Positions 1-64,000 of a DNA stretch of 64,000 nucleotides are shown piece after piece. The translations under genes were made by a program, and so were the position numbers. Source of the stretch: Candidatus Omnitrophota bacterium (lineage in GTDB: Bacteria > Omnitrophota > Gorgyraeia > Zapsychrales > Zapsychraceae); the NCBI GenBank assembly GCA_021108075.1, contig JAIORP010000090.1, positions 79,828 through 143,827 on the forward strand, written 5' to 3'. Position 1 is the stretch's first letter. Every line of letters begins with the position of its first letter. The notes beneath the pieces are model-generated. The model made no database searches and was not told the origin of the DNA. It was given only the letters and a program-made list of their open reading frames with translations.

Positions 1-437
1 AAAAACATCAAATAAATCCCTTAGGGGGCTGTTTACCGATGATTCTACAAATGCCTGTTTTTATCGGTTTATATCAAGTTTTATACCGATCTGTTTCTCT
101 AAAAGGATCAAGTTTTCTTTGGATAAAAGACTTGTCAATGCCGGATCGATTGTTTATGTTGCCGACACAATTACCCGTTATTGGAAATGAGATTAATGTC
201 TTGCCGTTAGTGATTCTTATTCTAATGTTTTTCCAGCAAAGGTTTTCTATGAAAAATATGTCGACAAGCGATCCTGCTCAGGCTCAGCAACAAAAAATTA
301 TGAGCATTTTTTTCCCTATATTTTTAGGGTTTATTTTTTATCGGTTATCAAGTGGATTAACACTATATTTCAGTATGTTTTATATGTTTTCAACATTTTC
401 ACAGTTTCAAATGTCGAAACAAGTTAAGGTTGAATAA
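1..437 (+). CDS. yidC: Membrane protein insertase YidC, C-terminal part (5' end outside window)
   Basis: The ORF is open to the window start. Its translation has a YidC/Oxa1-like C-terminal TM region (PVFIGLYQVL...). The gene order yidC-jag-parAB is typical of oriC regions. Confidence 0.7.
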   Translation, partial: KHQINPLGGCLPMILQMPVFIGLYQVLYRSVSLKGSSFLWIKDLSMPDRLFMLPTQLPVIGNEINVLPLVILILMFFQQRFSMKNMSTSDPAQAQQQKIMSIFFPIFLGFIFYRLSSGLTLYFSMFYMFSTFSQFQMSKQVKVE

Positions 438-636
438 AATGGAAAAAGAAAATACGACTAAAAGCATAACAGTAGAGGGGAGCACCGTCGAAGATGCTAT
501 TGAAAAAGCTGTAAATCAATTGAAAGTTAGTAAGGAAGAAGTGAATATCAAAGTTGTTTGTGAGGAAAGTAAAGGCCTTTTTGGCATGGAAGGGGCTAAA
601 TCCGCAAAGATTATTGTTACGATTAAGGATAATTAA
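430..636 (+). CDS. Jag_N-like small protein (resembles the KhpB/Jag N-terminal domain only, 68 aa)
   Basis: The pattern ITVEGSTVEDAIEKAVNQLKVSKEEVNIKV...GLFGMEGAKSAKIIV resembles the Jag N-terminal domain. No KH or R3H part follows, because parA starts 40 nt downstream. Confidence 0.45.
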   Translation: MNKMEKENTTKSITVEGSTVEDAIEKAVNQLKVSKEEVNIKVVCEESKGLFGMEGAKSAKIIVTIKDN

Positions 637-650
637 TATATTATCTCTAA

Positions 651-666
651 TGTTTCACGTGAAACA
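651..666. promoter_or_regulatory. parS: parS centromere site, perfect 16-bp palindrome TGTTTCACGTGAAACA
   Basis: Exact match to the ParB-binding parS consensus TGTTNCACGTGAAACA. It lies 10 nt upstream of the parA start. Confidence 0.75.
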
Positions 667-675
667 TACCGAATT

Positions 676-1485
676 ATGGCTAAAATTATATCAGTTTGTA
701 ATCAAAAAGGTGGAACAGGTAAGACAACAACGGCTGTTAATTTATCGGCTTCGCTGGGTAAATTGAATAAAAAGATATTAGCAGTTGATGTTGATCCACA
801 AGGTAATTTAACTAGTGGGTTTGGTGTTAATAAAAGTGAACTGAAATTGTCGATATATGACATTTTGGTCGATAATCAATCTGTTGACAAAGTTTCTATT
901 ATTAATGCATCTGAAAATGTTGATATCTTGCCTTGTAATATTAATTTGACGGGCGCTGAAATTGAATTAGTTGGTGCATTATCTCGGGAGACGAGATTAA
1001 AGAAGGCGTTAGATAGCGTTAAGAAAAAATATGATTATATCTTTATTGATGCGCCGCCATCATTAGGGTTATTAACCTTAAATGCTTTAGTTGCAAGTAA
1101 TTCTATACTTATACCTATACAATGTGAATTTTATGCGCTGGAAGGTGTTTCCCAATTATTGAATACAATTAACCTTATTCGAGAAGGTTTGAATCCGCAG
1201 TTGTTTGTCGAGGGGGTTTTGCTGACCATGGCCGACTTTAGGACCAAGTTGACTTCGGAAGTTATTGGAGAAATAAAGAAGTATTTTAAAGAAAAAGTTT
1301 ATAAATCGATCATTCCTAGGAATATTCGACTTAGTGAGGCTCCCAGCCATGGGAAGCCGATCAATATTTATGATCCGCAGTCTATAGGGGCAAAAAAATA
1401 TGGAGAACTAGCTGTAGAGTTATTACAAGGCAATAATGATGATATTACTGTCCAGATTGGACAAAATAATCAGATTGGACAGTAA
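676..1485 (+). CDS. parA: Chromosome partitioning ATPase ParA/Soj
   Basis: Deviant Walker A KGGTGKTT and full-length ParA-like architecture. Confidence 0.9.
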   Translation: MAKIISVCNQKGGTGKTTTAVNLSASLGKLNKKILAVDVDPQGNLTSGFGVNKSELKLSIYDILVDNQSVDKVSIINASENVDILPCNINLTGAEIELVGALSRETRLKKALDSVKKKYDYIFIDAPPSLGLLTLNALVASNSILIPIQCEFYALEGVSQLLNTINLIREGLNPQLFVEGVLLTMADFRTKLTSEVIGEIKKYFKEKVYKSIIPRNIRLSEAPSHGKPINIYDPQSIGAKKYGELAVELLQGNNDDITVQIGQNNQIGQ

Positions 1486-1519
1486 AATTTAGTAAAAAAA
1501 CTAGAAAAGGGAGAAATTT

Positions 1520-2368
1520 ATGGAGAATAGGGCACTTGGAAAAGGTCTATCAGCTCTTATTCCAGAGAATAAAGATGTCCAAACTGAAGAATCCGTTATT
1601 TATTTAAAAGCGGAAAGCATAAAATTTAATCAGAACCAGCCACGCAGCATTTATGACAATGAAAAACTTAACGAATTGAAGGCTTCTATTAAAGAGAAGG
1701 GGATTCTTCAGCCCATTTTAGTTAGAAAAAGTAATGGAAGCTATGAAGTCATTGCCGGGGAGCGTAGATTACGGGCGGCTAAGGCCTTAAACATGACACA
1801 GATACCTGCATTGGTTAAAAATGTTAATGATCAGGAAGCGCTTGTCATTGCCCTCGTTGAGAATATTCAAAGAGAAGAACTGAATCCCATGGAAGAAGCC
1901 ATGGCATACAGGAAGTTGATCGAAGATTTCAGTTATACCCAAGACGTAGTTGCAAAAGCTGTTGGAAAAAATCGATCAACCGTCACAAATCTTTTACGGT
2001 TATTAAAATTGCCAAAAGAAATACAGGGAGCGATTTCCAAGGGACAATTATCTGTTGGTCACGCAAGGGCTTTGTTGGCCTTAGAGTCGTTTGTCGACAA
2101 AAAAGCAATATTTGATGAGATATTGAAAAAAAATTTGTCTGTTCGGGAAGTGGAATTGTTCGTGCAACGAAAAAATCAAAAATTATTACGGCCAGCTAAG
2201 CGTGTTCCTCAAAAAGATTCGGATATTTTGCATTTGGAAGATGATTTGCAAAAAAGTTTAGGAACAAAAGTGAGTATTGTTAGCAATAAAAAAAAGAAAG
2301 GCAAGATTGTTATTGAATACTATTCATTAGATGATTTGGATCGAATTCTGACAAGAATTAAAGCATGA
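1520..2368 (+). CDS. parB: Chromosome partitioning protein ParB/Spo0J
   Basis: ParB N-terminal box (GKGLSALI, ...VIAGERRLRAA) and an HTH region. It follows parA. Confidence 0.9.
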   Translation: MENRALGKGLSALIPENKDVQTEESVIYLKAESIKFNQNQPRSIYDNEKLNELKASIKEKGILQPILVRKSNGSYEVIAGERRLRAAKALNMTQIPALVKNVNDQEALVIALVENIQREELNPMEEAMAYRKLIEDFSYTQDVVAKAVGKNRSTVTNLLRLLKLPKEIQGAISKGQLSVGHARALLALESFVDKKAIFDEILKKNLSVREVELFVQRKNQKLLRPAKRVPQKDSDILHLEDDLQKSLGTKVSIVSNKKKKGKIVIEYYSLDDLDRILTRIKA

Positions 2369-2862
2369 GAGAGCCTGTTTTAGTTATTTTTAAACCTGAT
2401 GCAATGAAAAAGAGACTTGTAGGGGATGTTTTAACGAAATTCGAACAATCCAGCCTTGATCTCGTCGCTGCAAAAGTTATCAATCCAACGCGAGAAAAAA
2501 CCGAAAAACATTATGAGCACTTAAAAGAAAAACCCTTTTTTCAAAAGCAGGTTAAATTCTTCATGGGAGAAGAATATTTTGAAAAAGGATTGCTTTTTTT
2601 TATTTTTTTTGGTGAAAATGCTGTCCAGGTGTGTCGGGATATTGCAGGCGCCACCCACCCCGAAGAGGCGAAGCCAACCACAGTAAGAGGGTCGTACGGT
2701 CGTGTCAACAACAAGGATATTTATGAGAATGTCGTTCATGTGTCGTCGAGCTTAGGGGCTGCGGAGCGTGAAATAAAATTATGGTTTAATCCCGGTGATA
2801 TAGAAATGATGTTGTTTTCAACAACACTTGATAATAATAAGCAAAAAAGGATATGGGTATGA
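2365..2862 (+). CDS. ndk: Nucleoside diphosphate kinase
   Basis: NDK motifs (IFKPDA..., NxxHxSD-like HVSSS). Overlaps the parB stop by 4 nt. Confidence 0.8.
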   Translation: MREPVLVIFKPDAMKKRLVGDVLTKFEQSSLDLVAAKVINPTREKTEKHYEHLKEKPFFQKQVKFFMGEEYFEKGLLFFIFFGENAVQVCRDIAGATHPEEAKPTTVRGSYGRVNNKDIYENVVHVSSSLGAAEREIKLWFNPGDIEMMLFSTTLDNNKQKRIWV

Positions 2863-3680
2863 TTAGGGGGATGACAGGCTTTGGCATAACTCAAGTTGCG
2901 ATTAAAGAATTGAAAGCATTAGTCGAGATTCGAAGTTTAAACCATAGATATTTTGACATCAATTGCTATTTACCTTCTGGATTTTCATCGATAGAAGACA
3001 AAATTCGTCAAATTGCTCAAAAGCAAATTAAAAGAGGGCGGGTAACCGTTTCAATAAAGATTACCCAAAAACCGCCGCCTACGATATCATTTAATAAGCA
3101 AGTTGTTCAAAGCTATATTAACGAATCGAAAAAGTTACAAAAGGTCTTTAAGTTGAACAATGATCTTTCGCTTTCCGATATTATCCGTTTTCCAGGGGTA
3201 GTCGAAACCCAAGAAATTTTTGTTAAAGGGGAGTCCGTGTGGCCTGTTTTAGAAAAAGCTATCAACAAAGTTTTGATGAGCTTGATGCGGATGAGAACGC
3301 GTGAAGGGAGGAGCTTAGCGCGGGATGTCAAGGGACAATTGGGTCGTATGTTGTTGAAAACAAACAATATAAAAAAAAGAATCCATGTGATTCGCAAAGA
3401 AAATAAGAAGATGTTAACTCCGGACGAATTTTATTCCTTTCAAAAGAGCAGTGATATTAACGAAGAAATATCGCGATTAATACATTATATTGAAGAACTG
3501 AAGTTATTGCTGAACAGTGAATCAGCCGTTGGTAAAAAAATTGATTTTATTGCGCAAGAGATGCAGCGGGAGACGAATACCATTGGTTCGAAGGTCCAGG
3601 ACAATCTTATATCAGATGCTGTCATTGCATTAAAAAGCAAGATTGAAAAAATCCGAGAGCAATCTCAAAATATTGAATGA
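2853..3680 (+). CDS. yicC: YicC/YloC-family stress-induced protein (RNase YicC family)
   Basis: N-terminus MTGFG and a C-terminal DUF1732-like region. The yicC-gmk-rpoZ synteny is conserved. Confidence 0.75.
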   Translation: MGMIRGMTGFGITQVAIKELKALVEIRSLNHRYFDINCYLPSGFSSIEDKIRQIAQKQIKRGRVTVSIKITQKPPPTISFNKQVVQSYINESKKLQKVFKLNNDLSLSDIIRFPGVVETQEIFVKGESVWPVLEKAINKVLMSLMRMRTREGRSLARDVKGQLGRMLLKTNNIKKRIHVIRKENKKMLTPDEFYSFQKSSDINEEISRLIHYIEELKLLLNSESAVGKKIDFIAQEMQRETNTIGSKVQDNLISDAVIALKSKIEKIREQSQNIE

Positions 3681-4285
3681 TGCCAGTGACAAAAAAGAAG
3701 AATAAGGGGAAAATTTTTATCATTTCTGGGCCTTCTGGGGTTGGAAAAACGACGCTGTTTCAACGCGTGATCAAGCTGAAGAAATACTGTGATAAAATTT
3801 TTCGTTCGATTTCCGTTACCAGCAGATCCCGACGTAAGGGAGAACGAGATGGCCGGGATTATTTTTTTGTTAGTCCTAAGATGTTCGAATACAAAATACG
3901 CGCAGGGCATTTTCTAGAGTGGGAAAGAGTCTTTGACCATTATTATGGAACACCTAAAAAAAAGGTAAAAGACCTGACAGCTCGAGGGGATAATGTGTTG
4001 CTGTGTGTTGATGTTAAAGGCGCACAGACAGTTAGAAAAAAATTTAAACGTGTCGTTTCAATTTTTATTAAGCCCCCGTCGATGGAAGAGCTTCAAAAGC
4101 GTCTCAATGACCGGGGATCAGAGTCTGGGATTGTTCAGAAAAAAAGACTGGCACGTGTGAAACAAGAACTGAATGAAGCGAAATATTTTGATCATATTGT
4201 CATCAATGATCAGATCCTCAAGGCTGTCAATCAATTAGACCATATTTTGGAAAATGAATTATTTATAGACGACGGGAGGATTTAA
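3677..4285 (+). CDS. gmk: Guanylate kinase
   Basis: P-loop GPSGVGKTT and guanylate kinase domain length. Confidence 0.9.
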   Translation: MMPVTKKKNKGKIFIISGPSGVGKTTLFQRVIKLKKYCDKIFRSISVTSRSRRKGERDGRDYFFVSPKMFEYKIRAGHFLEWERVFDHYYGTPKKKVKDLTARGDNVLLCVDVKGAQTVRKKFKRVVSIFIKPPSMEELQKRLNDRGSESGIVQKKRLARVKQELNEAKYFDHIVINDQILKAVNQLDHILENELFIDDGRI

Positions 4286-4302
4286 AACGCAGTTAATTTT
4301 TT

Positions 4303-4331
4303 TTGACATTAGAGACGAGATGTGCTATATA
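4303..4331 (+). promoter_or_regulatory. Sigma70-type promoter: TTGACA, 17-bp spacer, TATATA
   Basis: Consensus -35 box with a 17-bp spacer to an AT-rich -10, about 70 nt upstream of rpoZ. Confidence 0.5.
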
Positions 4332-4402
4332 TTAACGTTATTATATATAGAAATGACAGCATAAGTGTTTTAACTTATATTTAATGAGGAGGCAAATAAT
4401 AG

Positions 4403-4633
4403 ATGGGGGAAATACCTATTGAAGAATTGTTACCGAAAGCAAATGGAAGTGTGTACAGACTTGTCCGATTAGCTGCCAATCGTGCATTGGAACTTGCAGA
4501 GGGTAAACCGAGTCTTATTGAAGCCAAGTCGATAGAGAAAATTAGCACGATCGTATTGAATGAAATTGCTCAAGGGAAGGTGGTCTCTCCTGAGTACGCA
4601 CAAAGAAATCCAGAAGCCAAACCCGAAAAGTAA
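4403..4633 (+). CDS. rpoZ: DNA-directed RNA polymerase subunit omega
   Basis: RpoZ signature ...SVYRLVRLAANRALEL. Confidence 0.8.
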   Translation: MGEIPIEELLPKANGSVYRLVRLAANRALELAEGKPSLIEAKSIEKISTIVLNEIAQGKVVSPEYAQRNPEAKPEK

Positions 4634-4659
4634 TCAAGCGTGGGTCTTCAAAAATAAGC

Positions 4660-5211
4660 GTGAAACAAAACAAACGAATAATTTTAGGCGTAACAGGTAG
4701 CATTGCCGCATATAAATCAGCGGATATAACACGACGTTTATTAACTGAGAAGTATTGCGTAACCGTTGTTATGACAGTATCATCGGAGCAATTTATAACA
4801 CCGCTAACGCTTGCGGCATTATCAAGAGATCGCGTGTATCGGGGGATGTTTGATGAGAGATGCCATCCAGAATTTATTCACCATGTCGGTTTAGCTCAGG
4901 ATGCGGATGCGGTCCTCATCGCTCCTGCGACTGCAAACATCATAGGAAAAATAGCGGCAGGATTAGCCGATGATTTGTTGACCTGTTTAGTTATGGCGAC
5001 AAAAGCGCCTATCTTAATCGCTCCAGCCATGAATACAGTCATGTATGAAAACAAAATTTATCAAAACAACTGCAAAAAATTGCATGATTTTGGTTTTCAT
5101 TTTATAGAGCCGATTGAAGGTCAGTTAGCCTGTCGAGATGAAGGAAAAGGGCATTTAGCGCCTGTTTCAGAAATTGTTAAAGCTGTAAATGATCTTTTAC
5201 AAGAAAAATAG
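4660..5211 (+). CDS. coaC: Phosphopantothenoylcysteine decarboxylase flavoprotein (CoaC domain only)
   Basis: Flavoprotein fold with ILGVTGSIAAYK and PAMN motifs. No CoaB half is present. Confidence 0.8.
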   Translation: MKQNKRIILGVTGSIAAYKSADITRRLLTEKYCVTVVMTVSSEQFITPLTLAALSRDRVYRGMFDERCHPEFIHHVGLAQDADAVLIAPATANIIGKIAAGLADDLLTCLVMATKAPILIAPAMNTVMYENKIYQNNCKKLHDFGFHFIEPIEGQLACRDEGKGHLAPVSEIVKAVNDLLQEK

Positions 5212-5212
5212 T

Positions 5213-5283
5213 GGCGCGATAGCCAAGTGGTAAGGCCGTGGTCTGCAAAATCACTATCGCCGGTTCGATTCCGGCTCGCGCCT
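5213..5283 (+). tRNA. tRNA-Cys (GCA)
   Basis: Hand-folded cloverleaf with acceptor stem GGCGCGA/TCGCGCC, anticodon loop CTGCAAA and T-loop GGTTCGATTCC. Confidence 0.8.
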
Positions 5284-5338
5284 TTAATCGTACATTAATG
5301 GATGATTGAAGCGTGAGTGGATTATTACGATATGTTGT

Positions 5339-5421
5339 GGGCAAGTGGTGGAATGGCATACACGTTGGACTTAAAATCCAATGGCTGCAAGGCCGTGTGG
5401 GTTCGACTCCCACCTTGCCCA
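5339..5421 (+). tRNA. tRNA-Leu (TAA), long variable arm
   Basis: Acceptor stem GGGCAAG/CTTGCCC, anticodon loop CTTAAAA, long extra arm and T-loop GGTTCGACTCC. Confidence 0.8.
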
Positions 5422-5470
5422 TATGTTTTTGAGAAACAAAGAATTTTTTTTGGATATCTTTGTTTTACTT

Positions 5471-5547
5471 GGGCGGTTAGCTCAGTTGGTTAGAGTGCTA
5501 CGTTGACATCGTAGAGGTCACAAGTTCGAGTCTTGTACCGCCCACCA
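5471..5547 (+). tRNA. tRNA-Val (GAC), CCA encoded
   Basis: GGGCGGTTAGCTCAGTTGGTTAGAGC... with anticodon loop TTGACAT, T-loop GGTTCGAGTCC and ...ACCGCCCACCA at the 3' end. Confidence 0.85.
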
Positions 5548-5626
5548 TTGAATTAAATATAAGGAGAGAAAGAGTTGACTTTTATCTTTTTACCATTTAT
5601 TTCAGCAACTTTTTTTTATGTGAGAC

Positions 5627-7363
5627 ATGGAAAATAAAATGTTAGATAGCTTAAGACATAGTTGCTCTCACGTTATGGCACAAGCTGTCAAAGAACTTTG
5701 GCCGGACGTGAAAGTGGCGATAGGTCCAGCCATTGAGGATGGTTTTTATTATGATTTTGATAAATCGGAACCATTTACTCCGCAAGATTTAAAGAAAATC
5801 GAAAAACGGATGAGAAAAATTACCAGCGCAAAATTGCCGATCAAGCAATCCTTCATGCCTAAGGCCGATGCGCTAAAATTTTTCAGTGAAAAAAATGAAA
5901 CATACAAGTTGGAGCTTATTGAAGGCTTTGAGGATGAGCAGGTCTCTATTTACACGACGGGCGAGGACAAATTTATTGATTTGTGCAAAGGTCCTCACGT
6001 GGAACATACGGGAGAGATCGTCGCCTTTAAGCTTTTATCCATTGCCGGGGCCTATTGGCGTGGGGATGAAAACAATGCCCGCCTGCAACGGATTTATGGA
6101 ACGTGTTTTTACAGCCAGGAAGAGCTGGAGCAACATATCCAATTATTAGAAGAGGCCCAAAAAAGAGATCACCGCAAACTGGGCATACAATTAGATCTTT
6201 TTAATTTTTATTATGATACCGCGGGGGCAGGGCTTGTTTTTTATCATCCGAATGGGGCTATGTTGCGCAATATTATTGAGCAGTACGTACGTGAGGAACA
6301 TGTTAAGAGAGGCTATGAATTTGTGATAACACCGAATATTTTGAAGGGCAAACTATGGGTTCAAAGCGGGCATGCTGACCATTATCGCGAAAATATGTAT
6401 TTTTTTGATGTTGATGGAGAAGAATATGCTGTTAAGCCGATGAATTGTCCCGGGCACATGTTGATTTATAAGTCCCGATTACGTTCTTACCGGGATCTTC
6501 CCCTGAAATTTTTTGAATTAGGTACAGTTTACCGACGAGAAAAAACAGGCGTTCTACACGGGTTGTTAAGAGTTCGTGGCTTTACACAAGATGATGCTCA
6601 TATATTTTGCGCAAAAGATCAAGTCCAGCAGGAAGTTGTTAAAGTCATAGAGTTTGTCTTTGATTTTATGCATACATTTGGCTTTAAAGATTTAAATATT
6701 GAAGTGAGTACGCGGCCGGATGACTTTATCGGAGCTGTAGAGGATTGGGATGTGGCTACGCAGGCACTGGAAGCTTCATTAAAGGAGAAGCATCTGGAGT
6801 ATCAAATCAACGAAGGCGATGGCGCTTTTTACGGTCCGAAAATTGACATTAAGCTAAAGGATGCTCTAAGAAGAGAATGGCAGTGCGCGACTATTCAATG
6901 TGATTTTTCTTTGCCAGAACGCTTTAATTTAAGTTATACTAATGCAAAAGGGGAGCCTACGCGACCCATTATGATTCATCGTGCTATTATGGGCAGTGTG
7001 GAGCGTTTTATCGGAACCTTAATTGAACACTATGCCGGGGCGTTTCCCGTTTGGTTAGCGCCTGTCCAAGTACTGTTGATCCCGATTCGCGAATCTCATC
7101 AAGAATATTCCAATCAGGTTAAAGAGCGTATGCTAGCTGAAGGAATGAGGGTAACGGTTGATTACCGCAATGAAAGCTTGAACAAAAGAATTAGGGAAGG
7201 GACATTGAAGAAAATTCCCTATATTATCATTATTGGGGATAATGAACAATCGTCGCAGACACTGGCTATTCGCAGACATGGCAAAGGGGATCAAGGTGTT
7301 GTCCCTCTTGATGATTTTCTTTTAAAAATAAAGAAAGAAATAGAACAGAAAAGTTTAGATTAG
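5627..7363 (+). CDS. thrS: Threonine--tRNA ligase (no N-terminal TGS domain)
   Basis: Editing-domain HxxxH, class II motifs and an anticodon-binding domain. The protein is 578 aa and starts directly in the editing domain. Confidence 0.9.
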   Translation: MENKMLDSLRHSCSHVMAQAVKELWPDVKVAIGPAIEDGFYYDFDKSEPFTPQDLKKIEKRMRKITSAKLPIKQSFMPKADALKFFSEKNETYKLELIEGFEDEQVSIYTTGEDKFIDLCKGPHVEHTGEIVAFKLLSIAGAYWRGDENNARLQRIYGTCFYSQEELEQHIQLLEEAQKRDHRKLGIQLDLFNFYYDTAGAGLVFYHPNGAMLRNIIEQYVREEHVKRGYEFVITPNILKGKLWVQSGHADHYRENMYFFDVDGEEYAVKPMNCPGHMLIYKSRLRSYRDLPLKFFELGTVYRREKTGVLHGLLRVRGFTQDDAHIFCAKDQVQQEVVKVIEFVFDFMHTFGFKDLNIEVSTRPDDFIGAVEDWDVATQALEASLKEKHLEYQINEGDGAFYGPKIDIKLKDALRREWQCATIQCDFSLPERFNLSYTNAKGEPTRPIMIHRAIMGSVERFIGTLIEHYAGAFPVWLAPVQVLLIPIRESHQEYSNQVKERMLAEGMRVTVDYRNESLNKRIREGTLKKIPYIIIIGDNEQSSQTLAIRRHGKGDQGVVPLDDFLLKIKKEIEQKSLD

Positions 7364-7386
7364 TTTATTAATAAGGAGGTGTCATT

Positions 7387-7905
7387 ATTCAAAAGTTTGT
7401 GCGCATTAACGAATCAATCAGAGCTAAAGAGGTTCGAGTTATTGGACCGAATTCAGAACAACTTGGCGTTGTTGTTTTAAAGCGGGCATTGGATTTAGCT
7501 GAAGAATATGATCAGGATTTGGTCGAAATCGCCCCAACAGCTACTCCTCCTGTTTGTCGGATTATGGATTACAGTAAATATAAATATGACCAGGAGAAAA
7601 AAGAGCGAAGAATAAAGAAAAATCAAGTTGTTACTCATCTAAAACAGATTCGGTTAAAACCTCACATTGGAGAAAGCGATTATCAGGTTAAGTTAAAAAA
7701 AGCAAAGAGTTTTTTAGAAAAAAAGGATAAAGTGAAGGTCAATATGTTTTTTCGAGGACGTGAAATGGCTCATCGCGAATTGGGCCGTGAGATTTTAGAA
7801 AAAATGAGGACCGATTTGATCGAACTTGGGAAAGTTGAGAAAGAGCCATCCATGGAAGGACGCGTGATGTCCATGGTTTTTGCTCCTCATACGAGTAAAA
7901 TCTAA
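7387..7905 (+). CDS. infC: Translation initiation factor IF-3, predicted AUU start
   Basis: IF3 N-terminus (INESIRAKEVRVIGPN) and C-domain. The SD AGGAGG at 7374-7379 is 6-7 nt from the in-frame ATT at 7387. The GTG at 7399 used by the ORF track is 19 nt from the SD. Confidence 0.8.
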   Translation: MQKFVRINESIRAKEVRVIGPNSEQLGVVVLKRALDLAEEYDQDLVEIAPTATPPVCRIMDYSKYKYDQEKKERRIKKNQVVTHLKQIRLKPHIGESDYQVKLKKAKSFLEKKDKVKVNMFFRGREMAHRELGREILEKMRTDLIELGKVEKEPSMEGRVMSMVFAPHTSKI

Positions 7906-8092
7906 AATTTTCATCTTTTTTGTTTTGTTCATTGTTGAGAGAAAAGCAAACCACATGTTAAGGGGGTAGGGACATGTTTTATTTAATTTTTTATGTGGTG
8001 TACTTATTTTTTGTTTTTTTATGCGGAATATGATATTCTTTTTTATTAATATTTCCGGGTAGCAAATAGTTAATTAAAGGGACGGTTATAAT

Positions 8093-8290
8093 ATGCAAAA
8101 GTTAAAGACATGTAAATCAGCGGCAAAACGTTTAAAAATAACGAAGTCAGGAAAAATTAAGAAACGTAGCGCAAGACGGGGACACATCTTGGGAAAAATG
8201 TCGCGTAAGGCTAAAAGAAAATTGCGTCAAAGTTCATATTTGTCTGATAGTGATGCAAAGAAAATAAGGAGGTTGTTGCCTTATGGTTAG
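8093..8290 (+). CDS. rpmI: 50S ribosomal protein L35
   Basis: Basic 65-aa protein with the L35 signature. Conserved infC-rpmI-rplT operon order. Confidence 0.9.
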   Translation: MQKLKTCKSAAKRLKITKSGKIKKRSARRGHILGKMSRKAKRKLRQSSYLSDSDAKKIRRLLPYG

Positions 8291-8672
8291 GATAAAACAT
8301 TCAGTTGCGACAAAAAGAAGAAAAAAACGTGTCTTAAAAAAAGCTAAAGGTCAGTTTGGACACCGCAGTACACGGTTTTCGCAAGCGAAACGGTCTATTG
8401 TTAAAGGCATGGCGTATTCTTATCGGGACCGTAAAGTCAAAAAGAGAGAATTTAGAAGTTTATGGATTATTCGTATTAATGCCGCCTGCCAAGAATGCGG
8501 TATCACGTATAGCCGCTTTATTGATGGTTTGACAAAAGCGAATGTCTTGATTAATCGAAAAATTTTAGCTGAATTGGCTGTTCGTGCCCCTGAGTCATTT
8601 AAGAAATTAGCTGAAGTGGCAAAAGAAAAAGCTTCTGGACCAAAGAAAACAGAAACTGTTTCAGCTGCTTGA
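8283..8672 (+). CDS. rplT: 50S ribosomal protein L20
   Basis: L20 signature MVRIKHSVATKRRKK... Confidence 0.9.
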   Translation: MVRIKHSVATKRRKKRVLKKAKGQFGHRSTRFSQAKRSIVKGMAYSYRDRKVKKREFRSLWIIRINAACQECGITYSRFIDGLTKANVLINRKILAELAVRAPESFKKLAEVAKEKASGPKKTETVSAA

Positions 8673-8690
8673 TAAATCAAACTTATTTAA

Positions 8691-8724
8691 GCCCATTATC
8701 CGATCGTGATAATGGGCTTTTTTC
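8691..8724 (+). terminator. Rho-independent terminator after rplT
   Basis: Hairpin GCCCATTATC(cgatcgt)GATAATGGGC followed by TTTTTT. Confidence 0.7.
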
Positions 8725-8896
8725 TTGTTTCCGGGAATGATTTAACAGAATGCGTGATTGAACGTGATCAGGTGGTTGATTGACAAAAACAGGGAATTCC
8801 GTATTATATTATACCGAATCCATTAATGACTTATTTTATTTCGATTTTGATATTCTAGATAAAGCGTTGATAAAAGCAGAATCGGTTTTGGTAATG

Positions 8897-9002
8897 ATAC
8901 CAAATTCATTGAATAATTCATCTGATTTCTCATTGCTATTTGCGTAAAAGCGTTCGCAAAAAATGATGAGAAATTTTGGCAATTATTTAATGGATTTGGT
9001 AT
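8897..9002. repeat. MITE/REP-like dispersed repeat, copy a (subfamily A: core ...TGATTTCTC...AAAAAATGATGAG)
   Basis: Left TIR ATACCAAATTCATTGAATAATT and right TIR AATTATTTAATGGATTTGGTAT. The internal sequence closely matches copy h at 43993-44099. Confidence 0.6.
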
Positions 9003-9338
9003 AAATAGATGGATTTTTATCGCAGTCAGGAAATCATCTCTGTTTGTTTTTGGTTGTTGAAAACAAGTGAAAGACAAATCAGTCATCCCGCTCAGATTCG
9101 CCGTTCATCATCAAGTGTTTTTATTCAAAAAATGAAGAAGATCGCCACTAAAAAACAGCAATAAGAACAACTCAGAATAAATGATTAACACAAGAAAGAG
9201 AGCGGTCTTTGAAATTCAGGGATTATTCTAACCCGGGATGATGTCCATATAATATTTTTTTGGTATTAATAATTGGTAAAGAGGCTATTGTGAATTTATC
9301 ATATAGAGCAAACAATATTATGTTTTTTATTTGAGTTA

Positions 9339-9367
9339 TTGTTCCGGACCGGACCCTGGGGTATAAT
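9339..9367 (+). promoter_or_regulatory. Sigma70-type promoter TTGTTC-17-TATAAT upstream of trkA
   Basis: The spacer and -10 are consensus, about 90 nt upstream of the trkA start. Confidence 0.45.
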
Positions 9368-9458
9368 AGCGACATTCATTGAGGAATATGGTACGTATTC
9401 TTGAAACACGCACTGCGTAGTTTAAATTTGTAGTAACCATAAAAATAGGTTTTGTCTT

Positions 9459-10823
9459 ATGCGCATTATTATTGTTGGAGCTGGACGAATCGGCATGAAT
9501 TTAGCGAAAACGTTAACCAAAGAAAATAATGAAGTTTATATGATTGAAAGTGATCCAGACACAGCCCTCAACGCGGATGAGAAATTGGACGTGAAGGTCA
9601 TTACGGGCAATGGCGCAAATCCGAAAACATTAAAAATAGCCCAAGCTCATCGGGCTGATTTGGTGATTGCTGTGACAATGTCGGATGAAACAAATCTCGT
9701 TGTCAGTTCGTTGGCTTCATACTACGGCGCCAAGCGCTGCATTGCCCGGGTTAGAAATACGAATTTGAGTCAGGAAATTGATAAGAGTGGATATCATCAT
9801 TTTCATATTGATGAAATCATCAATCCGGAAGAGGTTGCGGGAGAAGCCATTGTCAAAACAATTGAAGCGCCGGGCGCTTGTGAAGTTGCGGATTTCGCTG
9901 ATGGCCGAATTCTGTTAAGATCTTTTGATATTTCTTTAGAGTCGTCTTTATGTGGAACTAAAATCAGTGACTTTGGAGATGACGATTTTCCCTGGCCCTT
10001 CTTGATCGTTGCCATTCGTCGGCAAGGAGAAGTGATTATTCCAAAAGGTGAAACACACGTTGAGCGCGATGACCGTATTTATGTTTTATTGCCAACCCCG
10101 TCGTTAGGCGAATTTATAACCTTTGTTGATCCTGAAAGCAGAAAACCAAATAAAATAATTATTTATGGTGCAACTAAGACTGGAGAGCATGTTGCCCAGG
10201 CTTTATTTCAAGACGTTAAGGATATTATTTTGATAGAGGAGAGTCCTCATTTAGCAGCACTCATAGCCAGTCAAATTCCCGGTGTTCGCATCATTAATGG
10301 ATCGGCATCAGAGAAGGACATATTGAAAGAATGTGGAATCGAAGCCGCAGACATTTTCATAGCAGCGACAGATAATGATCATTCCAACTTAATTAGTGCT
10401 GTTTTAGCGAAACGGATGGGCGCAAAAAAAACGATTATCACAACGCAGCAGCCAGATTATACCTCAATTGTTGGGGCATTAGAGATTGATGCGATTGTTA
10501 GTCCGCACTTATTGGCTGTGGAACAGATTTTGCGGTATGTGAGGGGCAAAGGAATTAGCGCCATCACAAAATTTTTAGATTGTGACGCTGAAGCGGTTGA
10601 ATTTATTTGTGAGGCAGGGGCCCCGATAACAAAAAAAGCCCTAAAGGATTTGACTTTTCCTCAAAATTCGATTGTTGGCGCTGTCGATAAAGGGTCAGAA
10701 GTGGTCCTTGCTAAGGGCGACACGCAGATCAATGCTGGCGAACGCGTTATTGTTTTTTGTCAGGAGTCGGCCGTGAAAAAGCTACAGTCTTTATTTACAC
10801 ATAAAAAGATGTTTAAAAAATAA
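9459..10823 (+). CDS. trkA: Trk potassium uptake protein TrkA (two RCK_N/RCK_C pairs)
   Basis: N-terminal Rossmann GAGRIG and a second GxGxxG in the second half. The protein is 454 aa. Confidence 0.9.
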   Translation: MRIIIVGAGRIGMNLAKTLTKENNEVYMIESDPDTALNADEKLDVKVITGNGANPKTLKIAQAHRADLVIAVTMSDETNLVVSSLASYYGAKRCIARVRNTNLSQEIDKSGYHHFHIDEIINPEEVAGEAIVKTIEAPGACEVADFADGRILLRSFDISLESSLCGTKISDFGDDDFPWPFLIVAIRRQGEVIIPKGETHVERDDRIYVLLPTPSLGEFITFVDPESRKPNKIIIYGATKTGEHVAQALFQDVKDIILIEESPHLAALIASQIPGVRIINGSASEKDILKECGIEAADIFIAATDNDHSNLISAVLAKRMGAKKTIITTQQPDYTSIVGALEIDAIVSPHLLAVEQILRYVRGKGISAITKFLDCDAEAVEFICEAGAPITKKALKDLTFPQNSIVGAVDKGSEVVLAKGDTQINAGERVIVFCQESAVKKLQSLFTHKKMFKK

Positions 10824-10847
10824 TTTATTCGGAGTCAATGCGGAATA

Positions 10848-10950
10848 ATACCAAATCCATCAAATAATTGTCCTATTTGAATGCTAATATTCTCGTTTAG
10901 ACGTCGAGAATATCGCAATGACTCTGATAATTATTTGATGGATTTGGTAC
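10848..10950. repeat. MITE/REP-like dispersed repeat, copy b (subfamily B: core GAATGCTAATATTCTCG...CGAGAATAT)
   Basis: TIRs ATACCAAATCCATCAAATAATTG / CAATTATTTGATGGATTTGGTAC with a nested inner inverted repeat ATTCTCG...CGAGAAT. Related to copies c, d and g. Confidence 0.65.
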
Positions 10951-10993
10951 AATTGGCTAAATGTAGAATTTTATTTTTATTTTATATCCTCCT

Positions 10994-12448
10994 ATGCATA
11001 AAAGATTTATTGCAAATATCATTTCCAGGATCGTTCTAATTGTTTGTTGCTTTCTGTTCGTTCCTTTGATTTGGGCGATCCTTGCTGATCCAAACAGCAC
11101 AGAGGTTAAAGCTTTTATCTATACCATTTTGTTCGGATCGGCCGGGGCCTTGATTATTCTTAAAAACGTTAAATTAAGAGCATCTGATCATGATAAATTA
11201 AATGCCAAGGATGGTTTAGCTATTGTGGGATTGTCTTGGGTTATTCTTTCTGCTTTGGGAGCCTTACCATTATACTTAACAAACACCGTTCCTTCCTACA
11301 CAGACGCATACTTTGAAATTGTTAGTGGCTTTACGACAACAGGAGCAACCGTTATAACAGAGATTGAGTCCTTGCCTCGCGGAATTATGTTCTGGCGCAG
11401 TCTAACGCACTGGCTTGGTGGTATGGGGATTATTGTGCTGTATTTAGCGCTTTTACCCGCCTTTGGTTCAAACGCATTTCAGTTATATAAAGCGGAAGCT
11501 CCCGGCATAACGGTTGAGCGAACAGAACCCCGCATTACGGAAACAGCCAAGACACTGTGGGGTGTTTATTTTCTTTTATCCTTTTTAGAAACGTGTTTAT
11601 TGATGTTCGGGGGGATGCCTTTCTACGATGCCTTATGTCACACTTTTGGCACAATGGCGACGGGGGGATTTTCGACTAAAAATACCAGTATTTCTGCGTA
11701 TGACCCATATATTCAGTGGGTCATTATTGTTTTTATGTTTTTGGCCGGCTGCAATTTTATGTTGCATTACCAGGCTTTGAAAGGAAGATTAAAAGGATAT
11801 ATCAGAAATGAAGAGTTCCAGTCTTATTTGTTTGTTATTTTAGGGTCGATTGTTGTCTTTAGTTTGATTTTATTCTTCGGGCAATATTCCAACGCGCCTG
11901 TAAGAGATGCCACCTTTCAAGTTGTCGCGATAATCACAACAACCGGTTTTTGCACAGCTGATTTTGACTTGTGGCCTCATTTTTTGCGTTTTGCACTGGT
12001 TTGTTTGATGTTCATTGGTGGGTGCGGAGGATCAACAGGCGGCGGAATGAAAATTGTGCGGTTTTTTCTTTCTATTAAAATCGCCTTTCGATCGGTTATC
12101 CAAACGATTTTTCCAAACGCGGTTGTGTCTGTTCGGTTTAACGGAGCAGCTTGTTCAGAAAGGATTTTAAGGGCCGTTAGCGCTTATTTTATCATTTTTA
12201 TGTTTTTGTTTTTTTTGGGAGCGATTGTGTTGACCATTACCGATCAATGTGATTTGGTCACTGCATTTTCTGCCTCAATCGCTTCTTTAAGCAATATTGG
12301 CCCAGGATTAGCAAAGGTTGGAGCCGTTCAAAACTATGCGTGGATATCTCTTCCCGGCAAGTGGATGCTGATTTTTTTAATGTTAGCTGGCAGATTAGAG
12401 CTTTATTCGATTTTGATCCTCTTTCATCCGGCTACCTGGCGAAAATGA
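10994..12448 (+). CDS. trkH: Trk potassium uptake transporter TrkH
   Basis: Polytopic membrane protein with TrkH/KtrB-type repeated MPM motifs (GFSTxN-like). It follows trkA. Confidence 0.9.
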   Translation: MHKRFIANIISRIVLIVCCFLFVPLIWAILADPNSTEVKAFIYTILFGSAGALIILKNVKLRASDHDKLNAKDGLAIVGLSWVILSALGALPLYLTNTVPSYTDAYFEIVSGFTTTGATVITEIESLPRGIMFWRSLTHWLGGMGIIVLYLALLPAFGSNAFQLYKAEAPGITVERTEPRITETAKTLWGVYFLLSFLETCLLMFGGMPFYDALCHTFGTMATGGFSTKNTSISAYDPYIQWVIIVFMFLAGCNFMLHYQALKGRLKGYIRNEEFQSYLFVILGSIVVFSLILFFGQYSNAPVRDATFQVVAIITTTGFCTADFDLWPHFLRFALVCLMFIGGCGGSTGGGMKIVRFFLSIKIAFRSVIQTIFPNAVVSVRFNGAACSERILRAVSAYFIIFMFLFFLGAIVLTITDQCDLVTAFSASIASLSNIGPGLAKVGAVQNYAWISLPGKWMLIFLMLAGRLELYSILILFHPATWRK

Positions 12449-12451
12449 CCT

Positions 12452-12487
12452 GACCGGTCTCTTTTTCCCCGGTCCTATTTTTTTTAA
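12452..12487 (+). terminator. Rho-independent terminator after trkH
   Basis: Hairpin GACCGG(tctctttttcc)CCGGTC followed by CTATTTTTTTT. Confidence 0.6.
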
Positions 12488-12627
12488 TTTATCTTGATGT
12501 CTTCTGGTAAATAAAGTAGATTAATAACATATTTGGTCTATTTGAGCATAACTCGTTCAGATTTTTCGTTTTTTTTAAAACGGGAATGGCTCAACACAGG
12601 GGTGGCAAAAAAACACAAAAAACTGTT

Positions 12628-12654
12628 TTGAGAAAATGTAATTACTGCTACAAT
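12628..12654 (+). promoter_or_regulatory. Candidate promoter TTGAGA-15-TACAAT for the GNAT-E1 gene
   Basis: Good -10 TACAAT but a short 15-bp spacer. The alternative pairing is TTTTGA-17-TACAAT. Confidence 0.3.
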
Positions 12655-12699
12655 GTCACCATAAAATAGGGTTTTGTTTTATTCTACGGTGTTTATATC

Positions 12700-12750
12700 T
12701 AGCCATGCATTATGGAAGCACCATAACATGGTGTCTTTTTTTTTCTAATT
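12700..12750 (+). promoter_or_regulatory. Leader hairpins with a terminator-like element (possible attenuator) upstream of the GNAT-E1 gene
   Basis: Hairpin CCATGCATTATGG followed by CACCAT(aac)ATGGTG and a T9 run, about 45 nt before the CDS start. It also encodes a 16-codon mini-ORF, MHYGSTITWCLFFSNF. Confidence 0.4.
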
Positions 12751-12796
12751 TTTAGTTGTGGTGAAATTAATGATTTTTAAAAAAATATAAAGAGGG

Positions 12797-14314
12797 ATGC
12801 GCATGTATCATTTTAAAGAAGCTCAGACAGAGCAAGAATATCAAAAAATATATGCATTACGTTATCAGGTGTATTGTCTTGAAAACGATTGGTTGCCTCC
12901 GGAAAATTATCCGAATAATCTAGAAAAAGATTTTTATGATGCGTATTCAAAACATTTTTATGCGGAAGATAAAAATGGCGAGGTTATAGGAACCATTCGT
13001 TTGATTTTACCCCATAAAATTCCGTTACACAGAACCTTGCCGATCGTTGATCATCCCAATGTCCAGCTCCATACCTTTAGCGTTCCCAATCAATGTGCTG
13101 AGATTTCCCGTTTAGTGGTCAACAAAAAAGTACGGAGAGGCGACATTGCCTTAGGATTATACCGAATCCTCTATCAATATGCGCGTGATAACGATATTCA
13201 GCACTGGTACATTTTGGTTGATGAGATTTTTTTGAAAATTTTACAAAAATTAGGGTTTCCGTTTAAACCTTTTGCCTGCCCGGGGGAATACATGGGTATC
13301 ACGATACCGGCGGAATCTCCTCTTGATGCGATTGAGCATCACCTGCAATTTAAGAATGCGCAATTTTTTGAATGGTTTCAGGATACGTCCACAGTTTTAA
13401 AAGAAACGCGGTTAATGTCTAAGTTTTTCAGGACCCAGGACAGATACGCTATTCCTAAAAAAGGTATTTATTCAAGAAATTGGGCTTTTATTTCTCGCTC
13501 GCTGCAAGACAAGCTGAAAGACACCCGTATGTTTATTGCCGGGTCAGGATTGGGAAGCGTTATCGCGCAAACAGCCGTTCGAACGGGCATCGGACGTTTT
13601 ATTGTCGCGGATGGTGATCGGGTGGAAGTCTCAAATTTAAACCGTCAGGCATTTAATAGCCGTGATCTTTCGCAGAACAAGGCTTGGGCGACTGCGAATA
13701 TGATCAAACGGATCCATCCGGATGTTGAAGTAGAGGTTATTGATGAATTTTTGACCCCAAAAACGTTAGCTGCGCCGATCAGCAAAGCAGATATTATTGT
13801 CAACACCATTGATTTTGACCACCCCGCTTTTTTGGATTGTAACCGCAAAGCAAGAAATCTTGGCAAAACGGTTTTTTTTCCTATAAACATTGGCTGGGGG
13901 GGGGCGTTGTTAATATTTACGCCGGAATCTCCGACCCTGGAGGAAGTGTTAGGCCTGACTCCGCTCAAACAATATTCTTTTGATCAAATAAAACAGAAAT
14001 TAATTCGAAAAATTATCAGTTCAGAAATTCCGGATTATCTTTTATCCCTGGTTGATATTTTTGAAAGTCCTGTAGCTGGTGAATGGTACAATGATCCACA
14101 AATGTCTGTTGGATGCTCTATTTCTTCATCCCTGGTTGTGACAGCAGCGGTTTCCATTGTCGCAGGACAATCGGTAAAAGTTGTCCCGGATCACACATAT
14201 ATTGATTTTCATGAATTAGTTCAGCAAAAATTTCAGGGCTTACATTCCATTGATGATCTGATTCAGAATTACGGATTTGTTGATCCAATACATAATGTTG
14301 GTGCAGGAATATAA
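12797..14314 (+). CDS. Two-domain fusion: N-terminal GNAT (FeeM/LuxI-like N-acyl amino acid synthase-type) and C-terminal ThiF/MoeB/E1-like adenylyltransferase
   Basis: The N-terminal 200 aa carry the YALRYQVYCLENDW motif typical of FeeM-type GNATs. The C-terminal 270 aa carry the E1 nucleotide-binding signature AGSGLGSVIAQTAVRTGIGRFIVADGDRVEVSNLNRQ. Confidence 0.7.
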   Translation: MRMYHFKEAQTEQEYQKIYALRYQVYCLENDWLPPENYPNNLEKDFYDAYSKHFYAEDKNGEVIGTIRLILPHKIPLHRTLPIVDHPNVQLHTFSVPNQCAEISRLVVNKKVRRGDIALGLYRILYQYARDNDIQHWYILVDEIFLKILQKLGFPFKPFACPGEYMGITIPAESPLDAIEHHLQFKNAQFFEWFQDTSTVLKETRLMSKFFRTQDRYAIPKKGIYSRNWAFISRSLQDKLKDTRMFIAGSGLGSVIAQTAVRTGIGRFIVADGDRVEVSNLNRQAFNSRDLSQNKAWATANMIKRIHPDVEVEVIDEFLTPKTLAAPISKADIIVNTIDFDHPAFLDCNRKARNLGKTVFFPINIGWGGALLIFTPESPTLEEVLGLTPLKQYSFDQIKQKLIRKIISSEIPDYLLSLVDIFESPVAGEWYNDPQMSVGCSISSSLVVTAAVSIVAGQSVKVVPDHTYIDFHELVQQKFQGLHSIDDLIQNYGFVDPIHNVGAGI

Positions 14315-14329
14315 TTTAATCAGACATGA

Positions 14330-14360
14330 AAAGCCTCCATTTTTATGGGGGCTTTTTTTG
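14330..14360 (+). terminator. Rho-independent terminator after the GNAT-E1 gene
   Basis: Hairpin AAGCCTCC(atttttat)GGGGGCTT followed by TTTTTTT. Confidence 0.55.
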
Positions 14361-14454
14361 TGGGCGTAGAACCGTCAGGCGTGAGCCGGTGTTTTTTTAC
14401 GGCAAGTCGGAGGACATCGGTTGTGCCAATGTTTATAACAACCGTTTGCAAGTT

Positions 14455-14555
14455 GAAAATATTTGGTATAATTATCCTATTTGAATGCTAATATTTTCAT
14501 TCAAACGTCGAGAATATTATAATGACTTTGGTAATTTTTTAATGGATTTGACATT
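14455..14555. repeat. MITE/REP-like repeat, copy c (subfamily B, degenerate left end)
   Basis: CCTATTTGAATGCTAATATTTTCATTCAAACGTCGAGAATATTATAATGACTTTGGTAATTTTTTAATGGATTTGACAT aligns with copy b. Confidence 0.55.
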
Positions 14556-14597
14556 ATTAGCCTGTTTAGAGCTTGAAAGTCATAAAAAGGAATTGCG

Positions 14598-15326
14598 ATG
14601 AAAAAGAACACAGTGAAAATTACAAATTTTCAGCTAAAAACCGCGCAGATTATTTCAGATAAATATGAGGTTGTATCAAAATTGGGTTCAGGTTGGGAAG
14701 GAGAAGTTTATAAGATTAGGGAAATGCGAACAGGGATTGAGCGGGCCGCGAAGTTGTTTTTTCCGCAACGCAACATCAATCATAAGGCGTCTTGTTTTTA
14801 TGCGCGAAAATTACACAAATTACGCAAATGTCAAATATTGATTCAGTATCACACGGAAGAAACATTGTATTTTGATGGGCTTCCCATCACTATGTTGGTT
14901 TCTGAATATGTCGAAGGACAGCTCCTCTCTGATTTTGTGCGATCGTTTCCCGGGAAAAAATTGACGCCATTTCAGGCGTTGCATCTATTATATTCCCTTG
15001 TCAAAGGGATTGAAGACATTCACTTGCTGAATGAGTATCATGGCGATTTGCATTCCGACAATGTGATTGTTAACCGGTTTGGTTTGTATTTTGAATTAAA
15101 GCTTTTGGACATGTTTCATTGGTCTTCACCCAGCAAAGCTAATCGGGAAGATGATCTGTGCGAACTGATTCATATTTTTTATGATTCACTCGGGGGCGCA
15201 AAATATTATTCCAAGTTCCCACAAGAAATAAAAAAAATATGCTGTGGGTTAAAAAAGGGTTTGATTCTAAAAAAATTTAGGACAGTTTCCCAGTTGCGGG
15301 AATATTTAGAAACGATGAAATGGTAA
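14598..15326 (+). CDS. Small atypical protein kinase-like protein (RIO/Bud32/Kdo-kinase-like fold)
   Basis: Glycine loop LGSGWEGEVYK, lysine AAK, catalytic loop HGDLHSDNVIV and a downstream LLDMF. The protein is 242 aa. Confidence 0.55.
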   Translation: MKKNTVKITNFQLKTAQIISDKYEVVSKLGSGWEGEVYKIREMRTGIERAAKLFFPQRNINHKASCFYARKLHKLRKCQILIQYHTEETLYFDGLPITMLVSEYVEGQLLSDFVRSFPGKKLTPFQALHLLYSLVKGIEDIHLLNEYHGDLHSDNVIVNRFGLYFELKLLDMFHWSSPSKANREDDLCELIHIFYDSLGGAKYYSKFPQEIKKICCGLKKGLILKKFRTVSQLREYLETMKW

Positions 15327-15432
15327 TACCAATTCCATTAAATAATGACCCAAATTTTATCTCGCTTTTCTCGAATGCTTTTATGGGAACAGCGAGATGA
15401 AATCAGAAATATTATTTAATGGAATTGGTCGT
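15326..15432. repeat. MITE/REP-like repeat, copy d (subfamily B) with covarying TIRs
   Basis: Left TIR ATACCAATTCCATTAAATAATG and right TIR ATTATTTAATGGAATTGGT, which are exact reverse complements and carry the AATT variant. There is an inner inverted repeat ATCTCGCT...AGCGAGAT. Confidence 0.55.
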
Positions 15433-15495
15433 GTCAAATGGGTCTTTATTTTCTGTAATTGGTATAAATATCAGGGAAAGGGAAGGGCTCTGTGC

Positions 15496-16284
15496 ATGTC
15501 CAGGATGACATTTAAAAAATATGGAAATAGCCCTTCGGTCGTCCTTGTCCATGGAGGGCCGGGAGCGGCTGGGGAAATGACACCGGTTGCAGAAGAATTA
15601 TCAGCTAAGTTCGATATTCTTGAACCATGGCAAACAGCACGAACAATTGAGGGGCAAGTTGAAGAGCTGGCAAAAATTATAAAAAATGAAGCGGTGTGTC
15701 CGGTTATCTTAATGGGGTTTTCATGGGGAGCCTGGCTGATTTGTTTTGTCGCCGCACAGTATCCGGATATTGTTAAAAAATTGGTGCTTATTAGTAGCGC
15801 TCCTTTTGAGCAATCCTGTGCTGACGTGATTCAACAAAAACGATTCGAACGCATGAATGCTGCTGACCGTCAAAAAGTTCGTTTATGGACCCGAGAACTG
15901 CAAGACATCACGAATGATCATCGGGATGAGATCTTGTTGGAAATAGGTTTGAGTTATGAAAAAGCTGACACATTTATTCCGTTGCAGGATGTGAAAAATG
16001 ACATCGAATTTGATGCGAATATCTATCGGCAAATTTGGCCGCAAGCCACTCAATGGCGCAGGGAAGGAAGGCTTTTAGATTTACGGGAGAAGATTCAATG
16101 CCCTGTTGTTGCTCTGCATGGAGATTATGACCCCCATCCAGCACAAGGCGTTTTTGAGCCGCTCAAACATCTTGCCTCTTTTCGTTTTATCGTATTGTCT
16201 CAATGCGGACATAAACCCTGGGTCGAGAAATTAGTTCGGGAACGTTTCTATGATATTTTAAGGGATATTATTGATGAAGCGTAA
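15496..16284 (+). CDS. Alpha/beta-fold hydrolase
   Basis: VVLVHGGPG and nucleophile elbow GFSWGA. I moved the start to the ATG at 15496 because the track start at 15397 lies inside repeat copy d. An SD-like GGGAAGGG sits upstream. Confidence 0.65.
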   Translation: MSRMTFKKYGNSPSVVLVHGGPGAAGEMTPVAEELSAKFDILEPWQTARTIEGQVEELAKIIKNEAVCPVILMGFSWGAWLICFVAAQYPDIVKKLVLISSAPFEQSCADVIQQKRFERMNAADRQKVRLWTRELQDITNDHRDEILLEIGLSYEKADTFIPLQDVKNDIEFDANIYRQIWPQATQWRREGRLLDLREKIQCPVVALHGDYDPHPAQGVFEPLKHLASFRFIVLSQCGHKPWVEKLVRERFYDILRDIIDEA

Positions 16285-16524
16285 TGCGCGATGGCGATTG
16301 CGTCAGATACAGCCGGTGAAAATATGGAACGGTCGTCAATCAAAGTCTAAGAGATGTGATTATTTTCATGCTTGAGACCTAAATGGATATTCGGCGTGCG
16401 CGCAGATTGTTTGAAAAATTATTTTTTTAAAAAAAATATGTCGACAGATATACAAATAGATGAAATGATGATGAGTATTTCAAGTTCCCTTTACTTAAAT
16501 AATAGGTAAAAAAAAGGACAAAAT

Positions 16525-17055
16525 ATGAAAAAAAGTATTTTTTTCCATTGTTTATCCAGAATATTGTTTGTTATCCTTTTGTTGGTGATATTTCGTCCGG
16601 CTGTTTCGGAATCCGTTGTTATCGTAATAGATGAAATCGATTTGTATTTGGACGGATACAAATTGAAGGACAATTCGGTTATCATTGAGATTGGAGATGG
16701 GCATCGCAGTGTATGTGAATATGGAAAATGTAGTAAATCAATAACAAAAGATACCGCTGAAACCGTCTATTTTTATAAGACAGGTAATAAGCATATGTTA
16801 AATTGTTTTTCTTACGCTCGACCTGCTTGTGATCAATTTAAGACAATGGATGCTTATGAGCTGTATTTGAATGAGCATGTCGATAAAGCCATTTTTACAT
16901 GGAAAGTAACTTTTTCCCTTCCCAATGAAGAAGAAAAAGCAGTTGAACCTGATGCCTGGGTCAGCATCGGTCGGTGCTTTAACCTCGAGTTATCAGATGG
17001 TGTTTTAACGCAAAAAACTTGTGTCAAAAAGCAAGAAATGATGGACGCCAAATAA
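16525..17055 (+). CDS. Secreted Cys-containing hypothetical protein (signal peptide)
   Basis: N-terminal signal peptide. No recognisable domain. Confidence 0.45.
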   Translation: MKKSIFFHCLSRILFVILLLVIFRPAVSESVVIVIDEIDLYLDGYKLKDNSVIIEIGDGHRSVCEYGKCSKSITKDTAETVYFYKTGNKHMLNCFSYARPACDQFKTMDAYELYLNEHVDKAIFTWKVTFSLPNEEEKAVEPDAWVSIGRCFNLELSDGVLTQKTCVKKQEMMDAK

Positions 17056-17129
17056 ATTTTTTTAAGTAAGACGCTGTATTCTTTTAGCGGACGCCCTTCT
17101 GTTTGTCATCTTCTATAAGGTCAAGACGC

Positions 17130-17714
17130 ATGCCACAAATAAATCGAAAAGATATATGGACGCTGTGTTTCCTGTTCAGTCTTATCGTTTTTGTTGTGAT
17201 CCTCTACCTTCTGTTTAAGGGGCAACAAACCATCTACTATAGCCCCGTTTTTAATTCCCAGGGGAAATCGGTCGCCTATATCAAACGCATGGTGGATTAT
17301 CAGGTGGAAGGGGGCAGTCTGATCCCTTTTATGGGAGAACAAGTAACAATATCGGTAAAATCAGACCGCCTACAGTTGTGTCAAAAAGACTTGGAGAGCA
17401 ATAAGGAGACGGTTATTCATGATTGGATGATCGATTTGGACCAAAGGAACAAATTGGGGGGTGTCTGGGTTCGGCTTGATTGGCATGGCCCTGTCCTGAA
17501 GTATTATGTTCGATTGACAGACTATGGCCAGATTCATCTGGGCCAGGAAAAGAATGGACCGTCCGGATTGGAATGGATATTAACAAATACCCGGGAGCGG
17601 GAGTTGATCAAACATGGACCGATAGAGGTTGGAGTGGTGCAGGTTTTTTTGAATGCTGATCCTGAAAAAATACGCTTTCCTTATGTGAATAGGCTTATCA
17701 TCGAAAAAAGATAG
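17130..17714 (+). CDS. Membrane-anchored hypothetical protein
   Basis: Single N-terminal TM segment LCFLFSLIVFVVILYLLF. Start chosen at MPQINRK. Confidence 0.4.
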   Translation: MPQINRKDIWTLCFLFSLIVFVVILYLLFKGQQTIYYSPVFNSQGKSVAYIKRMVDYQVEGGSLIPFMGEQVTISVKSDRLQLCQKDLESNKETVIHDWMIDLDQRNKLGGVWVRLDWHGPVLKYYVRLTDYGQIHLGQEKNGPSGLEWILTNTRERELIKHGPIEVGVVQVFLNADPEKIRFPYVNRLIIEKR

Positions 17715-17795
17715 CATTTTTTGGAATTTTGTAGCATAATAGTAAAGATATATTTTTGTCCATATTCTAAATTTATGATACAGGGGGGGAGTAAA

Positions 17796-18254
17796 ATGAA
17801 AAAAATTTATATTTGTTTTCTTTTTTGTTGTTTTTTTATTCCGGGACTAATGATGGCGGTTCCACAACAAGCGTTTGCTGTGGATGAAGAAAACACGAGC
17901 CAAACGGTTCAATCGCAAAGTAATAATGGCAGTAGAAGGCAGCAAGCGATGGAAATTCGACGTATGCGGCAAGAAACTGCTGCGCGCGCGCGTGAAGTCT
18001 CCCAGCGCGTTAGAGATTCCGTCCGACGAACAAAAGAATCCATTCGTGCCATTAAAGAACGGTTGAATAATACGGGCGCTGATTATTCGATGTCTAATAA
18101 GGAACGCATGCGCGCGATTCGCGAAACGATTGAACGCAATAAAATTCAACAGAAGCTGAATAGGCAGATGCAGAAAGATCGTATGCGCATGATTAGGGAT
18201 CAGACCGAGTCATTGCAGCAAAAGCTTAGAGATAACGCAAACAGAAATAAATAA
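17796..18254 (+). CDS. Secreted Arg/Gln/Met-rich coiled-coil protein (paralog 1)
   Basis: Signal peptide MKKIYICFLFCCFFIPGLMMA followed by a repetitive R/Q/E/M-rich helical region ending ...QQKLRDNANRNK. Confidence 0.5.
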   Translation: MKKIYICFLFCCFFIPGLMMAVPQQAFAVDEENTSQTVQSQSNNGSRRQQAMEIRRMRQETAARAREVSQRVRDSVRRTKESIRAIKERLNNTGADYSMSNKERMRAIRETIERNKIQQKLNRQMQKDRMRMIRDQTESLQQKLRDNANRNK

Positions 18255-18320
18255 TCTCGACGATACTTTAATGGATATATTATCCATGTTGAGGTGTTTT
18301 TGTCTTTTTTGTGGGAGGAT

Positions 18321-18767
18321 ATGATGACCGCGATCAGAATTGTTTTTACCATTATAATTTTTTTAGGATGCTTTGTTTTTGTTTGTCTGGTTGAGGCCGG
18401 TAGTTTAGATTCTTTTCATATGGATTTGGTTATTGAGCGAACGAAGGATTCGATCCGCATCCAAAAGGATCTTGCGATCAGTCGCAAGAAGGATAATGAA
18501 ATTGTTCGGGGCCAGGATATCAAGCAATCCGTAAAAGACACCATGACGCGGAAGAAAGAAGCGATAAGGACGATGCAATCCCACATGTCCAATGGAGCAA
18601 AGCAGTTTAATGACATCGCGCGTACGCGAATGATGATGATGAAAGAGACAATGAGACAAACTGCTGTTCAACAGGATTTAAATCGTCGTCAACAACAAGA
18701 CCGTCTGCGCCAAATTAAAGAACAGACAACGGCTCTCAAGCAACGCCTTAAAGATAATTCAAGATAA
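18321..18767 (+). CDS. Secreted Arg/Gln/Met-rich coiled-coil protein (paralog 2)
   Basis: Same architecture as the ORF at 17796 and a similar C-terminus (...LKQRLKDNSR). Confidence 0.5.
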   Translation: MMTAIRIVFTIIIFLGCFVFVCLVEAGSLDSFHMDLVIERTKDSIRIQKDLAISRKKDNEIVRGQDIKQSVKDTMTRKKEAIRTMQSHMSNGAKQFNDIARTRMMMMKETMRQTAVQQDLNRRQQQDRLRQIKEQTTALKQRLKDNSR

Positions 18768-19034
18768 TTTTACAGCAAATATTTATCGATGTGTCAGATG
18801 GATTAATCGTGGGTTCTTATCTGGACATTGATCCCTCTAAATAGCGTCTATTTCCTGTCGTAACAGCTAAACGGAAATGGGCGTCTCTTAACTTTTCCCC
18901 TTTTGAATAGTATTTGATTGAATATTTTTTGATGGTATAATATCCTGTCTTATTTGAGTTTTTTTTGAATAAATAAAAAGTGTTCTGGTGTAATGTTTCT
19001 GAAGTAATCGAATTTTATTAAAGTGAGGATATAT

Positions 19035-20072
19035 ATGTCTTGGAACTTTCAGCAAATACAAGTGGATGTTCAAAATGATGCCGATAATGTTGCTTCTAGT
19101 CATGAATTAGAGGCCTTTCGAATCAAATATTTAGGGAAAAAGGGACTTATTCCTAAAATTTATGCGTCGATGGGAATTTTGTCGAAAGAGGAAAGACCCC
19201 TCGTCGGCAAAAATGCAAATGATTTGCGGAATCACATCAGTCAAATTCTGGAAGGAAAAAAACAGGAAATAAAACAAAAAGAAAAGCTCAGCACCCGGGA
19301 AGATTTAGATGTGACCATTCCAGGGGCACGTGCAAACCTCGGACATCGGCATATATTGACGCAAACCATTGAATCAATTTGCCAAATATTTGTACAGATG
19401 GGATTTGTCATTCAAGAAGGACCGGAAATTGAGACGGAATTCAACAATTTTGAAGCATTAAATATTCCGATTGATCATCCCTCGCGAGATGCTTTTGACA
19501 CGTTTTATCTTGAAACACCCGACCCCCAGCAAAAAGAGCGCTATTTATTGTTGCGAAGCCAAACATCTCCTGGTCAGATCCGTACTATGCAGCAATATGA
19601 TCCGCCGTTTGCTGTTGTTATTCCTGGAAAAGTCTACCGGCCTGATGCTGTTGACGCAAGCCATTCTTTTATGTTCCATCAAATTGAAGGATTATATGTT
19701 GCCAGAGATGTTAAGATGTCAGATTTAAAGGGATTATTGACCGTGTTCTGTAAGAAATTTTTTGGTAATGATATCAAAATGCGTTTTCGCCCGCATTTTT
19801 TTCCTTTTACCGAACCGTCGGCCGAGGTTGATATTTCTTGCTATATTTGCGGTGGAAAGGGATGTTCGGTCTGTGGTCGCAAGGGCTGGTTAGAAATTAT
19901 GGGGTGTGGCATGGTTCATCCTTGTGTTTTTGAAGCTGTTAATTATCCCAAGGGAAAATATACCGGGCTGGCTTTTGGTTTAGGCGTGGAGCGTATCGCC
20001 ATGCTTAAACATGGTATTCATGATATCCGGATTTTTTATGAGAATGATAATCGGTTTTTAAATCAATTTTAG
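19035..20072 (+). CDS. pheS: Phenylalanine--tRNA ligase alpha subunit
   Basis: Class II motifs (FFPFTEPSAEVD, GLGVERIAM). Start chosen at the ATG after the GTGAGGA SD. Confidence 0.9.
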   Translation: MSWNFQQIQVDVQNDADNVASSHELEAFRIKYLGKKGLIPKIYASMGILSKEERPLVGKNANDLRNHISQILEGKKQEIKQKEKLSTREDLDVTIPGARANLGHRHILTQTIESICQIFVQMGFVIQEGPEIETEFNNFEALNIPIDHPSRDAFDTFYLETPDPQQKERYLLLRSQTSPGQIRTMQQYDPPFAVVIPGKVYRPDAVDASHSFMFHQIEGLYVARDVKMSDLKGLLTVFCKKFFGNDIKMRFRPHFFPFTEPSAEVDISCYICGGKGCSVCGRKGWLEIMGCGMVHPCVFEAVNYPKGKYTGLAFGLGVERIAMLKHGIHDIRIFYENDNRFLNQF

Positions 20073-20115
20073 CTTTTGGGGAAGACGATTAATATCTTTA
20101 ATGAGGACTGAATAA

Positions 20116-22164
20116 ATGAAAATAAGCATTAAATGGTTAAACGATTATGTTGATGTCAATGTTCCGATAGAGACCTTATCGCAACGGTTGACAATGGCGG
20201 GATTAGAAGTTGAGAAAATAGAAAAGGTTGGAGGAGATACGGTCTTTGAATTGGAGATCACGCCTAATCGCCCTGACTGTTTGAACATGTTGGGTCTTGC
20301 GCGCGAAACAAGTGCGATTTTGAATGTGTCTTTTAATCCGCCTAAAATTAATCCGGTGGCTTATCCTAAGAAAAAATGTGACATTACGATCGACGACAAT
20401 GAGGGCTGTTTAGGCTATATCGGCGCTCTGGTTGAGAATGTGAACATTGGCAAGACGCCCAAAGATATGCTAGCGCGGTTAAACGCGTTAGGATTACGCT
20501 CCATTAACAATATTGTCGATATAACAAATTTTGTTTTGCTGGAAACAGGGCAGCCTCTGCATGCCTTTGATTATGATAAGCTTGCCGGAGGAAAGATTGT
20601 CGTTCGCCGGGCAAGCAAGGGAGAAAAGATCGTCACGATTGATGACGTTGAACGGGAGTTGGATCCTTCGATCCTGGTGATTGCGGATGCCGAAAGGCCC
20701 GTTGCGATTGCTGGGGTCATGGGTGGAAAAGAGACAGAGGTCACGGCGTCAACAAAGAACATCTTACTGGAGAGCGCTTATTTCGATCCCATATTAATCC
20801 GGCGCGCGTCTCGCAAATTGGGATTATCAACGGATTCATCCTATCGATTTGAACGCGGAGTGGATAAAGAAATGGTTGATACGGGGTCTGTGCGGGCTTT
20901 AGGCCTCATCTTAGAGTTAGCTCAAGGCGCTGTGTTAGCGCGCTCGATGACAGGAGCATTAAAGACGAAGAAAAGTTTGAAAAAAATTTTGATCAGTCTT
21001 GATGAAATTAATCATCACATCGGGGCAAAGTTGAATACAGCGAAGTGCCGGACAATATTAAAAAAATTAGGATTTTCTGTCCAGTCTGACGACCGCAACC
21101 ATTTTAAAATTCAGCCGCCGCCTTTTCGGGAAGATATAAAAGGAAAACCTGATATCGTCGAGGAAATCATCCGAATCATCGGATACGACAATTTGCCTTT
21201 AACAGTTCCGTCCATCATTATGTCAAATATTTCTGTGGATCCGCGTAGGGGGAAGCGCGATAAGATAGCGCGTAATCTTTGTTCCCAGGGGTTAAATGAG
21301 GTTATCACGTATACAATGATCAACCAGGCCGAGCTTGATCGGGCCAGGCAGCACCATCTGGCCGGACAAAAAATACAAAATCCATTGACGCAAGATTATG
21401 AAATGATGAGGCCGACATTATTGCCGAGCTTGTTATCGATATTAAGAAACAATATCAATAAAGGCCAAAAGAATGTTCAGTTTTTTGAATTGGGAAAAAT
21501 ATATTTACCAAAGAAAGAACAAGAAACCCTGGGAATTTTACTGTCAGGCATTAAATCCATCGATTGGCGGGACGAAAAGCCACAAGTCATTGATTATTAC
21601 GACTTGAAAGGGATTATTGAGAACATGTTTCTGGATTATCACCTCGATCTTAAAGAGGTATCCTTTGAAATAAGCGACGAAGAATATTTTTGTGTTGGTC
21701 AAAGAGCAAATATTATTTTAAAGAATAAAAGGATAGGGGTTTTAGGTCAAATAGACGAAGATATTTTAACGGATTTCGGTATAAAAAGGACACAGGCTTT
21801 TTTTGCTCAAATTGATTTGGAAACGGTTTATCGGTATAAGACAGAATGCGTGCATTTCATTCCTTTGCCAGAGTATCCGTCGGTACAGCGTGACATCAGC
21901 CTTGCGGTTAAAAAAGACCTGTCCGCAGGAAAGATTATGCGAACATTGCGAGAGTGGGGCAAGACTTTAGACGGCATGGAAATAGTTTCCATGCGTTTTA
22001 TCGAAAAGTATGAAGGTGAGAAAATAGCGAATGATTGTCGCGGGTATGTTTTTTCTTTGCAGTACCAATCAAAAAAACAGACATTGCGCGATGACGACGT
22101 TTCGTGCGCGCATAAAAAACTTTGTGAAAAATTAGTTGAACATTTGAGTGTTATCATTCGATAG
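20116..22164 (+). CDS. pheT: Phenylalanine--tRNA ligase beta subunit (short form, 682 aa)
   Basis: Begins at the B3/B4 region, with B5 and FDX-ACB-like domains. It has no long N-terminal tRNA-binding extension. Confidence 0.9.
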   Translation: MKISIKWLNDYVDVNVPIETLSQRLTMAGLEVEKIEKVGGDTVFELEITPNRPDCLNMLGLARETSAILNVSFNPPKINPVAYPKKKCDITIDDNEGCLGYIGALVENVNIGKTPKDMLARLNALGLRSINNIVDITNFVLLETGQPLHAFDYDKLAGGKIVVRRASKGEKIVTIDDVERELDPSILVIADAERPVAIAGVMGGKETEVTASTKNILLESAYFDPILIRRASRKLGLSTDSSYRFERGVDKEMVDTGSVRALGLILELAQGAVLARSMTGALKTKKSLKKILISLDEINHHIGAKLNTAKCRTILKKLGFSVQSDDRNHFKIQPPPFREDIKGKPDIVEEIIRIIGYDNLPLTVPSIIMSNISVDPRRGKRDKIARNLCSQGLNEVITYTMINQAELDRARQHHLAGQKIQNPLTQDYEMMRPTLLPSLLSILRNNINKGQKNVQFFELGKIYLPKKEQETLGILLSGIKSIDWRDEKPQVIDYYDLKGIIENMFLDYHLDLKEVSFEISDEEYFCVGQRANIILKNKRIGVLGQIDEDILTDFGIKRTQAFFAQIDLETVYRYKTECVHFIPLPEYPSVQRDISLAVKKDLSAGKIMRTLREWGKTLDGMEIVSMRFIEKYEGEKIANDCRGYVFSLQYQSKKQTLRDDDVSCAHKKLCEKLVEHLSVIIR

Positions 22165-22396
22165 GTTGACCCAATTTTATTGATTTATTAATTTTATATT
22201 AGCTGCTAAAATAATATTCCCTGCTGTGCGCGTTAGGGTGCATACATATAGAACCAATACTCTATAAAGGGCGCTAAACTTCTCTGGTATCCGTGGATAG
22301 CTGAGAGAGGTGCCCACGTGGTGACAACGGTTCACCATATTGTGTATCCGACGGCATAAGCGGGGAATTTTTTTATTTAACCATAATATTAAACTG

Positions 22397-22440
22397 TTAC
22401 CAAATCCATTAAATGGGACAATTATTTAATGGATTTGGCA
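22397..22440. repeat. Minimal palindromic unit of the repeat family, copy e (TIRs back-to-back)
   Basis: ACCAAATCCATTAAAT gggaca ATTATTTAATGGATTTGG. Confidence 0.5.
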
Positions 22441-22494
22441 GGAATCGGTCCGTTATGATCGTTGTGTTGATTTTGGATTATAGTCATTTCGCCC

Positions 22495-23862
22495 GTGGAG
22501 AACAAAATGAAATCGCATCATAGAACAAAGATGTCTGACCCGGATGTTTTCTTTGAAGAAGATAAAGATGAATTATTATTAAAGGACGCTCCTCTCAGTG
22601 CCCGTATGCGTCCGAAACATTTAAATGATTATGTCGGTCAGACGCATATTGTCGGCCCGGGAAAATTATTAACAAGGGCCATTGATTCCGACCGTCTGAG
22701 TTCCCTGATTTTGTATGGTCCTCCGGGCGTCGGTAAGACAACGCTTGCCCGCTGTATCTGCAATCAAACAGAAGCCCATTTTGAGAGGATTAACGCCGTT
22801 TCTTCCAATGTCGAGGAAATGCGCAAAATTATAAAAGGGGCTCAGAATCGTCGATTAACGACCGGTCGAAAAACGATTTTATTTATTGATGAAATCCATC
22901 GGTTTAATAAAGCTCAGCAAGATGTTTTGATGCCGGACTTAGAAGAAGGCAATCTTGTGCTTATTGGCGCTACGGTTTTTAATCCATTTTTCGCGTTGAC
23001 CAGCCCGTTGTTATCACGCTCACTTGTTTTTGAACTGCAGTCTTTATCCCTGGATGATATCAAAATTATCTTAGAACGGGCATTAAAAGACGAACAAAAA
23101 GGCTTGGGGTATTTGAACATACGACACGATATGGAAGCGTTGGATTTTTTGGCAGAAGCCAGTGACGGAGATGGCCGGCGCGCTTTAAATGCCTTAGAAA
23201 TCGGTTGCTTGACAACACCGCGCAATGAAAAAGGCGAAATTTGCTTTACGATAAAAGTTGCTCAAGAGTCGATTCAGAAAAAGCAGGTCATTTATGACCA
23301 AAAAGGGACTGCGCATTATGATACAGCCTCGGCGTTTATTAAATCCATGCGCGGATCTGATCCCGATGCCACGTTGTATTGGTTAGCTAAAATGATTTAT
23401 GCCGGAGAGGATCCTCGATTTATTGCTAGGCGGATATGTATTTGTTCCGCAGAGGATGTTGGGAATGCTGCCCCGCAGGCCTTGGTTTTAGCCAATGCCG
23501 CTCTTCAGGTGTCAGAATTTATTGGTTTTCCAGAGGCCCGTATTCCATTAGCCCAGGCCGCTGTTTATATTGCTTGTGCGCCAAAATCGAATGCGGCTTA
23601 TATGGGCATTGAAAAGGCTTTAAGTGATGTGAAAAATCGGCGCATTCAAGAGGTTCCCACTCATTTACGGGATCCGCATTCTGTTGCGAAAAAAACAGGC
23701 CAGGCCGCGAACTACAAATATGCTCACGATTTTAAAAAACATTATGTTGAGCAAGATTATATGCCTATGGATGTGCACTATTACCATCCCACGGAGATGG
23801 GATATGAAAAAAAAATAAAGATTTGGCTAGAAGATCTGAAAAAAAGAGAAAAAAGTGGCTAG
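22495..23862 (+). CDS. rarA: Replication-associated recombination protein A (AAA+ ATPase RarA/MgsA)
   Basis: Walker A GPPGVGKTT and MgsA C-terminal domains. Confidence 0.85.
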   Translation: MENKMKSHHRTKMSDPDVFFEEDKDELLLKDAPLSARMRPKHLNDYVGQTHIVGPGKLLTRAIDSDRLSSLILYGPPGVGKTTLARCICNQTEAHFERINAVSSNVEEMRKIIKGAQNRRLTTGRKTILFIDEIHRFNKAQQDVLMPDLEEGNLVLIGATVFNPFFALTSPLLSRSLVFELQSLSLDDIKIILERALKDEQKGLGYLNIRHDMEALDFLAEASDGDGRRALNALEIGCLTTPRNEKGEICFTIKVAQESIQKKQVIYDQKGTAHYDTASAFIKSMRGSDPDATLYWLAKMIYAGEDPRFIARRICICSAEDVGNAAPQALVLANAALQVSEFIGFPEARIPLAQAAVYIACAPKSNAAYMGIEKALSDVKNRRIQEVPTHLRDPHSVAKKTGQAANYKYAHDFKKHYVEQDYMPMDVHYYHPTEMGYEKKIKIWLEDLKKREKSG

Positions 23863-23986
23863 ATGGGGTAATCCGGGCATCAATGAATATTTATAACTTA
23901 TTAATAAAAATAGAGTTGTATCTTTTTATTAATAATGTTAAAATAATCAATTAAAATATTAATATACTATAATATAAAATACGTCT

Positions 23987-24547
23987 GTGAATGCTGCTAC
24001 AAATAAAAAACAATTAAGAGAAAGGATATTGCGGCTTTTAAGGGAGCAACATAGCGATCACCAATTCGCTAAGAATTTACATATTTGTCATAAATTTTTC
24101 ATTTTAAAGGAAATACAAGAAGCAAGAACAATTATGTTTTATGCCTCTTTTGATGGAGAAGTCGATACGTTTGAAATGATGAAACAAGCCATACAATTAG
24201 GAAAAAAGATTGCCCTACCCAGAATAGTTCGGGACAGGAATTTGATGGTCCCAGCTTTAGTTCCGTTATTAAACAAATTAGAAAATGGTCCGTTTGGAAT
24301 TAAACAACCACATCGAGATGATCCTTCCATTGCGTTAGATGGTTTGGATGCTGTTGTTGTTCCGGGTGTTGTTTTTGATCGCCACAATAACCGTCTCGGA
24401 CGGGGTGGTGGTTATTATGATCGTTTTATGCAATCCTTACCCTCTTGTATTCCCACAATAGGCTTAGCTTTTGATTTTCAAATCGTTGATCAGATCCCTT
24501 CGTTAGAGGCCCACGATATTCCCGTGTCCGTTGTTCTTGCAAATTAA
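23987..24547 (+). CDS. 5-formyltetrahydrofolate cyclo-ligase
   Basis: Signature GRGGGYYDRF. The protein is 186 aa. Confidence 0.8.
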   Translation: MNAATNKKQLRERILRLLREQHSDHQFAKNLHICHKFFILKEIQEARTIMFYASFDGEVDTFEMMKQAIQLGKKIALPRIVRDRNLMVPALVPLLNKLENGPFGIKQPHRDDPSIALDGLDAVVVPGVVFDRHNNRLGRGGGYYDRFMQSLPSCIPTIGLAFDFQIVDQIPSLEAHDIPVSVVLAN

Positions 24548-24772
24548 TTTAAAGATTTTTTATCTGAAAGTTAGACATGTTTATTAATTAGGAGGCCAAC
24601 GACAGTTGCGAACTGTTTGTTGGAAGCCTTAGGGTACCTGTAAATGCTTTTTGGGGCGGATAAGTCGGTTTCGAATCATTATTAACAAAATAGCAACTAG
24701 CTCGGTCTTTACTGTCGGAACTGGAAAGGTAAAGACATTCGATAGGTTCATTTAAAGAGAGGAGCATATTAT

Positions 24773-26350
24773 ATGTTGGAAGAAATGGGAATATATAAAC
24801 AAAGTGTCGCTTTGTCTATTTTTGCAATGGTTATCTTTTTTGCCGGGTATCTTTTGAGATATGTGTTTGCCAATAGAAAATTAAGAGAGGCGGAACAAAA
24901 ATCCAAGGATTTGATCGAGAACGCCAAAAAAGAGGCGGAGAATCGCAAGAAAGAAGTTGAATTGCATGGCAAAGATTTAATAATTAAGCTTCGACAGGAC
25001 TTTGAGAAGGAAACAAAGGATCGTAGAGAAGAAATTACTCAAACGGAAAAAAGAATTCTTCAAAAGGAAGAAAACCTGGATAAAAGGGTCGATCTTTTGG
25101 AGCGGAAAGAAAGAGATATCAATAATCGTTTAGGCTTGTTGCAGGAAAATGAGAAAAAGACAAAGTCTCTAAATGAGCAATATGAAAATTTAATTAAAGA
25201 AGAAAAAGAGCGTTTACAGAAGATTTCTTCGATGACGGAAGAAGAAGCCAAGAATTTGCTTTTAAAACGTCTGGATGAAGAAATTTTACATGAAAAAGCA
25301 ACACGTATACGAAAAATGGAAGATGAGATCCGGGATAATGCTGACAAAAAAGCCCGCTATATTATCAGCAGCGCGATCCAACGATGTGCGTCAGAGCATA
25401 CCGCGGCATCAACGGTTTCTGTCGTCATGCTCCCCAGCGATGAAATGAAGGGACGCATTATTGGACGTGAAGGCCGCAACATCCGCGCCCTTGAAGCAGC
25501 AGCAGGCGTCGATATTATCATTGATGATACTCCGGAAGCGGTAACAATATCTGGATTTGATATGTATCGCAGGGAAATCGCTAAGATAGCCTTAGAGACC
25601 CTGATCGCAGATGGACGCATCCACCCAGGCCGCATTGAAGAAGTCGTCGAGAAGGCTAAAAAAGAGATGGATAATATCATCAAAGAAGAAGGTGAGAAAG
25701 TTGCTTTTGATTTGGGTATCCATGAGATGCATTCCGAGTTGCTTAAATTGGTCGGAAAATTAAAGTTTAGAACAAGCTATGGTCAAAATGCTTTGCAACA
25801 CACAAAAGAAGTCGCAATGTTAATGGGTTCAATGGGATCGACGATTGGACTCAATCCCAAAATTGCCATGCGAGCTGGACTTTTGCATGATATCGGAAAG
25901 GTTGTGAGCCAAGACGTGGAAGAAGGGACACATGCGATTGTCGGCGGTAACTTGGCGCGTAAATATGGAGAACTGGAAGAAATCGCTAATGCGATTGAAT
26001 CGCATCATGAGGAAGTGGAAATGCAGACCGTCTATGGAACTCTCGTGTGCGCGGCGGATGCTATCAGTGCGGCCAGACCCGGAGCCCGGGCGGAAACATT
26101 AGAAACATATGTCAAGCGATTGGAAAGCCTGGAAAAGATAGCTAATTCTTTCAAGGGTATTAATAAATCATATGCCTTGCAAGCAGGGCGGGAAATTCGG
26201 ATTATTGTTGATCCAGAAAAAATTAATGATGATGAAGCCATTGTTATGGCGCGTGATATTCGTAAAAAGATTGAGGAAGAAATGGAGTATCCAGGACAAG
26301 TGAAGGTTATTGTCATTCGGGAAAAACGCGCTGTTGAATATGCTAAATAA
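24773..26350 (+). CDS. rny: Ribonuclease Y
   Basis: N-terminal TM, coiled-coil, KH domain ([22 protein letters not shown]) and HD domain (LLHDIGK). Confidence 0.9.
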
Positions 26351-26388
26351 TTTTTCAGGGTTAATATGGGACGAGCAGTCAAATAAAT

Positions 26389-27207
26389 ATGAAAATTCTA
26401 TGTATCGGCGATATTGTTGGAAAACCGGGGCGGCTGGCATTGAATGCCCTGTTAGAAAAATTGATTGAACAACATCAAATTGACTTTGTTATTGCTAATG
26501 GTGAAAATACTGCCGGTGGTTCCGGCATCACTGCGCGTCTTGCGAAATACCTTTTTCGATGTGGATGTGATGTCATTACCCTGGGGGATCACGTTTGGGA
26601 CCAAAAAGAAATAGAAGTGCATTTAGATCAAATTCCCGCTTTATTACGGCCGGCGAACCTTCCTCCCAATAATCCCGGAAACGGATGGTGTATCGTTGCG
26701 GCTAAGAATGGAACAAAAGTTGCGGTTATCAACTTGCTTGGCCGAGTTTTTATGCGTTATCATGTTCCCTGCCCCTTCTATAAGCTTGATGAAATTTTAG
26801 AAAAGATTAAAGATCAGGCGGATATCATTATTGTTGATTTTCACGCTGAAACAACAAGTGAAAAGGTTGCCTTAGGGCATTATGCTGATGGGCGTGTTTC
26901 AGCTGTTGTGGGCACACACACGCATATTCAGACAGCGGATCATCATGTTTTAGCGAAGGGGACCGCGTATATCACCGATTTAGGAATGACAGGCCCTCAC
27001 GACTCCGTTATAGGGCAGAATAAAAAAAATATTATTGAACGATTTAAGACCTGCCACCCCGTTCGTTTTTGTGTCGCTCAGGAGGACATTAACATCTCTG
27101 GTGCGCTGATTCAGGTTGATGAATCAACTGGCAAGGCAGATAACATAGAATTATTTAAGCAGCACTATATGCCGGATCGTTCAGAAAAAGAAGCTGCGCA
27201 TGAATAA
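26389..27207 (+). CDS. ymdB: YmdB-like metallophosphoesterase (2',3'-cyclic-nucleotide phosphodiesterase family)
   Basis: Signature MKILCIGDIVGKPGR...ANGEN. The rny-ymdB pairing is conserved. Confidence 0.8.
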   Translation: MKILCIGDIVGKPGRLALNALLEKLIEQHQIDFVIANGENTAGGSGITARLAKYLFRCGCDVITLGDHVWDQKEIEVHLDQIPALLRPANLPPNNPGNGWCIVAAKNGTKVAVINLLGRVFMRYHVPCPFYKLDEILEKIKDQADIIIVDFHAETTSEKVALGHYADGRVSAVVGTHTHIQTADHHVLAKGTAYITDLGMTGPHDSVIGQNKKNIIERFKTCHPVRFCVAQEDINISGALIQVDESTGKADNIELFKQHYMPDRSEKEAAHE

Positions 27208-27330
27208 ACGATATTTAACTTGTTATAGGCTTTATTCTATATTATAATTTTTTTGATTTATTGTATGTTTTGGTTTGAATAATAGTCGTCATTATATAGA
27301 AATATTACCAGTTATGAAGGAGGATTCGCT

Positions 27331-27720
27331 ATGTCTAGCTGGGAAGGCTGTGATAGAAGAAGATTTGTCCGGGTTAATTATCCCTGCCTCGTTGTTTTAA
27401 AGAAGGCGGCTGACAAAAAAAATATTATTTTAACGCATACTGAGAATATTGGCGTTGGTGGAATTTGTGTGATCTTAAAACAGGATCTAAAAAAATTCGC
27501 GTCAGTTGACCTCGAAATTGATTTAATGGACATGGACCAGCATATTCAGTGCACAGGCAAGATTGTCTGGAATGTCAGGCGCCGGGAGTTAGAAGACAAG
27601 AAACCATCCTATTTTGATATTGGTATTGAATTTGATGATGTTAATGATCAGGACAAAAAACGATTACGACGAGTTGTTGATAAGCTTGTCCGAAACACAA
27701 AAGAACGCCCCAAGTTATAA
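27331..27720 (+). CDS. PilZ domain protein (putative c-di-GMP receptor)
   Basis: RRRFVR (RxxxR) and NIGVGGICV (D/NxSxxG) motifs. Confidence 0.55.
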   Translation: MSSWEGCDRRRFVRVNYPCLVVLKKAADKKNIILTHTENIGVGGICVILKQDLKKFASVDLEIDLMDMDQHIQCTGKIVWNVRRRELEDKKPSYFDIGIEFDDVNDQDKKRLRRVVDKLVRNTKERPKL

Positions 27721-27759
27721 CCCCCTCAATTTTTTTTATAATCATTATAAGGATACAAT

Positions 27760-29094
27760 ATGGTAAAAGTACGTTTTGCTCCCAGTCCTACCGGTTTTTT
27801 GCATGTCGGCGGTGCTCGTACAGCTTTGTTCAACTGGATGTATGCTAAGGCTCAAAAAGGAAAGTTTCTGTTAAGAATTGAAGATACCGACCAACAGAGA
27901 TCTAAACAGGAATATGTCGATGAAATTCTAGACAGTATGACCTGGTTGGGGTTGGATTGGGATGAGTTGATTTATCAGAGTCAACGTTTTGATATCTACA
28001 AGGAGCACGCTTTAAAGCTTGTCTCTGAGGGGAAGGCTTATCAAGACGGTGATGCGATTTTATTGAAAATGCCAAAGCAGGAGGTTAAATTTTGGGATCT
28101 TATCCGAGGAGAAATTGTTTTTGATACCGCAAGCTTTGTGGTTTGGGATGAAGAATCCGGGAGCAAAACAAATGAAACAGGTGAGGCGCAATTAAAAGAC
28201 GAGGTTTTATTAAAATCCGACGGGTCCCCGGCATACAACTTTTGTTGTGTGGTCGACGACGTTTTAATGGAAATAACGCATGTTGTCCGTGGTGAAGACC
28301 ATATTTCAAACACACCCCGCCAGTTGATTGTCTATCAATCTTTAGGTTTTAAGCCGCCGAAGTTTGCCCATTTGCCGCTGATTACGGGTGCTGATGGAAA
28401 ACGGTTGTCCAAGAGAACGGGTGCCGTCGCTGTCAGCGCGTACCGGAAAATGGGATTTTTGCCGGAAGCGACGATGAATTTTTTAATGTTATTGGGCTGG
28501 TCGCCAGGGAATAATCAGGAAATGATGAGCATGAAAAATGCAGTTCAAAAGTTTTCTGTAAAGAAAATTAACAAAACAGCCGCTGTTTTTGATATGGATA
28601 AATTTAGATGGCTGAATGGGCAATACATTAAACAGGCCGACCCGCAATATATAACATCTGCCCTGATCCCGCTGCTAAAAGAACATCAGCTTGTTACGGA
28701 TGATGTGGACCCGGGCTTTATTAAAGAAGCTGTCACGCTATATCAAAGTCGTTTACCGACGCTCATGGATTTTTTGGATCGAGCGCGCTATTTGTTTTTA
28801 GAAAAGGTTGAGATTGAACAGGAAGCCAAAGAAACAATTTTAGCAAAAGATCGGACAATGGAATTCCAACTTCTTGCCGACCGTTTGCACGCATTGGATG
28901 CCTATGATAAAGATTCCGCTGAAAAATCCTTTCGTGCCGTGGTTGATGAATTAGGCCTGAAGGCGTCTGACCTGGTTCATCCTGTTCGCGTTGCTTTAAC
29001 CGGCAGTGCGGTTGGGCCGGGGTTATTTGAAACGATGGCTTTGCTCGGAAAGAGTAAAACCGTTTACCGCCTGAAAAATTTTACGAACGAATAA
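27760..29094 (+). CDS. gltX: Glutamate--tRNA ligase
   Basis: Signature RFAPSPTGFLHVGGARTALFNW and KMSKR-like LSKR. Confidence 0.9.
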   Translation: MVKVRFAPSPTGFLHVGGARTALFNWMYAKAQKGKFLLRIEDTDQQRSKQEYVDEILDSMTWLGLDWDELIYQSQRFDIYKEHALKLVSEGKAYQDGDAILLKMPKQEVKFWDLIRGEIVFDTASFVVWDEESGSKTNETGEAQLKDEVLLKSDGSPAYNFCCVVDDVLMEITHVVRGEDHISNTPRQLIVYQSLGFKPPKFAHLPLITGADGKRLSKRTGAVAVSAYRKMGFLPEATMNFLMLLGWSPGNNQEMMSMKNAVQKFSVKKINKTAAVFDMDKFRWLNGQYIKQADPQYITSALIPLLKEHQLVTDDVDPGFIKEAVTLYQSRLPTLMDFLDRARYLFLEKVEIEQEAKETILAKDRTMEFQLLADRLHALDAYDKDSAEKSFRAVVDELGLKASDLVHPVRVALTGSAVGPGLFETMALLGKSKTVYRLKNFTNE

Positions 29095-29126
29095 ATGAGG
29101 GCCTTTGTCCTTATACGGATTTTTTT

Positions 29127-29198
29127 TGCCCTGTGGTGTAATTGGCAACACATGAGATTCTGGTTCTTAGATTCCAGGTTCGAGTCCTGGCGGGGCAG
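29127..29198 (+). tRNA. tRNA-Gln (CTG)
   Basis: Hand-folded with U1-A72 acceptor stem TGCCCTG/CGGGGCA, anticodon loop TTCTGGT and T-arm CCAGGTTCGAGTCCTGG. Confidence 0.75.
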
Positions 29199-29288
29199 TT
29201 TTTATAAGAAAGATAACGGGATCCGTCAATTTTTTATTTCAGGCCCCGACGAGAGATAAGCATGGAATAAAATGTGAAAGGATCGAAC

Positions 29289-29831
29289 ATGCAATGTCCT
29301 GTCTGTCAAAAAAATGTTTTAAAGAATCAAGAACTGGATAAAGGCTTGATGGCTAAGCATTGCCCTCAATGCGAAGGGAGCTGGCTGTCGTCTTTTCAAT
29401 ATTGGCGATGGCTGGAAAAACACGCTGAACGCCTCCCTGAAAAAGACGTGGATGAAGGGCTTATGGTTCCTGTCGAAGAGTCAACGGCGGGTAAACTCTG
29501 TCCGGAATGCGGATGTTTTTTAATTGGGCATAAAGTCGGACATGGCATTGTTTTTCAATTGGACCACTGCGCGACCTGCGGGGGAATATGGTTTGATAAA
29601 AATGAATGGGAGATTTTAAGAAGCCGTAACCTTCACGATGAACTCCATCTTGTGTTTAGCGCCGCATGGCAAAATGCACGAAAAAAGCAAGAACAAAAAG
29701 AGACGTATGAAAAACGGATCCAGTCCATACTTGGTGAACCGGATTATCAGCATGTCGTTGAATTTCATTCTTGGCTAAAGAACCATCCGCATAAAAGCTC
29801 CATCATGAGTTATTTAAAAGAAGTATGGTAG
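29289..29831 (+). CDS. Tandem zinc-ribbon (TFIIB-type zf) protein
   Basis: Two CPxC...CxxCxGxWxDxxE units. The start could instead be at 29274. Confidence 0.5.
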   Translation: MQCPVCQKNVLKNQELDKGLMAKHCPQCEGSWLSSFQYWRWLEKHAERLPEKDVDEGLMVPVEESTAGKLCPECGCFLIGHKVGHGIVFQLDHCATCGGIWFDKNEWEILRSRNLHDELHLVFSAAWQNARKKQEQKETYEKRIQSILGEPDYQHVVEFHSWLKNHPHKSSIMSYLKEVW

Positions 29832-30041
29832 GACCACGGGAAGCAATGTCAGCATTTTTTTATCAGTTACGGATATTTAGGCATTCTTCTGCTTCGATAT
29901 GTCCGTTTATGCCCGGTCGCCTGGGATTATTCAAAAACCATGCTGACCTCGAATTTTGAAGGAATATGGATCATGGGATTTTAAATAGCCTTAAATCAGA
30001 AATATTTGGATGAGAACAGGATATTGATTGAGGAGGGCATT

Positions 30042-30425
30042 ATGAAAGAATTGACAGGAAGGATTATTTTTGGAAACGGTGCGGCCGCCCAGCGTTTTAA
30101 AATCTGCCGGCTGGTCATGAAGAAGTACGGCCTGGTTTTTCCCCCGCTTCATTTTGGAACAATCAACATCAAATTAGACATGCCTTTTGAGACACCCTAT
30201 TATGGGATTATTATCCCGTATCATAAATTGGATGAAATTTCTTGCATGAATAAAGAATACTGGCAGTTCATTCCTGTTGATCTCGTGAACCAACGTAAGC
30301 GGCAGGGCTATATTCTTCGCACGAGCCTGAATATTCACGGTGACCGTGTGATTGAATTATTGACGGAAGACATCGCGACAGAGGCAGAGAAAGACAAGAC
30401 GATAACCGTAACCTTAACGCTGTAA
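30042..30425 (+). CDS. Hypothetical protein
   Basis: ORF with a strong SD (GAGGAGGG) before the ATG at 30042. No recognisable domain. Confidence 0.4.
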   Translation: MKELTGRIIFGNGAAAQRFKICRLVMKKYGLVFPPLHFGTINIKLDMPFETPYYGIIIPYHKLDEISCMNKEYWQFIPVDLVNQRKRQGYILRTSLNIHGDRVIELLTEDIATEAEKDKTITVTLTL

Positions 30426-30441
30426 TGGATTTGGTATTAAA
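30423..30441. repeat. Solo half-site of the repeat family, copy f (TAATGGATTTGGTATT)
   Basis: Matches the right TIR. It overlaps the stop codon of the upstream ORF. Confidence 0.35.
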
Positions 30442-30557
30442 GATCAGATGAATTTCTTGTATGCACGGGGTTCGTATTTGCAGGAGAATTTTTTTAAAAT
30501 GTGATATAATAGGTTTTTTTAGAAAACCATTCTTAAATCGAAAGCGGGCTTGTAACC

Positions 30558-32261
30558 ATGGATCATGCACAGGAGAATCGTTCTTCAAAGGAAAAAAAGT
30601 CAGTAGATTTTATTCGTACCATCGTTGCGGAAGATATCAAAAAACAAAAGAATAATGGCGAAGTTGTGACGCGTTTCCCTCCTGAGCCAAATGGATATTT
30701 GCATATTGGACATGCGAAATCAATCTGTCTTAATTTTGGCATCGCGCAGGAATTCAATGGAACATGTCATTTGCGGTTTGATGATACGAATCCAACCAAA
30801 GAAGAAGTCCAATATGTTGAGTCGATCAAGGAAGATGTGCTCTGGCTGGGTTTTAACTGGGCGGACAAGGAATTTTACGCCTCGGATTATTTTGAACGGC
30901 TTTGTCAGTTTGCCGTCCAATTGATAAAAATCGGCAAGGCCTATGTGGATAGCTCAACCCCTGAAGAGATTAGAGCCAGCCGGGGCACACTAACCGAGCC
31001 CGGGCAAAACAGCCCTTACCGCGACCGCCCCATTAAGGAAAATTTAGAGCTTTTCGAACAAATGCGCAAAGGAGACATGGACGAAGGCCAATGTGTGTTA
31101 AGGGCCAAAATTGACCTGGCGTCTTCAAATATCAATATGCGTGATCCGGTGATCTATCGGATTTTAAAGGCCCATCACCACCGTACCAAGGATCAATGGT
31201 GTATTTATCCTATGTATGATTTCACGCATGGATTGTCGGATTCCATTGAAGGGATCACGCATTCGCTTTGCACTTTGGAATTTGAAAATCATCGTCCTCT
31301 TTATGATTGGTTTTTAGAGGCGTTGCAAGTCCCGTGTCATCCTCAGCAAATCGAATTTGCCCGCCTGAACTTAACATATACGGTTATGAGCAAACGGAAG
31401 TTGTTAGAACTTGTTAGGCACGGGCATGTTTCTGGATGGGATGATCCGCGTATGCCGACGATCTCAGGTTTGAGGCGCAGAGGTTATCCCCCGGAAGCCA
31501 TTCGTGAGTTTTGTGACCGCATTGGTATCGCTAAAGTGGAAAATTTGATTGATATCTCCTTGTTGGAGTTTTGCGTGCGCGAGGATTTAAACAAACATGC
31601 GAATCGGGTGATGGTGGTTTTAGATCCTTTGAAGCTGGTCATCACCAATTATCCTGTGAATCAAACAGAGGACCTTGAAGCCATCAATAACCCTGAAGAT
31701 GAAAGCGCAGGAACACGGTTGATCCCGTTTGGGCGGGAGTTATATATCGAACGCAGTGATTTTATGGAAGACCCGCCTAAGAAATTTTTTCGTCTTGCAC
31801 CAGGGAAAGAGGTTCGTTTGCGGTATGCGTACTTCATCACATGTGAGAAAGTGATCAAAAATGATCAAGGGGGTATCCTGGAAGTTCATTGCCGGTACGA
31901 CCCGGCCTCTAAGGGCGGTCAATCTCCGGATGGTCGTAAAGTTAAAGGGACATTGCATTGGGTAGCGGGTCAGTCTGCTGTGACCTGCGAGGTCCGGCTT
32001 TATGACCGGCTTTTTTTTAAAGAAAATCCGGACAGTCCAAAGGATGAAACAGATTATAAAGCATATTTAAACCCGGATTCATTAAAGGTCGAAAAAGCGG
32101 CATTTGCTGAGCCCTGCTTAGCGTCAGCAAAGGTCGGTGACCGCTTGCAATTTGAAAGACTAGGTTATTTTTGTGTTGATCCAGACAGTAATAAAGACAA
32201 ACGGGTTGTCAATCGCACTGTTGCTTTAAAGGATTCTTGGGCAAAAATGAAGAAAATATAA
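30558..32261 (+). CDS. glnS: Glutamine--tRNA ligase
   Basis: [42 protein letters not shown] is nearly identical to the GlnRS HIGH region. VMSKR. Confidence 0.9.
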
Positions 32262-32273
32262 AGACAGGCATAG

Positions 32274-32981
32274 GTGTTCGATATGCTTAAATTTATTTTA
32301 TTTATTACCATGTTTTTTTTCTCATCTCATCACTCTGGGGACGCTGCAGAAAACGAGTTCATTTCACAACGGCTTCAAATGGTGGAACATCAGATTAAGC
32401 GTCGAGGAATTAAAGATCCGCGTGTTTTAGCGGCCATGCAAAAGGTTCCGCGACATCTGTTCGTGCCGTCATCTTACCGGAATCAAAGTTATGAAGATCA
32501 CCCTTTGCCCATCGGTAAAGGTCAAACAATTTCACAACCTTTCATTGTGTCCGTTATGACGGAATTATTAGAGCTCGATGGCAGTGAGAAGGTTTTAGAG
32601 ATTGGAACCGGCAGTGGCTATCAAGCCGCGATTTTAGCCGAACTCGCAAAAGAGGTTTATACCGTCGAAATTATTAATAGTTTCGCGGATGAGTCTAAAA
32701 AACTTCTGCAAACCCTGGGTTATGAAAATGTCCATGTCTTTTGGGGTGATGGTTATAAAGGCTGGCCTGAACACGCCCCTTATGATGCGATTATCGTGAC
32801 CGCTGCACCAAAAAAAATTCCTCAGGCATTGGTGGATCAATTGAAAGAAGGCGGTCGTTTGGTCATTCCTGTCGGTCATTTTTATCAAAAGTTGAAGCTT
32901 GTGATCAAACAAAATGGCCGTATGATCGAAAAAAATATTGTTGCGGTAAATTTTGTTCCCATGGTGCATCCGTCTCCCTAA
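32274..32981 (+). CDS. pcm: Protein-L-isoaspartate O-methyltransferase
   Basis: Motifs GxGQTISQP and VLEIGTGSGYQAA. The N-terminus is hydrophobic. Confidence 0.85.
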   Translation: MFDMLKFILFITMFFFSSHHSGDAAENEFISQRLQMVEHQIKRRGIKDPRVLAAMQKVPRHLFVPSSYRNQSYEDHPLPIGKGQTISQPFIVSVMTELLELDGSEKVLEIGTGSGYQAAILAELAKEVYTVEIINSFADESKKLLQTLGYENVHVFWGDGYKGWPEHAPYDAIIVTAAPKKIPQALVDQLKEGGRLVIPVGHFYQKLKLVIKQNGRMIEKNIVAVNFVPMVHPSP

Positions 32982-33008
32982 AATATTCATTTTTTCCACG
33001 AAAAAACC

Positions 33009-33037
33009 TTGCTGGAAACAGCATATACCAGTATAAT
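33009..33037 (+). promoter_or_regulatory. Sigma70-type promoter TTGCTG-17-TATAAT for the PHP-uvrD unit
   Basis: Consensus spacing and -10. It overlaps a CTGG-N12-CCAG dyad. Confidence 0.45.
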
Positions 33038-33083
33038 AAAGGCTTCTTCACTAGGCTCAAAAAACATTAGGATTGTTAGACTT

Positions 33084-34370
33084 ATGAAATTCTATGCCGA
33101 TTTTCACATCCATTCACATTATTCAAGGGCAACAAGCAAACTATTGAACTTAGAACATTTGCAATATTGGGCGCAATTAAAAGGGCTTCAAGTTGTGGGG
33201 ACTGGTGATTTTGTTCATCCGGGATGGCTTGATGAACTTAAAGAAAAATTAGAACCAGCTGAAGAGGGGTTTTTTCGATTAAAGAAAGAATATGCCAATA
33301 GCGGTCCGGCACCGGTTCCTGAAAAATGCCGGGGGGAAGTCCGCTTTATGCTTGTTGTGGAAATTTCCAATATTTATAAAAAAGCGGATAAAGTCCGTAA
33401 GAATCATAATGTTGTTTTTGTTCCCTCTTTCCGTGCGGCAGATCTTTTACAGCAACGATTAGATGCGATTGGCAATATTCGCTCGGATGGCCGTCCTATT
33501 TTAGGATTAGACGCGCGTGATTTGCTGGAAATGGTCTTAGAGACAGATCCGTTATCTTTTTTGGTTCCTGCGCATATATGGACGCCCTGGTTTTCTGTTT
33601 TAGGATCAAAAAGCGGATTTGATCAGATAGAGGGGTGCTTTGGGGATTTAACGAAACATATTTTTGCTGTTGAAACAGGGTTGTCCTCGGATCCCCCGAT
33701 GAATTGGCGTTTAACACAGTTAGACCCGTTTGTTTTGATTTCAAATTCGGATGCGCATTCTCCTTCGAAATTAGCGCGGGAATTTAATATTTTTGAAACA
33801 AATTTTGACTATCCTTCGATTTATCAGTCCTTGAAGAATAAAAAAAATAAGGGTTTCAAAGGAACGGCTGAGTTTTTTCCCGAAGAAGGGAAATACCATT
33901 ATGACGGCCATCGCGCGTGTCAAGTCCGCTTAACCCCAGAGGAAACGATCAAGCAGAAAGGATTATGTCCTGTTTGCGGTAAACCTGTGACGGTCGGTGT
34001 CATGTCGAGAGTTGAGGCGTTAGCCGATCGGTCGCGAGGGGAGAAATCCGCCCGTTGGCGTCCATACCACAGTTTAATCCCTCTTCCTGAAATCATTTCT
34101 GAGGCAAAAGGTGTTGGCCCGAACTCGAAAACCGTGCAGAATATCTATCATCAGATGTTGCTGAAATTAGGACAGGAAGTCTATATATTAATGGATGCCC
34201 CTATTAATAATATAGAAAAGGTAGCGGGTGATTTAGTGGCTGAAGGTATTCGTCGTGTGCGCACGGGAGACGTGAATATTGCGGCTGGATATGATGGAGA
34301 ATATGGAAAAATTCAATTGATCAATCAGGAAGACCGCAAGGCCCGGGCGGGGCAACTGTCCTTATTTTAA
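33084..34370 (+). CDS. PHP-domain metal-dependent phosphoesterase with C-terminal Cys cluster (endonuclease Q-like)
   Basis: N-terminal FYADFHIHSHYSRATS (PHP motif I), further His/Asp motifs and a C-terminal CPVCGKP. The start is placed at the ATG downstream of the promoter because the track TTG at 33009 is the -35 box. Confidence 0.65.
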   Translation: MKFYADFHIHSHYSRATSKLLNLEHLQYWAQLKGLQVVGTGDFVHPGWLDELKEKLEPAEEGFFRLKKEYANSGPAPVPEKCRGEVRFMLVVEISNIYKKADKVRKNHNVVFVPSFRAADLLQQRLDAIGNIRSDGRPILGLDARDLLEMVLETDPLSFLVPAHIWTPWFSVLGSKSGFDQIEGCFGDLTKHIFAVETGLSSDPPMNWRLTQLDPFVLISNSDAHSPSKLAREFNIFETNFDYPSIYQSLKNKKNKGFKGTAEFFPEEGKYHYDGHRACQVRLTPEETIKQKGLCPVCGKPVTVGVMSRVEALADRSRGEKSARWRPYHSLIPLPEIISEAKGVGPNSKTVQNIYHQMLLKLGQEVYILMDAPINNIEKVAGDLVAEGIRRVRTGDVNIAAGYDGEYGKIQLINQEDRKARAGQLSLF

Positions 34371-34427
34371 TGTAAAGAGCGGCCGGATGTCTCTTACATC
34401 TTTTTTTATGAAAATATTTTTAATGAA

Positions 34428-36455
34428 GTGAATTCCTCTGAGCTCTGCTGCGAGGAGATTCACTGGGTGGAATCTTTTTTTTCTTTTAGAATGAAGAGAG
34501 TGATGAAAACGGACCCCGATAAAAGACCGCAAGATGTAAATATGTCTCAATGGCAAAGCATTTGCTATGAAGGACAAAACTTGCTGATCGTCGCGGGGCC
34601 GGGAACCGGAAAAACACATACACTGATATACCGTGTTCAAAGAAAAATACAGGCATTATCGGAACATCAAAAAATTTTAGCCATTACCTTCACGCATAAG
34701 GCCGCCCAACAGATGAAGGAACGTTTGGCCTCCAGACACACAAACATAGACGAGTTTGTTTTTGTTGGCACGTTCCATTCTTTTTGTATGGACCTTCTTC
34801 GGAAATACACGCAAGACGCCCGCCTGCCGGAGGAGTTCTCGATCATAACGGAACAGCAATTGAAATCTTATCAGTCCATATTTTTTCCGGACGAAAAGGC
34901 ACAGGAGATTCGACGGAAACTGAGAGAGATTTCTCATTGGAAGTCCACGCAGCTCGACCAGGACAACCCCGAACATGTTCAGGCGTATAATCACGTTCTA
35001 AGGCAGTGGGGCTTTTTAGATTATGATGATATTCTGCGGGAAACTGTTTTGTTTTTAACGGACAATGAAGATATTGCCGTTCAGATTTCTCAGCAATACC
35101 CATTTATTTTTGTTGATGAATATCAGGACATGAATCCTGTTCAGCATGCCTTATTAAAACGAATTATTAAAAAGGGCAGTCAATTAACAGCGATCGGAGA
35201 CCCGCAACAAGCGATTTATAGTTTTCGAGGTTCGGACGTGAAATTTTTTGACCAATTTGAAAAGGATTTTCCCGCCAGTCGTATATTGTCCTTACACGAT
35301 CATTACCGTTCGGCAGCGAATCTTTTGCAGGCGTCACAACAGGTTATTAGCGCCCGGGCTGCGTGTGACGTTCCTAAACTTGTCTCGCAGATTTATACGA
35401 AGGGTCAGCTCATTCATCATATTTCCCCGACGGATAAAGCGGAAGCTGAGTATGTTGTCCAGCAAATAGAGTCCCTGATGGAAGGCACAAGCATGTTTTC
35501 GCATGACTCGGGCCGGGTGGACGAGACAATCAAGCCCTTGGTGAGTTTTAAAGATATTGCCGTTTTTTACCGTTTGAATCATCAAAAAAAATTAATCGAA
35601 CAGGCCTTGTTCCGCAGCGGTATGCCCTATCAAACCTCCGGAGATTGTTCCCCGGGGGAACAAATGCCAGTGTATGATTTTATCACATACTTGAAATTCA
35701 TTTCAGGGCTGGGTATCAATACCGCTGATTTAATGTCGCTTGTTTTTTTATTAAAGGCCGTGACAAAAAAAGATCAATCTCTAACGATTAAAGAGATTCA
35801 AGCAAGCAGCCCTCAAACCATATATCTTGCTCAGATGGATGCGTGGTTGGATATCCGCCGTATGTTCAGGAATGTCGAAGGTGTACAGTTTTTTTGGTCT
35901 GAGTTAAGACGGATGGAAACTCAATCAAGGGGCAGCAATTTTCAGGAAGTCTTTGACAATGTTATGAAAAGCCAGGATTGGAATGTCGTTTTGAAAGGGA
36001 ATCGACCGTGGCTGGAACGGCTGGAAGGTTTGAGGAGACGCTTAAAGAAATTTTTGACCATGCGTTCTTTTTGTGATGACGTGCTGTTGCAGCGTGCGGA
36101 AGACAGTGACGATTATGCGGTCGAACGGATCCATTTGATGACATTGCACGCTTCGAAAGGGCTGGAATTCCCGGTGGTTTTTATTGTTGGATGTGAAGAC
36201 GGAATTTTACCCTACCGACGTGAAGGTGCAACCGATATGGAAGAAGAAAACAGGCTGTTTTATGTAGGTATGACCCGCGCCCAGCAGGTGTTGTACTTAA
36301 CACAGGCCCGGAAGCGTTATTGGTATGGAAAAAAAATGATGAATCCTGTCTCGCCTTTTGTGACATCGATTGAGTCCGCATTAAAAGACATGGATATTAC
36401 ACCAAAAAAACAGAATAAATTTAAGTCAACCGAACAACAAATCACCCTCTTTTAA
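34428..36455 (+). CDS. UvrD/PcrA-family ATP-dependent DNA helicase
   Basis: Walker A AGPGTGKTHTL, motifs VDEYQDMNPVQ, TLHASKGLEFPVVFI and YVGMTRA. The true start may be the ATG at 34491 or 34536. Confidence 0.85.
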   Translation: MNSSELCCEEIHWVESFFSFRMKRVMKTDPDKRPQDVNMSQWQSICYEGQNLLIVAGPGTGKTHTLIYRVQRKIQALSEHQKILAITFTHKAAQQMKERLASRHTNIDEFVFVGTFHSFCMDLLRKYTQDARLPEEFSIITEQQLKSYQSIFFPDEKAQEIRRKLREISHWKSTQLDQDNPEHVQAYNHVLRQWGFLDYDDILRETVLFLTDNEDIAVQISQQYPFIFVDEYQDMNPVQHALLKRIIKKGSQLTAIGDPQQAIYSFRGSDVKFFDQFEKDFPASRILSLHDHYRSAANLLQASQQVISARAACDVPKLVSQIYTKGQLIHHISPTDKAEAEYVVQQIESLMEGTSMFSHDSGRVDETIKPLVSFKDIAVFYRLNHQKKLIEQALFRSGMPYQTSGDCSPGEQMPVYDFITYLKFISGLGINTADLMSLVFLLKAVTKKDQSLTIKEIQASSPQTIYLAQMDAWLDIRRMFRNVEGVQFFWSELRRMETQSRGSNFQEVFDNVMKSQDWNVVLKGNRPWLERLEGLRRRLKKFLTMRSFCDDVLLQRAEDSDDYAVERIHLMTLHASKGLEFPVVFIVGCEDGILPYRREGATDMEEENRLFYVGMTRAQQVLYLTQARKRYWYGKKMMNPVSPFVTSIESALKDMDITPKKQNKFKSTEQQITLF

Positions 36456-36456
36456 A

Positions 36457-38322
36457 ATGAAATCAAAAAAACGACTTAAAATTTTATTTGTTTTAACCGT
36501 AACAACATGTTTTATTTCCGTCGGCTCCGCAGAGGAACCCCCGATCATGGATTTAGACAAGATTGTCATATCGGCCCACCGCACCGAAACCGATTTGGAT
36601 GATGCCGTTGATAATATTGACGTCTACTCTGAAGAATTTCTCGAGCAGTTGCCGGCTGATAATTTAGGTGAAGCCTTGCATTATTTGCCGGGGGTGGATG
36701 TTTTGATCAATGGCAGTTTCGGCCAGGCGAAAAACCTGACGATCTATGGGTCCCAGGTGCGCCATGTGCTGGTCGCCATTGACGGGATTCCCATGAATAC
36801 GCAATTATCAGGCCAAGCAAATCTGAGCCGTTTGCCTATAGGGATTATTCAAAGAATCGAAGTGATCAAGGGCCCGGCTTCAAGCGCATGGGGTTCCAGC
36901 CTGGGTGGCGTTATCAATGTCATCACAAAGCAAGCCCCCAAAGAAGACGGGCTAACAGGAGAATTTTCCGCTTCTTTTGCCGAACACCACACCTTTAAGG
37001 AGACCCTCAATTTATCGGGACGCTCAAAGAAAATAAGTTATTTTTTTTCGGGGAATCATATGATATCTGACGGGATCAAGTCAAAGTCCAGGGCAGAAGA
37101 AAATAAGTTTTATCAAAAAATCAGGTATGATCTGACGGATGATATGTCGGTAACAGGTTCTTTTGGATATACGGGCGCGCAGATCAGTGACGGCGTGAAT
37201 CCGAACAATCGGTGGTACCATCTACCCTATAACACGCGTTTTGGGAAACTTCAATGGGATACTCTTCAGGACGAACAGCAATGGCATGCGGCTTATAAAT
37301 ATAATGATCAGGATGTCACAACTGATTTTTATCACGCGACAACAGATGCCCTTCTTTCTTCGACGGTCAGCCATAACGTCTATCAGGGATTAAGTCTGAA
37401 TGGACACCGGCGGATTAACCCGCAATGTTTATTGGTGACGGGGGTTGATTTTGATTGGCATCGATTAAAATCGAACAATTATTTGGAAGAAGCAAAACAC
37501 GTCGCGATGCAATCTCCGTATGTCAATCTGTTTGTTGAAAAAGGCCCGTGGTCTTTCGTCCCTGGCCTCAGATATGATAACAACAACCGGTTTGGCGAAC
37601 AGGTGAGTCCGAGCTTTGGGATGGTGTATAAAAGTTTGACCTTTCCTGATTTGAGCATTCAAACAAAGGTGTCACGCGCGTTCAACGCTCCGCCGTTATT
37701 GTGGATTTATAATGAAGACCTCGCATGGCTGGTCGCGCCGAATCCTGATTTAAAAGCAGAAAGAGGCCTTGTTTATGAAATCGGAATAGATAAAGCGTTA
37801 ACGGATAAATTAGATGTGAAGTTGAATTTTTACCGGGCAGATATTAAAGACGCGATTGCGGTAACGTTTAACGGGACCGCTTTTCAATCAGAAAATTTTA
37901 AGAAATTCCGCCGGCAAGGAGTGGAATTGATTTGGGCGTACGATTTTTCTGATGAATGGCGAATTTTTGGGAGTGGCGCGTTCAATGATGTTGAGAACAG
38001 ACAGACAAAGGAAACCGTTCGCGATTCCAGCATCGCGCGGCAAAGCTATCAAATAGGCGTCAATTATCAATATCAAGAAGAATGGTTTGTCTATCTTTCC
38101 GGATTTTATAAGCGCTGGAGCTCTGCGGCCTCTTTGGAGCCGAATGACAGGAAAATTATTTTAGACCTGAGCGTTAAGAAAAAAATAAAGAATATTTTTA
38201 AGGAGAACGATCTGGATGTTTTTTTGAACATTCACAATATCACCAACAGCAAATACTGGGCTTCTATTAATAATCCCTTACCTGGCCGGTACTTTGAAGG
38301 AGGCTGTACCGTTTCTTTTTAA
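36457..38322 (+). CDS. TonB-dependent outer-membrane receptor
   Basis: Signal peptide, TonB-box-like DKIVISA, plug and barrel domains, and a terminal aromatic residue (...VSF). Confidence 0.85.
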   Translation: MKSKKRLKILFVLTVTTCFISVGSAEEPPIMDLDKIVISAHRTETDLDDAVDNIDVYSEEFLEQLPADNLGEALHYLPGVDVLINGSFGQAKNLTIYGSQVRHVLVAIDGIPMNTQLSGQANLSRLPIGIIQRIEVIKGPASSAWGSSLGGVINVITKQAPKEDGLTGEFSASFAEHHTFKETLNLSGRSKKISYFFSGNHMISDGIKSKSRAEENKFYQKIRYDLTDDMSVTGSFGYTGAQISDGVNPNNRWYHLPYNTRFGKLQWDTLQDEQQWHAAYKYNDQDVTTDFYHATTDALLSSTVSHNVYQGLSLNGHRRINPQCLLVTGVDFDWHRLKSNNYLEEAKHVAMQSPYVNLFVEKGPWSFVPGLRYDNNNRFGEQVSPSFGMVYKSLTFPDLSIQTKVSRAFNAPPLLWIYNEDLAWLVAPNPDLKAERGLVYEIGIDKALTDKLDVKLNFYRADIKDAIAVTFNGTAFQSENFKKFRRQGVELIWAYDFSDEWRIFGSGAFNDVENRQTKETVRDSSIARQSYQIGVNYQYQEEWFVYLSGFYKRWSSAASLEPNDRKIILDLSVKKKIKNIFKENDLDVFLNIHNITNSKYWASINNPLPGRYFEGGCTVSF

Positions 38323-38333
38323 AAAAAAGTTAA

Positions 38334-38356
38334 AAAAGCAGAAAAGAGTCAGTTTT
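38334..38356 (+). promoter_or_regulatory. Conserved 23-nt upstream motif AAAAAGCAGAAAAGAGTCAGTTTT (site 1), 13 nt before a CTATTTAC -35-like box
   Basis: A near-identical motif with the same spacing to CTATTTAC recurs at 44195-44222. Confidence 0.4.
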
Positions 38357-38434
38357 AGGCGCTGTGACCCTATTTACGAAAGGGTGGGGATAGTGTAAAG
38401 TAACAGATATCTAGCCTATTTCGCCCTAGTCACC

Positions 38435-40087
38435 ATGATGTCGAAAAAGAAAAAAATTTTTAATTTGTTATTTGTCATCCTTTTTATCTTATGCGTTGGT
38501 TTCTTTTTTAAAAACAATGTTTCCATAAAAATATACCGTCACTTTAAAGCAGCAATTTCAACGGAAACAGAAAGCACGTCACATAATGAAAAATATGGGG
38601 GCACGCTTGTCTTGGGAACATCCAACGCCCCTGCAATTATAAATCCGATACTTACGCAGCATAGCGTTTCAGTCATCCTGATAGGTTTAATTTTTGATTC
38701 ACTTATTCGTGTTGATGAATCCGGGAATGTTGTTCCGGGGCTGGCCTATAAATGGGACATTTCTGATGACGGCCTAGATTACATTTTTTACCTCAGAGAA
38801 GATGTTTATTTTCATGACGGTGTGCCATTAACCGCGGAAGATGTTAAGTTTACCTATGATTTGCACCGTTCCAAAAATATTCCGTCCTTCCGGTATGTGA
38901 GCTATGATGCGGTTCAAGACATCGTCGTTTTGGATAAATTGACAATAAAAGTTTCTTTGAAAAAGAAAAATATTTTTTTCCTGAGACGGCTATTGTCTTC
39001 CATCGTCCCCAAACATGTTTATGAGGGAAAGAATTTAGCTGAAGCGGATTTTAACTATGCGCCGGTTGGCAGCGGGATCTATAAATTTCATTCGTGGAAT
39101 AAAACAACGAATCAGATTGAATTGGTTGTCAATGAACATTATTTTGACGACCGGGCAAATTTAGACCGGATCATCATCCGGACATACAAAACGATTCCGC
39201 AATTATGGGCCGCGTTATTAAGAGGCGAAGTCGACCTCATAAAATATATTTCCCGCAAGGATTATAATGTTTTGAAAAAAGACCCGACTTTTCAGACATT
39301 TAAAATTGTTGGGTTTATCTTCTCGGCGATATATTTTAACCCGGACAGCCAGCTATTGTCAGACCCTGAGGTGCGCAAAGCCGTTTCGATGAGCATTGAT
39401 CGCAAACAATTGATTGATGCCTTGTCGCAAGGAGGCGCGGAATGCTATTCCCCCCTGTCGATGGACAGAGACAAAGAGAGTGACACATATCGCTATGATC
39501 CTTTAAAAGCAAAATTAAAACTCATGCACCGCGGTTGGATGGATGCGGATGGTGATGGGATATTAGAAAAGGATCTTCAGGATTTTGAAATACGCTTAAT
39601 GGTTAATCAACGCAGTGATTTTTTTACCAAATTAGCGCTTCTTTTACGGCAGCAGTTGAGCGAGGTCGGCATTAAGGTGACAATATTGTTATATGCCGAC
39701 GAGTCGGACTTGAATACGGATTATGTCCGAACGCATCGGGCCAACGCGTGGCTGCGTTTTTTTATGGGGGGAACGAGGGATGAAGATCGATTGTATCCTA
39801 TTCTCGGCACGTGGAGTTCATCTTCCAATCTGTTCGGTCAGATATGGAAATATCATAATCCGGAGATTGACCGCATTTTTAACGCTGTCAGCCAGGCGGA
39901 CAAACCTGATCGCGAAAAATTGTTCCGGCAGGCCGGTCAAATTTTATTCGAGGACCAACCGGTCAGTTGCCTGTTTTACACGGAAGATTATCACGCGGTT
40001 TCTGCCAGGATTAAAAATGTTGAATTTTTTTTTTATGGCTATGTGTCAGCTTATTCGATCAAAGATTGGTACATTCAAGATCATTAG
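38435..40087 (+). CDS. Solute-binding protein, family 5 (OppA/DppA-like peptide-binding), membrane-anchored
   Basis: N-terminal signal anchor and an SBP_bac_5-like core (GGTLVLGTSNAPAIINP...). No permease or ATPase genes are adjacent. Confidence 0.8.
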   Translation: MMSKKKKIFNLLFVILFILCVGFFFKNNVSIKIYRHFKAAISTETESTSHNEKYGGTLVLGTSNAPAIINPILTQHSVSVILIGLIFDSLIRVDESGNVVPGLAYKWDISDDGLDYIFYLREDVYFHDGVPLTAEDVKFTYDLHRSKNIPSFRYVSYDAVQDIVVLDKLTIKVSLKKKNIFFLRRLLSSIVPKHVYEGKNLAEADFNYAPVGSGIYKFHSWNKTTNQIELVVNEHYFDDRANLDRIIIRTYKTIPQLWAALLRGEVDLIKYISRKDYNVLKKDPTFQTFKIVGFIFSAIYFNPDSQLLSDPEVRKAVSMSIDRKQLIDALSQGGAECYSPLSMDRDKESDTYRYDPLKAKLKLMHRGWMDADGDGILEKDLQDFEIRLMVNQRSDFFTKLALLLRQQLSEVGIKVTILLYADESDLNTDYVRTHRANAWLRFFMGGTRDEDRLYPILGTWSSSSNLFGQIWKYHNPEIDRIFNAVSQADKPDREKLFRQAGQILFEDQPVSCLFYTEDYHAVSARIKNVEFFFYGYVSAYSIKDWYIQDH

Positions 40088-40133
40088 TCTGGCATTTATC
40101 GCGTAACAATAATGATGAAAGGAGGTGAAAATC

Positions 40134-40244
40134 ATGACCATTATTAAAAGAGGGCATAAAGAATTAAGCCAGGCTTCTATCCTTGCATGTTGCTGGCCTC
40201 CAGGGTGTGAAATCATGGATCTTCCATGGGAAGAAGGCGAGTAA
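40134..40244 (+). CDS. Candidate RiPP precursor peptide, 36 aa: MTIIKRGHKELSQASILACCWPPGCEIMDLPWEEGE
   Basis: Too short for the ORF track. Strong SD AAAGGAGGTG 7 nt upstream. It sits in the 46-bp gap between the SBP and the rSAM gene, and its C-terminal half is Cys/Trp-rich. Confidence 0.5.
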   Translation: MTIIKRGHKELSQASILACCWPPGCEIMDLPWEEGE

Positions 40245-40271
40245 GTTTTTAATCATTATTAATGTTACGGT

Positions 40272-41681
40272 GTGCTGTGGGTCCGCAGCACACCGCGCAG
40301 GGGAGATCGTGTGCTCTTATCCAAATATTGTGTCATTGTCCCTGATTACCCGTATAAAGGGCAGCACGTGGTGTTCCATACCGGGACCCAGGCCCTTGTT
40401 CTGCTCGATTCGCAGGCCCTGTCATACCTTAAAAATGAAATACGCTTAAATACATTGCCCCCTAAAAAACAAATAGAGTATCAAAAGATGCTTCCCGAAT
40501 TGCGTCAGATGGGGATACTTGTCAAAGACCAGCAGGAAGACGCCGCTTACCTTGAATCTTTTTTTGATCAGTTAAAACGTCAACGCATCAGAAAAACATG
40601 GCCTGTGACCATTTTGACAACAGACGCCTGCAATTTTCAATGCGTTTATTGTTTTGAGGAAAATGCCCGCCGCAATATTGCGATGAATTTAGAGGTGCAA
40701 ACAGACACACTGGCTTTCATCAAAAATCGGATGACCAGCGATAAATATGAACGGCTCTATGTGACTTTTTACGGGGGGGAGCCGTTATTAAAACCGGCGG
40801 TGATCACACATCTCGCTTCGAACTTAAAAAATTGGTCGAAGAAGGCGGGTGTCGTTTTTGAATTTATGCTCCAGACGAACGGCTATTTATTAAGCCCGAA
40901 TCTGGTGCGCTCCTTGATTCCGTTAGGTCTGGACCAGGTCCGTGTCAGCTTGGATGGTCCAAGAGATGTTCATGATGCGCGCAGACCGTTACGTTCGGGA
41001 GGGCGGACGTTTGATACGATTATAAAGAATATTTTAGCCAGCATGGATTCGATTAAAATTTGCGTTTCCGTCTGCTACGAGAAAGACCATTTGCAGGATA
41101 TCGACGCGCTTTTATCCTTTTTAAAGCAAAAAAATATGCTGCATCAATTGGGACGTTTTATTTTTTCCCCGATTCATCCCCGGTTAGGGACGCCTGAGGA
41201 TAAAAACCGCATTCAGCATTTTGATTGCATGATCAATTATCAAGACGCCAATTTGGTCCAATCGATTTCCGTGATACGAGACATATTAAAAACCTATGAT
41301 GTGGACGATAGCCGGAAGGGATTAGCGATTTCAGCCTGTCCTTTGATGCGCGAAAAAGGAGGTTTGACCATCGATCCGTGCGGGTATATTTACAAATGCA
41401 ATTCCATGATCGGTTTTTCGAAATTTTCCGTCGGTCAGGTGAAAGACGCACAGTTTAACCCGCGTGCGGATTATTTCGTGTCTTTAGATCCCTGGCGGTC
41501 CTGTCCGAATGATTGTCCGTATCTTCCCCTTTGTGGTGGGGGATGCCGGATGTCCGCGTACTTTAAATATAAAGATTTTAAAGAGCTGGACTGTCATCGT
41601 GATTATTTGGATCAGATGATACCGGTTTTTATCAAAGAAGAATATACCCGTTTGACGACCGAAAAGCAGTATTCCTCATGA
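40272..41681 (+). CDS. Radical SAM/SPASM-domain peptide-modifying enzyme (AnSME/sactisynthase-like)
   Basis: CNFQCVYC (CxxxCxxC) follows a ~115-aa N-terminal extension that resembles a peptide-recognition domain. C-terminal SPASM Cys clusters (CPLM...CGYIYKC...CPNDCPYLPLCGGGC). The GTG start is uncertain. Confidence 0.85.
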   Translation: MLWVRSTPRRGDRVLLSKYCVIVPDYPYKGQHVVFHTGTQALVLLDSQALSYLKNEIRLNTLPPKKQIEYQKMLPELRQMGILVKDQQEDAAYLESFFDQLKRQRIRKTWPVTILTTDACNFQCVYCFEENARRNIAMNLEVQTDTLAFIKNRMTSDKYERLYVTFYGGEPLLKPAVITHLASNLKNWSKKAGVVFEFMLQTNGYLLSPNLVRSLIPLGLDQVRVSLDGPRDVHDARRPLRSGGRTFDTIIKNILASMDSIKICVSVCYEKDHLQDIDALLSFLKQKNMLHQLGRFIFSPIHPRLGTPEDKNRIQHFDCMINYQDANLVQSISVIRDILKTYDVDDSRKGLAISACPLMREKGGLTIDPCGYIYKCNSMIGFSKFSVGQVKDAQFNPRADYFVSLDPWRSCPNDCPYLPLCGGGCRMSAYFKYKDFKELDCHRDYLDQMIPVFIKEEYTRLTTEKQYSS

Positions 41682-41717
41682 TCTTCCTGACAATATATTT
41701 TCCTTCGCCTGTTTATT

Positions 41718-41831
41718 ATACCAAATCCATTAAATAATAACCAAAACCGATTCTGCTTTCCTCGACTTTTTCGCGAGAATATCAGAATTGAAATAGAACA
41801 ATTGCATTTTTCGGGTTAATGGATTTGGTAT
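41718..41831. repeat. MITE/REP-like repeat, copy g (subfamily B)
   Basis: TIRs ATACCAAATCCATTAAATAAT / TTAATGGATTTGGTAT with an inner inverted repeat TTCTCG...CGCGAGAATATC. Confidence 0.65.
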
Positions 41832-42206
41832 TATTTTAAGTTTATGCCTGTCCGTGCAGAAGCGAACGCAGGTCAAGGACAGCTTATCTGCAACGGTGAT
41901 CGAATACAAGACAGAACTCCTGCTGCCCGTGTTTGCCGGATTTGTCTGCGATAGATCCGGAGAATAAAAGCTAAGGAATATTACTTGAGCGACAAAACCG
42001 GCTTAAATTGTTGGATTTATCGTTGAAAACATCGCGAAGGCCTTCATTCTGCCAGAAGCTTGAATGGCGGCTGACATTGCGGGTATATGCTCCAGGCAGG
42101 AGAGTATAAATATCTTTTGATAATAGCTGGATATTATAGTAAATTAAACTAAGAATAATTTAAAGATAGAGATCGAAGGAAAATAGTATCTGTATGCTGT
42201 CCTGCT

Positions 42207-44012
42207 ATGAAATCATTCTACCTAAAGTTAAGAAATTTTATGCCCCGCCGTATCTGGTCGCAGATCTTTATCGTCCTTATTATCGCGGTTATTGTTCCCC
42301 TTTCTCTCCTCGGATTTCTTCTTACGAGTACCAGCCAGGAAGCTGTTAAAGTCAGTGTTTTGCGGGATTACAAGCAAATTGCGACACAAGCTACCGGTGA
42401 AATTAGTCAACACATTTTAGGTGCGAGACAAGCTTTGAGTGTGACGGCGTCTATTTTAGGCACATTGCATGCAGATAGGTGGCGGCAAGAAACAACCATC
42501 GTTGAGTTAGCATTAAAATATCCTATTTTTACCCGCATTGCCTCCATTGATAAAAGCGGACTGGAAATAACAACATCACAGTTAGGAGCACCGCTTCAAA
42601 ACAGAGCAGGGGATGTGCCTTTTATAGAGGCGATGAAAGGCGTGGAATATTTATCTGCCGTCATATTAGCGGACAATTATATCCCTCAAATGACAATGGC
42701 CGTGCCGATTAAACGCCTAGGAAAAATTCAGGGGGTTTTATTGGCGAACCTGAACTTGCGTACGGTTTGGGATATCGTCGACAAGTTGCGTTTTGGCCAA
42801 ACAGGGGAGGCCGTCATCATTGATCAGACAGACCGGGTGATTGCCCATCAGGACAAAAAATTGGTTTTGAATAATCCCAAAAATTACATTGACGGTTTTT
42901 TGAAATATATTCAGCCTGGTGTTAGCGGTAGCGCAGAAATCGTCGATAACAGTAATCGCGGGGTGATCATTGCCTACGCTCCGATAACGGATTTGAATTG
43001 GAAATTGATTATCTTTCAAAAACAAGAAGAAGCGTACTCATTTCTGAAAAAGATGCAATATCAATCACAGATTATTTTTATTTTTAGTCTGGTCATAACG
43101 ATTTTTATTAGTATCTTTCTTGCCCGGTGGATGAGCCAGCCTTTAAACAAAATTATCCAGGGGACCCAAAAAATAGCCCAAGGTGATTTTTCTCAATTTT
43201 TACGCGTACAGCGTCGAGATGAAATTGGTAAATTGTTCTTTTCTTTTAATCGCATGACGCGACGCCTGCGGGAAGCGAGAAAAGTGGAGAAATTGTCCAT
43301 TATTGGAAAAGCTGCCGCGGCGATTGCTCACGAATTAAAGAATTCCTTGGTTCTTGTCAATACGTTTATTGAATTGTTGCCGAAAAGGCACAAGGACCAG
43401 AAATTTATTAAAGAATTTTTTCAAACGGTTCCTCAGGAGTTGGAATCCTGGAACACCATGTTAAAAAATATGATGAGTATTAACCCTCCGGAACTAGAGA
43501 ATATTCCTTTCAGTGAACTTTCGATTAATGTGATTGTCAAAAATATAATCACATTGGTGCAGATGAAAGCCGACCAAAAAGACATTGCAATCAAATTATC
43601 ATTTGATGAAGCCAATCCTGTGGTCCAATGCAATGAAGAAAAAATAAGACACGCGATTCTAAATATTATGACAAATGCCTTAGATGCCACCCCTTATGGG
43701 GGAGAGGTGGAAATACAAACAAAATGCATTTTGCGTTGCCAGGATCGGTTGGAGTCTAAGGTGGAAATTGTGATTATAAATAGTGGCCAACATATTGATG
43801 AATCAAAGATCGATAAAATTTTTGAGCCGTTTTATACCACGAAAGGGGGTGGATTCGGTTTGGGCTTAGCGATTAGCATGGAAATCGTCAAAGCTCATAT
43901 GGGTACGATTACGGTTGTGAATCAATTTCCGCAGGGCGTTGTCTTTACCATTATTTTGCCTTCCAAGAACGTTTCTGCTTCGACACCATCTAAGACCAAA
44001 TTCAATAAATAA
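42207..44012 (+). CDS. Sensor histidine kinase (2 TM, extracytoplasmic sensor domain, HAMP, HisKA, HATPase)
   Basis: TM1, a ~260-aa periplasmic domain, TM2, HAMP, H-box IAHELKNSL and G-boxes GGFGLGL. Confidence 0.85.
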   Translation: MKSFYLKLRNFMPRRIWSQIFIVLIIAVIVPLSLLGFLLTSTSQEAVKVSVLRDYKQIATQATGEISQHILGARQALSVTASILGTLHADRWRQETTIVELALKYPIFTRIASIDKSGLEITTSQLGAPLQNRAGDVPFIEAMKGVEYLSAVILADNYIPQMTMAVPIKRLGKIQGVLLANLNLRTVWDIVDKLRFGQTGEAVIIDQTDRVIAHQDKKLVLNNPKNYIDGFLKYIQPGVSGSAEIVDNSNRGVIIAYAPITDLNWKLIIFQKQEEAYSFLKKMQYQSQIIFIFSLVITIFISIFLARWMSQPLNKIIQGTQKIAQGDFSQFLRVQRRDEIGKLFFSFNRMTRRLREARKVEKLSIIGKAAAAIAHELKNSLVLVNTFIELLPKRHKDQKFIKEFFQTVPQELESWNTMLKNMMSINPPELENIPFSELSINVIVKNIITLVQMKADQKDIAIKLSFDEANPVVQCNEEKIRHAILNIMTNALDATPYGGEVEIQTKCILRCQDRLESKVEIVIINSGQHIDESKIDKIFEPFYTTKGGGFGLGLAISMEIVKAHMGTITVVNQFPQGVVFTIILPSKNVSASTPSKTKFNK

Positions 44013-44099
44013 TTCTTCTGATTTCTCCTCGTTATTTGCATAAAAGCATTCGTAAAAAATGATGAGATTTTTTGAAATTATTGAATGAAATTGGTATAA
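43993..44099. repeat. MITE/REP-like repeat, copy h (subfamily A), left TIR overlapping the HK stop codon
   Basis: ACCAAATTCAATAAATAATT...AATTATTGAATGAAATTGGTATA. The internal sequence aligns with copy a, and the last 6 codons plus stop of the HK lie within the TIR. Confidence 0.55.
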
Positions 44100-44194
44100 T
44101 TACGCAGCGTTGATTTTTTGCCGTCTTTACGTCCACCTGTAAGAATGATGATTTGATCTGGTATTTTTTATATGTTTTTATAAAATATATGAAG

Positions 44195-44222
44195 AAAAAG
44201 CAGAAAAAAGTCAGTTTTTTCC
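44195..44222 (+). promoter_or_regulatory. Conserved upstream motif GAAAAAGCAGAAAAAAGTCAGTTTTTT (site 2), followed by a CTATTTACA -35-like box and TAAGAAT -10
   Basis: Paralogous to site 1 at 38334. It lies 64 nt upstream of the AraC-type RR gene. Confidence 0.4.
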
Positions 44223-44285
44223 GGATTGAAACTATTTACAAATTATAAAAATTGCGTAAGAATAATAGAAACGGAGGGGGAGGAA

Positions 44286-45038
44286 ATGATATCTGAAAGA
44301 ATCGTGGTTATTGATGACAACATGAAAATTATCAAAAGTATTAAAATGGCGTTGATCGAGTATGAAATTATCGATTTCCCCTGCGGGGAAAAAGCCATTG
44401 AGTTTTTTAAAAAACCAAATGAGATTAACCTGGTGCTTTTGGATGTCTTTATGGATGGGATGAACGGCATAACTGTCTTGAAAGAATTAAAAAAAGTGAA
44501 CAAAGATTTATCCGTTATCATTATGACGGCCTATGGCTCAAAGGATATTGTTTTACAGGCCTTGCGCAGCCATGCGGATGACTTTATAGAGAAACCGTTT
44601 AACATTAATGATTTAAAAGGAAAGATAAAGAATATTTTGAAGGAAAAAATCTATCTTTCATGCGCCAATTCTTCCAAAGAAGAGCAGATTGACCGCATTA
44701 AACGTTTTATCGACCGGAATTACAATAATGCTAACTTAGAATACATTTCAAACGAACTTTGCATAAGTCCTAAATATTTAAGCCGTATGTTTAACCGAAA
44801 GAGCAACTGTTCTTTTCGGACTTATAAACTCGGTGTCAAAATAGCTAAAGCAAAGTATTTTCTTAAAGAGACGAATATAAATGTTAGTGAAATTGCTGTT
44901 GAATTGGGATATCAGAACCCGGAATCGTTTATGCGGATTTTTAAGAAGATAACGACGATGACACCTATGCAGTATCGGAAAAAGTTTAACCTTAAACAAC
45001 ATCGATCAAACAATATGAAAGCTGCCGTATCATTTTAA
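44286..45038 (+). CDS. Response regulator with AraC-type HTH output domain
   Basis: REC domain (VVIDDN...LLDVFMDG...) plus a C-terminal AraC/XylS HTH. SD GGAGGGGGAGG. Confidence 0.8.
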   Translation: MISERIVVIDDNMKIIKSIKMALIEYEIIDFPCGEKAIEFFKKPNEINLVLLDVFMDGMNGITVLKELKKVNKDLSVIIMTAYGSKDIVLQALRSHADDFIEKPFNINDLKGKIKNILKEKIYLSCANSSKEEQIDRIKRFIDRNYNNANLEYISNELCISPKYLSRMFNRKSNCSFRTYKLGVKIAKAKYFLKETNINVSEIAVELGYQNPESFMRIFKKITTMTPMQYRKKFNLKQHRSNNMKAAVSF

Positions 45039-45041
45039 ATT

Positions 45042-46226
45042 ATGATGAAAAAAATATTAATCGTTGATGATGATAATTGCACACGTTTATCGATTAAACG
45101 TCTCTTATCCTCATATGATGTGATTGAAGCCAATCATGGGCAAGCTGCTATCGAGCTGGTTCAGAAGCATGCCCCCGATCTTATTCTCCTAGACCAAATG
45201 ATGCCGCAAATGGATGGGTTGGAAGTTTTAAAAAGAATTAAGGCGATCGACGAGGATATTCAATGTGTGATTGTGACGGCACAGGGCACGTTGCAGTTAG
45301 CCGTGCAAAGTTTGAAGCACGGGGCATTGGATTTCATTGTGAAACCGTTCGAGGCCTTTGTTCTTTTGCATACGGTTGAGCGGGCTTTAGAGCACGTGGA
45401 CCTCATTCAATCCAAACGTAAAGTGGGTCAGGAAAAGGAAAAAGCACAGGCAGAGTTGCTGCATTATAAAAATGATTTGGAAAAGATTGTCGAAGAAAGA
45501 ACAAAAGAGTGCAAAGAGGCGCAACAGAAAGCAGAAAAGGCGAATAAGGCAAAGTCTGAATTTCTCGCTAATATGAGCCATGAACTGCGGACACCGATGC
45601 ATGGAATTTTGAGTTTTTCTAAGTTTGGTGTCGAACGGTATCAAGGGGAAAAGAGAGAGACATTAAGGGACTATTTTGGGGAAATAAAAAGTTGTGGCGA
45701 CCGCTTGCTCAACCTGTTGAATGATTTGCTGGATTTGTCAAAATTAGAAGCGAACAAAGTCCAGTATCAATTTAATCCTGTTTGCATTCAAGATTTTTTT
45801 CAATCTGTCGTGGATGAACTGAAGGCCTTTTCCGCTGAAAATGGAATCGAGTTGAAGTTGGACGGCAATGCTTTGACGGAAACCGTTAACCTTGATAAAG
45901 AAAAAATGGTTCAAGCCCTCCAGAATTTATTATCTAACGCCATTAAATTTTCTGCGAAGGACAAAGCGGTTGTCTTGTCGGCGGAGCATCGGCAAGAGCA
46001 TTTTTTGATCGCTGTTCAAGACAATGGCATTGGAATTCCGGATGAGGATTTAGATACTATTTTTGACACGTTTTATCAAAGTCAGCTGACAAAGTCAAAA
46101 GATCAGGGCTCAGGTTTAGGTTTATCCATCGCACGCAAGATCATATCGGATCATAACGGATTGGTCTGGGCTGAAAATAATCCGGATGGCGGCGCGATTT
46201 TTTATATCCTCCTGCCGAAGGATTAA
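45042..46226 (+). CDS. Hybrid signalling protein: N-terminal receiver (REC) + HisKA + HATPase (cytoplasmic)
   Basis: REC (LIVDDD...LLDQMMPQMDG), coiled-coil, H-box MSHELRTPM and G-boxes GSGLGLSIA. Confidence 0.85.
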   Translation: MMKKILIVDDDNCTRLSIKRLLSSYDVIEANHGQAAIELVQKHAPDLILLDQMMPQMDGLEVLKRIKAIDEDIQCVIVTAQGTLQLAVQSLKHGALDFIVKPFEAFVLLHTVERALEHVDLIQSKRKVGQEKEKAQAELLHYKNDLEKIVEERTKECKEAQQKAEKANKAKSEFLANMSHELRTPMHGILSFSKFGVERYQGEKRETLRDYFGEIKSCGDRLLNLLNDLLDLSKLEANKVQYQFNPVCIQDFFQSVVDELKAFSAENGIELKLDGNALTETVNLDKEKMVQALQNLLSNAIKFSAKDKAVVLSAEHRQEHFLIAVQDNGIGIPDEDLDTIFDTFYQSQLTKSKDQGSGLGLSIARKIISDHNGLVWAENNPDGGAIFYILLPKD

Positions 46227-46238
46227 GGGGGTGTCGTT

Positions 46239-47327
46239 ATGAAAACAGAAGAAAAGTTTTTTGTGGACGCGACGAAAAATAGAATCTTAATTGTTGATGA
46301 TGAACATGTCAATATCCGGATTCTTAAGACCATTCTATCTGACGATTATGATTTGACCGAAGCTTCTTCAGGGGAAGAAGCTATTGAACTGGCCGAAAGC
46401 CAAAAATTTGATTTGATCCTATTGGACATTATGATGCCGGGCAAGGATGGTTATGAGGTCTGTCGTTATTTGAAGACCAGTAAAAGGCATGCAACCATTA
46501 AAACGATTTTGGTATCAGCCCGGGCGATGCTGGAAGAGCGCTTGAGGGGATACGAGTGTGGAGCGGATGATTATATCGTTAAACCGTTTGACGGGGATGA
46601 GCTTCTTTCAAAAGTAAAAGTTTTTTTACGTTTAAAGTCGATGGCCGAGATCGAAGAGATTAAAGGCAATTTATTAAAACTGATTGCGCACGAACTTCGA
46701 ACCCCGTTAAACGGCCTATTAGGGTTTGCGGCTTTATTAGAAAAAAGCAAAACGATTAGTGATGGTGATAAGCAATATGTTATGCACATTCTTAGCTGCG
46801 GGAATCGGCTGCTGGAGTTCTCTCAAAAAGCACTTTTATTATGTGACCTAAAAAGCAATTATAAGATAACTAAAAAAGACAGGCATTTAGTCAAAATACT
46901 GGAAGAGACCATCCGCTCTCTTCAATGGAAGGCCGTGGATAAAAAAATACGCTTTTGTGTTGTCAATAAAATGGATAAAGTCGCAGCGTTTGATCCAATG
47001 ATGATGAATTTTGCTATTCGGTTTGTTCTTGATAATGCCATTAAGGTTTCACCTCAAGAAAGTGAAATTGCTATACATATTGAAGAGAAGAACGACTGGT
47101 GTTATATTCATATCCAAGACCAGGGTCCTGGCATCAGCAATGGGCAGATGGATCAAATTTTTCAATTGTTTATTGTGGATGATGTGATGCAGCATAGAAA
47201 TGGCCAGGGGCTGAGTTTGCCTATAACCAGAGAGATTATGCGTTTGCATCAAGGACGCCTGCGAATATGTAATAATCCATCCTCAGGGGCAACAGTTGAA
47301 TTGTCTTTTCCCCTTGTAAGTGAATAA
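46239..47327 (+). CDS. Second REC + HisKA + HATPase hybrid kinase
   Basis: REC (ILIVDDEHVN...LLDIMMPGKDG), H-box IAHELRTPL and HATPase (NGQGLSLPI). Confidence 0.8.
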   Translation: MKTEEKFFVDATKNRILIVDDEHVNIRILKTILSDDYDLTEASSGEEAIELAESQKFDLILLDIMMPGKDGYEVCRYLKTSKRHATIKTILVSARAMLEERLRGYECGADDYIVKPFDGDELLSKVKVFLRLKSMAEIEEIKGNLLKLIAHELRTPLNGLLGFAALLEKSKTISDGDKQYVMHILSCGNRLLEFSQKALLLCDLKSNYKITKKDRHLVKILEETIRSLQWKAVDKKIRFCVVNKMDKVAAFDPMMMNFAIRFVLDNAIKVSPQESEIAIHIEEKNDWCYIHIQDQGPGISNGQMDQIFQLFIVDDVMQHRNGQGLSLPITREIMRLHQGRLRICNNPSSGATVELSFPLVSE

Positions 47328-47449
47328 GATAAGTTTAAGCTGGAAATATCTTTTCGATAATCGAAAATAATAACCATGCTTAGCGTTGACATTAATACGA
47401 TAATATGTTATTTTTACATTGGATCGATAAGTTTTTTTTTGATTAGAAA

Positions 47450-47476
47450 TTAGCACTTTATCCATAAGAGTGCTAG
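47450..47476. promoter_or_regulatory. CIRCE element (HrcA operator) upstream of clpB
   Basis: TTAGCACTT-N9-GAGTGCTAG against consensus TTAGCACTC-N9-GAGTGCTAA. It ends 14 nt before the clpB start. Confidence 0.6.
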
Positions 47477-47489
47477 ATTGGAGGTTGCT

Positions 47490-50069
47490 ATGATAAATTT
47501 TGAAAAATTAACCGCTAAAAGTAAAAGCTCTGTCCAGAAGGCGATGGAGCTGGCAGCAGCTTTGAAACACCAACAGATTGAATCGAATCATTTATTGTAT
47601 GCCATCCTGAAGGATGACGATAGCCCGGTTCTCGGGGTCCTTGAAAAGATGGATGTTGCTCTTGATAGCTTAAGGGCTTCGCTCGAAGAGACGTTTCAAA
47701 AAAAATCACAAGTGGAAGGCCAATACCAACCCTATATCTCGAACAGCCTTAATCAAGTTTTCCAGTCTTCTCAAAAAATATCTCAGGATTTTAAAGATCA
47801 CTTTATTGCCCTGGAACATTTATTTTTAGCTTTGTGTCAGGAAAACGATCTGTTAAAAAAAGAGTTGAAGTCGAACAATATTGATTTTTTAAAAATAAAA
47901 GAAAGTTTTAAGCAGATGCGGGGGGCCCAGCAGGCAAATGATGAGTTTGCGGAAAGCAAATATCAGGCCTTAGAAAAGTACGCTCATAATTTAACTAAAA
48001 GCGCACAAAAAGGCGAATTAGATCCCGTGATCGGACGTGATAATGAAATAAGGCGGGTTATACAGGTTTTGTCCCGTCGGAAAAAAAATAATCCTGTCTT
48101 AATCGGTGAACCTGGCGTTGGAAAAACGGCCTTGGCCGAGGGATTGGCACAACGGATATATCTTGGCGATGTTCCTGAAGGACTGAAAAAAAAACAGGTG
48201 ATGAGTTTAGATATGGGGGCTCTCGTGGCGGGGACGAAGTATCGCGGCGAATTTGAAGATCGCTTAAAAGCCGTTTTAAAAGAAATCGAAGCCAGAGATG
48301 GTGACATTATCCTATTTATCGATGAACTGCATATGATCGTCGGGGCTGGAAAAACGGAAGGGGCCATGGATGCGTCGAACATGCTTAAGCCTGCCTTAGC
48401 CAGAGGGACTTTGCGCTGTATCGGGGCGACAACCTTAGATGAGTATCGGAAACACATTGAAAAAGATGCCGCCCTGGAACGCCGTTTTCAGCCTGTTGTT
48501 ATTGAAGAACCATCGTTGGAAGATACCATTACCATATTAAGAGGATTGAAAGAGCGGTATGAAATCCATCATGGGGTAAGGATTCAAGACGGTGCGATTA
48601 TTGCGGCGGCAACCCTTTCACAGCGTTATATTACAGACCGTTTTTTACCGGACAAAGCGATTGATTTGATCGATGAGGCCGCATCCGCTATCCGCATTGA
48701 CATCGATAGTATGCCGCATGAACTTGATAAAAGTAATCGGCGGATCCGACAATTAGAAATTGAAAGGCAAGCCTTAAAGAAAGAAAAGGATAAGGCGTCA
48801 AAAGATCGGTTAAAGAAATTGGAAGAGGAGCTGGAAAATATACAAGAAAAAAATCGTGCCTTGCATATGAAATGGAAAAGAGAAAAAGACGCGATTTCGT
48901 CCATTCGATACATTAAAACAGAGATTGAGCAAGCCAGAGTATTAGAATCGCAATATGAAAAAGAAGGAAATTTGGAGCGGGTCGCGGAAATTCGTTATGG
49001 CAAACTCATTGAGCTGGAAAAAAAACTGGAGCGGGACAATGAAGCTTTAGCCCGGATTCAAAAGAAAGAAGCGCTGTTAAAAGAAGAGGTCGATGATCAG
49101 GATATCGCGGCCGTTGTTTCCCGTTGGACAAAAATCCCTCTTTCAAAGTTGATGGAAGGAGAGACGCAAAAATTGATGCATCTAGAAGAATATTTGCATA
49201 AACGGGTTGTTGGTCAGGATGATGCGATTGGCCTGATCGCGGCCTGTCTTCGGCGTGCAAGGACAGGGTTGCATGATCCCCGGAGACCCCTGGGTTCTTT
49301 TTTATTTGTCGGGCCAACCGGTGTGGGCAAGACAGAGTCAGCGAAGTCCCTGGCGTCGTTATTGTTTAATGATGAACATGCGTTAATTCGAATTGATATG
49401 AGCGAATATATGGAAAAACATAGTGTTTCACGTTTGTTCGGGGCACCTCCGGGATACGTGGGATACGATGAAGGTGGCCAGTTGACGGAAAGTGTCCGGC
49501 GCAAACCCTATTCTGTTGTGTTGTTTGATGAAATCGAAAAAGCCCATCAGGATGTTTTCAACGCATTGTTACAGATATTAGACGAAGGGCATTTAACAGA
49601 TAATCATGGTCGCAGGATCAATTTTAAGAACACGATTATCATCATGACCTCCAATATCGGTTCAGATATTATTTTAGAACTGGATAATATGGAAGAAATA
49701 AATGCGTCCATCCAATCTGCCCTGGCCGGGAAATTCCGGCCGGAATTTTTGAACCGTATTGATGAGACGATTGTTTTTCACCGATTGGAGAAACAACACA
49801 TGATTGAGATTCTGGATATTTTATTAAAACAAATAAATCAACGCCTGCAAGTTAAAAACCGTTTGATCAAATTGACGGAGGAAGCCAGGGAGTGGATCGC
49901 CCAAAAAGGATATAACCCTGCTTATGGCGCGCGGCCGTTAAAGCGACTTGTCCAAAAAATAATCGAAAATCCTTTAGCGATGAAAATTTTAAAGGGAGAT
50001 TTTCCTGAAGGAAAAAAGATTGAAATCGGCTGTGATGACAAGGCAGAGTTGGTTTTTAAATTATATTAG
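47490..50069 (+). CDS. clpB: Chaperone ClpB (AAA+ disaggregase)
   Basis: Clp_N, two AAA modules (GEPGVGKTA; GPTGVGKTE) and a long middle coiled-coil. The ATG at 47490 follows the GGAGG SD. The track begins at an upstream TTG. Confidence 0.9.
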   Translation: MINFEKLTAKSKSSVQKAMELAAALKHQQIESNHLLYAILKDDDSPVLGVLEKMDVALDSLRASLEETFQKKSQVEGQYQPYISNSLNQVFQSSQKISQDFKDHFIALEHLFLALCQENDLLKKELKSNNIDFLKIKESFKQMRGAQQANDEFAESKYQALEKYAHNLTKSAQKGELDPVIGRDNEIRRVIQVLSRRKKNNPVLIGEPGVGKTALAEGLAQRIYLGDVPEGLKKKQVMSLDMGALVAGTKYRGEFEDRLKAVLKEIEARDGDIILFIDELHMIVGAGKTEGAMDASNMLKPALARGTLRCIGATTLDEYRKHIEKDAALERRFQPVVIEEPSLEDTITILRGLKERYEIHHGVRIQDGAIIAAATLSQRYITDRFLPDKAIDLIDEAASAIRIDIDSMPHELDKSNRRIRQLEIERQALKKEKDKASKDRLKKLEEELENIQEKNRALHMKWKREKDAISSIRYIKTEIEQARVLESQYEKEGNLERVAEIRYGKLIELEKKLERDNEALARIQKKEALLKEEVDDQDIAAVVSRWTKIPLSKLMEGETQKLMHLEEYLHKRVVGQDDAIGLIAACLRRARTGLHDPRRPLGSFLFVGPTGVGKTESAKSLASLLFNDEHALIRIDMSEYMEKHSVSRLFGAPPGYVGYDEGGQLTESVRRKPYSVVLFDEIEKAHQDVFNALLQILDEGHLTDNHGRRINFKNTIIIMTSNIGSDIILELDNMEEINASIQSALAGKFRPEFLNRIDETIVFHRLEKQHMIEILDILLKQINQRLQVKNRLIKLTEEAREWIAQKGYNPAYGARPLKRLVQKIIENPLAMKILKGDFPEGKKIEIGCDDKAELVFKLY

Positions 50070-50170
50070 AGCAAAAAACAATTGAAACTAATATATTTAA
50101 ATGTTGAATAATCAGAAAAAGAAATTAGAATATAAAAGAATAACAGGATAGAAATATTAAGGGGGTTTTA

Positions 50171-50671
50171 ATGTTAAGAAAATTTTTAGTGCTTTTTCTC
50201 ATTGTTCTTTTGGCTGGATGCGGTTCTCCCAAGAAGACAAAGTATCAGGGGGTTGAAGCCGATAATAATTATGTTGAAAAGGGAATGAAGTTTTTATCCC
50301 AGGGAGATGTCTTAAAAGCCATTAAAAATTTTGACATGGCGATAAAGAACGATCCTAATAATATAAAGAACTATTTAACCTTAGCCCAGGTTTATATCCG
50401 TTTAAAAAACTATCCGCGTGCCATTGACACCCTTTCTGCGGCAACGCGTGTGGATCCGATTAACGGTGATGTCTACTATTTGTTGTCGGTCAGCCAACGA
50501 CTCAATGGTGATTTAAAAGGAGCGATTGATTCTGCCAAAAAGAGTGTTGTTTTGTTTCAGCGCTCAGGCGATCAGGACAATTTTAGCCGTTCCGCGGGAG
50601 TTTTGAAGAAATTGATGCAGGAAGCGCAACAATTCCAATCCCGGGCGGATGAGGCACCAACACAACCTTAA
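50171..50671 (+). CDS. TPR-repeat lipoprotein
   Basis: Lipobox LLAGC followed by TPR-like repeats. Confidence 0.55.
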   Translation: MLRKFLVLFLIVLLAGCGSPKKTKYQGVEADNNYVEKGMKFLSQGDVLKAIKNFDMAIKNDPNNIKNYLTLAQVYIRLKNYPRAIDTLSAATRVDPINGDVYYLLSVSQRLNGDLKGAIDSAKKSVVLFQRSGDQDNFSRSAGVLKKLMQEAQQFQSRADEAPTQP

Positions 50672-52266
50672 TGTGTTTGAAAATTAAGACCGCGTTGTTA
50701 TCTGTCTTTGGGTTAGCTTTTTGCTCGCTATTCTTTTTTTTGTCTTTTCCTAACGCGCTTTCTCACCAGGGCCATTCATTTTTTCTCTGCTTTTTTTTGT
50801 TTCCATTCTTTTATTTCGTCCGGGATTGTTATGGTTTTAATCGGATACTGCATGGCCTTTTTTTAGGCGTATTTATGTATGGGCTGCTTGTTTTGTGGCT
50901 CTTCGGTGTTCATCCGTTCGGATATTTTTTATTTGTCATCTTTTTATCTCTGCAGACAATCATATTTTGTCTGTTGTATATTGATCCTCGTAAGTGCTTA
51001 ACGAAAAACCATTCTCTTTTAGATGCTGAGGGCAATGCTTTTTATTCCAGGGTGCTGGTTATGTCCGGTTGTTTTTATCTTCCGAGCCTCTGGGTCATGA
51101 GCGAATATTTACGCACATTATTCCTGCGAGGATTTTCTTGGAGCATTGCTCATGGGCTGAGTCATATCCCCGGCTTTTTAAGGATATGCCGTTACACGGG
51201 TTCTTATGGCATGTCTTTTGTCTTGATACTGGTTAATGTTTTGATCTTTTTTATGCTTCAAAGAAAACGTTCAATAACATATTATGTCTATATGCTTCTT
51301 ATTCCCCTTTCTGTTTTTGGCCTATTTCATCTGGCAGAAAATGATATCGTCCTGATAAATGAAAATATTTCTGTCGCACAAGAACAAGATATTTTAATGG
51401 TTTGTTCCATTCAGCCTCACTTAGATGCGCGGGATAAAGCGCATCTAATGCATTTAGACCGCATGATGGATGATAACATCGCTTTATCAAAACGATGCAC
51501 GCAAGATCGTCCGGTGGATTTAATTGTCTGGCCGGAGACAGCGATCCCCGACGATGTTATCCGAAACCGGACTGTAAACGTTCGGGTTAAAAACCTCGCG
51601 CGGGCTTTAGACACGCATTTGCTCATCGGCTCTGCTCTTGAGATCCAGAAGAATGACTACAATAGTGTTGTTTTTTTTGACCGCGAGGGGAAGGATAGAG
51701 GTTTTTATCATAAAATAAAATTGATTCCATTCGCGGAATATCAACCACCTTTCTTTGATCAAGTTATTTTTAAGGCGATGATCTTACCGAAAAGTTATGA
51801 TTTTCAGGCCGGGGAGCGGGTTTGTTCCTTCCCGTTAAAGACGGGGACCAATAAACGGGTTTTTCGTTTTGGAAGCATTATTTGCTCAGAAGAATTTTAT
51901 CCCGGATTATTACGTCGCGTCAAAAATGAAAATAATGATTGTGTTATTTCTGTGCTGAATGATCAATGGTTCCCGCCCCCTGCGAAGCGATTGCATTGGC
52001 AGGCAGCTGTGATGCGTGCGGTTGAATTTGGTTTTCCTGTCTTGCGTTCGGCTAATGATGGCATAACGGATTGGATTGATTATCAAGGCCGTTCCGATAA
52101 TATCAGGAACACAGCATTGGCGCAGGGCAAAGGCATTCACATTTTTGCTGTAGAGAAAAAAAAGCAATCGACCTTTTACCAAAAATATGGTGATGTTTTT
52201 GCTCAGATGTGTTGTGTTTTTGTTATAATGTTTAAGTTCTTAGATGCCGTATTTATTAAAGCGTAG
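50671..52266 (+). CDS. lnt: Apolipoprotein N-acyltransferase
   Basis: Multi-TM N-terminal domain plus a C-terminal CN-hydrolase domain (WPETAIP, ...SIICSEEFYP). Confidence 0.7.
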   Translation: MCLKIKTALLSVFGLAFCSLFFFLSFPNALSHQGHSFFLCFFLFPFFYFVRDCYGFNRILHGLFLGVFMYGLLVLWLFGVHPFGYFLFVIFLSLQTIIFCLLYIDPRKCLTKNHSLLDAEGNAFYSRVLVMSGCFYLPSLWVMSEYLRTLFLRGFSWSIAHGLSHIPGFLRICRYTGSYGMSFVLILVNVLIFFMLQRKRSITYYVYMLLIPLSVFGLFHLAENDIVLINENISVAQEQDILMVCSIQPHLDARDKAHLMHLDRMMDDNIALSKRCTQDRPVDLIVWPETAIPDDVIRNRTVNVRVKNLARALDTHLLIGSALEIQKNDYNSVVFFDREGKDRGFYHKIKLIPFAEYQPPFFDQVIFKAMILPKSYDFQAGERVCSFPLKTGTNKRVFRFGSIICSEEFYPGLLRRVKNENNDCVISVLNDQWFPPPAKRLHWQAAVMRAVEFGFPVLRSANDGITDWIDYQGRSDNIRNTALAQGKGIHIFAVEKKKQSTFYQKYGDVFAQMCCVFVIMFKFLDAVFIKA

Positions 52267-52275
52267 AGGGCCGTC

Positions 52276-52815
52276 ATGACACAAAGGGCGTTTTTAGTTA
52301 TGGGGATGGTGTTGTTTGGTTTAGCCGTATCCTTTGATAAACAGGTGCATGCGGCGGGAGTTGTTGCCAGACAACAGCAGATGCAAAAAAAGCAGATTGA
52401 GCAGCAAAGGAAACAAAATTCCGTTCGGGAATCTGTCCGGCAACAGCCTATTGATAGGGAAGGTGAAAGCGAAATATTAGATCTGGCGGCCATCTGGCTG
52501 GAGCTTGAATCGAGCAGTGAGGTTTGGATTCGAATGATGGATCAGGGTCCCAAAGAGATTACCGTGGAAAAGTATTTGGAGCAGTTTCGGCAAAAAGGGA
52601 TTCGAATTCAAAAATCAGCCGCGCATTATGTGCAGTTGCTTGATTCCATGGGGCGACAGAATCCAGGTTTATTGCAGCAACCGTTCAGTCCATTATTACG
52701 TTTTATTGTCATTATGGAATATGATTTTGATAATGGGATGGATAAAGATGCCTTGGCCCATAAAGTATTAGGTGAGAAAATTTATCAGCAGAACAAGCAA
52801 CGGCTGGGGTTTTAG
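52276..52815 (+). CDS. Secreted hypothetical protein (Gln/Arg-rich N-terminal region)
   Basis: Signal peptide. No recognisable domain. Confidence 0.4.
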   Translation: MTQRAFLVMGMVLFGLAVSFDKQVHAAGVVARQQQMQKKQIEQQRKQNSVRESVRQQPIDREGESEILDLAAIWLELESSSEVWIRMMDQGPKEITVEKYLEQFRQKGIRIQKSAAHYVQLLDSMGRQNPGLLQQPFSPLLRFIVIMEYDFDNGMDKDALAHKVLGEKIYQQNKQRLGF

Positions 52816-52931
52816 TGTTTTGTAACATTTTTTTTGTTGTTATGTTGTTTTCATATCTATGCGGGGGAAGAAAAGCCATAAATGTTTGAAATATAAATAT
52901 TTACAACTCAAAAAAATAAGGGGGTTATTGT

Positions 52932-54287
52932 ATGAAATGGATTCCTTTGGTGATGTGTTTTGTTTTGGTTTCAGGAGGTATCTGTGAGGCTAAAGTTGAT
53001 CTCGTGAGTCTTCCGAGTCGCGATAGTGTGCAGTTAACGATTTATAATTCCGCAGATTTAACACTGGCAAAAGAAAGCCGGTCCCTTACCCTGAAAGAAG
53101 GTTTCAATGATCTTCAATTCTCCTGGGCGAATACCTTGATTGATCCAACGAGCTTAGAGCTTGTTCCATTAACAAATGCTGATCGAATTGACGTTCAAGC
53201 ACTAACCTATCCTCCGAGAGTTAAAAATTTGGGATTATGGAACATTGACAGTGGCCTGAGCGGACAAATTCCTGTTGAAATTAGCTATTTGACGAGTGGT
53301 TTAAGTTGGCGTGCTTTTTATCTTGGAACATTAACACCGGATGAAAAGGAAATGAGGTTAAAGGGATATGTCCGCGTTCTTAATAATAGTGGCGAAGATT
53401 ATGAAAATGCTCAAGTCCGTCTGATTGTCGGCAAGGTTCACATCATTGATCAGATAGCCCAATTGGCTCAAAGGCAATATCCGTATGAACGTCCGGGAAT
53501 TTATCCTGCGGCACAACCGGAGGTGCACTCAAAACGAAGTCGCCAGGATGTGCGCGTGATGAAGTCCGTCATGATGGGAGAGGGTATAGCTTTTGGCTCT
53601 GTCGCCCCGATGGAGACCAAGGAGATTATTAAAGAAGGTTTGAGCGAATATTTTTTATATACGATTGAGGGCCGGGAAACCATTCTAAATGGATGGTCAA
53701 AGAGATTACCGAGCTTTGATGTCGCGAGCGTGCCAGTGGTTAATCTGTATAAATATGAAGAGGAGCGATACGGTTATCAGGTGATCCGTTTTTTAAGTTT
53801 TAAAAATGATGAGGATCACCTGTTGGGGGAAACACCGATTCCCGGAGGTTTATTAAAAGTATTTCGAAATGTTGATGCGGAGAATCATTTAAGCTATGAA
53901 GGACAAAGTGAATTCAAGTATATCCCGATTGACGAGGATGTTGAGCTGAATTTAGGTGCGGTGCAGAATATCGTTGTTGAACCCAAGCTGATGAATCTTA
54001 AAACGGAAAATTTTATGTTTGACCGTCATGGGAATATTAATGGATGGGATGAGGTCCGAACGTACAAAATGGAAGTGAAAAATACGCGTCAGGTTCCGGT
54101 TGAGGTTGAGATTAAACGGAATTTTAATGCTCTCAAATGGGATATCCACAATGAAGGTGCTGAGGTGAAATATGAAAAAATTGACGCCAATACAGTGAAA
54201 TACAAATTAGCGTTACAATCAAAAGAAAATAAAACGTTTCAATATACTCTACGGACATTTCATGGCCGTAGAGGAGACCACAAATAA
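52932..54287 (+). CDS. Secreted ~450-aa protein, paralog P1 of a 5-gene tandem family (possibly the DUF4139/DUF4140 'MuiA-like' family, unverified)
   Basis: Signal peptide, conserved N-terminal domain KVDLVSLPSRDSVQLTIYNSADLTL..., SYLTSGLSWRAFYLGTL, a variable central segment and a conserved C-terminus ending FHGRRGDHK. Confidence 0.7.
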   Translation: MKWIPLVMCFVLVSGGICEAKVDLVSLPSRDSVQLTIYNSADLTLAKESRSLTLKEGFNDLQFSWANTLIDPTSLELVPLTNADRIDVQALTYPPRVKNLGLWNIDSGLSGQIPVEISYLTSGLSWRAFYLGTLTPDEKEMRLKGYVRVLNNSGEDYENAQVRLIVGKVHIIDQIAQLAQRQYPYERPGIYPAAQPEVHSKRSRQDVRVMKSVMMGEGIAFGSVAPMETKEIIKEGLSEYFLYTIEGRETILNGWSKRLPSFDVASVPVVNLYKYEEERYGYQVIRFLSFKNDEDHLLGETPIPGGLLKVFRNVDAENHLSYEGQSEFKYIPIDEDVELNLGAVQNIVVEPKLMNLKTENFMFDRHGNINGWDEVRTYKMEVKNTRQVPVEVEIKRNFNALKWDIHNEGAEVKYEKIDANTVKYKLALQSKENKTFQYTLRTFHGRRGDHK

Positions 54288-54320
54288 TGGCAATCATCGG
54301 ACCTTAATTAGGAGGCGATA

Positions 54321-55460
54321 ATGAAAAAAAATATGTATTTAAAAAGTGTCATCATGTTAAGTATGTTTTGTTTCTTGAGTTTGTCTGTGGCTGAGGCCCG
54401 GATCAAACTTGTGGCCCTTCCCAAGAGGGCGGACACCATCATCCGGTTGGACAATCCCCAATTTACATTAATAGAAGAAGAACGTGTGCTGACTTTACAA
54501 CAGGGATTAAACAAAGTTGATTTCTCCTGGAACGGTGTCAGTATTGATCCTGATTCGATCCGCATTGATATCCTGTCCCATTCCGACCAGGTCACACTTT
54601 TAAACGTGAGCTATCCGCCAAATGAGAATGCGCTTGTTTGGGAAATTAGCAGTGCCGGAGCGCGGGAAGAAAAGATCCGCGTCAGCTATTTGCTTTCCAA
54701 TATTGACCGATTGATCACATATAAATCCGTTGCTGATAAAGCGGAGACACAGGTCAACTTTAAGAGTCATCTCATTTTGAGGAATTTTTCAGGGGAAGAT
54801 TTTGCTAATGCGAAAGTGTTGCTTGATTATGGTGAATCCTTTGAGGAAGGCATCCGACACGAAGAAACAAAACAACTGCTGTTTCTTAAGGCTGGAACGG
54901 TTCCGATCGAAAAGGTATGGCAATGGGATTCCAAAAAACAAATTTGGGACCCGGAAGAAGTTGATCAAAATGTCGGGATTCCGGTCCATTACCGCATAAC
55001 AAACACAACGGACTCGAACTTAGGTCAGAACGCGTTATGGAATGGTAAAATGCGTGTTTTTCAATTGGATGGTCATGGCAGCACGATTCTGTTAGGCGAA
55101 GATGCTGTTGATTTAACTCCGGTCGGTGAAGATATGGAAGTTTATATCGGTGATAGCCGGGATTTGGTGGTGACGCAGCGTAAGATGGTCGACAAGCAGA
55201 CAAATATTCGGCGTAATACGAGTGGCCGCGTTGTTTTATATGATAACGAAGAGCAGGTAACGGCTAAAATTGAGAACTTCAAAGATACAAACGCGAAATT
55301 AAAAATGGTCCAACATATCCCTGGAGAATGGGATATGCATAGCTGCAATTTCGAATATAAGAAGGAGAACGCAAATACGATTGAATTTGAAATTGATGTG
55401 CCTGCGCAGGGTAAGGCGGAGCTTGTTATGCATTACTTTAGACGAAATATTCGCAATTAA
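54321..55460 (+). CDS. Secreted protein, paralog P2 (divergent, shorter, lacks variable insert)
   Basis: Same N-terminal pattern (RIKLVALPKRADTIIRL...VSYLLSNIDR...) and 379 aa. Confidence 0.6.
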   Translation: MKKNMYLKSVIMLSMFCFLSLSVAEARIKLVALPKRADTIIRLDNPQFTLIEEERVLTLQQGLNKVDFSWNGVSIDPDSIRIDILSHSDQVTLLNVSYPPNENALVWEISSAGAREEKIRVSYLLSNIDRLITYKSVADKAETQVNFKSHLILRNFSGEDFANAKVLLDYGESFEEGIRHEETKQLLFLKAGTVPIEKVWQWDSKKQIWDPEEVDQNVGIPVHYRITNTTDSNLGQNALWNGKMRVFQLDGHGSTILLGEDAVDLTPVGEDMEVYIGDSRDLVVTQRKMVDKQTNIRRNTSGRVVLYDNEEQVTAKIENFKDTNAKLKMVQHIPGEWDMHSCNFEYKKENANTIEFEIDVPAQGKAELVMHYFRRNIRN

Positions 55461-55473
55461 AGGAGGCCGGGCA

Positions 55474-56850
55474 ATGAAAGTGAAGCTTTTCTTTCTTGTT
55501 TTTCTGTTGGTGCCCGGTGTTTCCTTGGCCAAAGTTGATCTTGTGACGCTTCCTCAACGGGATCATGTTCAGTTGACGATTTACAATTCAGCGGACTTAA
55601 CACTTATCAAGGAGAGCCGTTCTTTAACCCTCAAAGAAGGATTTAACGATCTGCAGTTTTCTTGGGTCAACACATTAATCGATCCGACCAGTTTGGAAAT
55701 GCTGCCATTAGCCAACGCGGATCAAATTGATGTCCAATCCTTAACATACCCTCCCCTTTTAAAAAACGTGGGATTATGGCATATACGCAGCTCAGTGAGC
55801 GGTCAAGTCCCTTTTGAAATCAGTTACTTAACGAGTGGTCTCAGCTGGAGGGCGTTCTATTTAGGAACATTAGACCCTGATGAGCAGGAAATGCGTTTGC
55901 AGGGTTTTGTGCGCGTGCAGAACAACAGTGGGGAAGACTATGAAAAGGCTCAAGTTCGATTGATTGTCGGAACAGTGCATGTCATTGATCAGATTTCTTT
56001 TTTAGCTAACCGACAGCACCCCTACGGCTCGCCCGGTATTATTAATTTTGAGCGAGAGCATTGGGGGGGAGGCGAAGATTATGATGCCGATGCGTTGGAT
56101 ATGAAAGATGCGATCGATGAAACCTTTTATGCCCTGGCCGACGCTGAATCATTTAGAGAAGAAGGGGAAATGCGTACGCCGAAGAAAATCATCAAGGAAG
56201 GATTGAGCGAATATTTTTTATACACGATTGAAGGCCGCGAAACAGTTCCAAACGGATGGGCCAAACGCATGCCGAGTTTTGATGTTGAGAAAATACCTGT
56301 TGTCAACCTTTATAAATATGAAGAGGAACGTTATGGCTCGCAGGTCGTTCGTTTTTTGAGTTTTAAAAATGATGAAGACCATCAATTGGGAGAGACGCCT
56401 ATCCCGGGTGGCATGTTAAAAGTTTTTCGTCAAGTCGACCAGGAAAAACACTTGAGCTATGAGGGGCAAAGTGGCTTTAAATATATTCCTGTCGATGAAG
56501 AGGTCGAGTTGAATATGGGTGGCGTTCAGAATGTCATCGTCGAACCAACCCTGATGGATTATCAATCGGCAAACTATATGTTCGACCGGTATGGAAATAT
56601 TATCGGTTGGGATGAAATACGGGAATATAAGATTAAACTGAAAAACACCCGCCCGATTCCCGTCAAAGTTGAAATCAAAAGAAACATCCATAATTCGAAA
56701 TGGGCCATCCAAAATCAGGGCGATGTCGGCACTTATGAAAAAATTGATGCGGACACGGTTCAATACACGATTCATTTGACGGAACGGGAGAATAAAGAAA
56801 TTGTTTACGCCCTCACGACGTTTCATGGCCGTCGAGCGGATTATCAATGA
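55474..56850 (+). CDS. Secreted protein, paralog P3
   Basis: Start at the ATG after SD AGGAGG, MKVKLFFLVFLLVPGVSLAKVDLVTLPQRDHVQL... C-terminus TTFHGRRADYQ. Confidence 0.7.
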   Translation: MKVKLFFLVFLLVPGVSLAKVDLVTLPQRDHVQLTIYNSADLTLIKESRSLTLKEGFNDLQFSWVNTLIDPTSLEMLPLANADQIDVQSLTYPPLLKNVGLWHIRSSVSGQVPFEISYLTSGLSWRAFYLGTLDPDEQEMRLQGFVRVQNNSGEDYEKAQVRLIVGTVHVIDQISFLANRQHPYGSPGIINFEREHWGGGEDYDADALDMKDAIDETFYALADAESFREEGEMRTPKKIIKEGLSEYFLYTIEGRETVPNGWAKRMPSFDVEKIPVVNLYKYEEERYGSQVVRFLSFKNDEDHQLGETPIPGGMLKVFRQVDQEKHLSYEGQSGFKYIPVDEEVELNMGGVQNVIVEPTLMDYQSANYMFDRYGNIIGWDEIREYKIKLKNTRPIPVKVEIKRNIHNSKWAIQNQGDVGTYEKIDADTVQYTIHLTERENKEIVYALTTFHGRRADYQ

Positions 56851-56866
56851 GGATAAAGGATTTTTA

Positions 56867-58243
56867 ATGAAAAAATATATTTTGTGTTTGTCCGCTGTTC
56901 TTTTGTGGACAAATCCTTCTTATGCGAAGATCGATTTAGCAACATTGCCGGCGCGCGACAGTGTGCAGTTGACGATTTATAATTCAGCGGATTTAACATT
57001 AGCCAGAGAAAGCCGTTCATTGACTTTTAAGGCCGGGTTCAATGAACTTCAATTTTCTTGGGCCAATACGCTGATCGACCCGACCAGCCTGGAAATTTTT
57101 CCTCTGTCAGATGCGGATAAAATCGATGTCCAATCCCTGACCTATCCTCCACGGGGCAAGCAGTTAGGCCTTTGGCAGATCCAGAGTGCTTTTACCGGAC
57201 ACGTTCCCGTTGAAATCAGCTATTTAACGAGCGGGTTGAGTTGGCGCGCCTTTTATTTGGGAACCTTGACTTCTGATGAAAAAGAGATGGCCTTAAAAGG
57301 ATATGTGCGCGTGATGAATCATAGCGGGGAGGACTATGAAAACGCTCAAATTCGTCTGATCGTCGGTAAGGTCCATATCATCGACCAGATTGCTCAATTA
57401 GCACAGCGCCAGTATCCGTACGGGTTTCCACAATTATTGGACAGAGGTTTAGCCGGAGGTAAGGGAGGTCGAGAACCCAGTCTTGAATTAAAAAATGAAA
57501 TGATGCTGCCACAAATCGATGTCGTCGGAGGCTGCTCTATGCCGAGAAGTTCAGGAATGTATTTTGATAAAGTAAAAGAGATCGTTAAAGAAGGTCTGAG
57601 CGAGTATTTTTTGTATACCATTGAAGGGCGTGAGACTGTTCTTAACGGGTGGTCAAAGCGTTTGCTGAGTTTTGATGTCAGCAAAATTCCGGTGGTCAAC
57701 TTGTATAAATATGAAGAAGAACATTATGGACGTCAGGTCGTCCGTTTTTTAAGTTTTAAAAATGACGAAGAACATGAGCTGGGTGAGACCCCTATCCCCG
57801 GCGGAGTTCTAAAGGTCTTTCGTCACGTTGATCAAGCCCGGCATTTAAGTTATGAAGGGCAATCCCAATTCAAATATATCCCTGTGGATGATGATGTTGA
57901 ATTGAACCTGGGGGGAGTCGGGAACGTTATTGTCGAACCCACTTTGATGGATAACAAGTCGGAAAATTATATGTTTGATCGATACGGAAACATTATTGGC
58001 TGGGATGAAATGAAAGAATTTAAAATAAAAATTAAAAATACGCGAGCGATTCCAGTTAAAATTGAAATTAAACGGAATATTCACCATCCGAAATGGACGA
58101 TTCAAAATCAGGGGGATGTCGGTTTTTACGAAAAAATTGATGCCGACACCATTAAATATACGCTTGATTTGACCCCGAGGGAAGATAAAGACATTGTTTA
58201 TGTGCTGAGAATTTACCATGGCCGTCGGGGCGACGTTCAATAA
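56867..58243 (+). CDS. Secreted protein, paralog P4
   Basis: MKKYILCLSAVLLW...AKIDLATLPARDSVQL... with C-terminus YHGRRGDVQ. Confidence 0.7.
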   Translation: MKKYILCLSAVLLWTNPSYAKIDLATLPARDSVQLTIYNSADLTLARESRSLTFKAGFNELQFSWANTLIDPTSLEIFPLSDADKIDVQSLTYPPRGKQLGLWQIQSAFTGHVPVEISYLTSGLSWRAFYLGTLTSDEKEMALKGYVRVMNHSGEDYENAQIRLIVGKVHIIDQIAQLAQRQYPYGFPQLLDRGLAGGKGGREPSLELKNEMMLPQIDVVGGCSMPRSSGMYFDKVKEIVKEGLSEYFLYTIEGRETVLNGWSKRLLSFDVSKIPVVNLYKYEEEHYGRQVVRFLSFKNDEEHELGETPIPGGVLKVFRHVDQARHLSYEGQSQFKYIPVDDDVELNLGGVGNVIVEPTLMDNKSENYMFDRYGNIIGWDEMKEFKIKIKNTRAIPVKIEIKRNIHHPKWTIQNQGDVGFYEKIDADTIKYTLDLTPREDKDIVYVLRIYHGRRGDVQ

Positions 58244-58255
58244 GACCAGGGGATT

Positions 58256-59611
58256 TTGATGAAAAAGAATATTTTAGCTTTGCTATTCCTGTTCTTATGG
58301 CCAAACATTTCACACGCTAAAATAGATTTGGTCATTTTACCCACACAGGACAGCGTTCAATTAACGATTTATAATTCAGCGGATTTGACCCTGGTGAAAG
58401 AAACGCGTTTTTTGACATTAAAAGAAGGTTTCAATGAACTGCAGTTTTCGTGGGCCAATACGCTCATTGACCCGACCAGCCTGGAAATATCGTCAAAAAA
58501 GAAAACAGATGTGATAAATGTCCGGTCGTTGAAGTATCCCCCGAAGATAAAAAATGTGGGATTATGGAATATCCATAGTCGCATAAGCGGGCAAGTCCCA
58601 GTGGAAATCAGTTATTTAACCAGCGGATTAAGCTGGCGCGCTTTTTATTCGGGAACATTGACGCCTGATGAAAAAGAAATGAGCTTAAAAGGTTATGTGC
58701 TTGTAACAAACAACAGCGGGGAGGATTATGCTAACGCGCAAGTTCGTTTGATCGTTGGTCAAGTCCACCTGGTTGACCAGATTTCTAGCCTGGCCCTACG
58801 GTCGGCCCCATATTCAACGCCGTATCAGGCCAAAACGGACAGCAATTCGATACACGCCTTTCAGAACGGCCGGGCACTCGATTATGGTGACTATAGCGAT
58901 GTCACGGCGTCGAGATCATTCAAAAAATACAGACGAAAAGCAAAGGCGGTTTTAAAAGAAGGTTTAAGTGAATATTTTTTGTATACGATCGAAGGGCGAG
59001 AAACAATTCCGAATGGTTGGTCAAAACGTTTACCGAGTTTTGATGTTGGTAAAGTGCCCGTGGTCAATTTATATAAATATGAAGAAGAACGTTACGGTTC
59101 TCAGGTCGTTCGTTTTTTGAGTTTCAAAAACGATCAAGACCATCAATTAGGTGCAACTCCGATCCCGGGTGGAATGCTCAAAGTTTTCCGTCATGTCGAT
59201 CAGGAACACCATCTGAGCTATGAAGGACAATCGCGTTTTAAATATATCCCTATCGATGAAGATGTCGAGTTGAATTTAGGTGAAGCAGGCGATGTTGTCG
59301 TAAAGCCTATGTTAATAAATTTTAAAACGGAGAATTATTTGTTTGATCGCTATGGCAATATTAGCGGGTGGGATGAAGTCTATACGTACAAAATTGCGGT
59401 TAAAAACACCAGAGAGGTCCCGGTTAAAATAGAAATAAAGCGCAATTTTAATGTTCAGAAATGGGATGTTCAACATCAAGGTGATTATGGCGCCTTTGAA
59501 GCCATTGATGCGGATACGATCCAATACACTTTAGGAATGCAAAGTCAAGAGAATAAAGAGTTTATGTATATTTTGCGGGTTTTTCAAGGCCGAAGAGGCG
59601 ATGGCGGGTAA
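58256..59611 (+). CDS. Secreted protein, paralog P5
   Basis: MMKKNILALLFLFLW...AKIDLVILPTQDSVQL... with C-terminus FQGRRGDGG. Confidence 0.7.
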   Translation: MMKKNILALLFLFLWPNISHAKIDLVILPTQDSVQLTIYNSADLTLVKETRFLTLKEGFNELQFSWANTLIDPTSLEISSKKKTDVINVRSLKYPPKIKNVGLWNIHSRISGQVPVEISYLTSGLSWRAFYSGTLTPDEKEMSLKGYVLVTNNSGEDYANAQVRLIVGQVHLVDQISSLALRSAPYSTPYQAKTDSNSIHAFQNGRALDYGDYSDVTASRSFKKYRRKAKAVLKEGLSEYFLYTIEGRETIPNGWSKRLPSFDVGKVPVVNLYKYEEERYGSQVVRFLSFKNDQDHQLGATPIPGGMLKVFRHVDQEHHLSYEGQSRFKYIPIDEDVELNLGEAGDVVVKPMLINFKTENYLFDRYGNISGWDEVYTYKIAVKNTREVPVKIEIKRNFNVQKWDVQHQGDYGAFEAIDADTIQYTLGMQSQENKEFMYILRVFQGRRGDGG

Positions 59612-59648
59612 GTATGATCTGTATGAGTCGTATTATAATAAAAGAAAC

Positions 59649-59677
59649 TTGACTTTTCAAATCAGGACTAGTATACT
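59649..59677 (+). promoter_or_regulatory. Sigma70-type promoter TTGACT-17-TATACT upstream of carAB
   Basis: Consensus-like boxes with a 17-bp spacer, about 280 nt before the carA start. Confidence 0.45.
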
Positions 59678-59750
59678 TCATGCAATCAGCGTTAATTTTT
59701 CCATGAATCCTTAATCCTGTACGCAGTATGGTTTCAGGACGAATTCATCG

Positions 59751-59788
59751 ACAAGACGAACGGGCCATATGTGTCTGTCAGTTTTTTT
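59751..59788 (+). terminator. Leader terminator/attenuator in the carAB 5' UTR
   Basis: Hairpin GACAAGAC(gaacgggccatatgt)GTCTGTC followed by AGTTTTTTTT, between the promoter and carA. Confidence 0.45.
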
Positions 59789-59956
59789 TATAATAAAGAC
59801 TCTTCTTATTTTTTCTTTTTATATTCATTTTTATCTTTTGCGGTTCATATTAATTCTTTATACCTGTTAATAAAAACGTGTCGACCGGATTATTGCAGAT
59901 TTATTAATGTAAACAGTGGGTACGTTAATCACTTGATGTAAACAAATTGCAGTAGA

Positions 59957-61102
59957 ATGAAAAAAGCTATTCTATATCTTGATGACGGTACTTATTTTAT
60001 TGGGCGCTCTTTATCCACAGTTGGAGAATCCGCTGGAGAAGTTATTTTTAATACGTCCATGACCGGTTATCAGGAAATTCTTACCGATCCGTCCTATGCT
60101 GGTCAGATTGTCACGATGACCTACCCCCTCATTGGAAATTACGGTATTAACGACGAAGATATTGAATCCGACAGGGTTCATGTTAATGGATTTGTTGTTA
60201 AGGAGTTTTGCCGGCGTCATTCCAATTATCGAGCAACACAAAGTTTAATCGACTATCTTGATCAAAATAATATATTGGCTGTTGAAGGGATTGACACGCG
60301 GGCGTTAACACGTCATTTACGTGTGCAGGGGACGATTAAAGGCGTCGTTTCAACCGAAGATTTTGATGTCGATGCCCTGGCCGAGAAATTGAAAAAGGTT
60401 CCTGATATGGAAGGCAGCAATTGGGTGAACCACGTCACAACGCAAGAACCGTATATTTGGTTATCCCAAAAGGGTAAAGTGTCTTTTTCGTCGGAAGATG
60501 GTTATGCCTTAAGGAGCAACAATGCCGCGTACAAGGTCGCCGCGATTGATTGCGGGATCAAGTTTAACATTTTACGTATTTTAGAAAATTTAGGCTGTCA
60601 AGTTTATGTTTTTCCCGCGGACAGCTCTTTTGACGATATCATGTCGGTCCATCCTGATGGATTGTTTGTCTCAAACGGACCAGGAGACCCGGCCGCAGTA
60701 ACACCCGTGATTCAAACGGTCAAGGCGTTCATTGGAACGTTGCCCATTTTTGGCATTTGTTTGGGGCATCAAATCCTTGGGTTGGCCCTGGGAGGAAAAA
60801 CCTTTAAGATGAAATTTGGCCATCACGGCGCGAATCATCCTGTTAAGGATTCATTAAACCAGAGAATAGGGATTACATCCCAAAATCACGGGTTTTGCGT
60901 TGACCTAAAAAGTTTTGACCCCTCAGACATTGAGCTTATTAATATAAATTTGAATGACCGGACATTAGAAGGCATTCGTCATAAGAAGCATCCGATCATC
61001 TCATTTCAACATCATCCGGAAGCTTCACCCGGACCCCATGATGTGCAATATTTATTCCATCATTTTGTAACGATGATGGAACAGGCAAAAGTATCAAAAT
61101 GA
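59957..61102 (+). CDS. carA: Carbamoyl-phosphate synthase small (glutaminase) subunit
   Basis: CPSase small-chain N-domain and a class I GATase domain (GICLGHQ catalytic Cys, HH motif). Confidence 0.9.
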   Translation: MKKAILYLDDGTYFIGRSLSTVGESAGEVIFNTSMTGYQEILTDPSYAGQIVTMTYPLIGNYGINDEDIESDRVHVNGFVVKEFCRRHSNYRATQSLIDYLDQNNILAVEGIDTRALTRHLRVQGTIKGVVSTEDFDVDALAEKLKKVPDMEGSNWVNHVTTQEPYIWLSQKGKVSFSSEDGYALRSNNAAYKVAAIDCGIKFNILRILENLGCQVYVFPADSSFDDIMSVHPDGLFVSNGPGDPAAVTPVIQTVKAFIGTLPIFGICLGHQILGLALGGKTFKMKFGHHGANHPVKDSLNQRIGITSQNHGFCVDLKSFDPSDIELININLNDRTLEGIRHKKHPIISFQHHPEASPGPHDVQYLFHHFVTMMEQAKVSK

Positions 61103-61146
61103 TGAACGGAATATTAGTAACGTTTTATAGCAACAGGTAAAGTGTT

Positions 61147-64000
61147 ATGCCACGACGGACAGATATTAAAAAAATTTTAATTGTCGGTGCGGGACCAATC
61201 GTCATCGGACAGGCCTGTGAATTTGATTATTCTGGAACACAAGCTTGTAAGGCATTAAAAGAAGAAGGTTATGAAATTGTTCTGGCGAACTCTAATCCAG
61301 CGACGATCATGACAGATCCTGAATTTTCTGATCACACATATATTGAGCCGCTAACGCCAGAATATATTGAAGCCATCATAGCCAAAGAAAAACCCTGTGC
61401 CATTTTACCGACACTGGGCGGGCAAACGGCACTTAATATCGCCATGAAGTTAAAAGAGAATGGGGTCTTGGATAAATATCATGTGAGAATGATTGGAGCC
61501 AATTATGAGGTGATCAAGAAAGCCGAAGACAGAGAGTGCTTTAAGGCAGCGATCCAGAAAATCGGCTTGGATGTTCCTCTCAGCGCATTTGCGTATAACA
61601 TTGGACAAGCCCGTCAAGCGGCGAAAGATATAGGGTTTCCCGTTATTATTCGCTCCAGTTACACCTTGGGAGGTACGGGTGGCGGATTCGCTTTTAATGC
61701 AGATGAATTTGAGAAAGTCGCAGCGCGTGGATTAGAAAGCAGTATGAATAGTGAAATCCTGATTGAAGAATCGATCATTGGCTGGAAAGAATACGAGCTG
61801 GAAGTGATGCGTGATAACAGGGATAACGTGGTGATTGTTTGTTCGATTGAGAACCTTGACCCCATGGGTATCCATACCGGGGATAGCATCACGGTCGCGC
61901 CTGCTCAAACCTTAACGGACAAAGAGTATCAGGTTATGCGCAATGCCTCTTTAGCCATTATTAGAGAGATTGGGGTTGAAACAGGTGGATCAAACATTCA
62001 ATTCGCCGTTAATCCCGAAGATGGCCGTATGGTTGTTATCGAAATGAACCCGCGCGTTTCACGGAGCTCTGCCCTGGCAAGTAAAGCTACAGGTTTTCCC
62101 ATTGCTAAATTTGCTGCTAAATTAGCGGTAGGCTATTCTCTCGACGAGATCCAAAATGACATTACGCAAGAAACACCGGCCTCTTTTGAGCCGAGCATTG
62201 ATTATTGTGTTGTTAAGGTCCCCCGATTCACTTTTGAGAAATTTCCAGAGGCCAGGGACGTTTTAGGTGTTCAGATGAAGTCTGTCGGAGAAACAATGGC
62301 GATAGGCAGAACCTTTAAGGAAGCGTTGCAAAAAGGTCTGCGTGGTTTAGAAATTGGGCATATCGGGTTTGATAATAAGCAAAACTTTCAGGATATCTCA
62401 GAAGAGAAAGTCATGCGCCGTTTGTCTGAGCCAAACGCTTCTCGTATTTTTTATTTAAAATATGCCATGCAAAAAGGATGGCATATTGACAAGATCGCTG
62501 AGATTTCAAGAATTGATCCGTGGTTTCTTTATCATTTGAAACAACTGCTCGATGCCGAGCAGGAGCTTATAGAAACAGCAGCGGCAGGAAACGAATTGTC
62601 TGATGAACAATTGCGGCAAGCTAAAGAATATGGATTTAGCGACGCTCAGTTGGGGAAAATTTTTAATCAGACAGAACTCCACATTCGGGAAAAGCGTAAG
62701 CAGAGGGGAATCGTTGCGACCTATAAACTGGTCGACACATGTGCCGCTGAGTTTGAAGCCTACACGCCGTATTTTTATTCGACTTATGAAACAGAAGATG
62801 AGGCGAGGATTCAAATCGATAAGATTAGAGAAAATTCGGCAACTCAACCGAAAAAGATTATGATCTTAGGTGGGGGGCCGAATCGGATCGGCCAGGGGAT
62901 AGAGTTTGATTATTGCTGCTGTCATGCCTCCTTCGCTTTAAAAGAGATGGGTTTTGAAACAATCATGGTTAACTCCAACCCGGAAACGGTATCTACGGAT
63001 TATGATATTTCTGATCGATTGTACTTTGAACCACTCACGTATGAAGATGTTATGAATATTGTTGACGTTGAAAAACCGGATGGTGTGATTGTTCAGTTCG
63101 GTGGTCAAACACCCCTTAATTTAGCCCGTCGATTATCAGAGGCGGGTGTTCCGATCATCGGCACGAGTGTTGATAATATCGAATTAGCGGAAAACCGGGA
63201 AAAATTTGCGGCGTTGATTGATCAATTGGGCCTTGCCCAACCGGACAATGGTTCTGCTTTTTCGGCGGAGGATGCGATTGAAATAGCTCAACGGGTCGGC
63301 TATCCTGTCCTGGCGCGTCCTTCATTTGTCTTGGGTGGACGTGCGATGAAAATTGTATACGATGAAGACTCTTTGGTTTCTTTTATCGATGAGGCGAAAG
63401 ATGTCTCAGGGGGCCACCCGATCCTGATTGATAAATTTATTAATGACGCGATTGAGATTGATGTCGACGCCATCGGTGATGGTGAAGATACGTTTGTCGC
63501 CGGGATTATGGAACACATTGAAAACGCGGGCATCCATTCCGGGGATTCGGCGTGTACGCTTCCACCCCCAACCATCAGCGAAGACATTTTAAATGTAATT
63601 AAAAAACAAACATGCCAAGTCGCCAGGGCTTTAAACGTCATTGGCCTGATTAATATCCAGTTTGCCGTCAAGGGATCCAAGGTTTTTATCCTTGAAGTCA
63701 ATCCACGAGCCTCGCGGACCGTTCCTTTTGTCAGTAAGTCGACAGGAATTCCATTAGCAAAGATTGCCGCAAAAATTATGGCGGGCGATAAATTGTCGCA
63801 ATTTGATGTTTCTTCTTACAACATTGAAAATTTGACGCATTACTCTGTGAAGGAATCCGTCCTACCGTTTTCAAAATTTTCAGGGGTCGACATTGTGCTG
63901 GGTCCTGAAATGAAATCAACAGGTGAGGTCATGGGGATTGCCGCAACGTTTGGTGAGGCTTTTGCTCGTTCCCAGATAAGTGCGAATGCAAGTTTACCGC
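61147..64000 (+). CDS. carB: Carbamoyl-phosphate synthase large subunit (3' end beyond window)
   Basis: The frame is open from the ATG at 61147 to the window end, so it is absent from the ORF track. [33 protein letters not shown] matches the CarB N-terminus. A second ATP-grasp repeat ([21 protein letters not shown]) is visible at about 62860. Confidence 0.9.

Follow-up and report, generated by a model that had tools for sequence, protein, structure and literature searches.

In the window, that is, the whole 64-kb stretch of Omnitrophota DNA that was analyzed, a gene for a 36-residue peptide was located just upstream of a gene for a radical-SAM/SPASM enzyme, and the two were flanked by genes for an outer-membrane receptor, a periplasmic binding protein, and a two-component system. 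Specifically, the region comprised the following features:

36457..38322, + strand: TonB-dependent outer-membrane receptor, 621 aa, Plug and beta-barrel domains (PF07715, PF00593)
38435..40087, + strand: periplasmic solute-binding protein of family 5, 550 aa, N-terminal signal/anchor (SBP_bac_5, 243 bits)
40118..40127, + strand: Shine-Dalgarno sequence AAAGGAGGTG, read off the sequence
40134..40244, + strand: likely precursor peptide gene, 36 aa plus stop, sequence MTIIKRGHKELSQASILACCWPPGCEIMDLPWEEGE
40268..40295, + strand: 12-bp GC-rich hairpin after the precursor stop, no U-tract (RNA fold)
40311..41681, + strand: radical-SAM/SPASM enzyme, likely peptide maturase, 456 aa, GTG start (TIGR04280, 263.7 bits; CteB best match)
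42081..42176, + strand: pseudogene relic, C-terminal 32 codons of an MsbA-type ABC exporter (tblastn)
42207..44012, + strand: sensor histidine kinase, ordered TM, dCache (51-269), TM, HAMP, HisKA, HATPase (Pfam)
44226..45038, + strand: response regulator with AraC-type HTH output (Response_reg, HTH_18)

The 36-codon ORF at 40134-40244, proposed in the earlier note, is a real gene: searching related genomes for short peptides next to rSAM-SPASM genes recovered alignable small ORFs adjoining the homologous enzyme in 65 of the 81 related loci of our comparison set, for which all data came from metagenome-assembled genomes. A strong Shine-Dalgarno sequence precedes the ORF, as had been claimed, although the spacer to the precursor ATG is 6 nt and not 7, and the closest relative locus (L081, 73% identical) carries the identical AAAGGAGGTG at the equivalent position. 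The peptide had also been called unannotated, which is correct as far as function is concerned, and invisible, which it is not, because gene callers have already listed its exact sequence, as an unnamed gene, in public collections. Its leader spans approximately residues 1-17 with the family motif h-I-I-x-x-G, its core starts at C19-C20-W-P-P-G, and its C-terminal tail is acidic and variable. Across 14 aligned peptides C19, C20, and P22 were invariant, G7 nearly so, and conservation in the core was limited to CCWPPG. Hence, of the proposed core motif ACCWPPGC with its Lys and Trp residues, CCWPPG was retained among relatives, while C25, W32, and the Lys residues varied (F, T, and N/E in relatives). 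The third Cys, C25, replaced by F in L081 and by T or S in other relatives, was rejected as a motif member, and a streptide-like Lys-Trp cross-link is unlikely because neither the Lys residues nor the tail Trp, W32, is conserved. Within its own clade the window peptide is atypical, with a GHKEL leader and C, not T, following CCWPPG. No second CCW peptide or second maturase was present in the 64-kb window.

Turning to the enzyme, the longest ORF downstream of the precursor does begin at 40272, 27 nt past the stop, and encodes 469 aa, as the earlier note had it. However, the true start is almost certainly the GTG at 40311, which gives a protein of 456 aa and a gap of 66 nt after the precursor stop, because the identical public protein has 456 aa, all homologues start M-[KL]-L-S at the matching point, and the L081 orthologue has the N-terminus MLLSQY. 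A ribosome binding site, GGGGAG, was located at 40300-40305, and the alternative start at 40272 would fall within the 12-bp hairpin. The expected CxxxCxxC motif was present as CNFQCVYC at residues 107-114 (C107, C111, C114), and PF04055 (Radical_SAM) matched at 58.4 bits (cutoff 29.5). Toward the C-terminus, a seven-Cys SPASM pattern (C343-X14-G358-X4-C363; C398-X3-C402-X5-C408-X3-C412; C428) was invariant among 31 homologues, its second motif being CX3C and not CX2C. The predicted SPASM Cys motifs were found, although the Pfam profile suggested as a check, PF13186, gave no match to the enzyme even at E = 10, nor did the PqqD HMM, so that the RRE and SPASM assignments rest on the Cys motifs together with the predicted structure, whose fold resembles those of the SPASM enzymes CteB and anSME. 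The N-terminal extension was likewise confirmed, at about 100 aa with the corrected start and not ~115. There, the AF2 model placed strands at residues 7-11, 18-23, and 29-33 followed by helices at 34-40, 51-66, and 74-90 (pLDDT >= 90), and residues ~1-90 are predicted to form an RRE-like winged helix. The whole model had a pLDDT of 92.5, and its best PDB fold match was the RRE-containing thioether synthase CteB, over the full length (E = 3e-20, TM 0.65-0.70), followed in order by TigE, anSME, ChlB, and SuiB; only CteB and TigE aligned over the full length. CteB (5wgg/5why) was also the best match by sequence among solved structures.

The hairpin lies in the 66-nt spacer between the two genes (40245-40310), which folds at -23.6 kcal/mol, while the segment 40240-40315 folds at -31.3 kcal/mol (z = -4.75). 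An equivalent hairpin was found in L081, where base changes preserve the pairing, and each of the 23 loci examined had a strong hairpin in this spacer. The hairpin probably stabilizes or attenuates the transcript and thereby sets the ratio of precursor to enzyme. A sigma-70 consensus scan returned no promoter directly upstream of the peptide, and no riboswitch or other known RNA was detected near the locus. The base composition bore no sign of horizontal transfer, with a GC content of 0.409 for the locus vs 0.407 for the window.

The spread of the pair was broad. Peptides with an invariant Cys-Cys preceded the homologous enzyme in 35 of the 81 loci, from Omnitrophota, Planctomycetota, Auribacterota, Nitrospirota, and Geobacterales, and the corresponding small ORFs were preceded by a Shine-Dalgarno sequence, had an alignable leader, and were situated 23-260 nt upstream of the enzyme. 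In 30 further loci, mostly from Acidobacteriota, a related single-Cys peptide was located just downstream of the enzyme; peptides of this Acidobacteriota branch had a conserved C-x4-[DE] spacing, which hints at a possible Cys-Asp/Glu link. Altogether, the peptides formed three branches: CCWPPG, CC-small, and single-Cys CPW...D/E. In the culturable Geomesophilobacter sediminis Red875 (L066), the system was present twice, once in full and once cut off by the end of the examined stretch. In comparison to L081, dN/dS was 0.156 for the peptide and 0.154 for the maturase, and 0.089 and 0.036 for the neighboring receptor and kinase, respectively, with synonymous changes within CCWPPG. The small ORF is therefore conserved across phyla under purifying selection, so that the lack of conservation in relatives, which the earlier note had listed as a refutation, did not materialize.

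The top HMM for the enzyme was NCBIfam TIGR04280, the 'geopeptide radical SAM maturase', which aligned end to end (protein residues 1-444 vs profile positions 1-424 of 428) at 263.7 bits, short of its cutoff of 400. The runners-up were CefB (159.5 bits), TIGR04463 (158), and PapB (115). Geopeptide maturases from Geobacterales and Nitrospirota, used as positive controls, scored 577-677 bits against TIGR04280, and the homologous enzymes from other Omnitrophota, Planctomycetota, Auribacterota, and Acidobacteriota scored 258-308 bits. These rankings bear on the notion that the small ORF is spurious and that the enzyme is an anaerobic sulfatase-maturating enzyme (anSME), or another non-RiPP SPASM enzyme, acting on something encoded elsewhere. 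While anSME did appear among the structural and sequence matches, the anSME model TIGR03942 reached 74.2 bits vs a cutoff of 349 and ranked 12th, after eleven peptide-maturase families. Moreover, anSME, by published descriptions, have no N-terminal RRE-like domain, which the window enzyme appears to have, and it was with CteB and TigE, not anSME, that the latter aligned in full. Together with the conservation of the small ORF across phyla and its dN/dS, these HMM scores effectively refute that notion, to which we attach only a vanishingly small probability.

The precursor side of the family was less easily recognized by models. TIGR04229 (cutoff 30 bits) gave no match to the window peptide even at E = 10, and four Geobacterales-type peptides scored 35 bits, which passes the cutoff, 27, 25, and 20; one Omnitrophota CCWPPG peptide matched at E = 2.7e-4 (20.6 bits). 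The earlier impression that the peptide has no nameable class did not survive this comparison, in that it is a divergent relative of the NCBIfam 'geopeptide' family (TIGR04229/TIGR04280), below both cutoffs. Since the window peptide fails the geopeptide model, the pair is placed, judging by sequence, in an unnamed sister branch of the family with a CCWPPG core and not within the family itself. ORF conservation, HMM ranking, the CteB-like AF2 fold, and the conserved hairpin all support a RiPP precursor with its rSAM/SPASM maturase, and we consider it likely that 40134-40244 is the precursor, that 40311-41681 is its maturase, and that the pair represents a divergent geopeptide sister branch. The geopeptide family is known only as database HMMs: searches of the literature library consulted returned no paper on geopeptides or TIGR04280, nothing relevant on a SPASM maturase with a TonB receptor or kinase, or in Geobacter, and only unrelated papers for FlmE, OhkG, and CefB, and a survey of Omnitrophota BGCs names no such system. 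Our comparison shows that the family is much wider than the curated models, extending over at least six phyla that are for the most part uncultivated and largely anaerobic.

The neighboring genes formed a conserved module. The TonB-dependent receptor had no N-terminal signaling extension and reached no specific NCBIfam equivalog, including those for siderophores, B12, and haem, and homologues were encoded at the equivalent place in loci of Omnitrophota, Planctomycetota, Auribacterota, and Nitrospirota. The nearest solved relatives of the binding protein were the peptide/nickel binders 4oet and AppA (1xoc); in Omnitrophota loci its gene immediately preceded that of the precursor, in Acidobacteriota it adjoined the kinase gene, and no ABC importer permease or ATPase was present among the genes identified in the examined loci. 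Kinase homologues followed the maturase or the exporter in Omnitrophota, Planctomycetota, and Auribacterota, and the binding protein in Acidobacteriota. A response regulator after the kinase was conserved in Omnitrophota loci, while a sigma-54-activating regulator replaced the AraC-type one in Geobacterales and Acidobacteriota. Hence, receptor, binding protein, precursor, maturase, exporter, kinase, and regulator were syntenic across Omnitrophota, Planctomycetota, and Auribacterota, and the same layout was built with non-orthologous parts, a PF04392 binding protein and a sigma-54 regulator, in Geobacterales and Nitrospirota. Upstream of the Acidobacteriota maturase gene, a sigma-54 promoter-like site was present at 16-119 nt in 14 of 19 loci (at 63-119 nt in 13 of these, and as the sole such site of the locus in 9 of the 14), which links the neighboring regulator gene with the operon of the peptide. 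In Geobacterales and Nitrospirota, the region ahead of the precursor gene showed no consistent sigma-54 site.

Most relatives also encoded an ABC exporter without a C39 domain between maturase and kinase, which was intact in L001, L002, L004-L007, and L010-L012. In the window it is reduced to the relic at 42081..42176, which matches the 586-aa L004 exporter over residues 548-579 at 50% identity and contains two in-frame stops (tblastn E = 3e-6 within the gap and 5e-4 across the whole window), and the deletion is common to the window and L081. Because the dedicated exporter is missing, secretion and re-import are weaker propositions for this genome than for its relatives. The loss could also mean that the locus is a decaying remnant here, with peptide and maturase left as non-functional passengers, as the 32-codon relic with its two stops and the atypical peptide might suggest. 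Yet L081 carries the same deletion, and all five remaining genes have stayed intact since the two loci split (dN/dS 0.04-0.16), a divergence that is old given that dS > 1. With the Shine-Dalgarno sequence, hairpin, and Cys motifs retained as well, we regard decay as highly improbable.

That genes for an importer, a binding protein, and a sensor kinase accompany the pair suggests a peptide that is secreted, re-imported, and sensed. Our best reading is a Cys-derived RiPP that would follow this route and serve in signaling or, with lower probability, as a metallophore. Specifically, the precursor would share a transcript with the receptor and binding-protein genes that precede it, the hairpin past the precursor stop would lift the precursor:enzyme message ratio, and the leader (M-x-I-I-x-x-G...) would dock as a beta-strand on the RRE-like winged helix of the maturase. 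The CX3CX2C cluster would then cleave SAM, the resulting 5'-deoxyadenosyl radical would take a hydrogen from a carbon of the core, and this carbon would bond to the sulfur of C19 and/or C20, assisted by the SPASM auxiliary clusters, yielding one or two thioether rings (-2 Da each). Thioether chemistry is marginally favored in our estimation; a C-C cyclophane on W21, formylglycine-type oxidation, and epimerization are possible too. Sequence conservation does not locate the cross-link, given that the family as a whole has no conserved acceptor residue. In most relatives the adjacent MsbA-type ABC exporter would secrete the product, while export from this genome would require an unlinked transporter because the exporter gene is deleted. 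The TonB-dependent receptor would return the product over the outer membrane, the family-5 binding protein would bind it, and the dCache kinase and AraC-type regulator would then sense it, closing an autoinduction-type loop. Secretion and re-import of the product we hold to be reasonably probable.

The purpose of the product is a more tentative matter, and the gene neighborhood alone does not discriminate between signaling and a metallophore. Signaling has precedent in rSAM-SPASM peptides that serve as quorum signals (review PMC10114670), and we put it forward, in preference to metal acquisition, with less than even confidence. A metallophore following methanobactin-like logic would be secreted and would bind Ni, Cu, Co, or Zn via groups derived from its Cys residues; its recovery would fall to the TonB-dependent receptor together with the NikA/Opp-family binding protein, and the two-component system would report its status. 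Indeed, a receptor, binding protein, exporter, small Cys peptide, and modifying enzyme correspond to the methanobactin operon layout (PMC3621798), the closest solved relative of the binding protein is a Campylobacter peptide/nickel-type binder, with NikA and CntA models matching as well, and the vicinal Cys-Cys would be a plausible soft-metal ligand. However, a radical-SAM thioether would use up the thiol, the Acidobacteriota branch has only a single Cys, and in Geobacterales and Nitrospirota the binding protein is swapped for PF04392 while kinase and regulator persist. Moreover, the locus showed neither a riboswitch nor a gene for a metal regulator, permease, or reductase, and the receptor matched no siderophore, B12, or haem equivalog, leaving the metallophore an unlikely reading.

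An antimicrobial product, such as a bacteriocin-like sacti- or ranthipeptide, would instead leave receptor, binder, and kinase to unrelated nutrient sensing or to the control of production by another ligand. Many characterized rSAM thioether peptides are antibiotics (review PMC10114670), and the ancestral cluster includes an ABC exporter. Against this, it would be unusual for a producer to transcribe its toxin together with an outer-membrane importer dedicated to it, no immunity gene or peptidase-domain transporter was present (the exporter having no C39 domain), and receptor, binder, and kinase travel with the pair across phyla even when parts are replaced non-orthologously; we consider an antimicrobial very unlikely. 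Returning to a signal, its most explicit form would be a two-membrane peptide-pheromone circuit, in which the modified peptide is exported, re-imported via TonB, bound by a permease-less protein, and passed to a Cache/HAMP kinase. This proposal is speculative, and we rate it as possible but short of probable. If true, it would constitute a previously undescribed class of RiPP-based cell-cell signaling, with 'geopeptide' as the first named member, in Omnitrophota, Planctomycetota, Auribacterota, Nitrospirota, Geobacterales, and Acidobacteriota. The family consistently occurs with genes for outer-membrane import, periplasmic binding, and two-component sensing, and this conserved context makes a re-import-and-sensing hypothesis for diderm bacteria testable, with Geomesophilobacter sediminis Red875 as a culturable entry organism. 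Should the vicinal Cys-Cys undergo chemistry other than plain thioether formation, it would represent a new radical-SAM transformation.

Among known systems, the locus most resembled the geopeptide system, for which TIGR04280 is the best HMM of the window maturase and is aligned end to end. The two share a 27-36-aa precursor with an h-x-h-h-x-x-G leader, an invariant Cys-Cys, and a short tail, located just upstream of the enzyme with a hairpin between them, as well as a TonB-dependent receptor, periplasmic binding protein, kinase, and regulator among the neighbors. They differ in that the window maturase scores 263.7 bits vs 577-677 for true members, that its peptide has a CCWPPG core and acidic tail vs the CC, small residues, and S-x-R of geopeptides, that SBP_bac_5 and an AraC-type regulator stand in place of PF04392 and a sigma-54-type regulator, and that the ancestral cluster of the window branch included an ABC exporter. 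With CteB/SCIFF-type and PapB/QhpD-type maturases the enzyme appears to share the RRE, radical-SAM, and SPASM architecture, and in each case a Cys-containing peptide, here the presumed substrate, is encoded next door. However, its scores were far below the respective cutoffs (PapB, 115 vs 340; SCIFF, 87 vs 425; QhpD, 91 vs 453), and its precursor has neither the SCIFF six-Cys pattern nor CX3D repeats. Methanobactin operons likewise encode, alongside a small Cys precursor, proteins for export, TonB-dependent import, periplasmic binding, and regulation, and have no obvious inner-membrane importer beside the binding protein (PMC3621798). In contrast to methanobactin, the modifying enzyme here is a radical-SAM/SPASM protein, with no MbnB/MbnC-type annotation among the seven locus genes scanned against Pfam, and regulation is by a two-component system vs a sigma/anti-sigma pair. 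Finally, LuxP/LuxQ and TorT/TorS also pair a periplasmic binding protein that has no permease of its own with an adjacently encoded kinase whose periplasmic sensor is of the PAS/Cache type; the present locus differs from them in that its presumed ligand is a genome-encoded modified peptide and in that a TonB-dependent receptor is part of the module.

The small peptide gene and its candidate maturase lie on one strand with four further genes, separated by short gaps, in the order receptor, binder, precursor, maturase, kinase and regulator:

36457-38322, + strand, TonB-dependent receptor
38435-40087, + strand, family-5 solute-binding protein
40134-40244, + strand, precursor peptide
40311-41681, + strand, radical-SAM/SPASM maturase
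42207-44012, + strand, dCache/HAMP histidine kinase
44226-45038, + strand, AraC-type response regulator

The 36-codon precursor ORF encodes MTIIKRGHKELSQASILACCWPPGCEIMDLPWEEGE, and the near-perfect SD that an earlier, sequence-only note had seen before it (AAAGGAGGTG, 40118-40127) stands, with a spacer of 6 nt where 7 had been counted. We fetched 80 loci with enzyme relatives from one-genome-per-species collections, and added the closest metagenomic relative (L081), the enzyme of which is 73% identical to that of the window. Small ORFs that have an SD, align in their N-terminal region and share an invariant Cys-Cys were present 23-260 nt 5′ of the enzyme gene in 35 of these loci, with representatives in Omnitrophota (MEIIKLGTEDVLEMAVLSCCWPPGTRSNTSPEPE and ten more alike), Planctomycetota (MKLVVIRKGARTGSQLNVFCCPPMTFPSTKG), Auribacterota (one related peptide), Nitrospirota (MKKRISILKKGIDKKAGPTGFCCYAGFLPLRS) and Geobacterales (MAIEVLDEGVESTEMVSTCCTATSARS). 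Judged by sequence comparison, the ORF is a gene, and the lack of conservation that the earlier note had reckoned against its own proposal is not what relatives display. The exact window peptide is already in public protein collections, unnamed, and the L081 gene (MIVINPGHKELDQVSMLGCCWPPGFEQLDMPTEDDA) had been called by JGI. Between these two peptide genes there are 9 synonymous and 16 non-synonymous codon differences, with synonymous changes falling within CCWPPG, and dN/dS is 0.156 for the peptide and 0.154 for the enzyme (approximate, dS being saturated). The aligned Omnitrophota peptides share the pattern M-x-[IV]-I-x-x-G ... L-x-C-C-W-P-P-G; the third Cys, tail Trp and Lys residues stressed at first are unconserved within this branch. 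In some Nitrospirota precursors (44-81 aa in total; L024 5704-5949, L037 5550-5789 and L048 5511-5645 of the fetched loci) the CC core is preceded by a long N-terminal extension that is rich in Lys, Ala and Thr and resembles histone H1.

Thirty further loci, mostly Acidobacteriota, have a related single-Cys peptide directly 3′ of the enzyme gene (for example, MKITVIKKATTTRKPQNFCPWIMDEITEKKN). The recurrent C-x4-[D/E] spacing of these peptides, as in FCPWIQDE, suggests a Cys-Asp/Glu cross-link in the Acidobacteriota-type branch, whose precursors have a K-rich leader, MKIxVIKKA... (L017 7581-7673, also L019, L021, L022, L029, L033 and L036 among others). One Myxococcota locus (L023 7231-7545) has three tandem precursor copies 3′ of the maturase gene, 22 aa each, MKI[EQ]KGQKVTNPNPVRCPGTLF.

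The longest ORF downstream of the precursor opens at GTG 40272 and yields the 469 aa first reported. We place the start at GTG 40311, preceded by GGGGAG at 40300-40305, because the public annotation (a 100% identical, 456-aa entry named Candidatus Omnitrophica/Omnitrophota), the MKLS... consensus of 31 homologue N-termini at that point and the L081 orthologue, which begins MLLSQY, all indicate it; a start at 40272 would fall within a hairpin. The radical-SAM motif read earlier as CxxxCxxC (CNFQCVYC) occupies residues 107-114 of the 456-aa protein, and the N-terminal extension shrinks from ~115 to about 100 aa. Pfam matches were Radical_SAM and Fer4_12; the SPASM and PqqD HMMs had none, although the proposed C-terminal SPASM motifs are recovered as a seven-Cys pattern (C343-X14-G358-X4-C363; C398-X3-C402-X5-C408-X3-C412; C428) invariant in 31 homologues. 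Among NCBIfam models, TIGR04280 ('geopeptide radical SAM maturase') ranked first, aligning end to end at 263.7 bits, under its 400-bit cutoff, followed by CefB (160 bits), TIGR04463 (158), FlmE/OhkG (138), Clo7bot (117) and PapB (115), with further peptide-maturase scores for DynA (95), QhpD (91) and SCIFF (87). The anaerobic sulfatase maturase model gave only 74 bits (cutoff 349), and an anSME-type identity, which the earlier note had raised as the alternative, is contradicted by this ranking together with the conserved peptide. The reading as RiPP precursor and rSAM/SPASM maturase is supported, and on comparative grounds we regard the precursor-maturase relationship as close to certain.

In an AlphaFold2 model built from the 31-sequence alignment (mean pLDDT 92.5), the barrel is preceded by an N-terminal unit of three strands and three helices (residues 7-90). 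The model's best match among solved structures was CteB (E = 3e-20, TM 0.65-0.70, about 470 aligned columns), also the top match by sequence, followed by TigE, anSME, ChlB and SuiB. CteB is a thioether synthase that carries its leader-binding domain at the N-terminus. The predicted structure and the Cys motifs are consistent with an N-terminal RRE and a SPASM domain.

Between the precursor stop codon and the maturase start lies a GC-rich hairpin of 12 bp (40268-40295), and the 76 nt from 40240 to 40315 fold at -31.3 kcal/mol (z = -4.75 versus shuffles). The equivalent hairpin in L081 has base changes that preserve pairing, and all 23 related loci folded have a strong hairpin at this intergenic position, several then followed by U-runs. 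Such a hairpin between precursor and enzyme genes is the usual arrangement for more precursor than enzyme message. As no U-tract follows the window hairpin, we infer only that it may act in transcript stabilisation or attenuation.

Comparison by tblastn of the window proteins with the related loci found the window order retained in Omnitrophota and in one Planctomycetota and one Auribacterota locus. Between maturase and kinase, all eight other Omnitrophota loci and that of Auribacterota also encode an MsbA-type ABC exporter (569-586 aa, without a peptidase domain); it was not detected in the Planctomycetota loci. Nitrospirota and Geobacterales, the true geopeptide loci, keep the layout with different parts: beside a receptor, their periplasmic binding protein is of the PF04392 family, their kinase is a HAMP kinase and their regulator is sigma-54-activating. 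The Acidobacteriota order is sigma-54 regulator, maturase, peptide, family-5 binding protein and dCache kinase. Of 19 Acidobacteriota loci, 14 have a sigma-54 promoter-like element, TGGAAC-N6-TTGC[A/T], 5′ of the maturase gene at a distance of 16-119 nt (13 of them at 63-119 nt), where it adjoins the gene for the sigma-54-activating response regulator (L029 5898, L033 5881, L045 5822, L046 5877, L068 5896 and others); in 9 of the 14 it is the sole such site in the 13-kb locus.

The cultured isolate Geomesophilobacter sediminis Red875 (L066) has one complete receptor, PF04392 binder and maturase copy plus a second copy (3694-7140 and 9120-12939), the second maturase match running off the fetched stretch and a precursor being identified for the first copy only; this isolate is a possible experimental entry point to the family. 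In the window, two more hybrid receiver-kinase genes (45042-47327; 394 and 362 aa) lie beyond the AraC-type regulator, where the fetched stretches of distant relatives have already ended. A 453-aa ORF with no Pfam match (33009-34370) lies just 5′ of a UvrD-type helicase gene (34428-36455), the stop codon of which is 1 nt from the receptor start. L081 likewise has a UvrD-type gene directly 5′ of the receptor; in five other Omnitrophota loci (L002, L004, L005, L007, L010) the sole matches 5′ of the receptor were regulator or kinase genes. Co-orientation extends unusually far: 46 of the 47 window ORFs with 150 aa or more are on the + strand, and the sole - strand ORF overlaps a ClpB-like ORF (47478-50069). 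Also present are a 6S RNA (22215-22370, 54 bits), a tRNA-Cys, tRNA-Leu and tRNA-Val cluster (5213-5547) and a separate tRNA-Gln (29126-29199).

Maturase and kinase genes of the window are only 525 bp apart. Within this gap 32 codons (42081-42176) encode GYMLQAGEYKYLLIIAGYYSKLN*E*FKDRDR, with two in-frame stop codons, and are 50% identical to residues 548-579 of the 586-aa exporter of an Omnitrophota relative (L004); we read them as a pseudogene relic of the ABC exporter. L081 shares the deletion and shows a fainter relic trace. Any export from this genome must consequently go through another transporter. The data behind the analysis are metagenome assemblies. Since receptor, binder, peptide, maturase and kinase are all intact after the shared deletion, with dN/dS of 0.04-0.16 (approximate at saturated dS, > 1), the remaining system is under selection, and these values contradict the notion of a decaying remnant.

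With Cys the sole universally conserved core residue, and thioethers made by the nearest characterised relatives (CteB, PapB, QhpD), we lean towards a Cys-derived thioether as the likeliest chemistry; no core acceptor residue for a cross-link is conserved, and other radical-SAM outcomes are possible. Outer-membrane importer, permease-less binder, kinase and regulator persist around the pair across phyla, despite non-orthologous replacement of binder and regulator, and this persistence points to a modified peptide that would leave the cell, return to the periplasm and be sensed there. A signalling loop is our favoured, if tentative, reading of the function, because a kinase and a regulator were found in every phylum-level group whereas the family of the binder is not constant, and because the genes identified in the loci examined include neither a permease nor an ATPase of an inner-membrane ABC importer; rSAM-SPASM peptides acting as quorum signals are known (PMC10114670). 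It is unlikely that the modified peptide is a metallophore: methanobactin operons have the same layout of exporter, TonB-dependent transporter and binding protein (PMC3621798) and the solute-binding protein resembles peptide/nickel binders, but thioether formation would take away the thiol ligand, the peptides of one branch contain just one Cys, and nearby genes include nothing metal-related. A bacteriocin, for its part, fits poorly with an importer that is co-transcribed.

The geopeptide family is itself a database definition only, and our literature searches found no paper that mentions it, nor one on the receptor, binder and kinase genes conserved around the pair. Against TIGR04280, the enzymes of Geobacterales and Nitrospirota loci, taken as controls, scored 577-677 bits, and those from Omnitrophota, Planctomycetota, Auribacterota and Acidobacteriota all scored 258-308. 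Against the peptide model TIGR04229 (30-bit cutoff), one of four Geobacterales-type peptides passed (35 bits; the others 27, 25 and 20), one Omnitrophota peptide reached 20.6 bits (E = 2.7e-4), and the window peptide had no match. Given these below-cutoff scores for both models beside the Geobacterales and Nitrospirota controls, we place the window system outside the curated family, as a sister branch homologous to the geopeptide system. Its precursor-maturase pair is homologous to the geopeptide pair and would work like it, but misses both curated thresholds, and the branch differs in core motif, binder family, regulator type and, ancestrally, exporter.

Follow-up and report, generated by a model that had tools for sequence, protein, structure and literature searches.

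Five co-directional genes, P1–P5, occupy positions 52932-59611 of the window (i.e. the whole 64-kb stretch of DNA analysed). According to open reading frame (ORF) calls, this is exactly the span in which a preliminary description had placed a tandem array of five secreted paralogs. The genes and one candidate site downstream of them are as follows:

52932..54287, + strand: P1, 451 aa, long-type (L) DUF4139 protein, predicted to be exported; sits 5' of the short gene
54321..55460, + strand: P2, 379 aa, short-type (S) paralog without the helix + loop segment
55474..56850, + strand: P3, 458 aa, long-type; start within the longer ORF 55381
56867..58243, + strand: P4, 458 aa, long-type; start within ORF 56801
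58259..59611, + strand: P5, 450 aa, long-type
59760..59788, + strand: candidate terminator-like hairpin with a T run, approximately 150 nt past the P5 stop, from a consensus scan

The intergenic gaps (P1-P2, P2-P3, P3-P4, and P4-P5) measure 33, 13, 16, and 15 nt, and all five genes carry a purine-rich Shine-Dalgarno sequence 6–9 nt 5' of the ATG (AAGGGGG, AGGAGG, AAGGAGG, AAAGGA, and CAGGGGA). Read from the sequence, each N-terminus consists of a short basic segment, a hydrophobic stretch, and a small-x-small site preceding K/R-[VI]-[DK]-L, with putative cleavage at CEA|KVDLV (P1), AEA|RIKLV (P2), SLA|KVDLV (P3), SYA|KIDLA (P4), and SHA|KIDLV (P5). These predicted signal peptides suggest that P1–P5 are exported via Sec. 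The tandem organization, ribosome-binding sites, and signal-peptide pattern reported previously were thus all recovered, and the conserved N-terminal motif is present as quoted.

Upstream of the array lie lnt, a TPR lipoprotein gene, and clpB. The exported 179-aa protein encoded just upstream (52276-52815) had no family match and no counterpart in the other loci compared, and the 346-nt spacer before carA had no Rfam match and folds no better than shuffled sequences. The hairpin at 59760..59788 may mark the end of the transcription unit, the evidence being weak because such sites are no more numerous in the region than in shuffles.

Long and short families

P1 shows 100% identity with the protein named ‘DUF4139 domain-containing protein [Candidatus Omnitrophica bacterium]’, and the DUF4139 profile (PF13598; gathering cut-off 31.8 bits) is matched by P1 (54.0 bits), P3 (45.2), P4 (37.5), and P5 (48.3), with P2 (18.0) below the cut-off. 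The preliminary description had suggested a likeness to the DUF4140/DUF4139 family of MuiA-like proteins (TIGR02231), of which the DUF4139 part holds for these four genes and the remainder does not. DUF4140 (PF13600; cut-off 27 bits) matches P2 alone, at 15.7 bits (E 0.02), and has no match at E ≤ 1 in P1, P3, P4, or P5. Scores against TIGR02231 (524-position model, cut-off 112.6 bits) all fall short—40.2 bits for P1, 39.2 for P5, 30.2 for P4, 25.8 for P3, and 12 for P2—and the alignment is confined to model positions ~190-510. Searches against anti-phage defence and phage families (PADLOC and PHROGs) yielded no matches at E ≤ 0.1, and a defence or phage origin was rejected on that basis.

At the protein level, identity to P1 is 68% for P3, 67% for P4, 66% for P5, and 27% for P2; 72 alignment columns are invariant across all five. 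P2 had been described as a divergent, shorter member, which its length and identity bear out, but these comparisons place it in a separate, ancient short family that is homologous to the long family, and not as a decayed copy or leftover. It is 72% identical to the short gene of an Opitutales genome, the short family numbers 3430 relatives (about 3400 clusters at 90% identity), and the long and short profiles align with 99.8% probability (E 1e-27; hhalign). PF13598 is matched at E < 0.01 by 24 of 41 short-family members. The short family is distinct, equally conserved, and present as a single copy per array, beside a long gene, across several phyla.

Age of the copies and the variable loop

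The long copies are 65-67% identical at the nucleotide level, their longest common exact run is ≤25 nt, and pairwise non-synonymous divergence is 0.20-0.23 per site vs a saturated 0.78-0.83 at synonymous sites. In neighbour-joining (NJ) trees, they form one clade in 199 of 200 bootstraps. Judging from these sequence comparisons, they are an old, lineage-specific duplication under purifying selection. Positional orthology of long copies across phyla was rejected, since the copies group by genome (NJ bootstrap). The tandem arrangement alone would speak for a recent dosage amplification or for a single gene multiplied during assembly, a reading to which we assign negligible probability: the nucleotide identity, saturated synonymous sites, and short common runs all argue against it, as does the membership of P2 in a different conserved family, and four independent assemblies contain the same five-gene array. 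An expanded-repeat artefact is impossible given that divergence and those four assemblies, in which the array did not collapse as had been envisaged. Of the two kinds of selection proposed previously, dosage is made unlikely by the age of the copies and the purifying selection acting on them, whereas variation is plausible but limited to a loop of 45-55 residues:

53487..53627, + strand: P1 variable loop, aa 186-232; disordered in the model
56026..56190, + strand: P3 variable loop, aa 185-239; from the alignment
57422..57583, + strand: P4 variable loop, aa 186-239; from the alignment
58814..58951, + strand: P5 variable loop, aa 186-231; from the alignment

This loop is the sole variable segment of the long proteins; column conservation is lowest, at 0.32, in the 20-residue block 201-220. 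It is rich in Met, Ala, and Pro, with a Met content (8.2%) 5.4x that of the remaining protein. In the AlphaFold2 (AF2) model of P1, which is all-beta (pLDDT 78), residues 190-239 have pLDDT <50, and the loop is presumably exposed, in line with the earlier suggestion that structure prediction might reveal the variable part as an exposed loop. In one relative (P0255), a lectin-type Laminin_G_3 domain stands in place of the loop. Among 89 long homologs, 132 of 451 positions are invariant, a further 115 are ≥90% conserved, and 41% of charged positions are conserved at ≥95%, figures that overstate family-wide constraint because the homologs used are those most similar to P1. The top long-type matches, drawn from several PVC phyla, have a mean pairwise identity of ~75%, which is unusually high for exported proteins.

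Related operons and their regulation

We compared the array with 111 related loci of PVC-group bacteria, of which 73 are informative for S→L order and 56 have enough upstream flank. An L gene comes immediately after S in 68 of the 73, the other five having no L after S, and the window fits this pairing, with P3 next after P2 on the same strand. Arrays in relatives comprise 2-7 family genes, so that copy number varies as had been anticipated, and among the architectures listed each array has a single S with differing numbers of L. The five genes are an ‘L-S-L-L-L’ version of a widespread and highly conserved PVC-group operon. Thioredoxin-like (4/111) and CarboxypepD_reg (7/111) genes are occasional accessories; clustering of all neighbouring ORFs revealed no conserved accessory genes beyond ECF/X/S/L and otherwise lineage-level synteny only. 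The lineage-level neighbours are genes for a membrane protein, a ThuA/isochorismatase-like protein, and an SDR.

The main context of the operon in most relatives, which could not be seen by the preliminary description, is an ECF sigma/anti-sigma pair with a paralogous sensor. In 42 of the 56 loci with enough upstream flank, the operon starts with an ECF sigma gene and an anti-sigma::DUF4139 fusion gene. The sigma factor carries Sigma70_r2 and r4_2 domains. Every fusion protein (48/48) combines an N-terminal H-x3-C-x2-C (zinc) motif with a strong transmembrane segment, and in 24 of 47 cases there is a 4-nt overlap between the sigma stop and the fusion start. The periplasmic domain of the fusion is a third DUF4139 paralog that has retained a comparable variable loop, and its start aligns with the mature N-terminus of the array proteins. 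A conserved promoter, TGTCAACC-N16/17-CGTCT, is found in the relatives; 45 of 48 ECF loci have TGTCAAC-N15-19-[CT]GT[CT] 5' of the sigma gene, compared with 0 of 63 others.

These relatives resemble known ECF/ZAS-type anti-sigma pairs in the two sigma domains, the overlapping anti-sigma gene with its H-x3-C-x2-C motif and one transmembrane segment, and an autoregulatory promoter with an AAC-type -35 and a CGTC-type -10. In the RsgI-SigI systems of cellulolytic clostridia, the regulated proteins contain modules paralogous to that of the sensor, and the relatives share this logic, their sensor domain being paralogous to the downstream products. No description of a DUF4139 sensor domain was found in the literature searched. 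The window array differs from both types of system in having no sigma/anti-sigma pair: the sigma factor, the fusion N-terminus, and the serpin seen in some relatives are absent from the 64 kb, tblastn returns the five array genes alone, TGTCAAC-N14-20-GTC has 0 matches in the window, and no TGTCAACC-like site occurs within 400 nt upstream of P1. The array is not linked to the regulatory pair or its promoter, and a free exported L copy fills the first position. An envelope-stress role for the array is suggested by analogy with its relatives.

Pseudomonas aeruginosa MuiA (PA1494; TIGR02231), a DUF4139-family protein, is a target of SbrI, an ECF sigma factor that envelope stress induces (PMC10418997). 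The array resembles it in the PF13598 matches of four genes, a partial alignment over the C-terminal two thirds, predicted export, and the ECF link, muiA being an SbrI target (PMC10418997) and the relatives' operons ECF-driven. It differs in scoring far under the TIGR02231 cut-off, in the unmatched DUF4140 N-domain, and in belonging to a PVC subfamily of its own, which is far more conserved and combines a cryptic short paralog with tandem long isoforms that differ from one another in a short Met-rich loop. Moreover, the relatives fuse the domain to the anti-sigma factor itself, whereas MuiA is only a regulon member.

Possible functions

The best whole-length Foldseek matches of the P1 and P2 models are the luminal domains of Ost1/ribophorin I (of oligosaccharyltransferase; the top match) and PIG-T/GPI16 (of GPI transamidase), at TM scores of only 0.15-0.20. 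Both belong to non-catalytic scaffold subunits, built of several sandwiches, in extracytoplasmic complexes. Ribophorin_I (PF04597) had no Pfam match at E ≤ 1, the P1–P5 sequences show no hydrophobic segment at the C-terminus, and no published comparison of the Ost1 and LTA4H folds was found in the literature searched.

The reading we favour, and hold tentatively, is that the S and L isoforms form a hetero-oligomeric scaffold in the envelope, with variable loops on display, which in relatives constitutes an ECF-tuned homeostasis or stress module. The operon would encode DUF4139-superfamily proteins that are all-beta, non-enzymatic, and exported via Sec: one S (P2) and several L (P1, P3, P4, and P5). 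That S and L function together is suggested by their adjacency in 68 of 73 loci and by the one S per listed array; they may co-assemble in the periplasm or envelope, with the near-invariant beta-sandwich body supplying the subunit contacts and the flexible Met/Ala/Pro-rich loop—the sole difference between isoforms—acting as an exposed contact for a ligand or client. The operon of most relatives, with the sigma and membrane anti-sigma genes first, is driven by its own ECF-type promoter. Because the periplasmic sensor is a third paralog, output is probably tuned via assembly or a shared ligand: the sensor domain might join or compete for the same assembly, or bind the same ligand, in a feedback by which the module could serve envelope homeostasis or stress.

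A bolder version of the favoured reading, which we consider unlikely, makes S, L, and the sensor the protomers of a previously unrecognized, extremely conserved, PVC-specific extracytoplasmic hetero-oligomer, with L loops or domains interchangeable on a common scaffold. The dedicated ECF system would then read the assembly state directly, since the sensor would itself be a protomer; a further step would be true homology to Ost1/ribophorin I and the PIG-T luminal scaffolds of eukaryotic ER complexes.

Among the alternatives, S and L could be independent secreted lectin- or adhesin-like binders that do not assemble with one another, each L loop having a different specificity and the sensor binding the same external ligand to induce binder production, as in RsgI/SigI; we regard this as somewhat doubtful. 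That the proteins are enzymes of a well-characterized family (e.g. glycoside hydrolase-like or peptidase-like), an outcome the preliminary description had foreseen as possible, is highly improbable, even though accessory domains of glycoside hydrolases and N-domains of M1 aminopeptidases are among their structural neighbours. The structural matches are limited to non-catalytic sandwich domains, and no Pfam or NCBIfam enzyme family matched at E ≤ 1 except a stray Bac_rhamnosid_C C-terminal domain (E 0.11). The family profile yielded nothing meaningful against solved structures and matched no solved enzyme; the sole solved-structure sequence match was a weak one to a collagenase collagen-binding domain (residues 359-430, E 1.7e-4).

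It is likewise quite improbable that the proteins are protease decoys or regulators, in which the loop would be a bait for periplasmic or foreign proteases, cleavage of the sensor loop would free the sigma factor, and the operon's serpins would then inhibit the protease. A secreted serpin (Pfam 406 bits) does lie directly 5' of S in 11 of the 111 loci, the sensor domain retains the same kind of loop, and MuiA is reportedly a suppressor of a proteolysis-driven stress response in Pseudomonas. By analogy only, alpha-2-macroglobulin-type bait proteins are similar in pairing a conserved multi-sandwich body with a single disordered loop specific to each isoform, and protease inhibitors (serpins) are occasionally co-located with the array genes in relatives. 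Serpins are, however, accessory (~10% of loci) and missing from the window, and the loops are alike in their Met/Ala/Pro composition, without cleavage-site diversity. In Pfam, no alpha-2-macroglobulin, MG, thioester, or protease-inhibitor family matched at E ≤ 1, alpha-2-macroglobulin is absent from the top structural matches, and trapping is unsupported.

DUF4139 is a large family without a mechanistic description and with few mentions in the literature searched. The S/L pairing, the single-loop differences between isoforms, and ECF control by a paralogous sensor provide testable hypotheses for what has been a bare DUF, namely that the proteins co-assemble, that the loops mediate binding, and that the state of the assembly is sensed by feedback. 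The defined promoter motif and anti-sigma architecture could be used for experiments in cultivable Planctomycetota or Kiritimatiellota. Sediment and digester metagenomes are rich in the subfamily to which the array belongs, which has >8000 long clusters at 90% identity.

The five-gene array and its family

The tandem set of five exported-type paralogs put forward in the preliminary description occupies window positions 52932-59611, with a purine-rich ribosome-binding site ahead of each start ATG and intergenic gaps of 33, 13, 16 and 15 nt from P1 to P5:

52932-54287, + strand: P1, ORF of 451 aa
54321-55460, + strand: P2, ORF of 379 aa
55474-56850, + strand: P3, 458 aa, from an internal ATG of a slightly longer ORF
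56867-58243, + strand: P4, 458 aa, from an internal ATG of a slightly longer ORF
58259-59611, + strand: P5, 450 aa, from an internal ATG of a slightly longer ORF

In all five N-termini a basic stretch leads into a hydrophobic one, followed by a small-x-small site and the sequence K/R-[VI]-[DK]-L. P3, P4 and P5 share 66-68% identity with P1 and together with it form the long type (L); P2, the short type (S), is 27% identical to P1 and aligns with it end to end except for one absent segment. PF13598 (DUF4139) scores above its gathering threshold on the four long copies and at 18 bits, under that threshold, on P2. Across P1-P5, DUF4140 gives a single sub-threshold match (in P2), and TIGR02231 (MuiA family) aligns only partially, at 12-40 bits versus a cut-off of 112.6. 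Of the three models named in the preliminary description, one passes and two fail; that description therefore identified the right superfamily, the DUF4140 and MuiA-family assignments being dropped. MuiA is described as a target of the envelope-stress extracytoplasmic function (ECF) sigma factor SbrI in P. aeruginosa (PMC10418997). P1-P5 matched no defence or phage families, and the literature searched held no functional account of DUF4139. The array is an uncharacterised, ordinary-looking but real gene family of a known (DUF) kind; an enzyme reading was rejected, as was a defence reading, for which no family match was obtained.

The long copies share 65-67% nucleotide identity, with exact common runs of at most 25 nt, and an identical array with the same lnt and carA flanks is present in four independent assemblies. 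These observations rule out an assembly artefact, and nowhere among the four does the array collapse to a single gene. Synonymous differences among the long copies are saturated (0.78-0.83 per site, against 0.20-0.23 non-synonymous), which, together with the nucleotide identity, rules out recent amplification and disposes of the suggestion that amplification serves dosage. The order clpB-TPR-P1-P2 is retained on another, related contig of Omnitrophota, whose P1 is 86% identical.

P2 had been regarded as a divergent member of the array. It belongs, however, to a short family of its own, with 3430 relatives (the majority lacking Pfam annotation), and a 378-aa protein of an Opitutales genome matches it along its entire length at 72% identity. 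Compared by hhalign, the long and short profiles proved homologous (probability 99.8%, E 1e-27, 357 aligned columns); the segment absent from the short type is a helix and loop at residues about 169-240. Sequence comparison indicates that P2 represents an ancient subunit type, distinct from the long one. A protein search with P2 gave matches of at most 73% identity, although the search with P1 recovered P1 itself, at 100%, as a protein of a Candidatus Omnitrophica MAG, and each of the four assemblies has a predicted 379-aa gene where P2 lies; the missing self-match probably reflects a word-index limit. Short-type genes were also seen in MAGs labelled as outside the PVC group, namely Thermodesulfobacteriota (contig L033, carrying an L-S pair only) and Pseudomonadota (protein P0237); these labels may be binning errors, and the genes could be due to mis-binning or horizontal transfer.

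An ECF-linked operon in the PVC group

Omnitrophota fall within the PVC group, across which the operon is conserved. Our sample of 111 non-redundant loci drew 26 from GTDB genomes, 80 from metagenomes and the rest by exact look-up; its named genome records are Opitutales, Kiritimatiellales, Victivallales, Pirellulales, Phycisphaerae, Sedimentisphaerales and Anaerohalosphaeraceae MAGs. A long gene directly follows the short gene in 68 of the 73 loci with enough downstream sequence. Copy number varies among relatives: the 39 complete arrays hold two (5 arrays), three (15), four (13), five (5) or seven (1) family genes, and the window's five therefore lie at the high end without being unique. Opitutales and Kiritimatiellia arrays have the order L-S-L(-L), like the window.

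Where at least 3.5 kb is available upstream of the short gene, 42 of 56 arrays begin with an ECF sigma factor (Sigma70_r2 and r4_2 domains) followed by a protein of 585-686 aa. All 48 such proteins carry an N-terminal H-x3-C-x2-C motif, a strong transmembrane segment around residue 87 and a periplasmic module sharing about 50% identity with P1, hereafter the sensor module of this anti-sigma fusion. Among 47 cases, the sigma stop and anti-sigma start share a 4-nt overlap in 24 and are no more than 11 nt apart in 42. Of 48 ECF loci, 45 have the motif TGTCAACC-N16/17-CGTCT ahead of the sigma gene, as against 0 of 63 loci without that gene, and 48 of its 49 occurrences are directly upstream of a sigma gene. 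Its ECF-type promoter form is TGTCAACC-N16/17-CGTCT(A/T), often after a AATTTTAC-like repeat (loci L014-L117), for example:

L029, about 3030-3090: ECF-type promoter upstream of the ECF gene

The gap between the anti-sigma and short genes is mostly below 60 nt; in these relatives an autoregulated ECF promoter thus appears to drive S and L within one transcript. Genes for serpins (11 of 111 loci), thioredoxin-like proteins (4) or CarboxypepD_reg proteins (7) occasionally intervene. In some Planctomycetota operons a secreted serpin (Pfam Serpin, 406 bits) is encoded directly upstream of S, sometimes joined by AhpC/TSA-thioredoxin-like and CarboxypepD_reg proteins:

L029, 8655-9899: serpin gene
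L016, L018, L021, L022 (two copies), L023, L024, L100, L110: serpin genes

The 64-kb window contains no ECF sigma gene, anti-sigma fusion, serpin gene or ECF promoter motif; its array is a regulator-less variant of the conserved ECF-linked operon.

Constraint, the variable loop and possible roles

In a neighbour-joining tree, the anti-sigma-fused modules and a few free long copies form a separate deep clade, and the other free long copies cluster by genome, a grouping recovered in 199/200 bootstraps for the window's four and in 200/200 for every one of the Opitutales, L015, L027 and L020 sets. The long type therefore seems to have expanded repeatedly and independently, or to have been homogenised long ago; alternatively, the grouping by genome may be compositional attraction. 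The S/L split predates the phyla sampled. Of the 451 positions, 132 are invariant across 89 long homologs and a further 115 at least 90% conserved, with a mean conservation of 0.92 over residues 21-185, all upper bounds since the sample consists of the matches nearest P1. That 41% of charged positions (and 60% of hydrophobic ones) are at least 95% conserved, again as upper bounds, suggests constraint on surfaces as well as the core. Clustering at 50% reduces the entire long group to essentially one representative; 302 clusters score at E <1e-30, and the 3422 at E <1e-3 constitute the wider superfamily.

The sole variable segment (P1 residues about 186-232; 32-48 residues in relatives) lies between the near-invariant flanks RQYPYGRPG and KEIxKEGLSEYF. 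It is enriched relative to the rest of the protein in Met (8.2%, 5.4x), Ala (4x) and Pro (2.6x), 60% of loops having at least three Met, and the sensor modules retain a loop of the same kind. The loop is disordered in the P1 model (pLDDT <50). In one related protein (P0255), a 256-residue insert with a Laminin_G_3 (ConA-like lectin) domain replaces it (residues 204-459); disorder and replacement together therefore mark the site as exposed and insertion-tolerant, with a binding module there in at least some members. Another relative (P0243) carries the domain at its C-terminus (residues 480-624).

The models are all-beta (pLDDT 78 for P1, 71 for P2). Foldseek ranked Ost1/ribophorin I first for both, with GPI16/PIG-T in second place for P2 and in eighth for P1, and M1 aminopeptidase N-domains and mu-homology domains among further matches. 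These matches, which have low TM-scores (0.15-0.20) and for which no sequence-level support was found, hint at a non-catalytic scaffold fold and are not taken as homology.

We infer that a joint, non-enzymatic assembly of S and L isoforms outside the cytoplasm fits these observations best. Subunit contacts would hold the protein body constant, and the loops would give isoform-specific contacts. Because the sensor is a paralog of the products it regulates, assembly feedback or a shared ligand is suggested: the sensor might join or compete for the same assembly and so report its state, or might bind the same ligand as the regulated products. CpxP-CpxA follows a comparable feedback logic, to which a sensor taking part in the relatives' assembly would be akin; in RsgI-SigI the sensor binds the same ligand as the regulated products, the likeness that a ligand-binding sensor in these operons would have. 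An envelope-stress flavour may be read from the ECF linkage, from the serpin and thioredoxin-like genes seen in some loci and from the MuiA/SbrI parallel. Rivals to the joint assembly are that S and L act as independent lectin-like binders, or as protease bait or decoy.

Surroundings of the array in the window

Further features of the window are as follows:

5213-5544, + strand: three-tRNA cluster
22215-22370, + strand: 6S/SsrS RNA match (Rfam RF00013, 54.1 bits versus a gathering score of 46.4)
29127-29198, + strand: single tRNA gene
42207-44012, + strand: 601-aa ORF upstream of clpB
50171-50671, + strand: TPR protein with lipobox-like LLAGC
50171-52266, + strand: TPR protein and lnt pair
52276-52815, + strand: 179-aa ORF with signal-peptide-like start and Gln-rich stretch, directly upstream of the array
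54886-55203, 56416-56847, 57394-57699, 57845-58240, - strand: unsupported antisense ORFs of 101-143 aa within array genes
59612-59956: P5-carA spacer (346 nt)
59649-59677: sigma-70-like promoter in this spacer
59760-59788: hairpin with T run in this spacer

Searches of Pfam, PADLOC and PHROGs with the 179-aa ORF found nothing, and tblastn gave no counterpart in the subset of related loci compared; every assembly of the source organism contains this ORF. The antisense ORFs are most likely by-products of constrained sense frames. The P5-carA spacer, which has no Rfam match and a predicted fold not better than shuffles, might contain a terminator for the array or a leader for carA. The 6S/SsrS match sits in the spacer after an ORF ending at 22164. 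Base 50671 is both the last of the TPR ORF and the first of lnt (apolipoprotein N-acyltransferase), thus coupling a lipoprotein gene to a lipoprotein-maturation enzyme. Upstream of clpB (42207-47327, + strand) lie genes for an AraC-type response regulator and two receiver-histidine kinase hybrids; on contig L035 of the same genome, gene annotation assigns dCache_1/HAMP/HATPase families to the 601-aa product, and the gene order of this stretch is retained in the related Omnitrophota contig L034.

Follow-up and report, generated by a model that had tools for sequence, protein, structure and literature searches.

ECF anti-sigma factors are commonly activated via periplasmic proteolysis. In Pseudomonas aeruginosa, the periplasmic protein MuiA (PA1494), namesake of the family discussed here, is transcribed by the ECF sigma factor SbrI, with control by the anti-sigma factor SbrR; the SbrI/MuiA system is induced by envelope stress, and overexpression of CtpA induces both SbrI and MuiA (PMC10418997). 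For the domain DUF4139 (Pfam PF13598) itself, our literature search found only incidental mentions. Here we describe an array of five related genes, P1 to P5, in a 64-kb stretch of DNA (the window). As with MuiA, these are putatively secreted or periplasmic proteins, with P1, P3, P4 and P5 passing the PF13598 model, and a link to an ECF sigma/anti-sigma pair is likewise shared, given here by operon structure in most genomes and in Pseudomonas by the transcription of muiA. There are, however, clear differences from MuiA: 1) the window proteins score 26-40 bits against the TIGR02231 model of the MuiA subfamily vs. a cut-off of 112.6 bits; 2) in the family described here, a DUF4139 body is part of the anti-sigma factor itself, which is encoded together with 2-5 secreted paralogs; 3) the window is without these regulators.

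A second point of comparison is offered by proteins in which a variable, exposed middle is placed between conserved assembly regions, as exemplified by the D2/D3 domains of flagellin and the bait region of alpha-2-macroglobulin. The long proteins of our array would resemble these by analogy, with ultra-conserved flanks and an unconstrained or lineage-specific middle at a fixed, insertion-tolerant site; unlike them, the variable part comprises only about 40 disordered residues instead of a folded domain, there is no filament or thioester machinery, and no homology connects the systems.

Results

The array occupies positions 52932-59611 of the window and consists of five tandem genes on the plus strand, with gaps of 12-33 nt. 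Four of these, P1 (52932-54287, plus strand, 451 aa), P3 (55474-56850, plus strand, 458 aa), P4 (56867-58243, plus strand, 458 aa) and P5 (58256-59611, plus strand, 451 aa), are long-type paralogs with a central block and are 65-68% identical overall. The remaining gene, P2 (54321-55460, plus strand, 379 aa), encodes a divergent short-type paralog, about 26% identical to P1, in which the alignment gap spans the block region and the whole excursion including the block is missing. In the ORF list, P3 and P4 reach up to an upstream TTG; the ATGs at 55474 and 56867 were chosen by signal-peptide alignment with homologues, and we place the start of P3 at 55474 because its signal peptide matches the homologues only from this ATG. 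As judged from alignments, all five N-termini are signal-peptide-like with an n-h-c pattern, the mature end A|KVDLV is conserved family-wide, and a canonical lipobox was not found in the N-termini of the five proteins. Scores against PF13598 are 54.0 bits for P1, 45.5 for P3, 37.8 for P4 and 48.3 for P5, all above the gathering threshold of 31.8 bits. P2 falls under this threshold with 18 bits and is matched by an HMM constructed from P1-type homologues (E 5e-38); its type is a conserved subfamily of its own, with proteins of about 378 aa that are 65-72% identical (3430 hits). With TIGR02231 scores of 12-40 bits, which do not reach the cut-off, the five proteins are, as far as sequence models go, related to the MuiA subfamily and not members of it. 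An upstream 179-aa ORF (52276-52815) was rejected as part of the system, being missing in the syntenic contig L001 and in all 80 family loci discussed below. A promoter and terminator scan of the array was uninformative, yielding the same counts as shuffled sequence.

The central block is located on the plus strand at 53499-53618 in P1 (residues 190-229, IYPAAQPEVHSKRSRQDVRVMKSVMMGEGIAFGSVAPMET, net charge +1), at 56038-56181 in P3 (residues 189-236, acidic, net charge -11), at 57431-57574 in P4 (residues 189-236, Gly-rich with 8 Gly, net charge 0) and at 58823-58942 in P5 (residues 190-229, net charge +4), and is thus 40-48 residues long. These exact limits lie near the approximate ranges proposed in an earlier sequence-only reading of this DNA, and the peptides quoted there were correct, with the translation of 53487-53640, ERPGIYPAAQPEVHSKRSRQDVRVMKSVMMGEGIAFGSVAPMETKEIIKEG, being identical to its quote. 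Amino acid identity among the four long proteins is 0.70-0.82 in the flanks, bearing out the figure of more than 70% given in that reading, vs. 0.02-0.14 in the block. Block-to-block alignments among the window paralogs gave z values of -0.5 to 2.0 against shuffles, and those of paralog block pairs including orthologue blocks ranged from -1.5 to 2.8. The earlier description of the blocks as essentially unrelated is therefore justified in that they align no better than shuffles, but it is a slight overstatement, since a short amphipathic motif in mid-block is alignable (RVMKSVM in P1, LDMKDAI in P3 and LKNEMML in P4). This motif corresponds to weakly conserved basic/hydrophobic columns 208-217 among 120 homologues and to a predicted helix at residues 204-215.

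A homologue search with P1 returned more than 8000 hits, the best 120 of which were all about 447 aa in length and 64-70% identical to P1, with the exception of P1 itself and an orthologue at 86%. These 120 derive mainly from Planctomycetota MAGs (Sedimentisphaerales, Phycisphaerae), and a genome scan further revealed members in Opitutales, Kiritimatiellales, Pontiellaceae and a few MAGs labelled as Desulfobacterota. Taken as a whole, the family belongs mainly to Planctomycetota and Verrucomicrobiota, with 60-70% identity across phyla and, for the long type, more than 8000 clusters at 90% identity, beside the 3430 hits of the short type. Column entropy in the 120 homologues is below 0.5 bits almost everywhere; the exception is precisely the stretch bounded by RQYPYGRPG and K(E)I.KEGLSEY, with values of 2.3-2.9 bits. 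The two checks recommended in the sequence-only reading, an alignment with per-column entropy and a look at homologues in other genomes, show this very site to be variable across the family. At its borders, the left anchor GRPG is conserved, and P1 position 230 on the right is basic (Lys or Arg) in 120/120 close homologues. In 114 representatives (50% identity clusters), the block persists, with a median of 37 residues and a length of 30-49 in 91 of them; its composition is biased towards Met (5.4-fold), Ala (4-fold) and Pro (2.8-fold), whereas aromatics, Asn and Thr are depleted. In P0255, a whole Laminin_G_3 (LamG) domain has been inserted at the block site, resulting in a block of 247 aa, and P0375 carries an SLH motif there, while P2-type proteins connect the two bordering strands directly, without any excursion.

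An AlphaFold model constructed on a diverse 101-sequence alignment has a mean pLDDT of 88 and a pTM of 0.77; it replaced a first run on a shallow alignment (pLDDT 62) with which the fold search had been uninformative. The only low-confidence part of this model comprises residues 171-239 (pLDDT 47-68), between strands 157-166 and 241-244, with a weak, low-confidence helix at 204-215 inside the P1 block. Judging from the model, the protein is an all-beta scaffold that is apparently non-enzymatic. The best PDB matches by Foldseek were luminal domains of Ost1/ribophorin I of oligosaccharyltransferase (E 2e-7 to 5e-5, probability 0.91-1.0), in full-length alignments with TM-scores of 0.15-0.20 and 8-10% sequence identity; the M1-aminopeptidase N-domain and mu-homology domains matched more weakly, and no PDB relative was found at the sequence level, the only matches there being those of collagenase and Ig-like beta domains with E >= 0.06. 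The Ost1 luminal domain is likewise a non-catalytic all-beta multi-sandwich, but an equivalent variable loop was not found in it as far as compared and the TM-scores are low. Given these low TM-scores despite good Foldseek E values, the resemblance provides no functional guidance, and we consider it a structural lead rather than a classification.

Two metagenome contigs are syntenic with the array, with L001 carrying ClpB-TPR-P1-P2 and L002 carrying P2-P3-P4-P5. The P1 block is 61% identical to that of its L001 orthologue, and comparison with the L002 orthologues yielded 51% for P3 (z 16.9, with the acidic character kept), 50% for P4 (z 14.2, with GGKGGRE kept) and 40% for P5 (z 11.5). Overall, orthologue flanks are 74-93% identical vs. 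40-61% for the blocks, and orthologue block alignments have z values of 11-23. Block dN/dS, obtained from the P1 and P3 orthologue pairs only as block dS for P4 and P5 is saturated and gives no estimate, is 0.22 for P1 and 0.31 for P3 at a dS of about 1.2-1.3, vs. 0.04-0.09 in the flanks. By these sequence estimates, the block evolves several times faster than the scaffold and does so under purifying selection; diversifying selection on the block was accordingly rejected, with a gene-wide block dN/dS of 0.2-0.3. In view of the saturated block dS of P4 and P5, the 40-61% block identity of orthologues could in part reflect limited divergence time rather than function.

Among the window paralogs themselves, flank pS is 0.74-0.90, i.e. 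saturated, and dN is 0.12-0.22. Synonymous saturation together with low flank dN indicates that the copies are ancient and kept alike by purifying selection and not by gene conversion, and in view of the saturated synonymous sites, we rejected both a duplication of recent date and gene conversion within the window. With the four block DNAs as queries, a blastn search (word size 7) of the entire window found no template-like repeat, only self hits and chance matches of up to 39 nt, and a crude motif scan of the window found no reverse transcriptase, with YxDD in ORFs of more than 250 aa occurring only inside CarA. With neither a template repeat nor a reverse transcriptase seen in these searches of the window, a DGR or cassette mechanism was rejected. 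The block resembles DGR variable regions in its sharp borders and in its place within a conserved protein; unlike these, it comes with no reverse transcriptase, template repeat or adenine-directed pattern, and its orthologues conserve it. The sequence-only reading was therefore right in setting aside a DGR. Its term hypervariable, in the sense of an ongoing or programmed diversification, finds no support, as the paralogs are ancient and each block is kept in orthologues.

In 80 loci, members of the family form a stereotyped operon in the order of ECF sigma factor, a member of about 615 aa, a P2-type gene and 1-3 P1-type genes. The operon sigma factor passes TIGR02937 and the Pfam models for sigma-70 regions 2 and 4. 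The members of about 615 aa harbor HxxxCxxC at their N-terminus (in 40/42), a hydrophobic segment and a linker, followed by a complete DUF4139 body with 50-56% identity to P1; their N-terminal part weakly matches an NCBIfam anti-sigma model, and the sigma ORF ends no more than 150 nt upstream in 35 of 39. The window, together with the genomes L003, L007 and L082 labelled as 'Opitutales', represents a variant without sigma factor, arranged as P1-P2-P1-P1(-P1). Homologues of the sigma factor or of the anti-sigma N-domain were absent from the 64-kb window, which contains only the five family ORFs. No protease gene is conserved in the operon. A search of PADLOC defence families gave no match, and the family was rejected as an anti-phage defence family on this account.

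The operon positions differ in the flavor of their blocks. The block of the copy following P2 is usually rich in Pro, Ala and Met (PAPM) with an RGR..ME core, that of the next copy is a charged K/R-EMEK helix, and both patterns are kept across orders; the blocks of anti-sigma members are rich in Gly, acidic and aromatic residues. The 4.98-Mb genome L082 encodes three long paralogs whose flanks share 88-93% of their DNA sequence (dS 0.26-0.64), yet two of their block pairs are unrelated, with a DNA identity of 0.36-0.38. L007 and L003 carry the block types of L082 at matching operon positions (63-92% identity), with position-3 and position-4 orthologue blocks being 87-92% identical at a flank dS of 0.23-0.49. 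In this clade, flank dS between paralogs (0.29-0.61) is hardly above that between orthologues (0.23-0.49); codon bias as the source of these low values was discounted, ENC being an unremarkable 49-54. From these sequence comparisons, the flanks appear to have been homogenized with the blocks kept distinct, suggesting that block identity matters.

At the C-terminus, the ORFs end in FHGRRGDHK for P1 (54258-54287 including the stop codon), FHGRRADYQ for P3 (56821-56850), YHGRRGDVQ for P4 (58214-58243) and FQGRRGDGG for P5 (59582-59611), all on the plus strand, so that in four of the five copies G(R)R(G/A)D is indeed no more than 3 residues away from the stop, exactly as previously quoted. P2 ends in HYFRRNIRN, and proteins of its type share a different basic tail, MHYHRRNVR. 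While the L001 and L002 orthologues keep a GRR(G/A)D tail, this motif is found in just 6/120 close homologues, where the general element is (H/Q)GxR (117/120, at a distance of 2-16 residues from the C-terminus). RGD is limited to 4/120 close homologues, and two of these four are proteins of the window itself; among representatives, the count is 0/150, and P3 and the P4 orthologue have RAD instead. In P0243 and P0313, a LamG domain follows the motif, which is hence internal. In the AlphaFold model, FQYTLRTFHG forms the last beta-strand (433-445), ending in HG, with RRGD thereafter and residues 446-449 at low confidence; beyond RR(G/A)D, there are just 2-4 polar residues. Sorting-signal models (NCBIfam, E <= 0.1) gave no match for the five proteins, and the 9-residue tail has neither a hydrophobic helix nor a basic anchor, which known C-terminal sorting signals possess.

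Discussion

Our data show that the block is a loop at a fixed site, constrained in length, low in complexity and modeled at low confidence, which is specific to each paralog and conserved among orthologues. We propose that this segment is a probably disordered surface excursion of 40-48 low-complexity residues, emerging at an insertion-tolerant site between strands 157-166 and 241-244 (P1 numbering) of a secreted all-beta DUF4139 protein. The five genes would be ancient tandem paralogs with a scaffold under very strong purifying selection, and the excursion would be constrained mainly in length, in its Met/Ala/Pro-rich composition and in a short central amphipathic helix. With constraints as loose as these, non-synonymous evolution of the excursion would run about 3-8 times faster than that of the scaffold, such that the blocks of old paralogs have lost all similarity while those of orthologues are still similar. 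Taken together, we consider this account, i.e. a paralog-specific disordered loop on a DUF4139 scaffold, with no diversification machinery and with the tail being a strand end, to be likely.

One may ask whether the sequence of the loop carries any information, as it might simply be a neutral spacer, a flexible chain of about 40 residues bridging two strands. Its low complexity, conserved length (median 37) and low pLDDT would be expected of such a chain, as would the lack of similarity between paralogs and the ability of the P2 type to fold without a block. However, a block dN/dS of 0.22-0.31, well below 1 at a dS of about 1.2-1.3, is difficult to reconcile with neutrality, and so are the 87-92% block identity of position-3 and position-4 orthologues at a flank dS of 0.23-0.49 and the distinct block flavors that operon positions keep across orders. 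In L082, where flanks with 88-93% DNA identity surround unrelated blocks, selection for distinctness is suggested. We therefore regard a mere spacer as unlikely. For the loop as a paralog-specific element, we infer that it acts as a flexible, specificity-determining tether, which would offer a short helix or peptide to interaction partners and would thereby give each copy of a near-identical scaffold its own specificity.

As for the pathway in which these proteins may operate, the same scaffold also makes up, in most genomes, the periplasmic part of a zinc-type anti-sigma factor beside an ECF sigma factor, and on these grounds the family is probably one component of a module for envelope signalling or stress. 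With neither sigma nor anti-sigma factor within its 64 kb, the window borrows this signalling context from other genomes. Extending this line of thought, we surmise that the blocks might be recognition or bait peptides, specific to each paralog and tethered to an ultra-conserved periplasmic scaffold, with the secreted paralogs being decoys or co-sensors that assemble with the anti-sigma sensor domain. We deem this extension rather improbable as it stands; if true, the block repertoire would set what a PVC-wide envelope-signalling pathway responds to, and selection would keep the blocks distinct even where flanks have been homogenized.

Two other functions of an exposed loop appear still more doubtful, to an equal degree. 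In the first, the block would be an exposed epitope or receptor loop on which phage, predators or a host exert diversifying selection, similar to the antigenic variation of surface proteins. The extreme divergence between copies and lineages beside an ultra-conserved scaffold, and secretion as suggested by signal-peptide-like N-termini, are what such a loop would display, but wherever an orthologue pair permitted an estimate, the gene-wide dN/dS of the block was below 1, block types are stably inherited by operon position, and PADLOC gave no match. In the second, the block would be accessible to a protease, either as an excised linker (cf. the C-peptide of proinsulin) or as a site-1 or bait cleavage that triggers degradation of the anti-sigma factor. 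Consistent with this are a disordered loop within a compact beta fold, the invariably basic residue at P1 position 230 (120/120) with the conserved left anchor GRPG, the presence of the same kind of block in the anti-sigma versions, and the established role of periplasmic proteolysis in activating ECF anti-sigma factors. The induction of SbrI and MuiA by overexpressed CtpA also points in this direction (PMC10418997). On the other hand, the operon has no conserved protease gene, and a piece to be discarded would have no need of paralog-specific conservation.

With regard to the tail, the earlier proposal that GRRGD is a conserved C-terminal sorting, export or integrin-type recognition tag drew on its position near the stop in four of five copies and could also invoke its retention in the L001 and L002 orthologues. 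Against this, the general part is (H/Q)GxR alone, at a distance of 2-16 residues from the end, RGD is rare, and the motif belongs to the last beta-strand and becomes internal in LamG-extended homologues. PEP-CTERM, LPXTG, GlyGly-CTERM and T9SS CTD signals were all rejected for want of a model match and a hydrophobic anchor and for the varying distance between motif and end, and an RGD cell-adhesion motif was rejected for lack of conservation. According to the model, the tail comprises the terminus of the final beta-strand together with a conserved Arg, and the RGD, as read from the aligned sequences, is a chance product of the consensus HG-x-R-x-(D/E) when x is Gly. We thus find a tag of any of these kinds very hard to credit. 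Programmed hypervariation by DGR, cassette switching or gene conversion from silent copies, for which only the sharp variable window between conserved flanks would speak, is least credible of all and can be practically discarded, as the block DNA has no second copy in 64 kb, no RT-like ORF is present, synonymous sites of the paralogs are saturated and the blocks are common to orthologues.

The main value of these findings is the removal of a false lead, in that the array contains neither a hypervariation mechanism nor a new sorting tag; its genes are new members of a catalogued DUF, and both the variable block and the tail have an ordinary evolutionary explanation. Of more interest is a by-product of the analysis, namely a PVC-wide operon comprising an ECF sigma factor, an anti-sigma factor and secreted paralogs. 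The family is exceptionally conserved in Planctomycetota and Verrucomicrobiota, always multi-copy and usually tied to an ECF sigma/anti-sigma pair, and the paralog-specific loops are the obvious handle on what sets its copies apart.

Gene starts and surroundings of the array

As called mechanically, the ORFs of P3 and P4, two of the four long-type DUF4139 genes in the window, each begin at a TTG codon further upstream and run into the gene before (window 55381-55473 and 56801-56866, respectively). Alignment with homologues indicates that the true starts are the ATG at 55474 for P3 and the ATG at 56867 for P4. Upstream of the array, between lnt and P1, lies a 179-residue ORF (window 52276-52815) that begins like a signal peptide and contains a Gln-rich stretch; we found no family match for this ORF. 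The syntenic metagenome contig L001 carries neither this ORF nor lnt, with the P1 orthologue placed almost directly after the TPR gene. In addition, the orthologue of ClpB on L001 is broken into four ORFs (L001:6133-8748) and that of P2, the divergent short-type paralog, into two; these split genes indicate frameshift errors in the L001 assembly. The strand bias of the window is unusually strict over 64 kb, with all ORFs of at least 150 residues in positions 1-47500, and likewise all genes examined beyond 47500, on the + strand; throughout window 1-64000, each 2-kb bin shows a positive GC skew (0.06-0.24).

Distribution and genomic context of the family

Near-identical family genes, 62-65% identical to P1, were found on three short contigs (L015, L065 and L075) from MAGs labelled as Aegiribacteria, Thorarchaeota and Aminicenantes. 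These records most likely reflect binning contamination rather than the true distribution of the family.

In other genomes, the family genes reside in an operon of conserved order, comprising an ECF sigma factor, an anti-sigma factor of ~615 residues, a P2-type gene and one to three P1-type genes, as seen in L005, L029 (L029:6276-8719), L014, L035, L061 and about 35 further loci. The anti-sigma factor is of the zinc type (HxxxCxxC), with a full DUF4139 body as its periplasmic portion. The zinc motif HxxxCxxC is present in 40 of 42 long members, and a sigma ORF lies no more than 150 nt upstream of the long member in 35 of 39; the ECF sigma and anti-sigma genes are both missing from the window. 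At L023, the usual place of the anti-sigma gene is occupied by a 1620-residue ORF (L023:4467-9326) in which FAD-dependent oxidoreductase and F5/8 type C domains are joined to a DUF4139 body; this ORF may be a real fusion or else an artefact of ORF calling or assembly. Directly downstream of the array, on the opposite strand, a gene for a DUF7544 membrane protein (L029:11376-12338; Pfam E 4e-41) is found in 24 of the 80 loci surveyed (L029 and 23 others).

Variable block and conserved flanks

In two homologous proteins, a folded module is inserted exactly at the site of the variable central block: P0255 carries Laminin_G_3 there, and P0375 an SLH motif. P0243 and P0313 have a LamG domain added beyond the C-terminal HG motif, the conserved (H/Q)GxR.

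We compared the three long paralogs of a single 4.98-Mb genome (L082:8610-13947) with L007 and L003. Flank DNA identity among the L082 paralogs (n=3) is 88-93%, with dS of 0.26-0.64; codon bias was rejected as the cause of this flank pattern (ENC 49-54). Despite this flank similarity, two of the block pairs in L082 are unrelated, and across the three genomes the block types are orthologous according to position. Flank dS between paralogs is similar to that between orthologues in this comparison. Taken together, the similar flank dS and the unrelated blocks, orthologous by position, suggest that gene conversion has homogenised the flanks in these three genomes while sparing the block.
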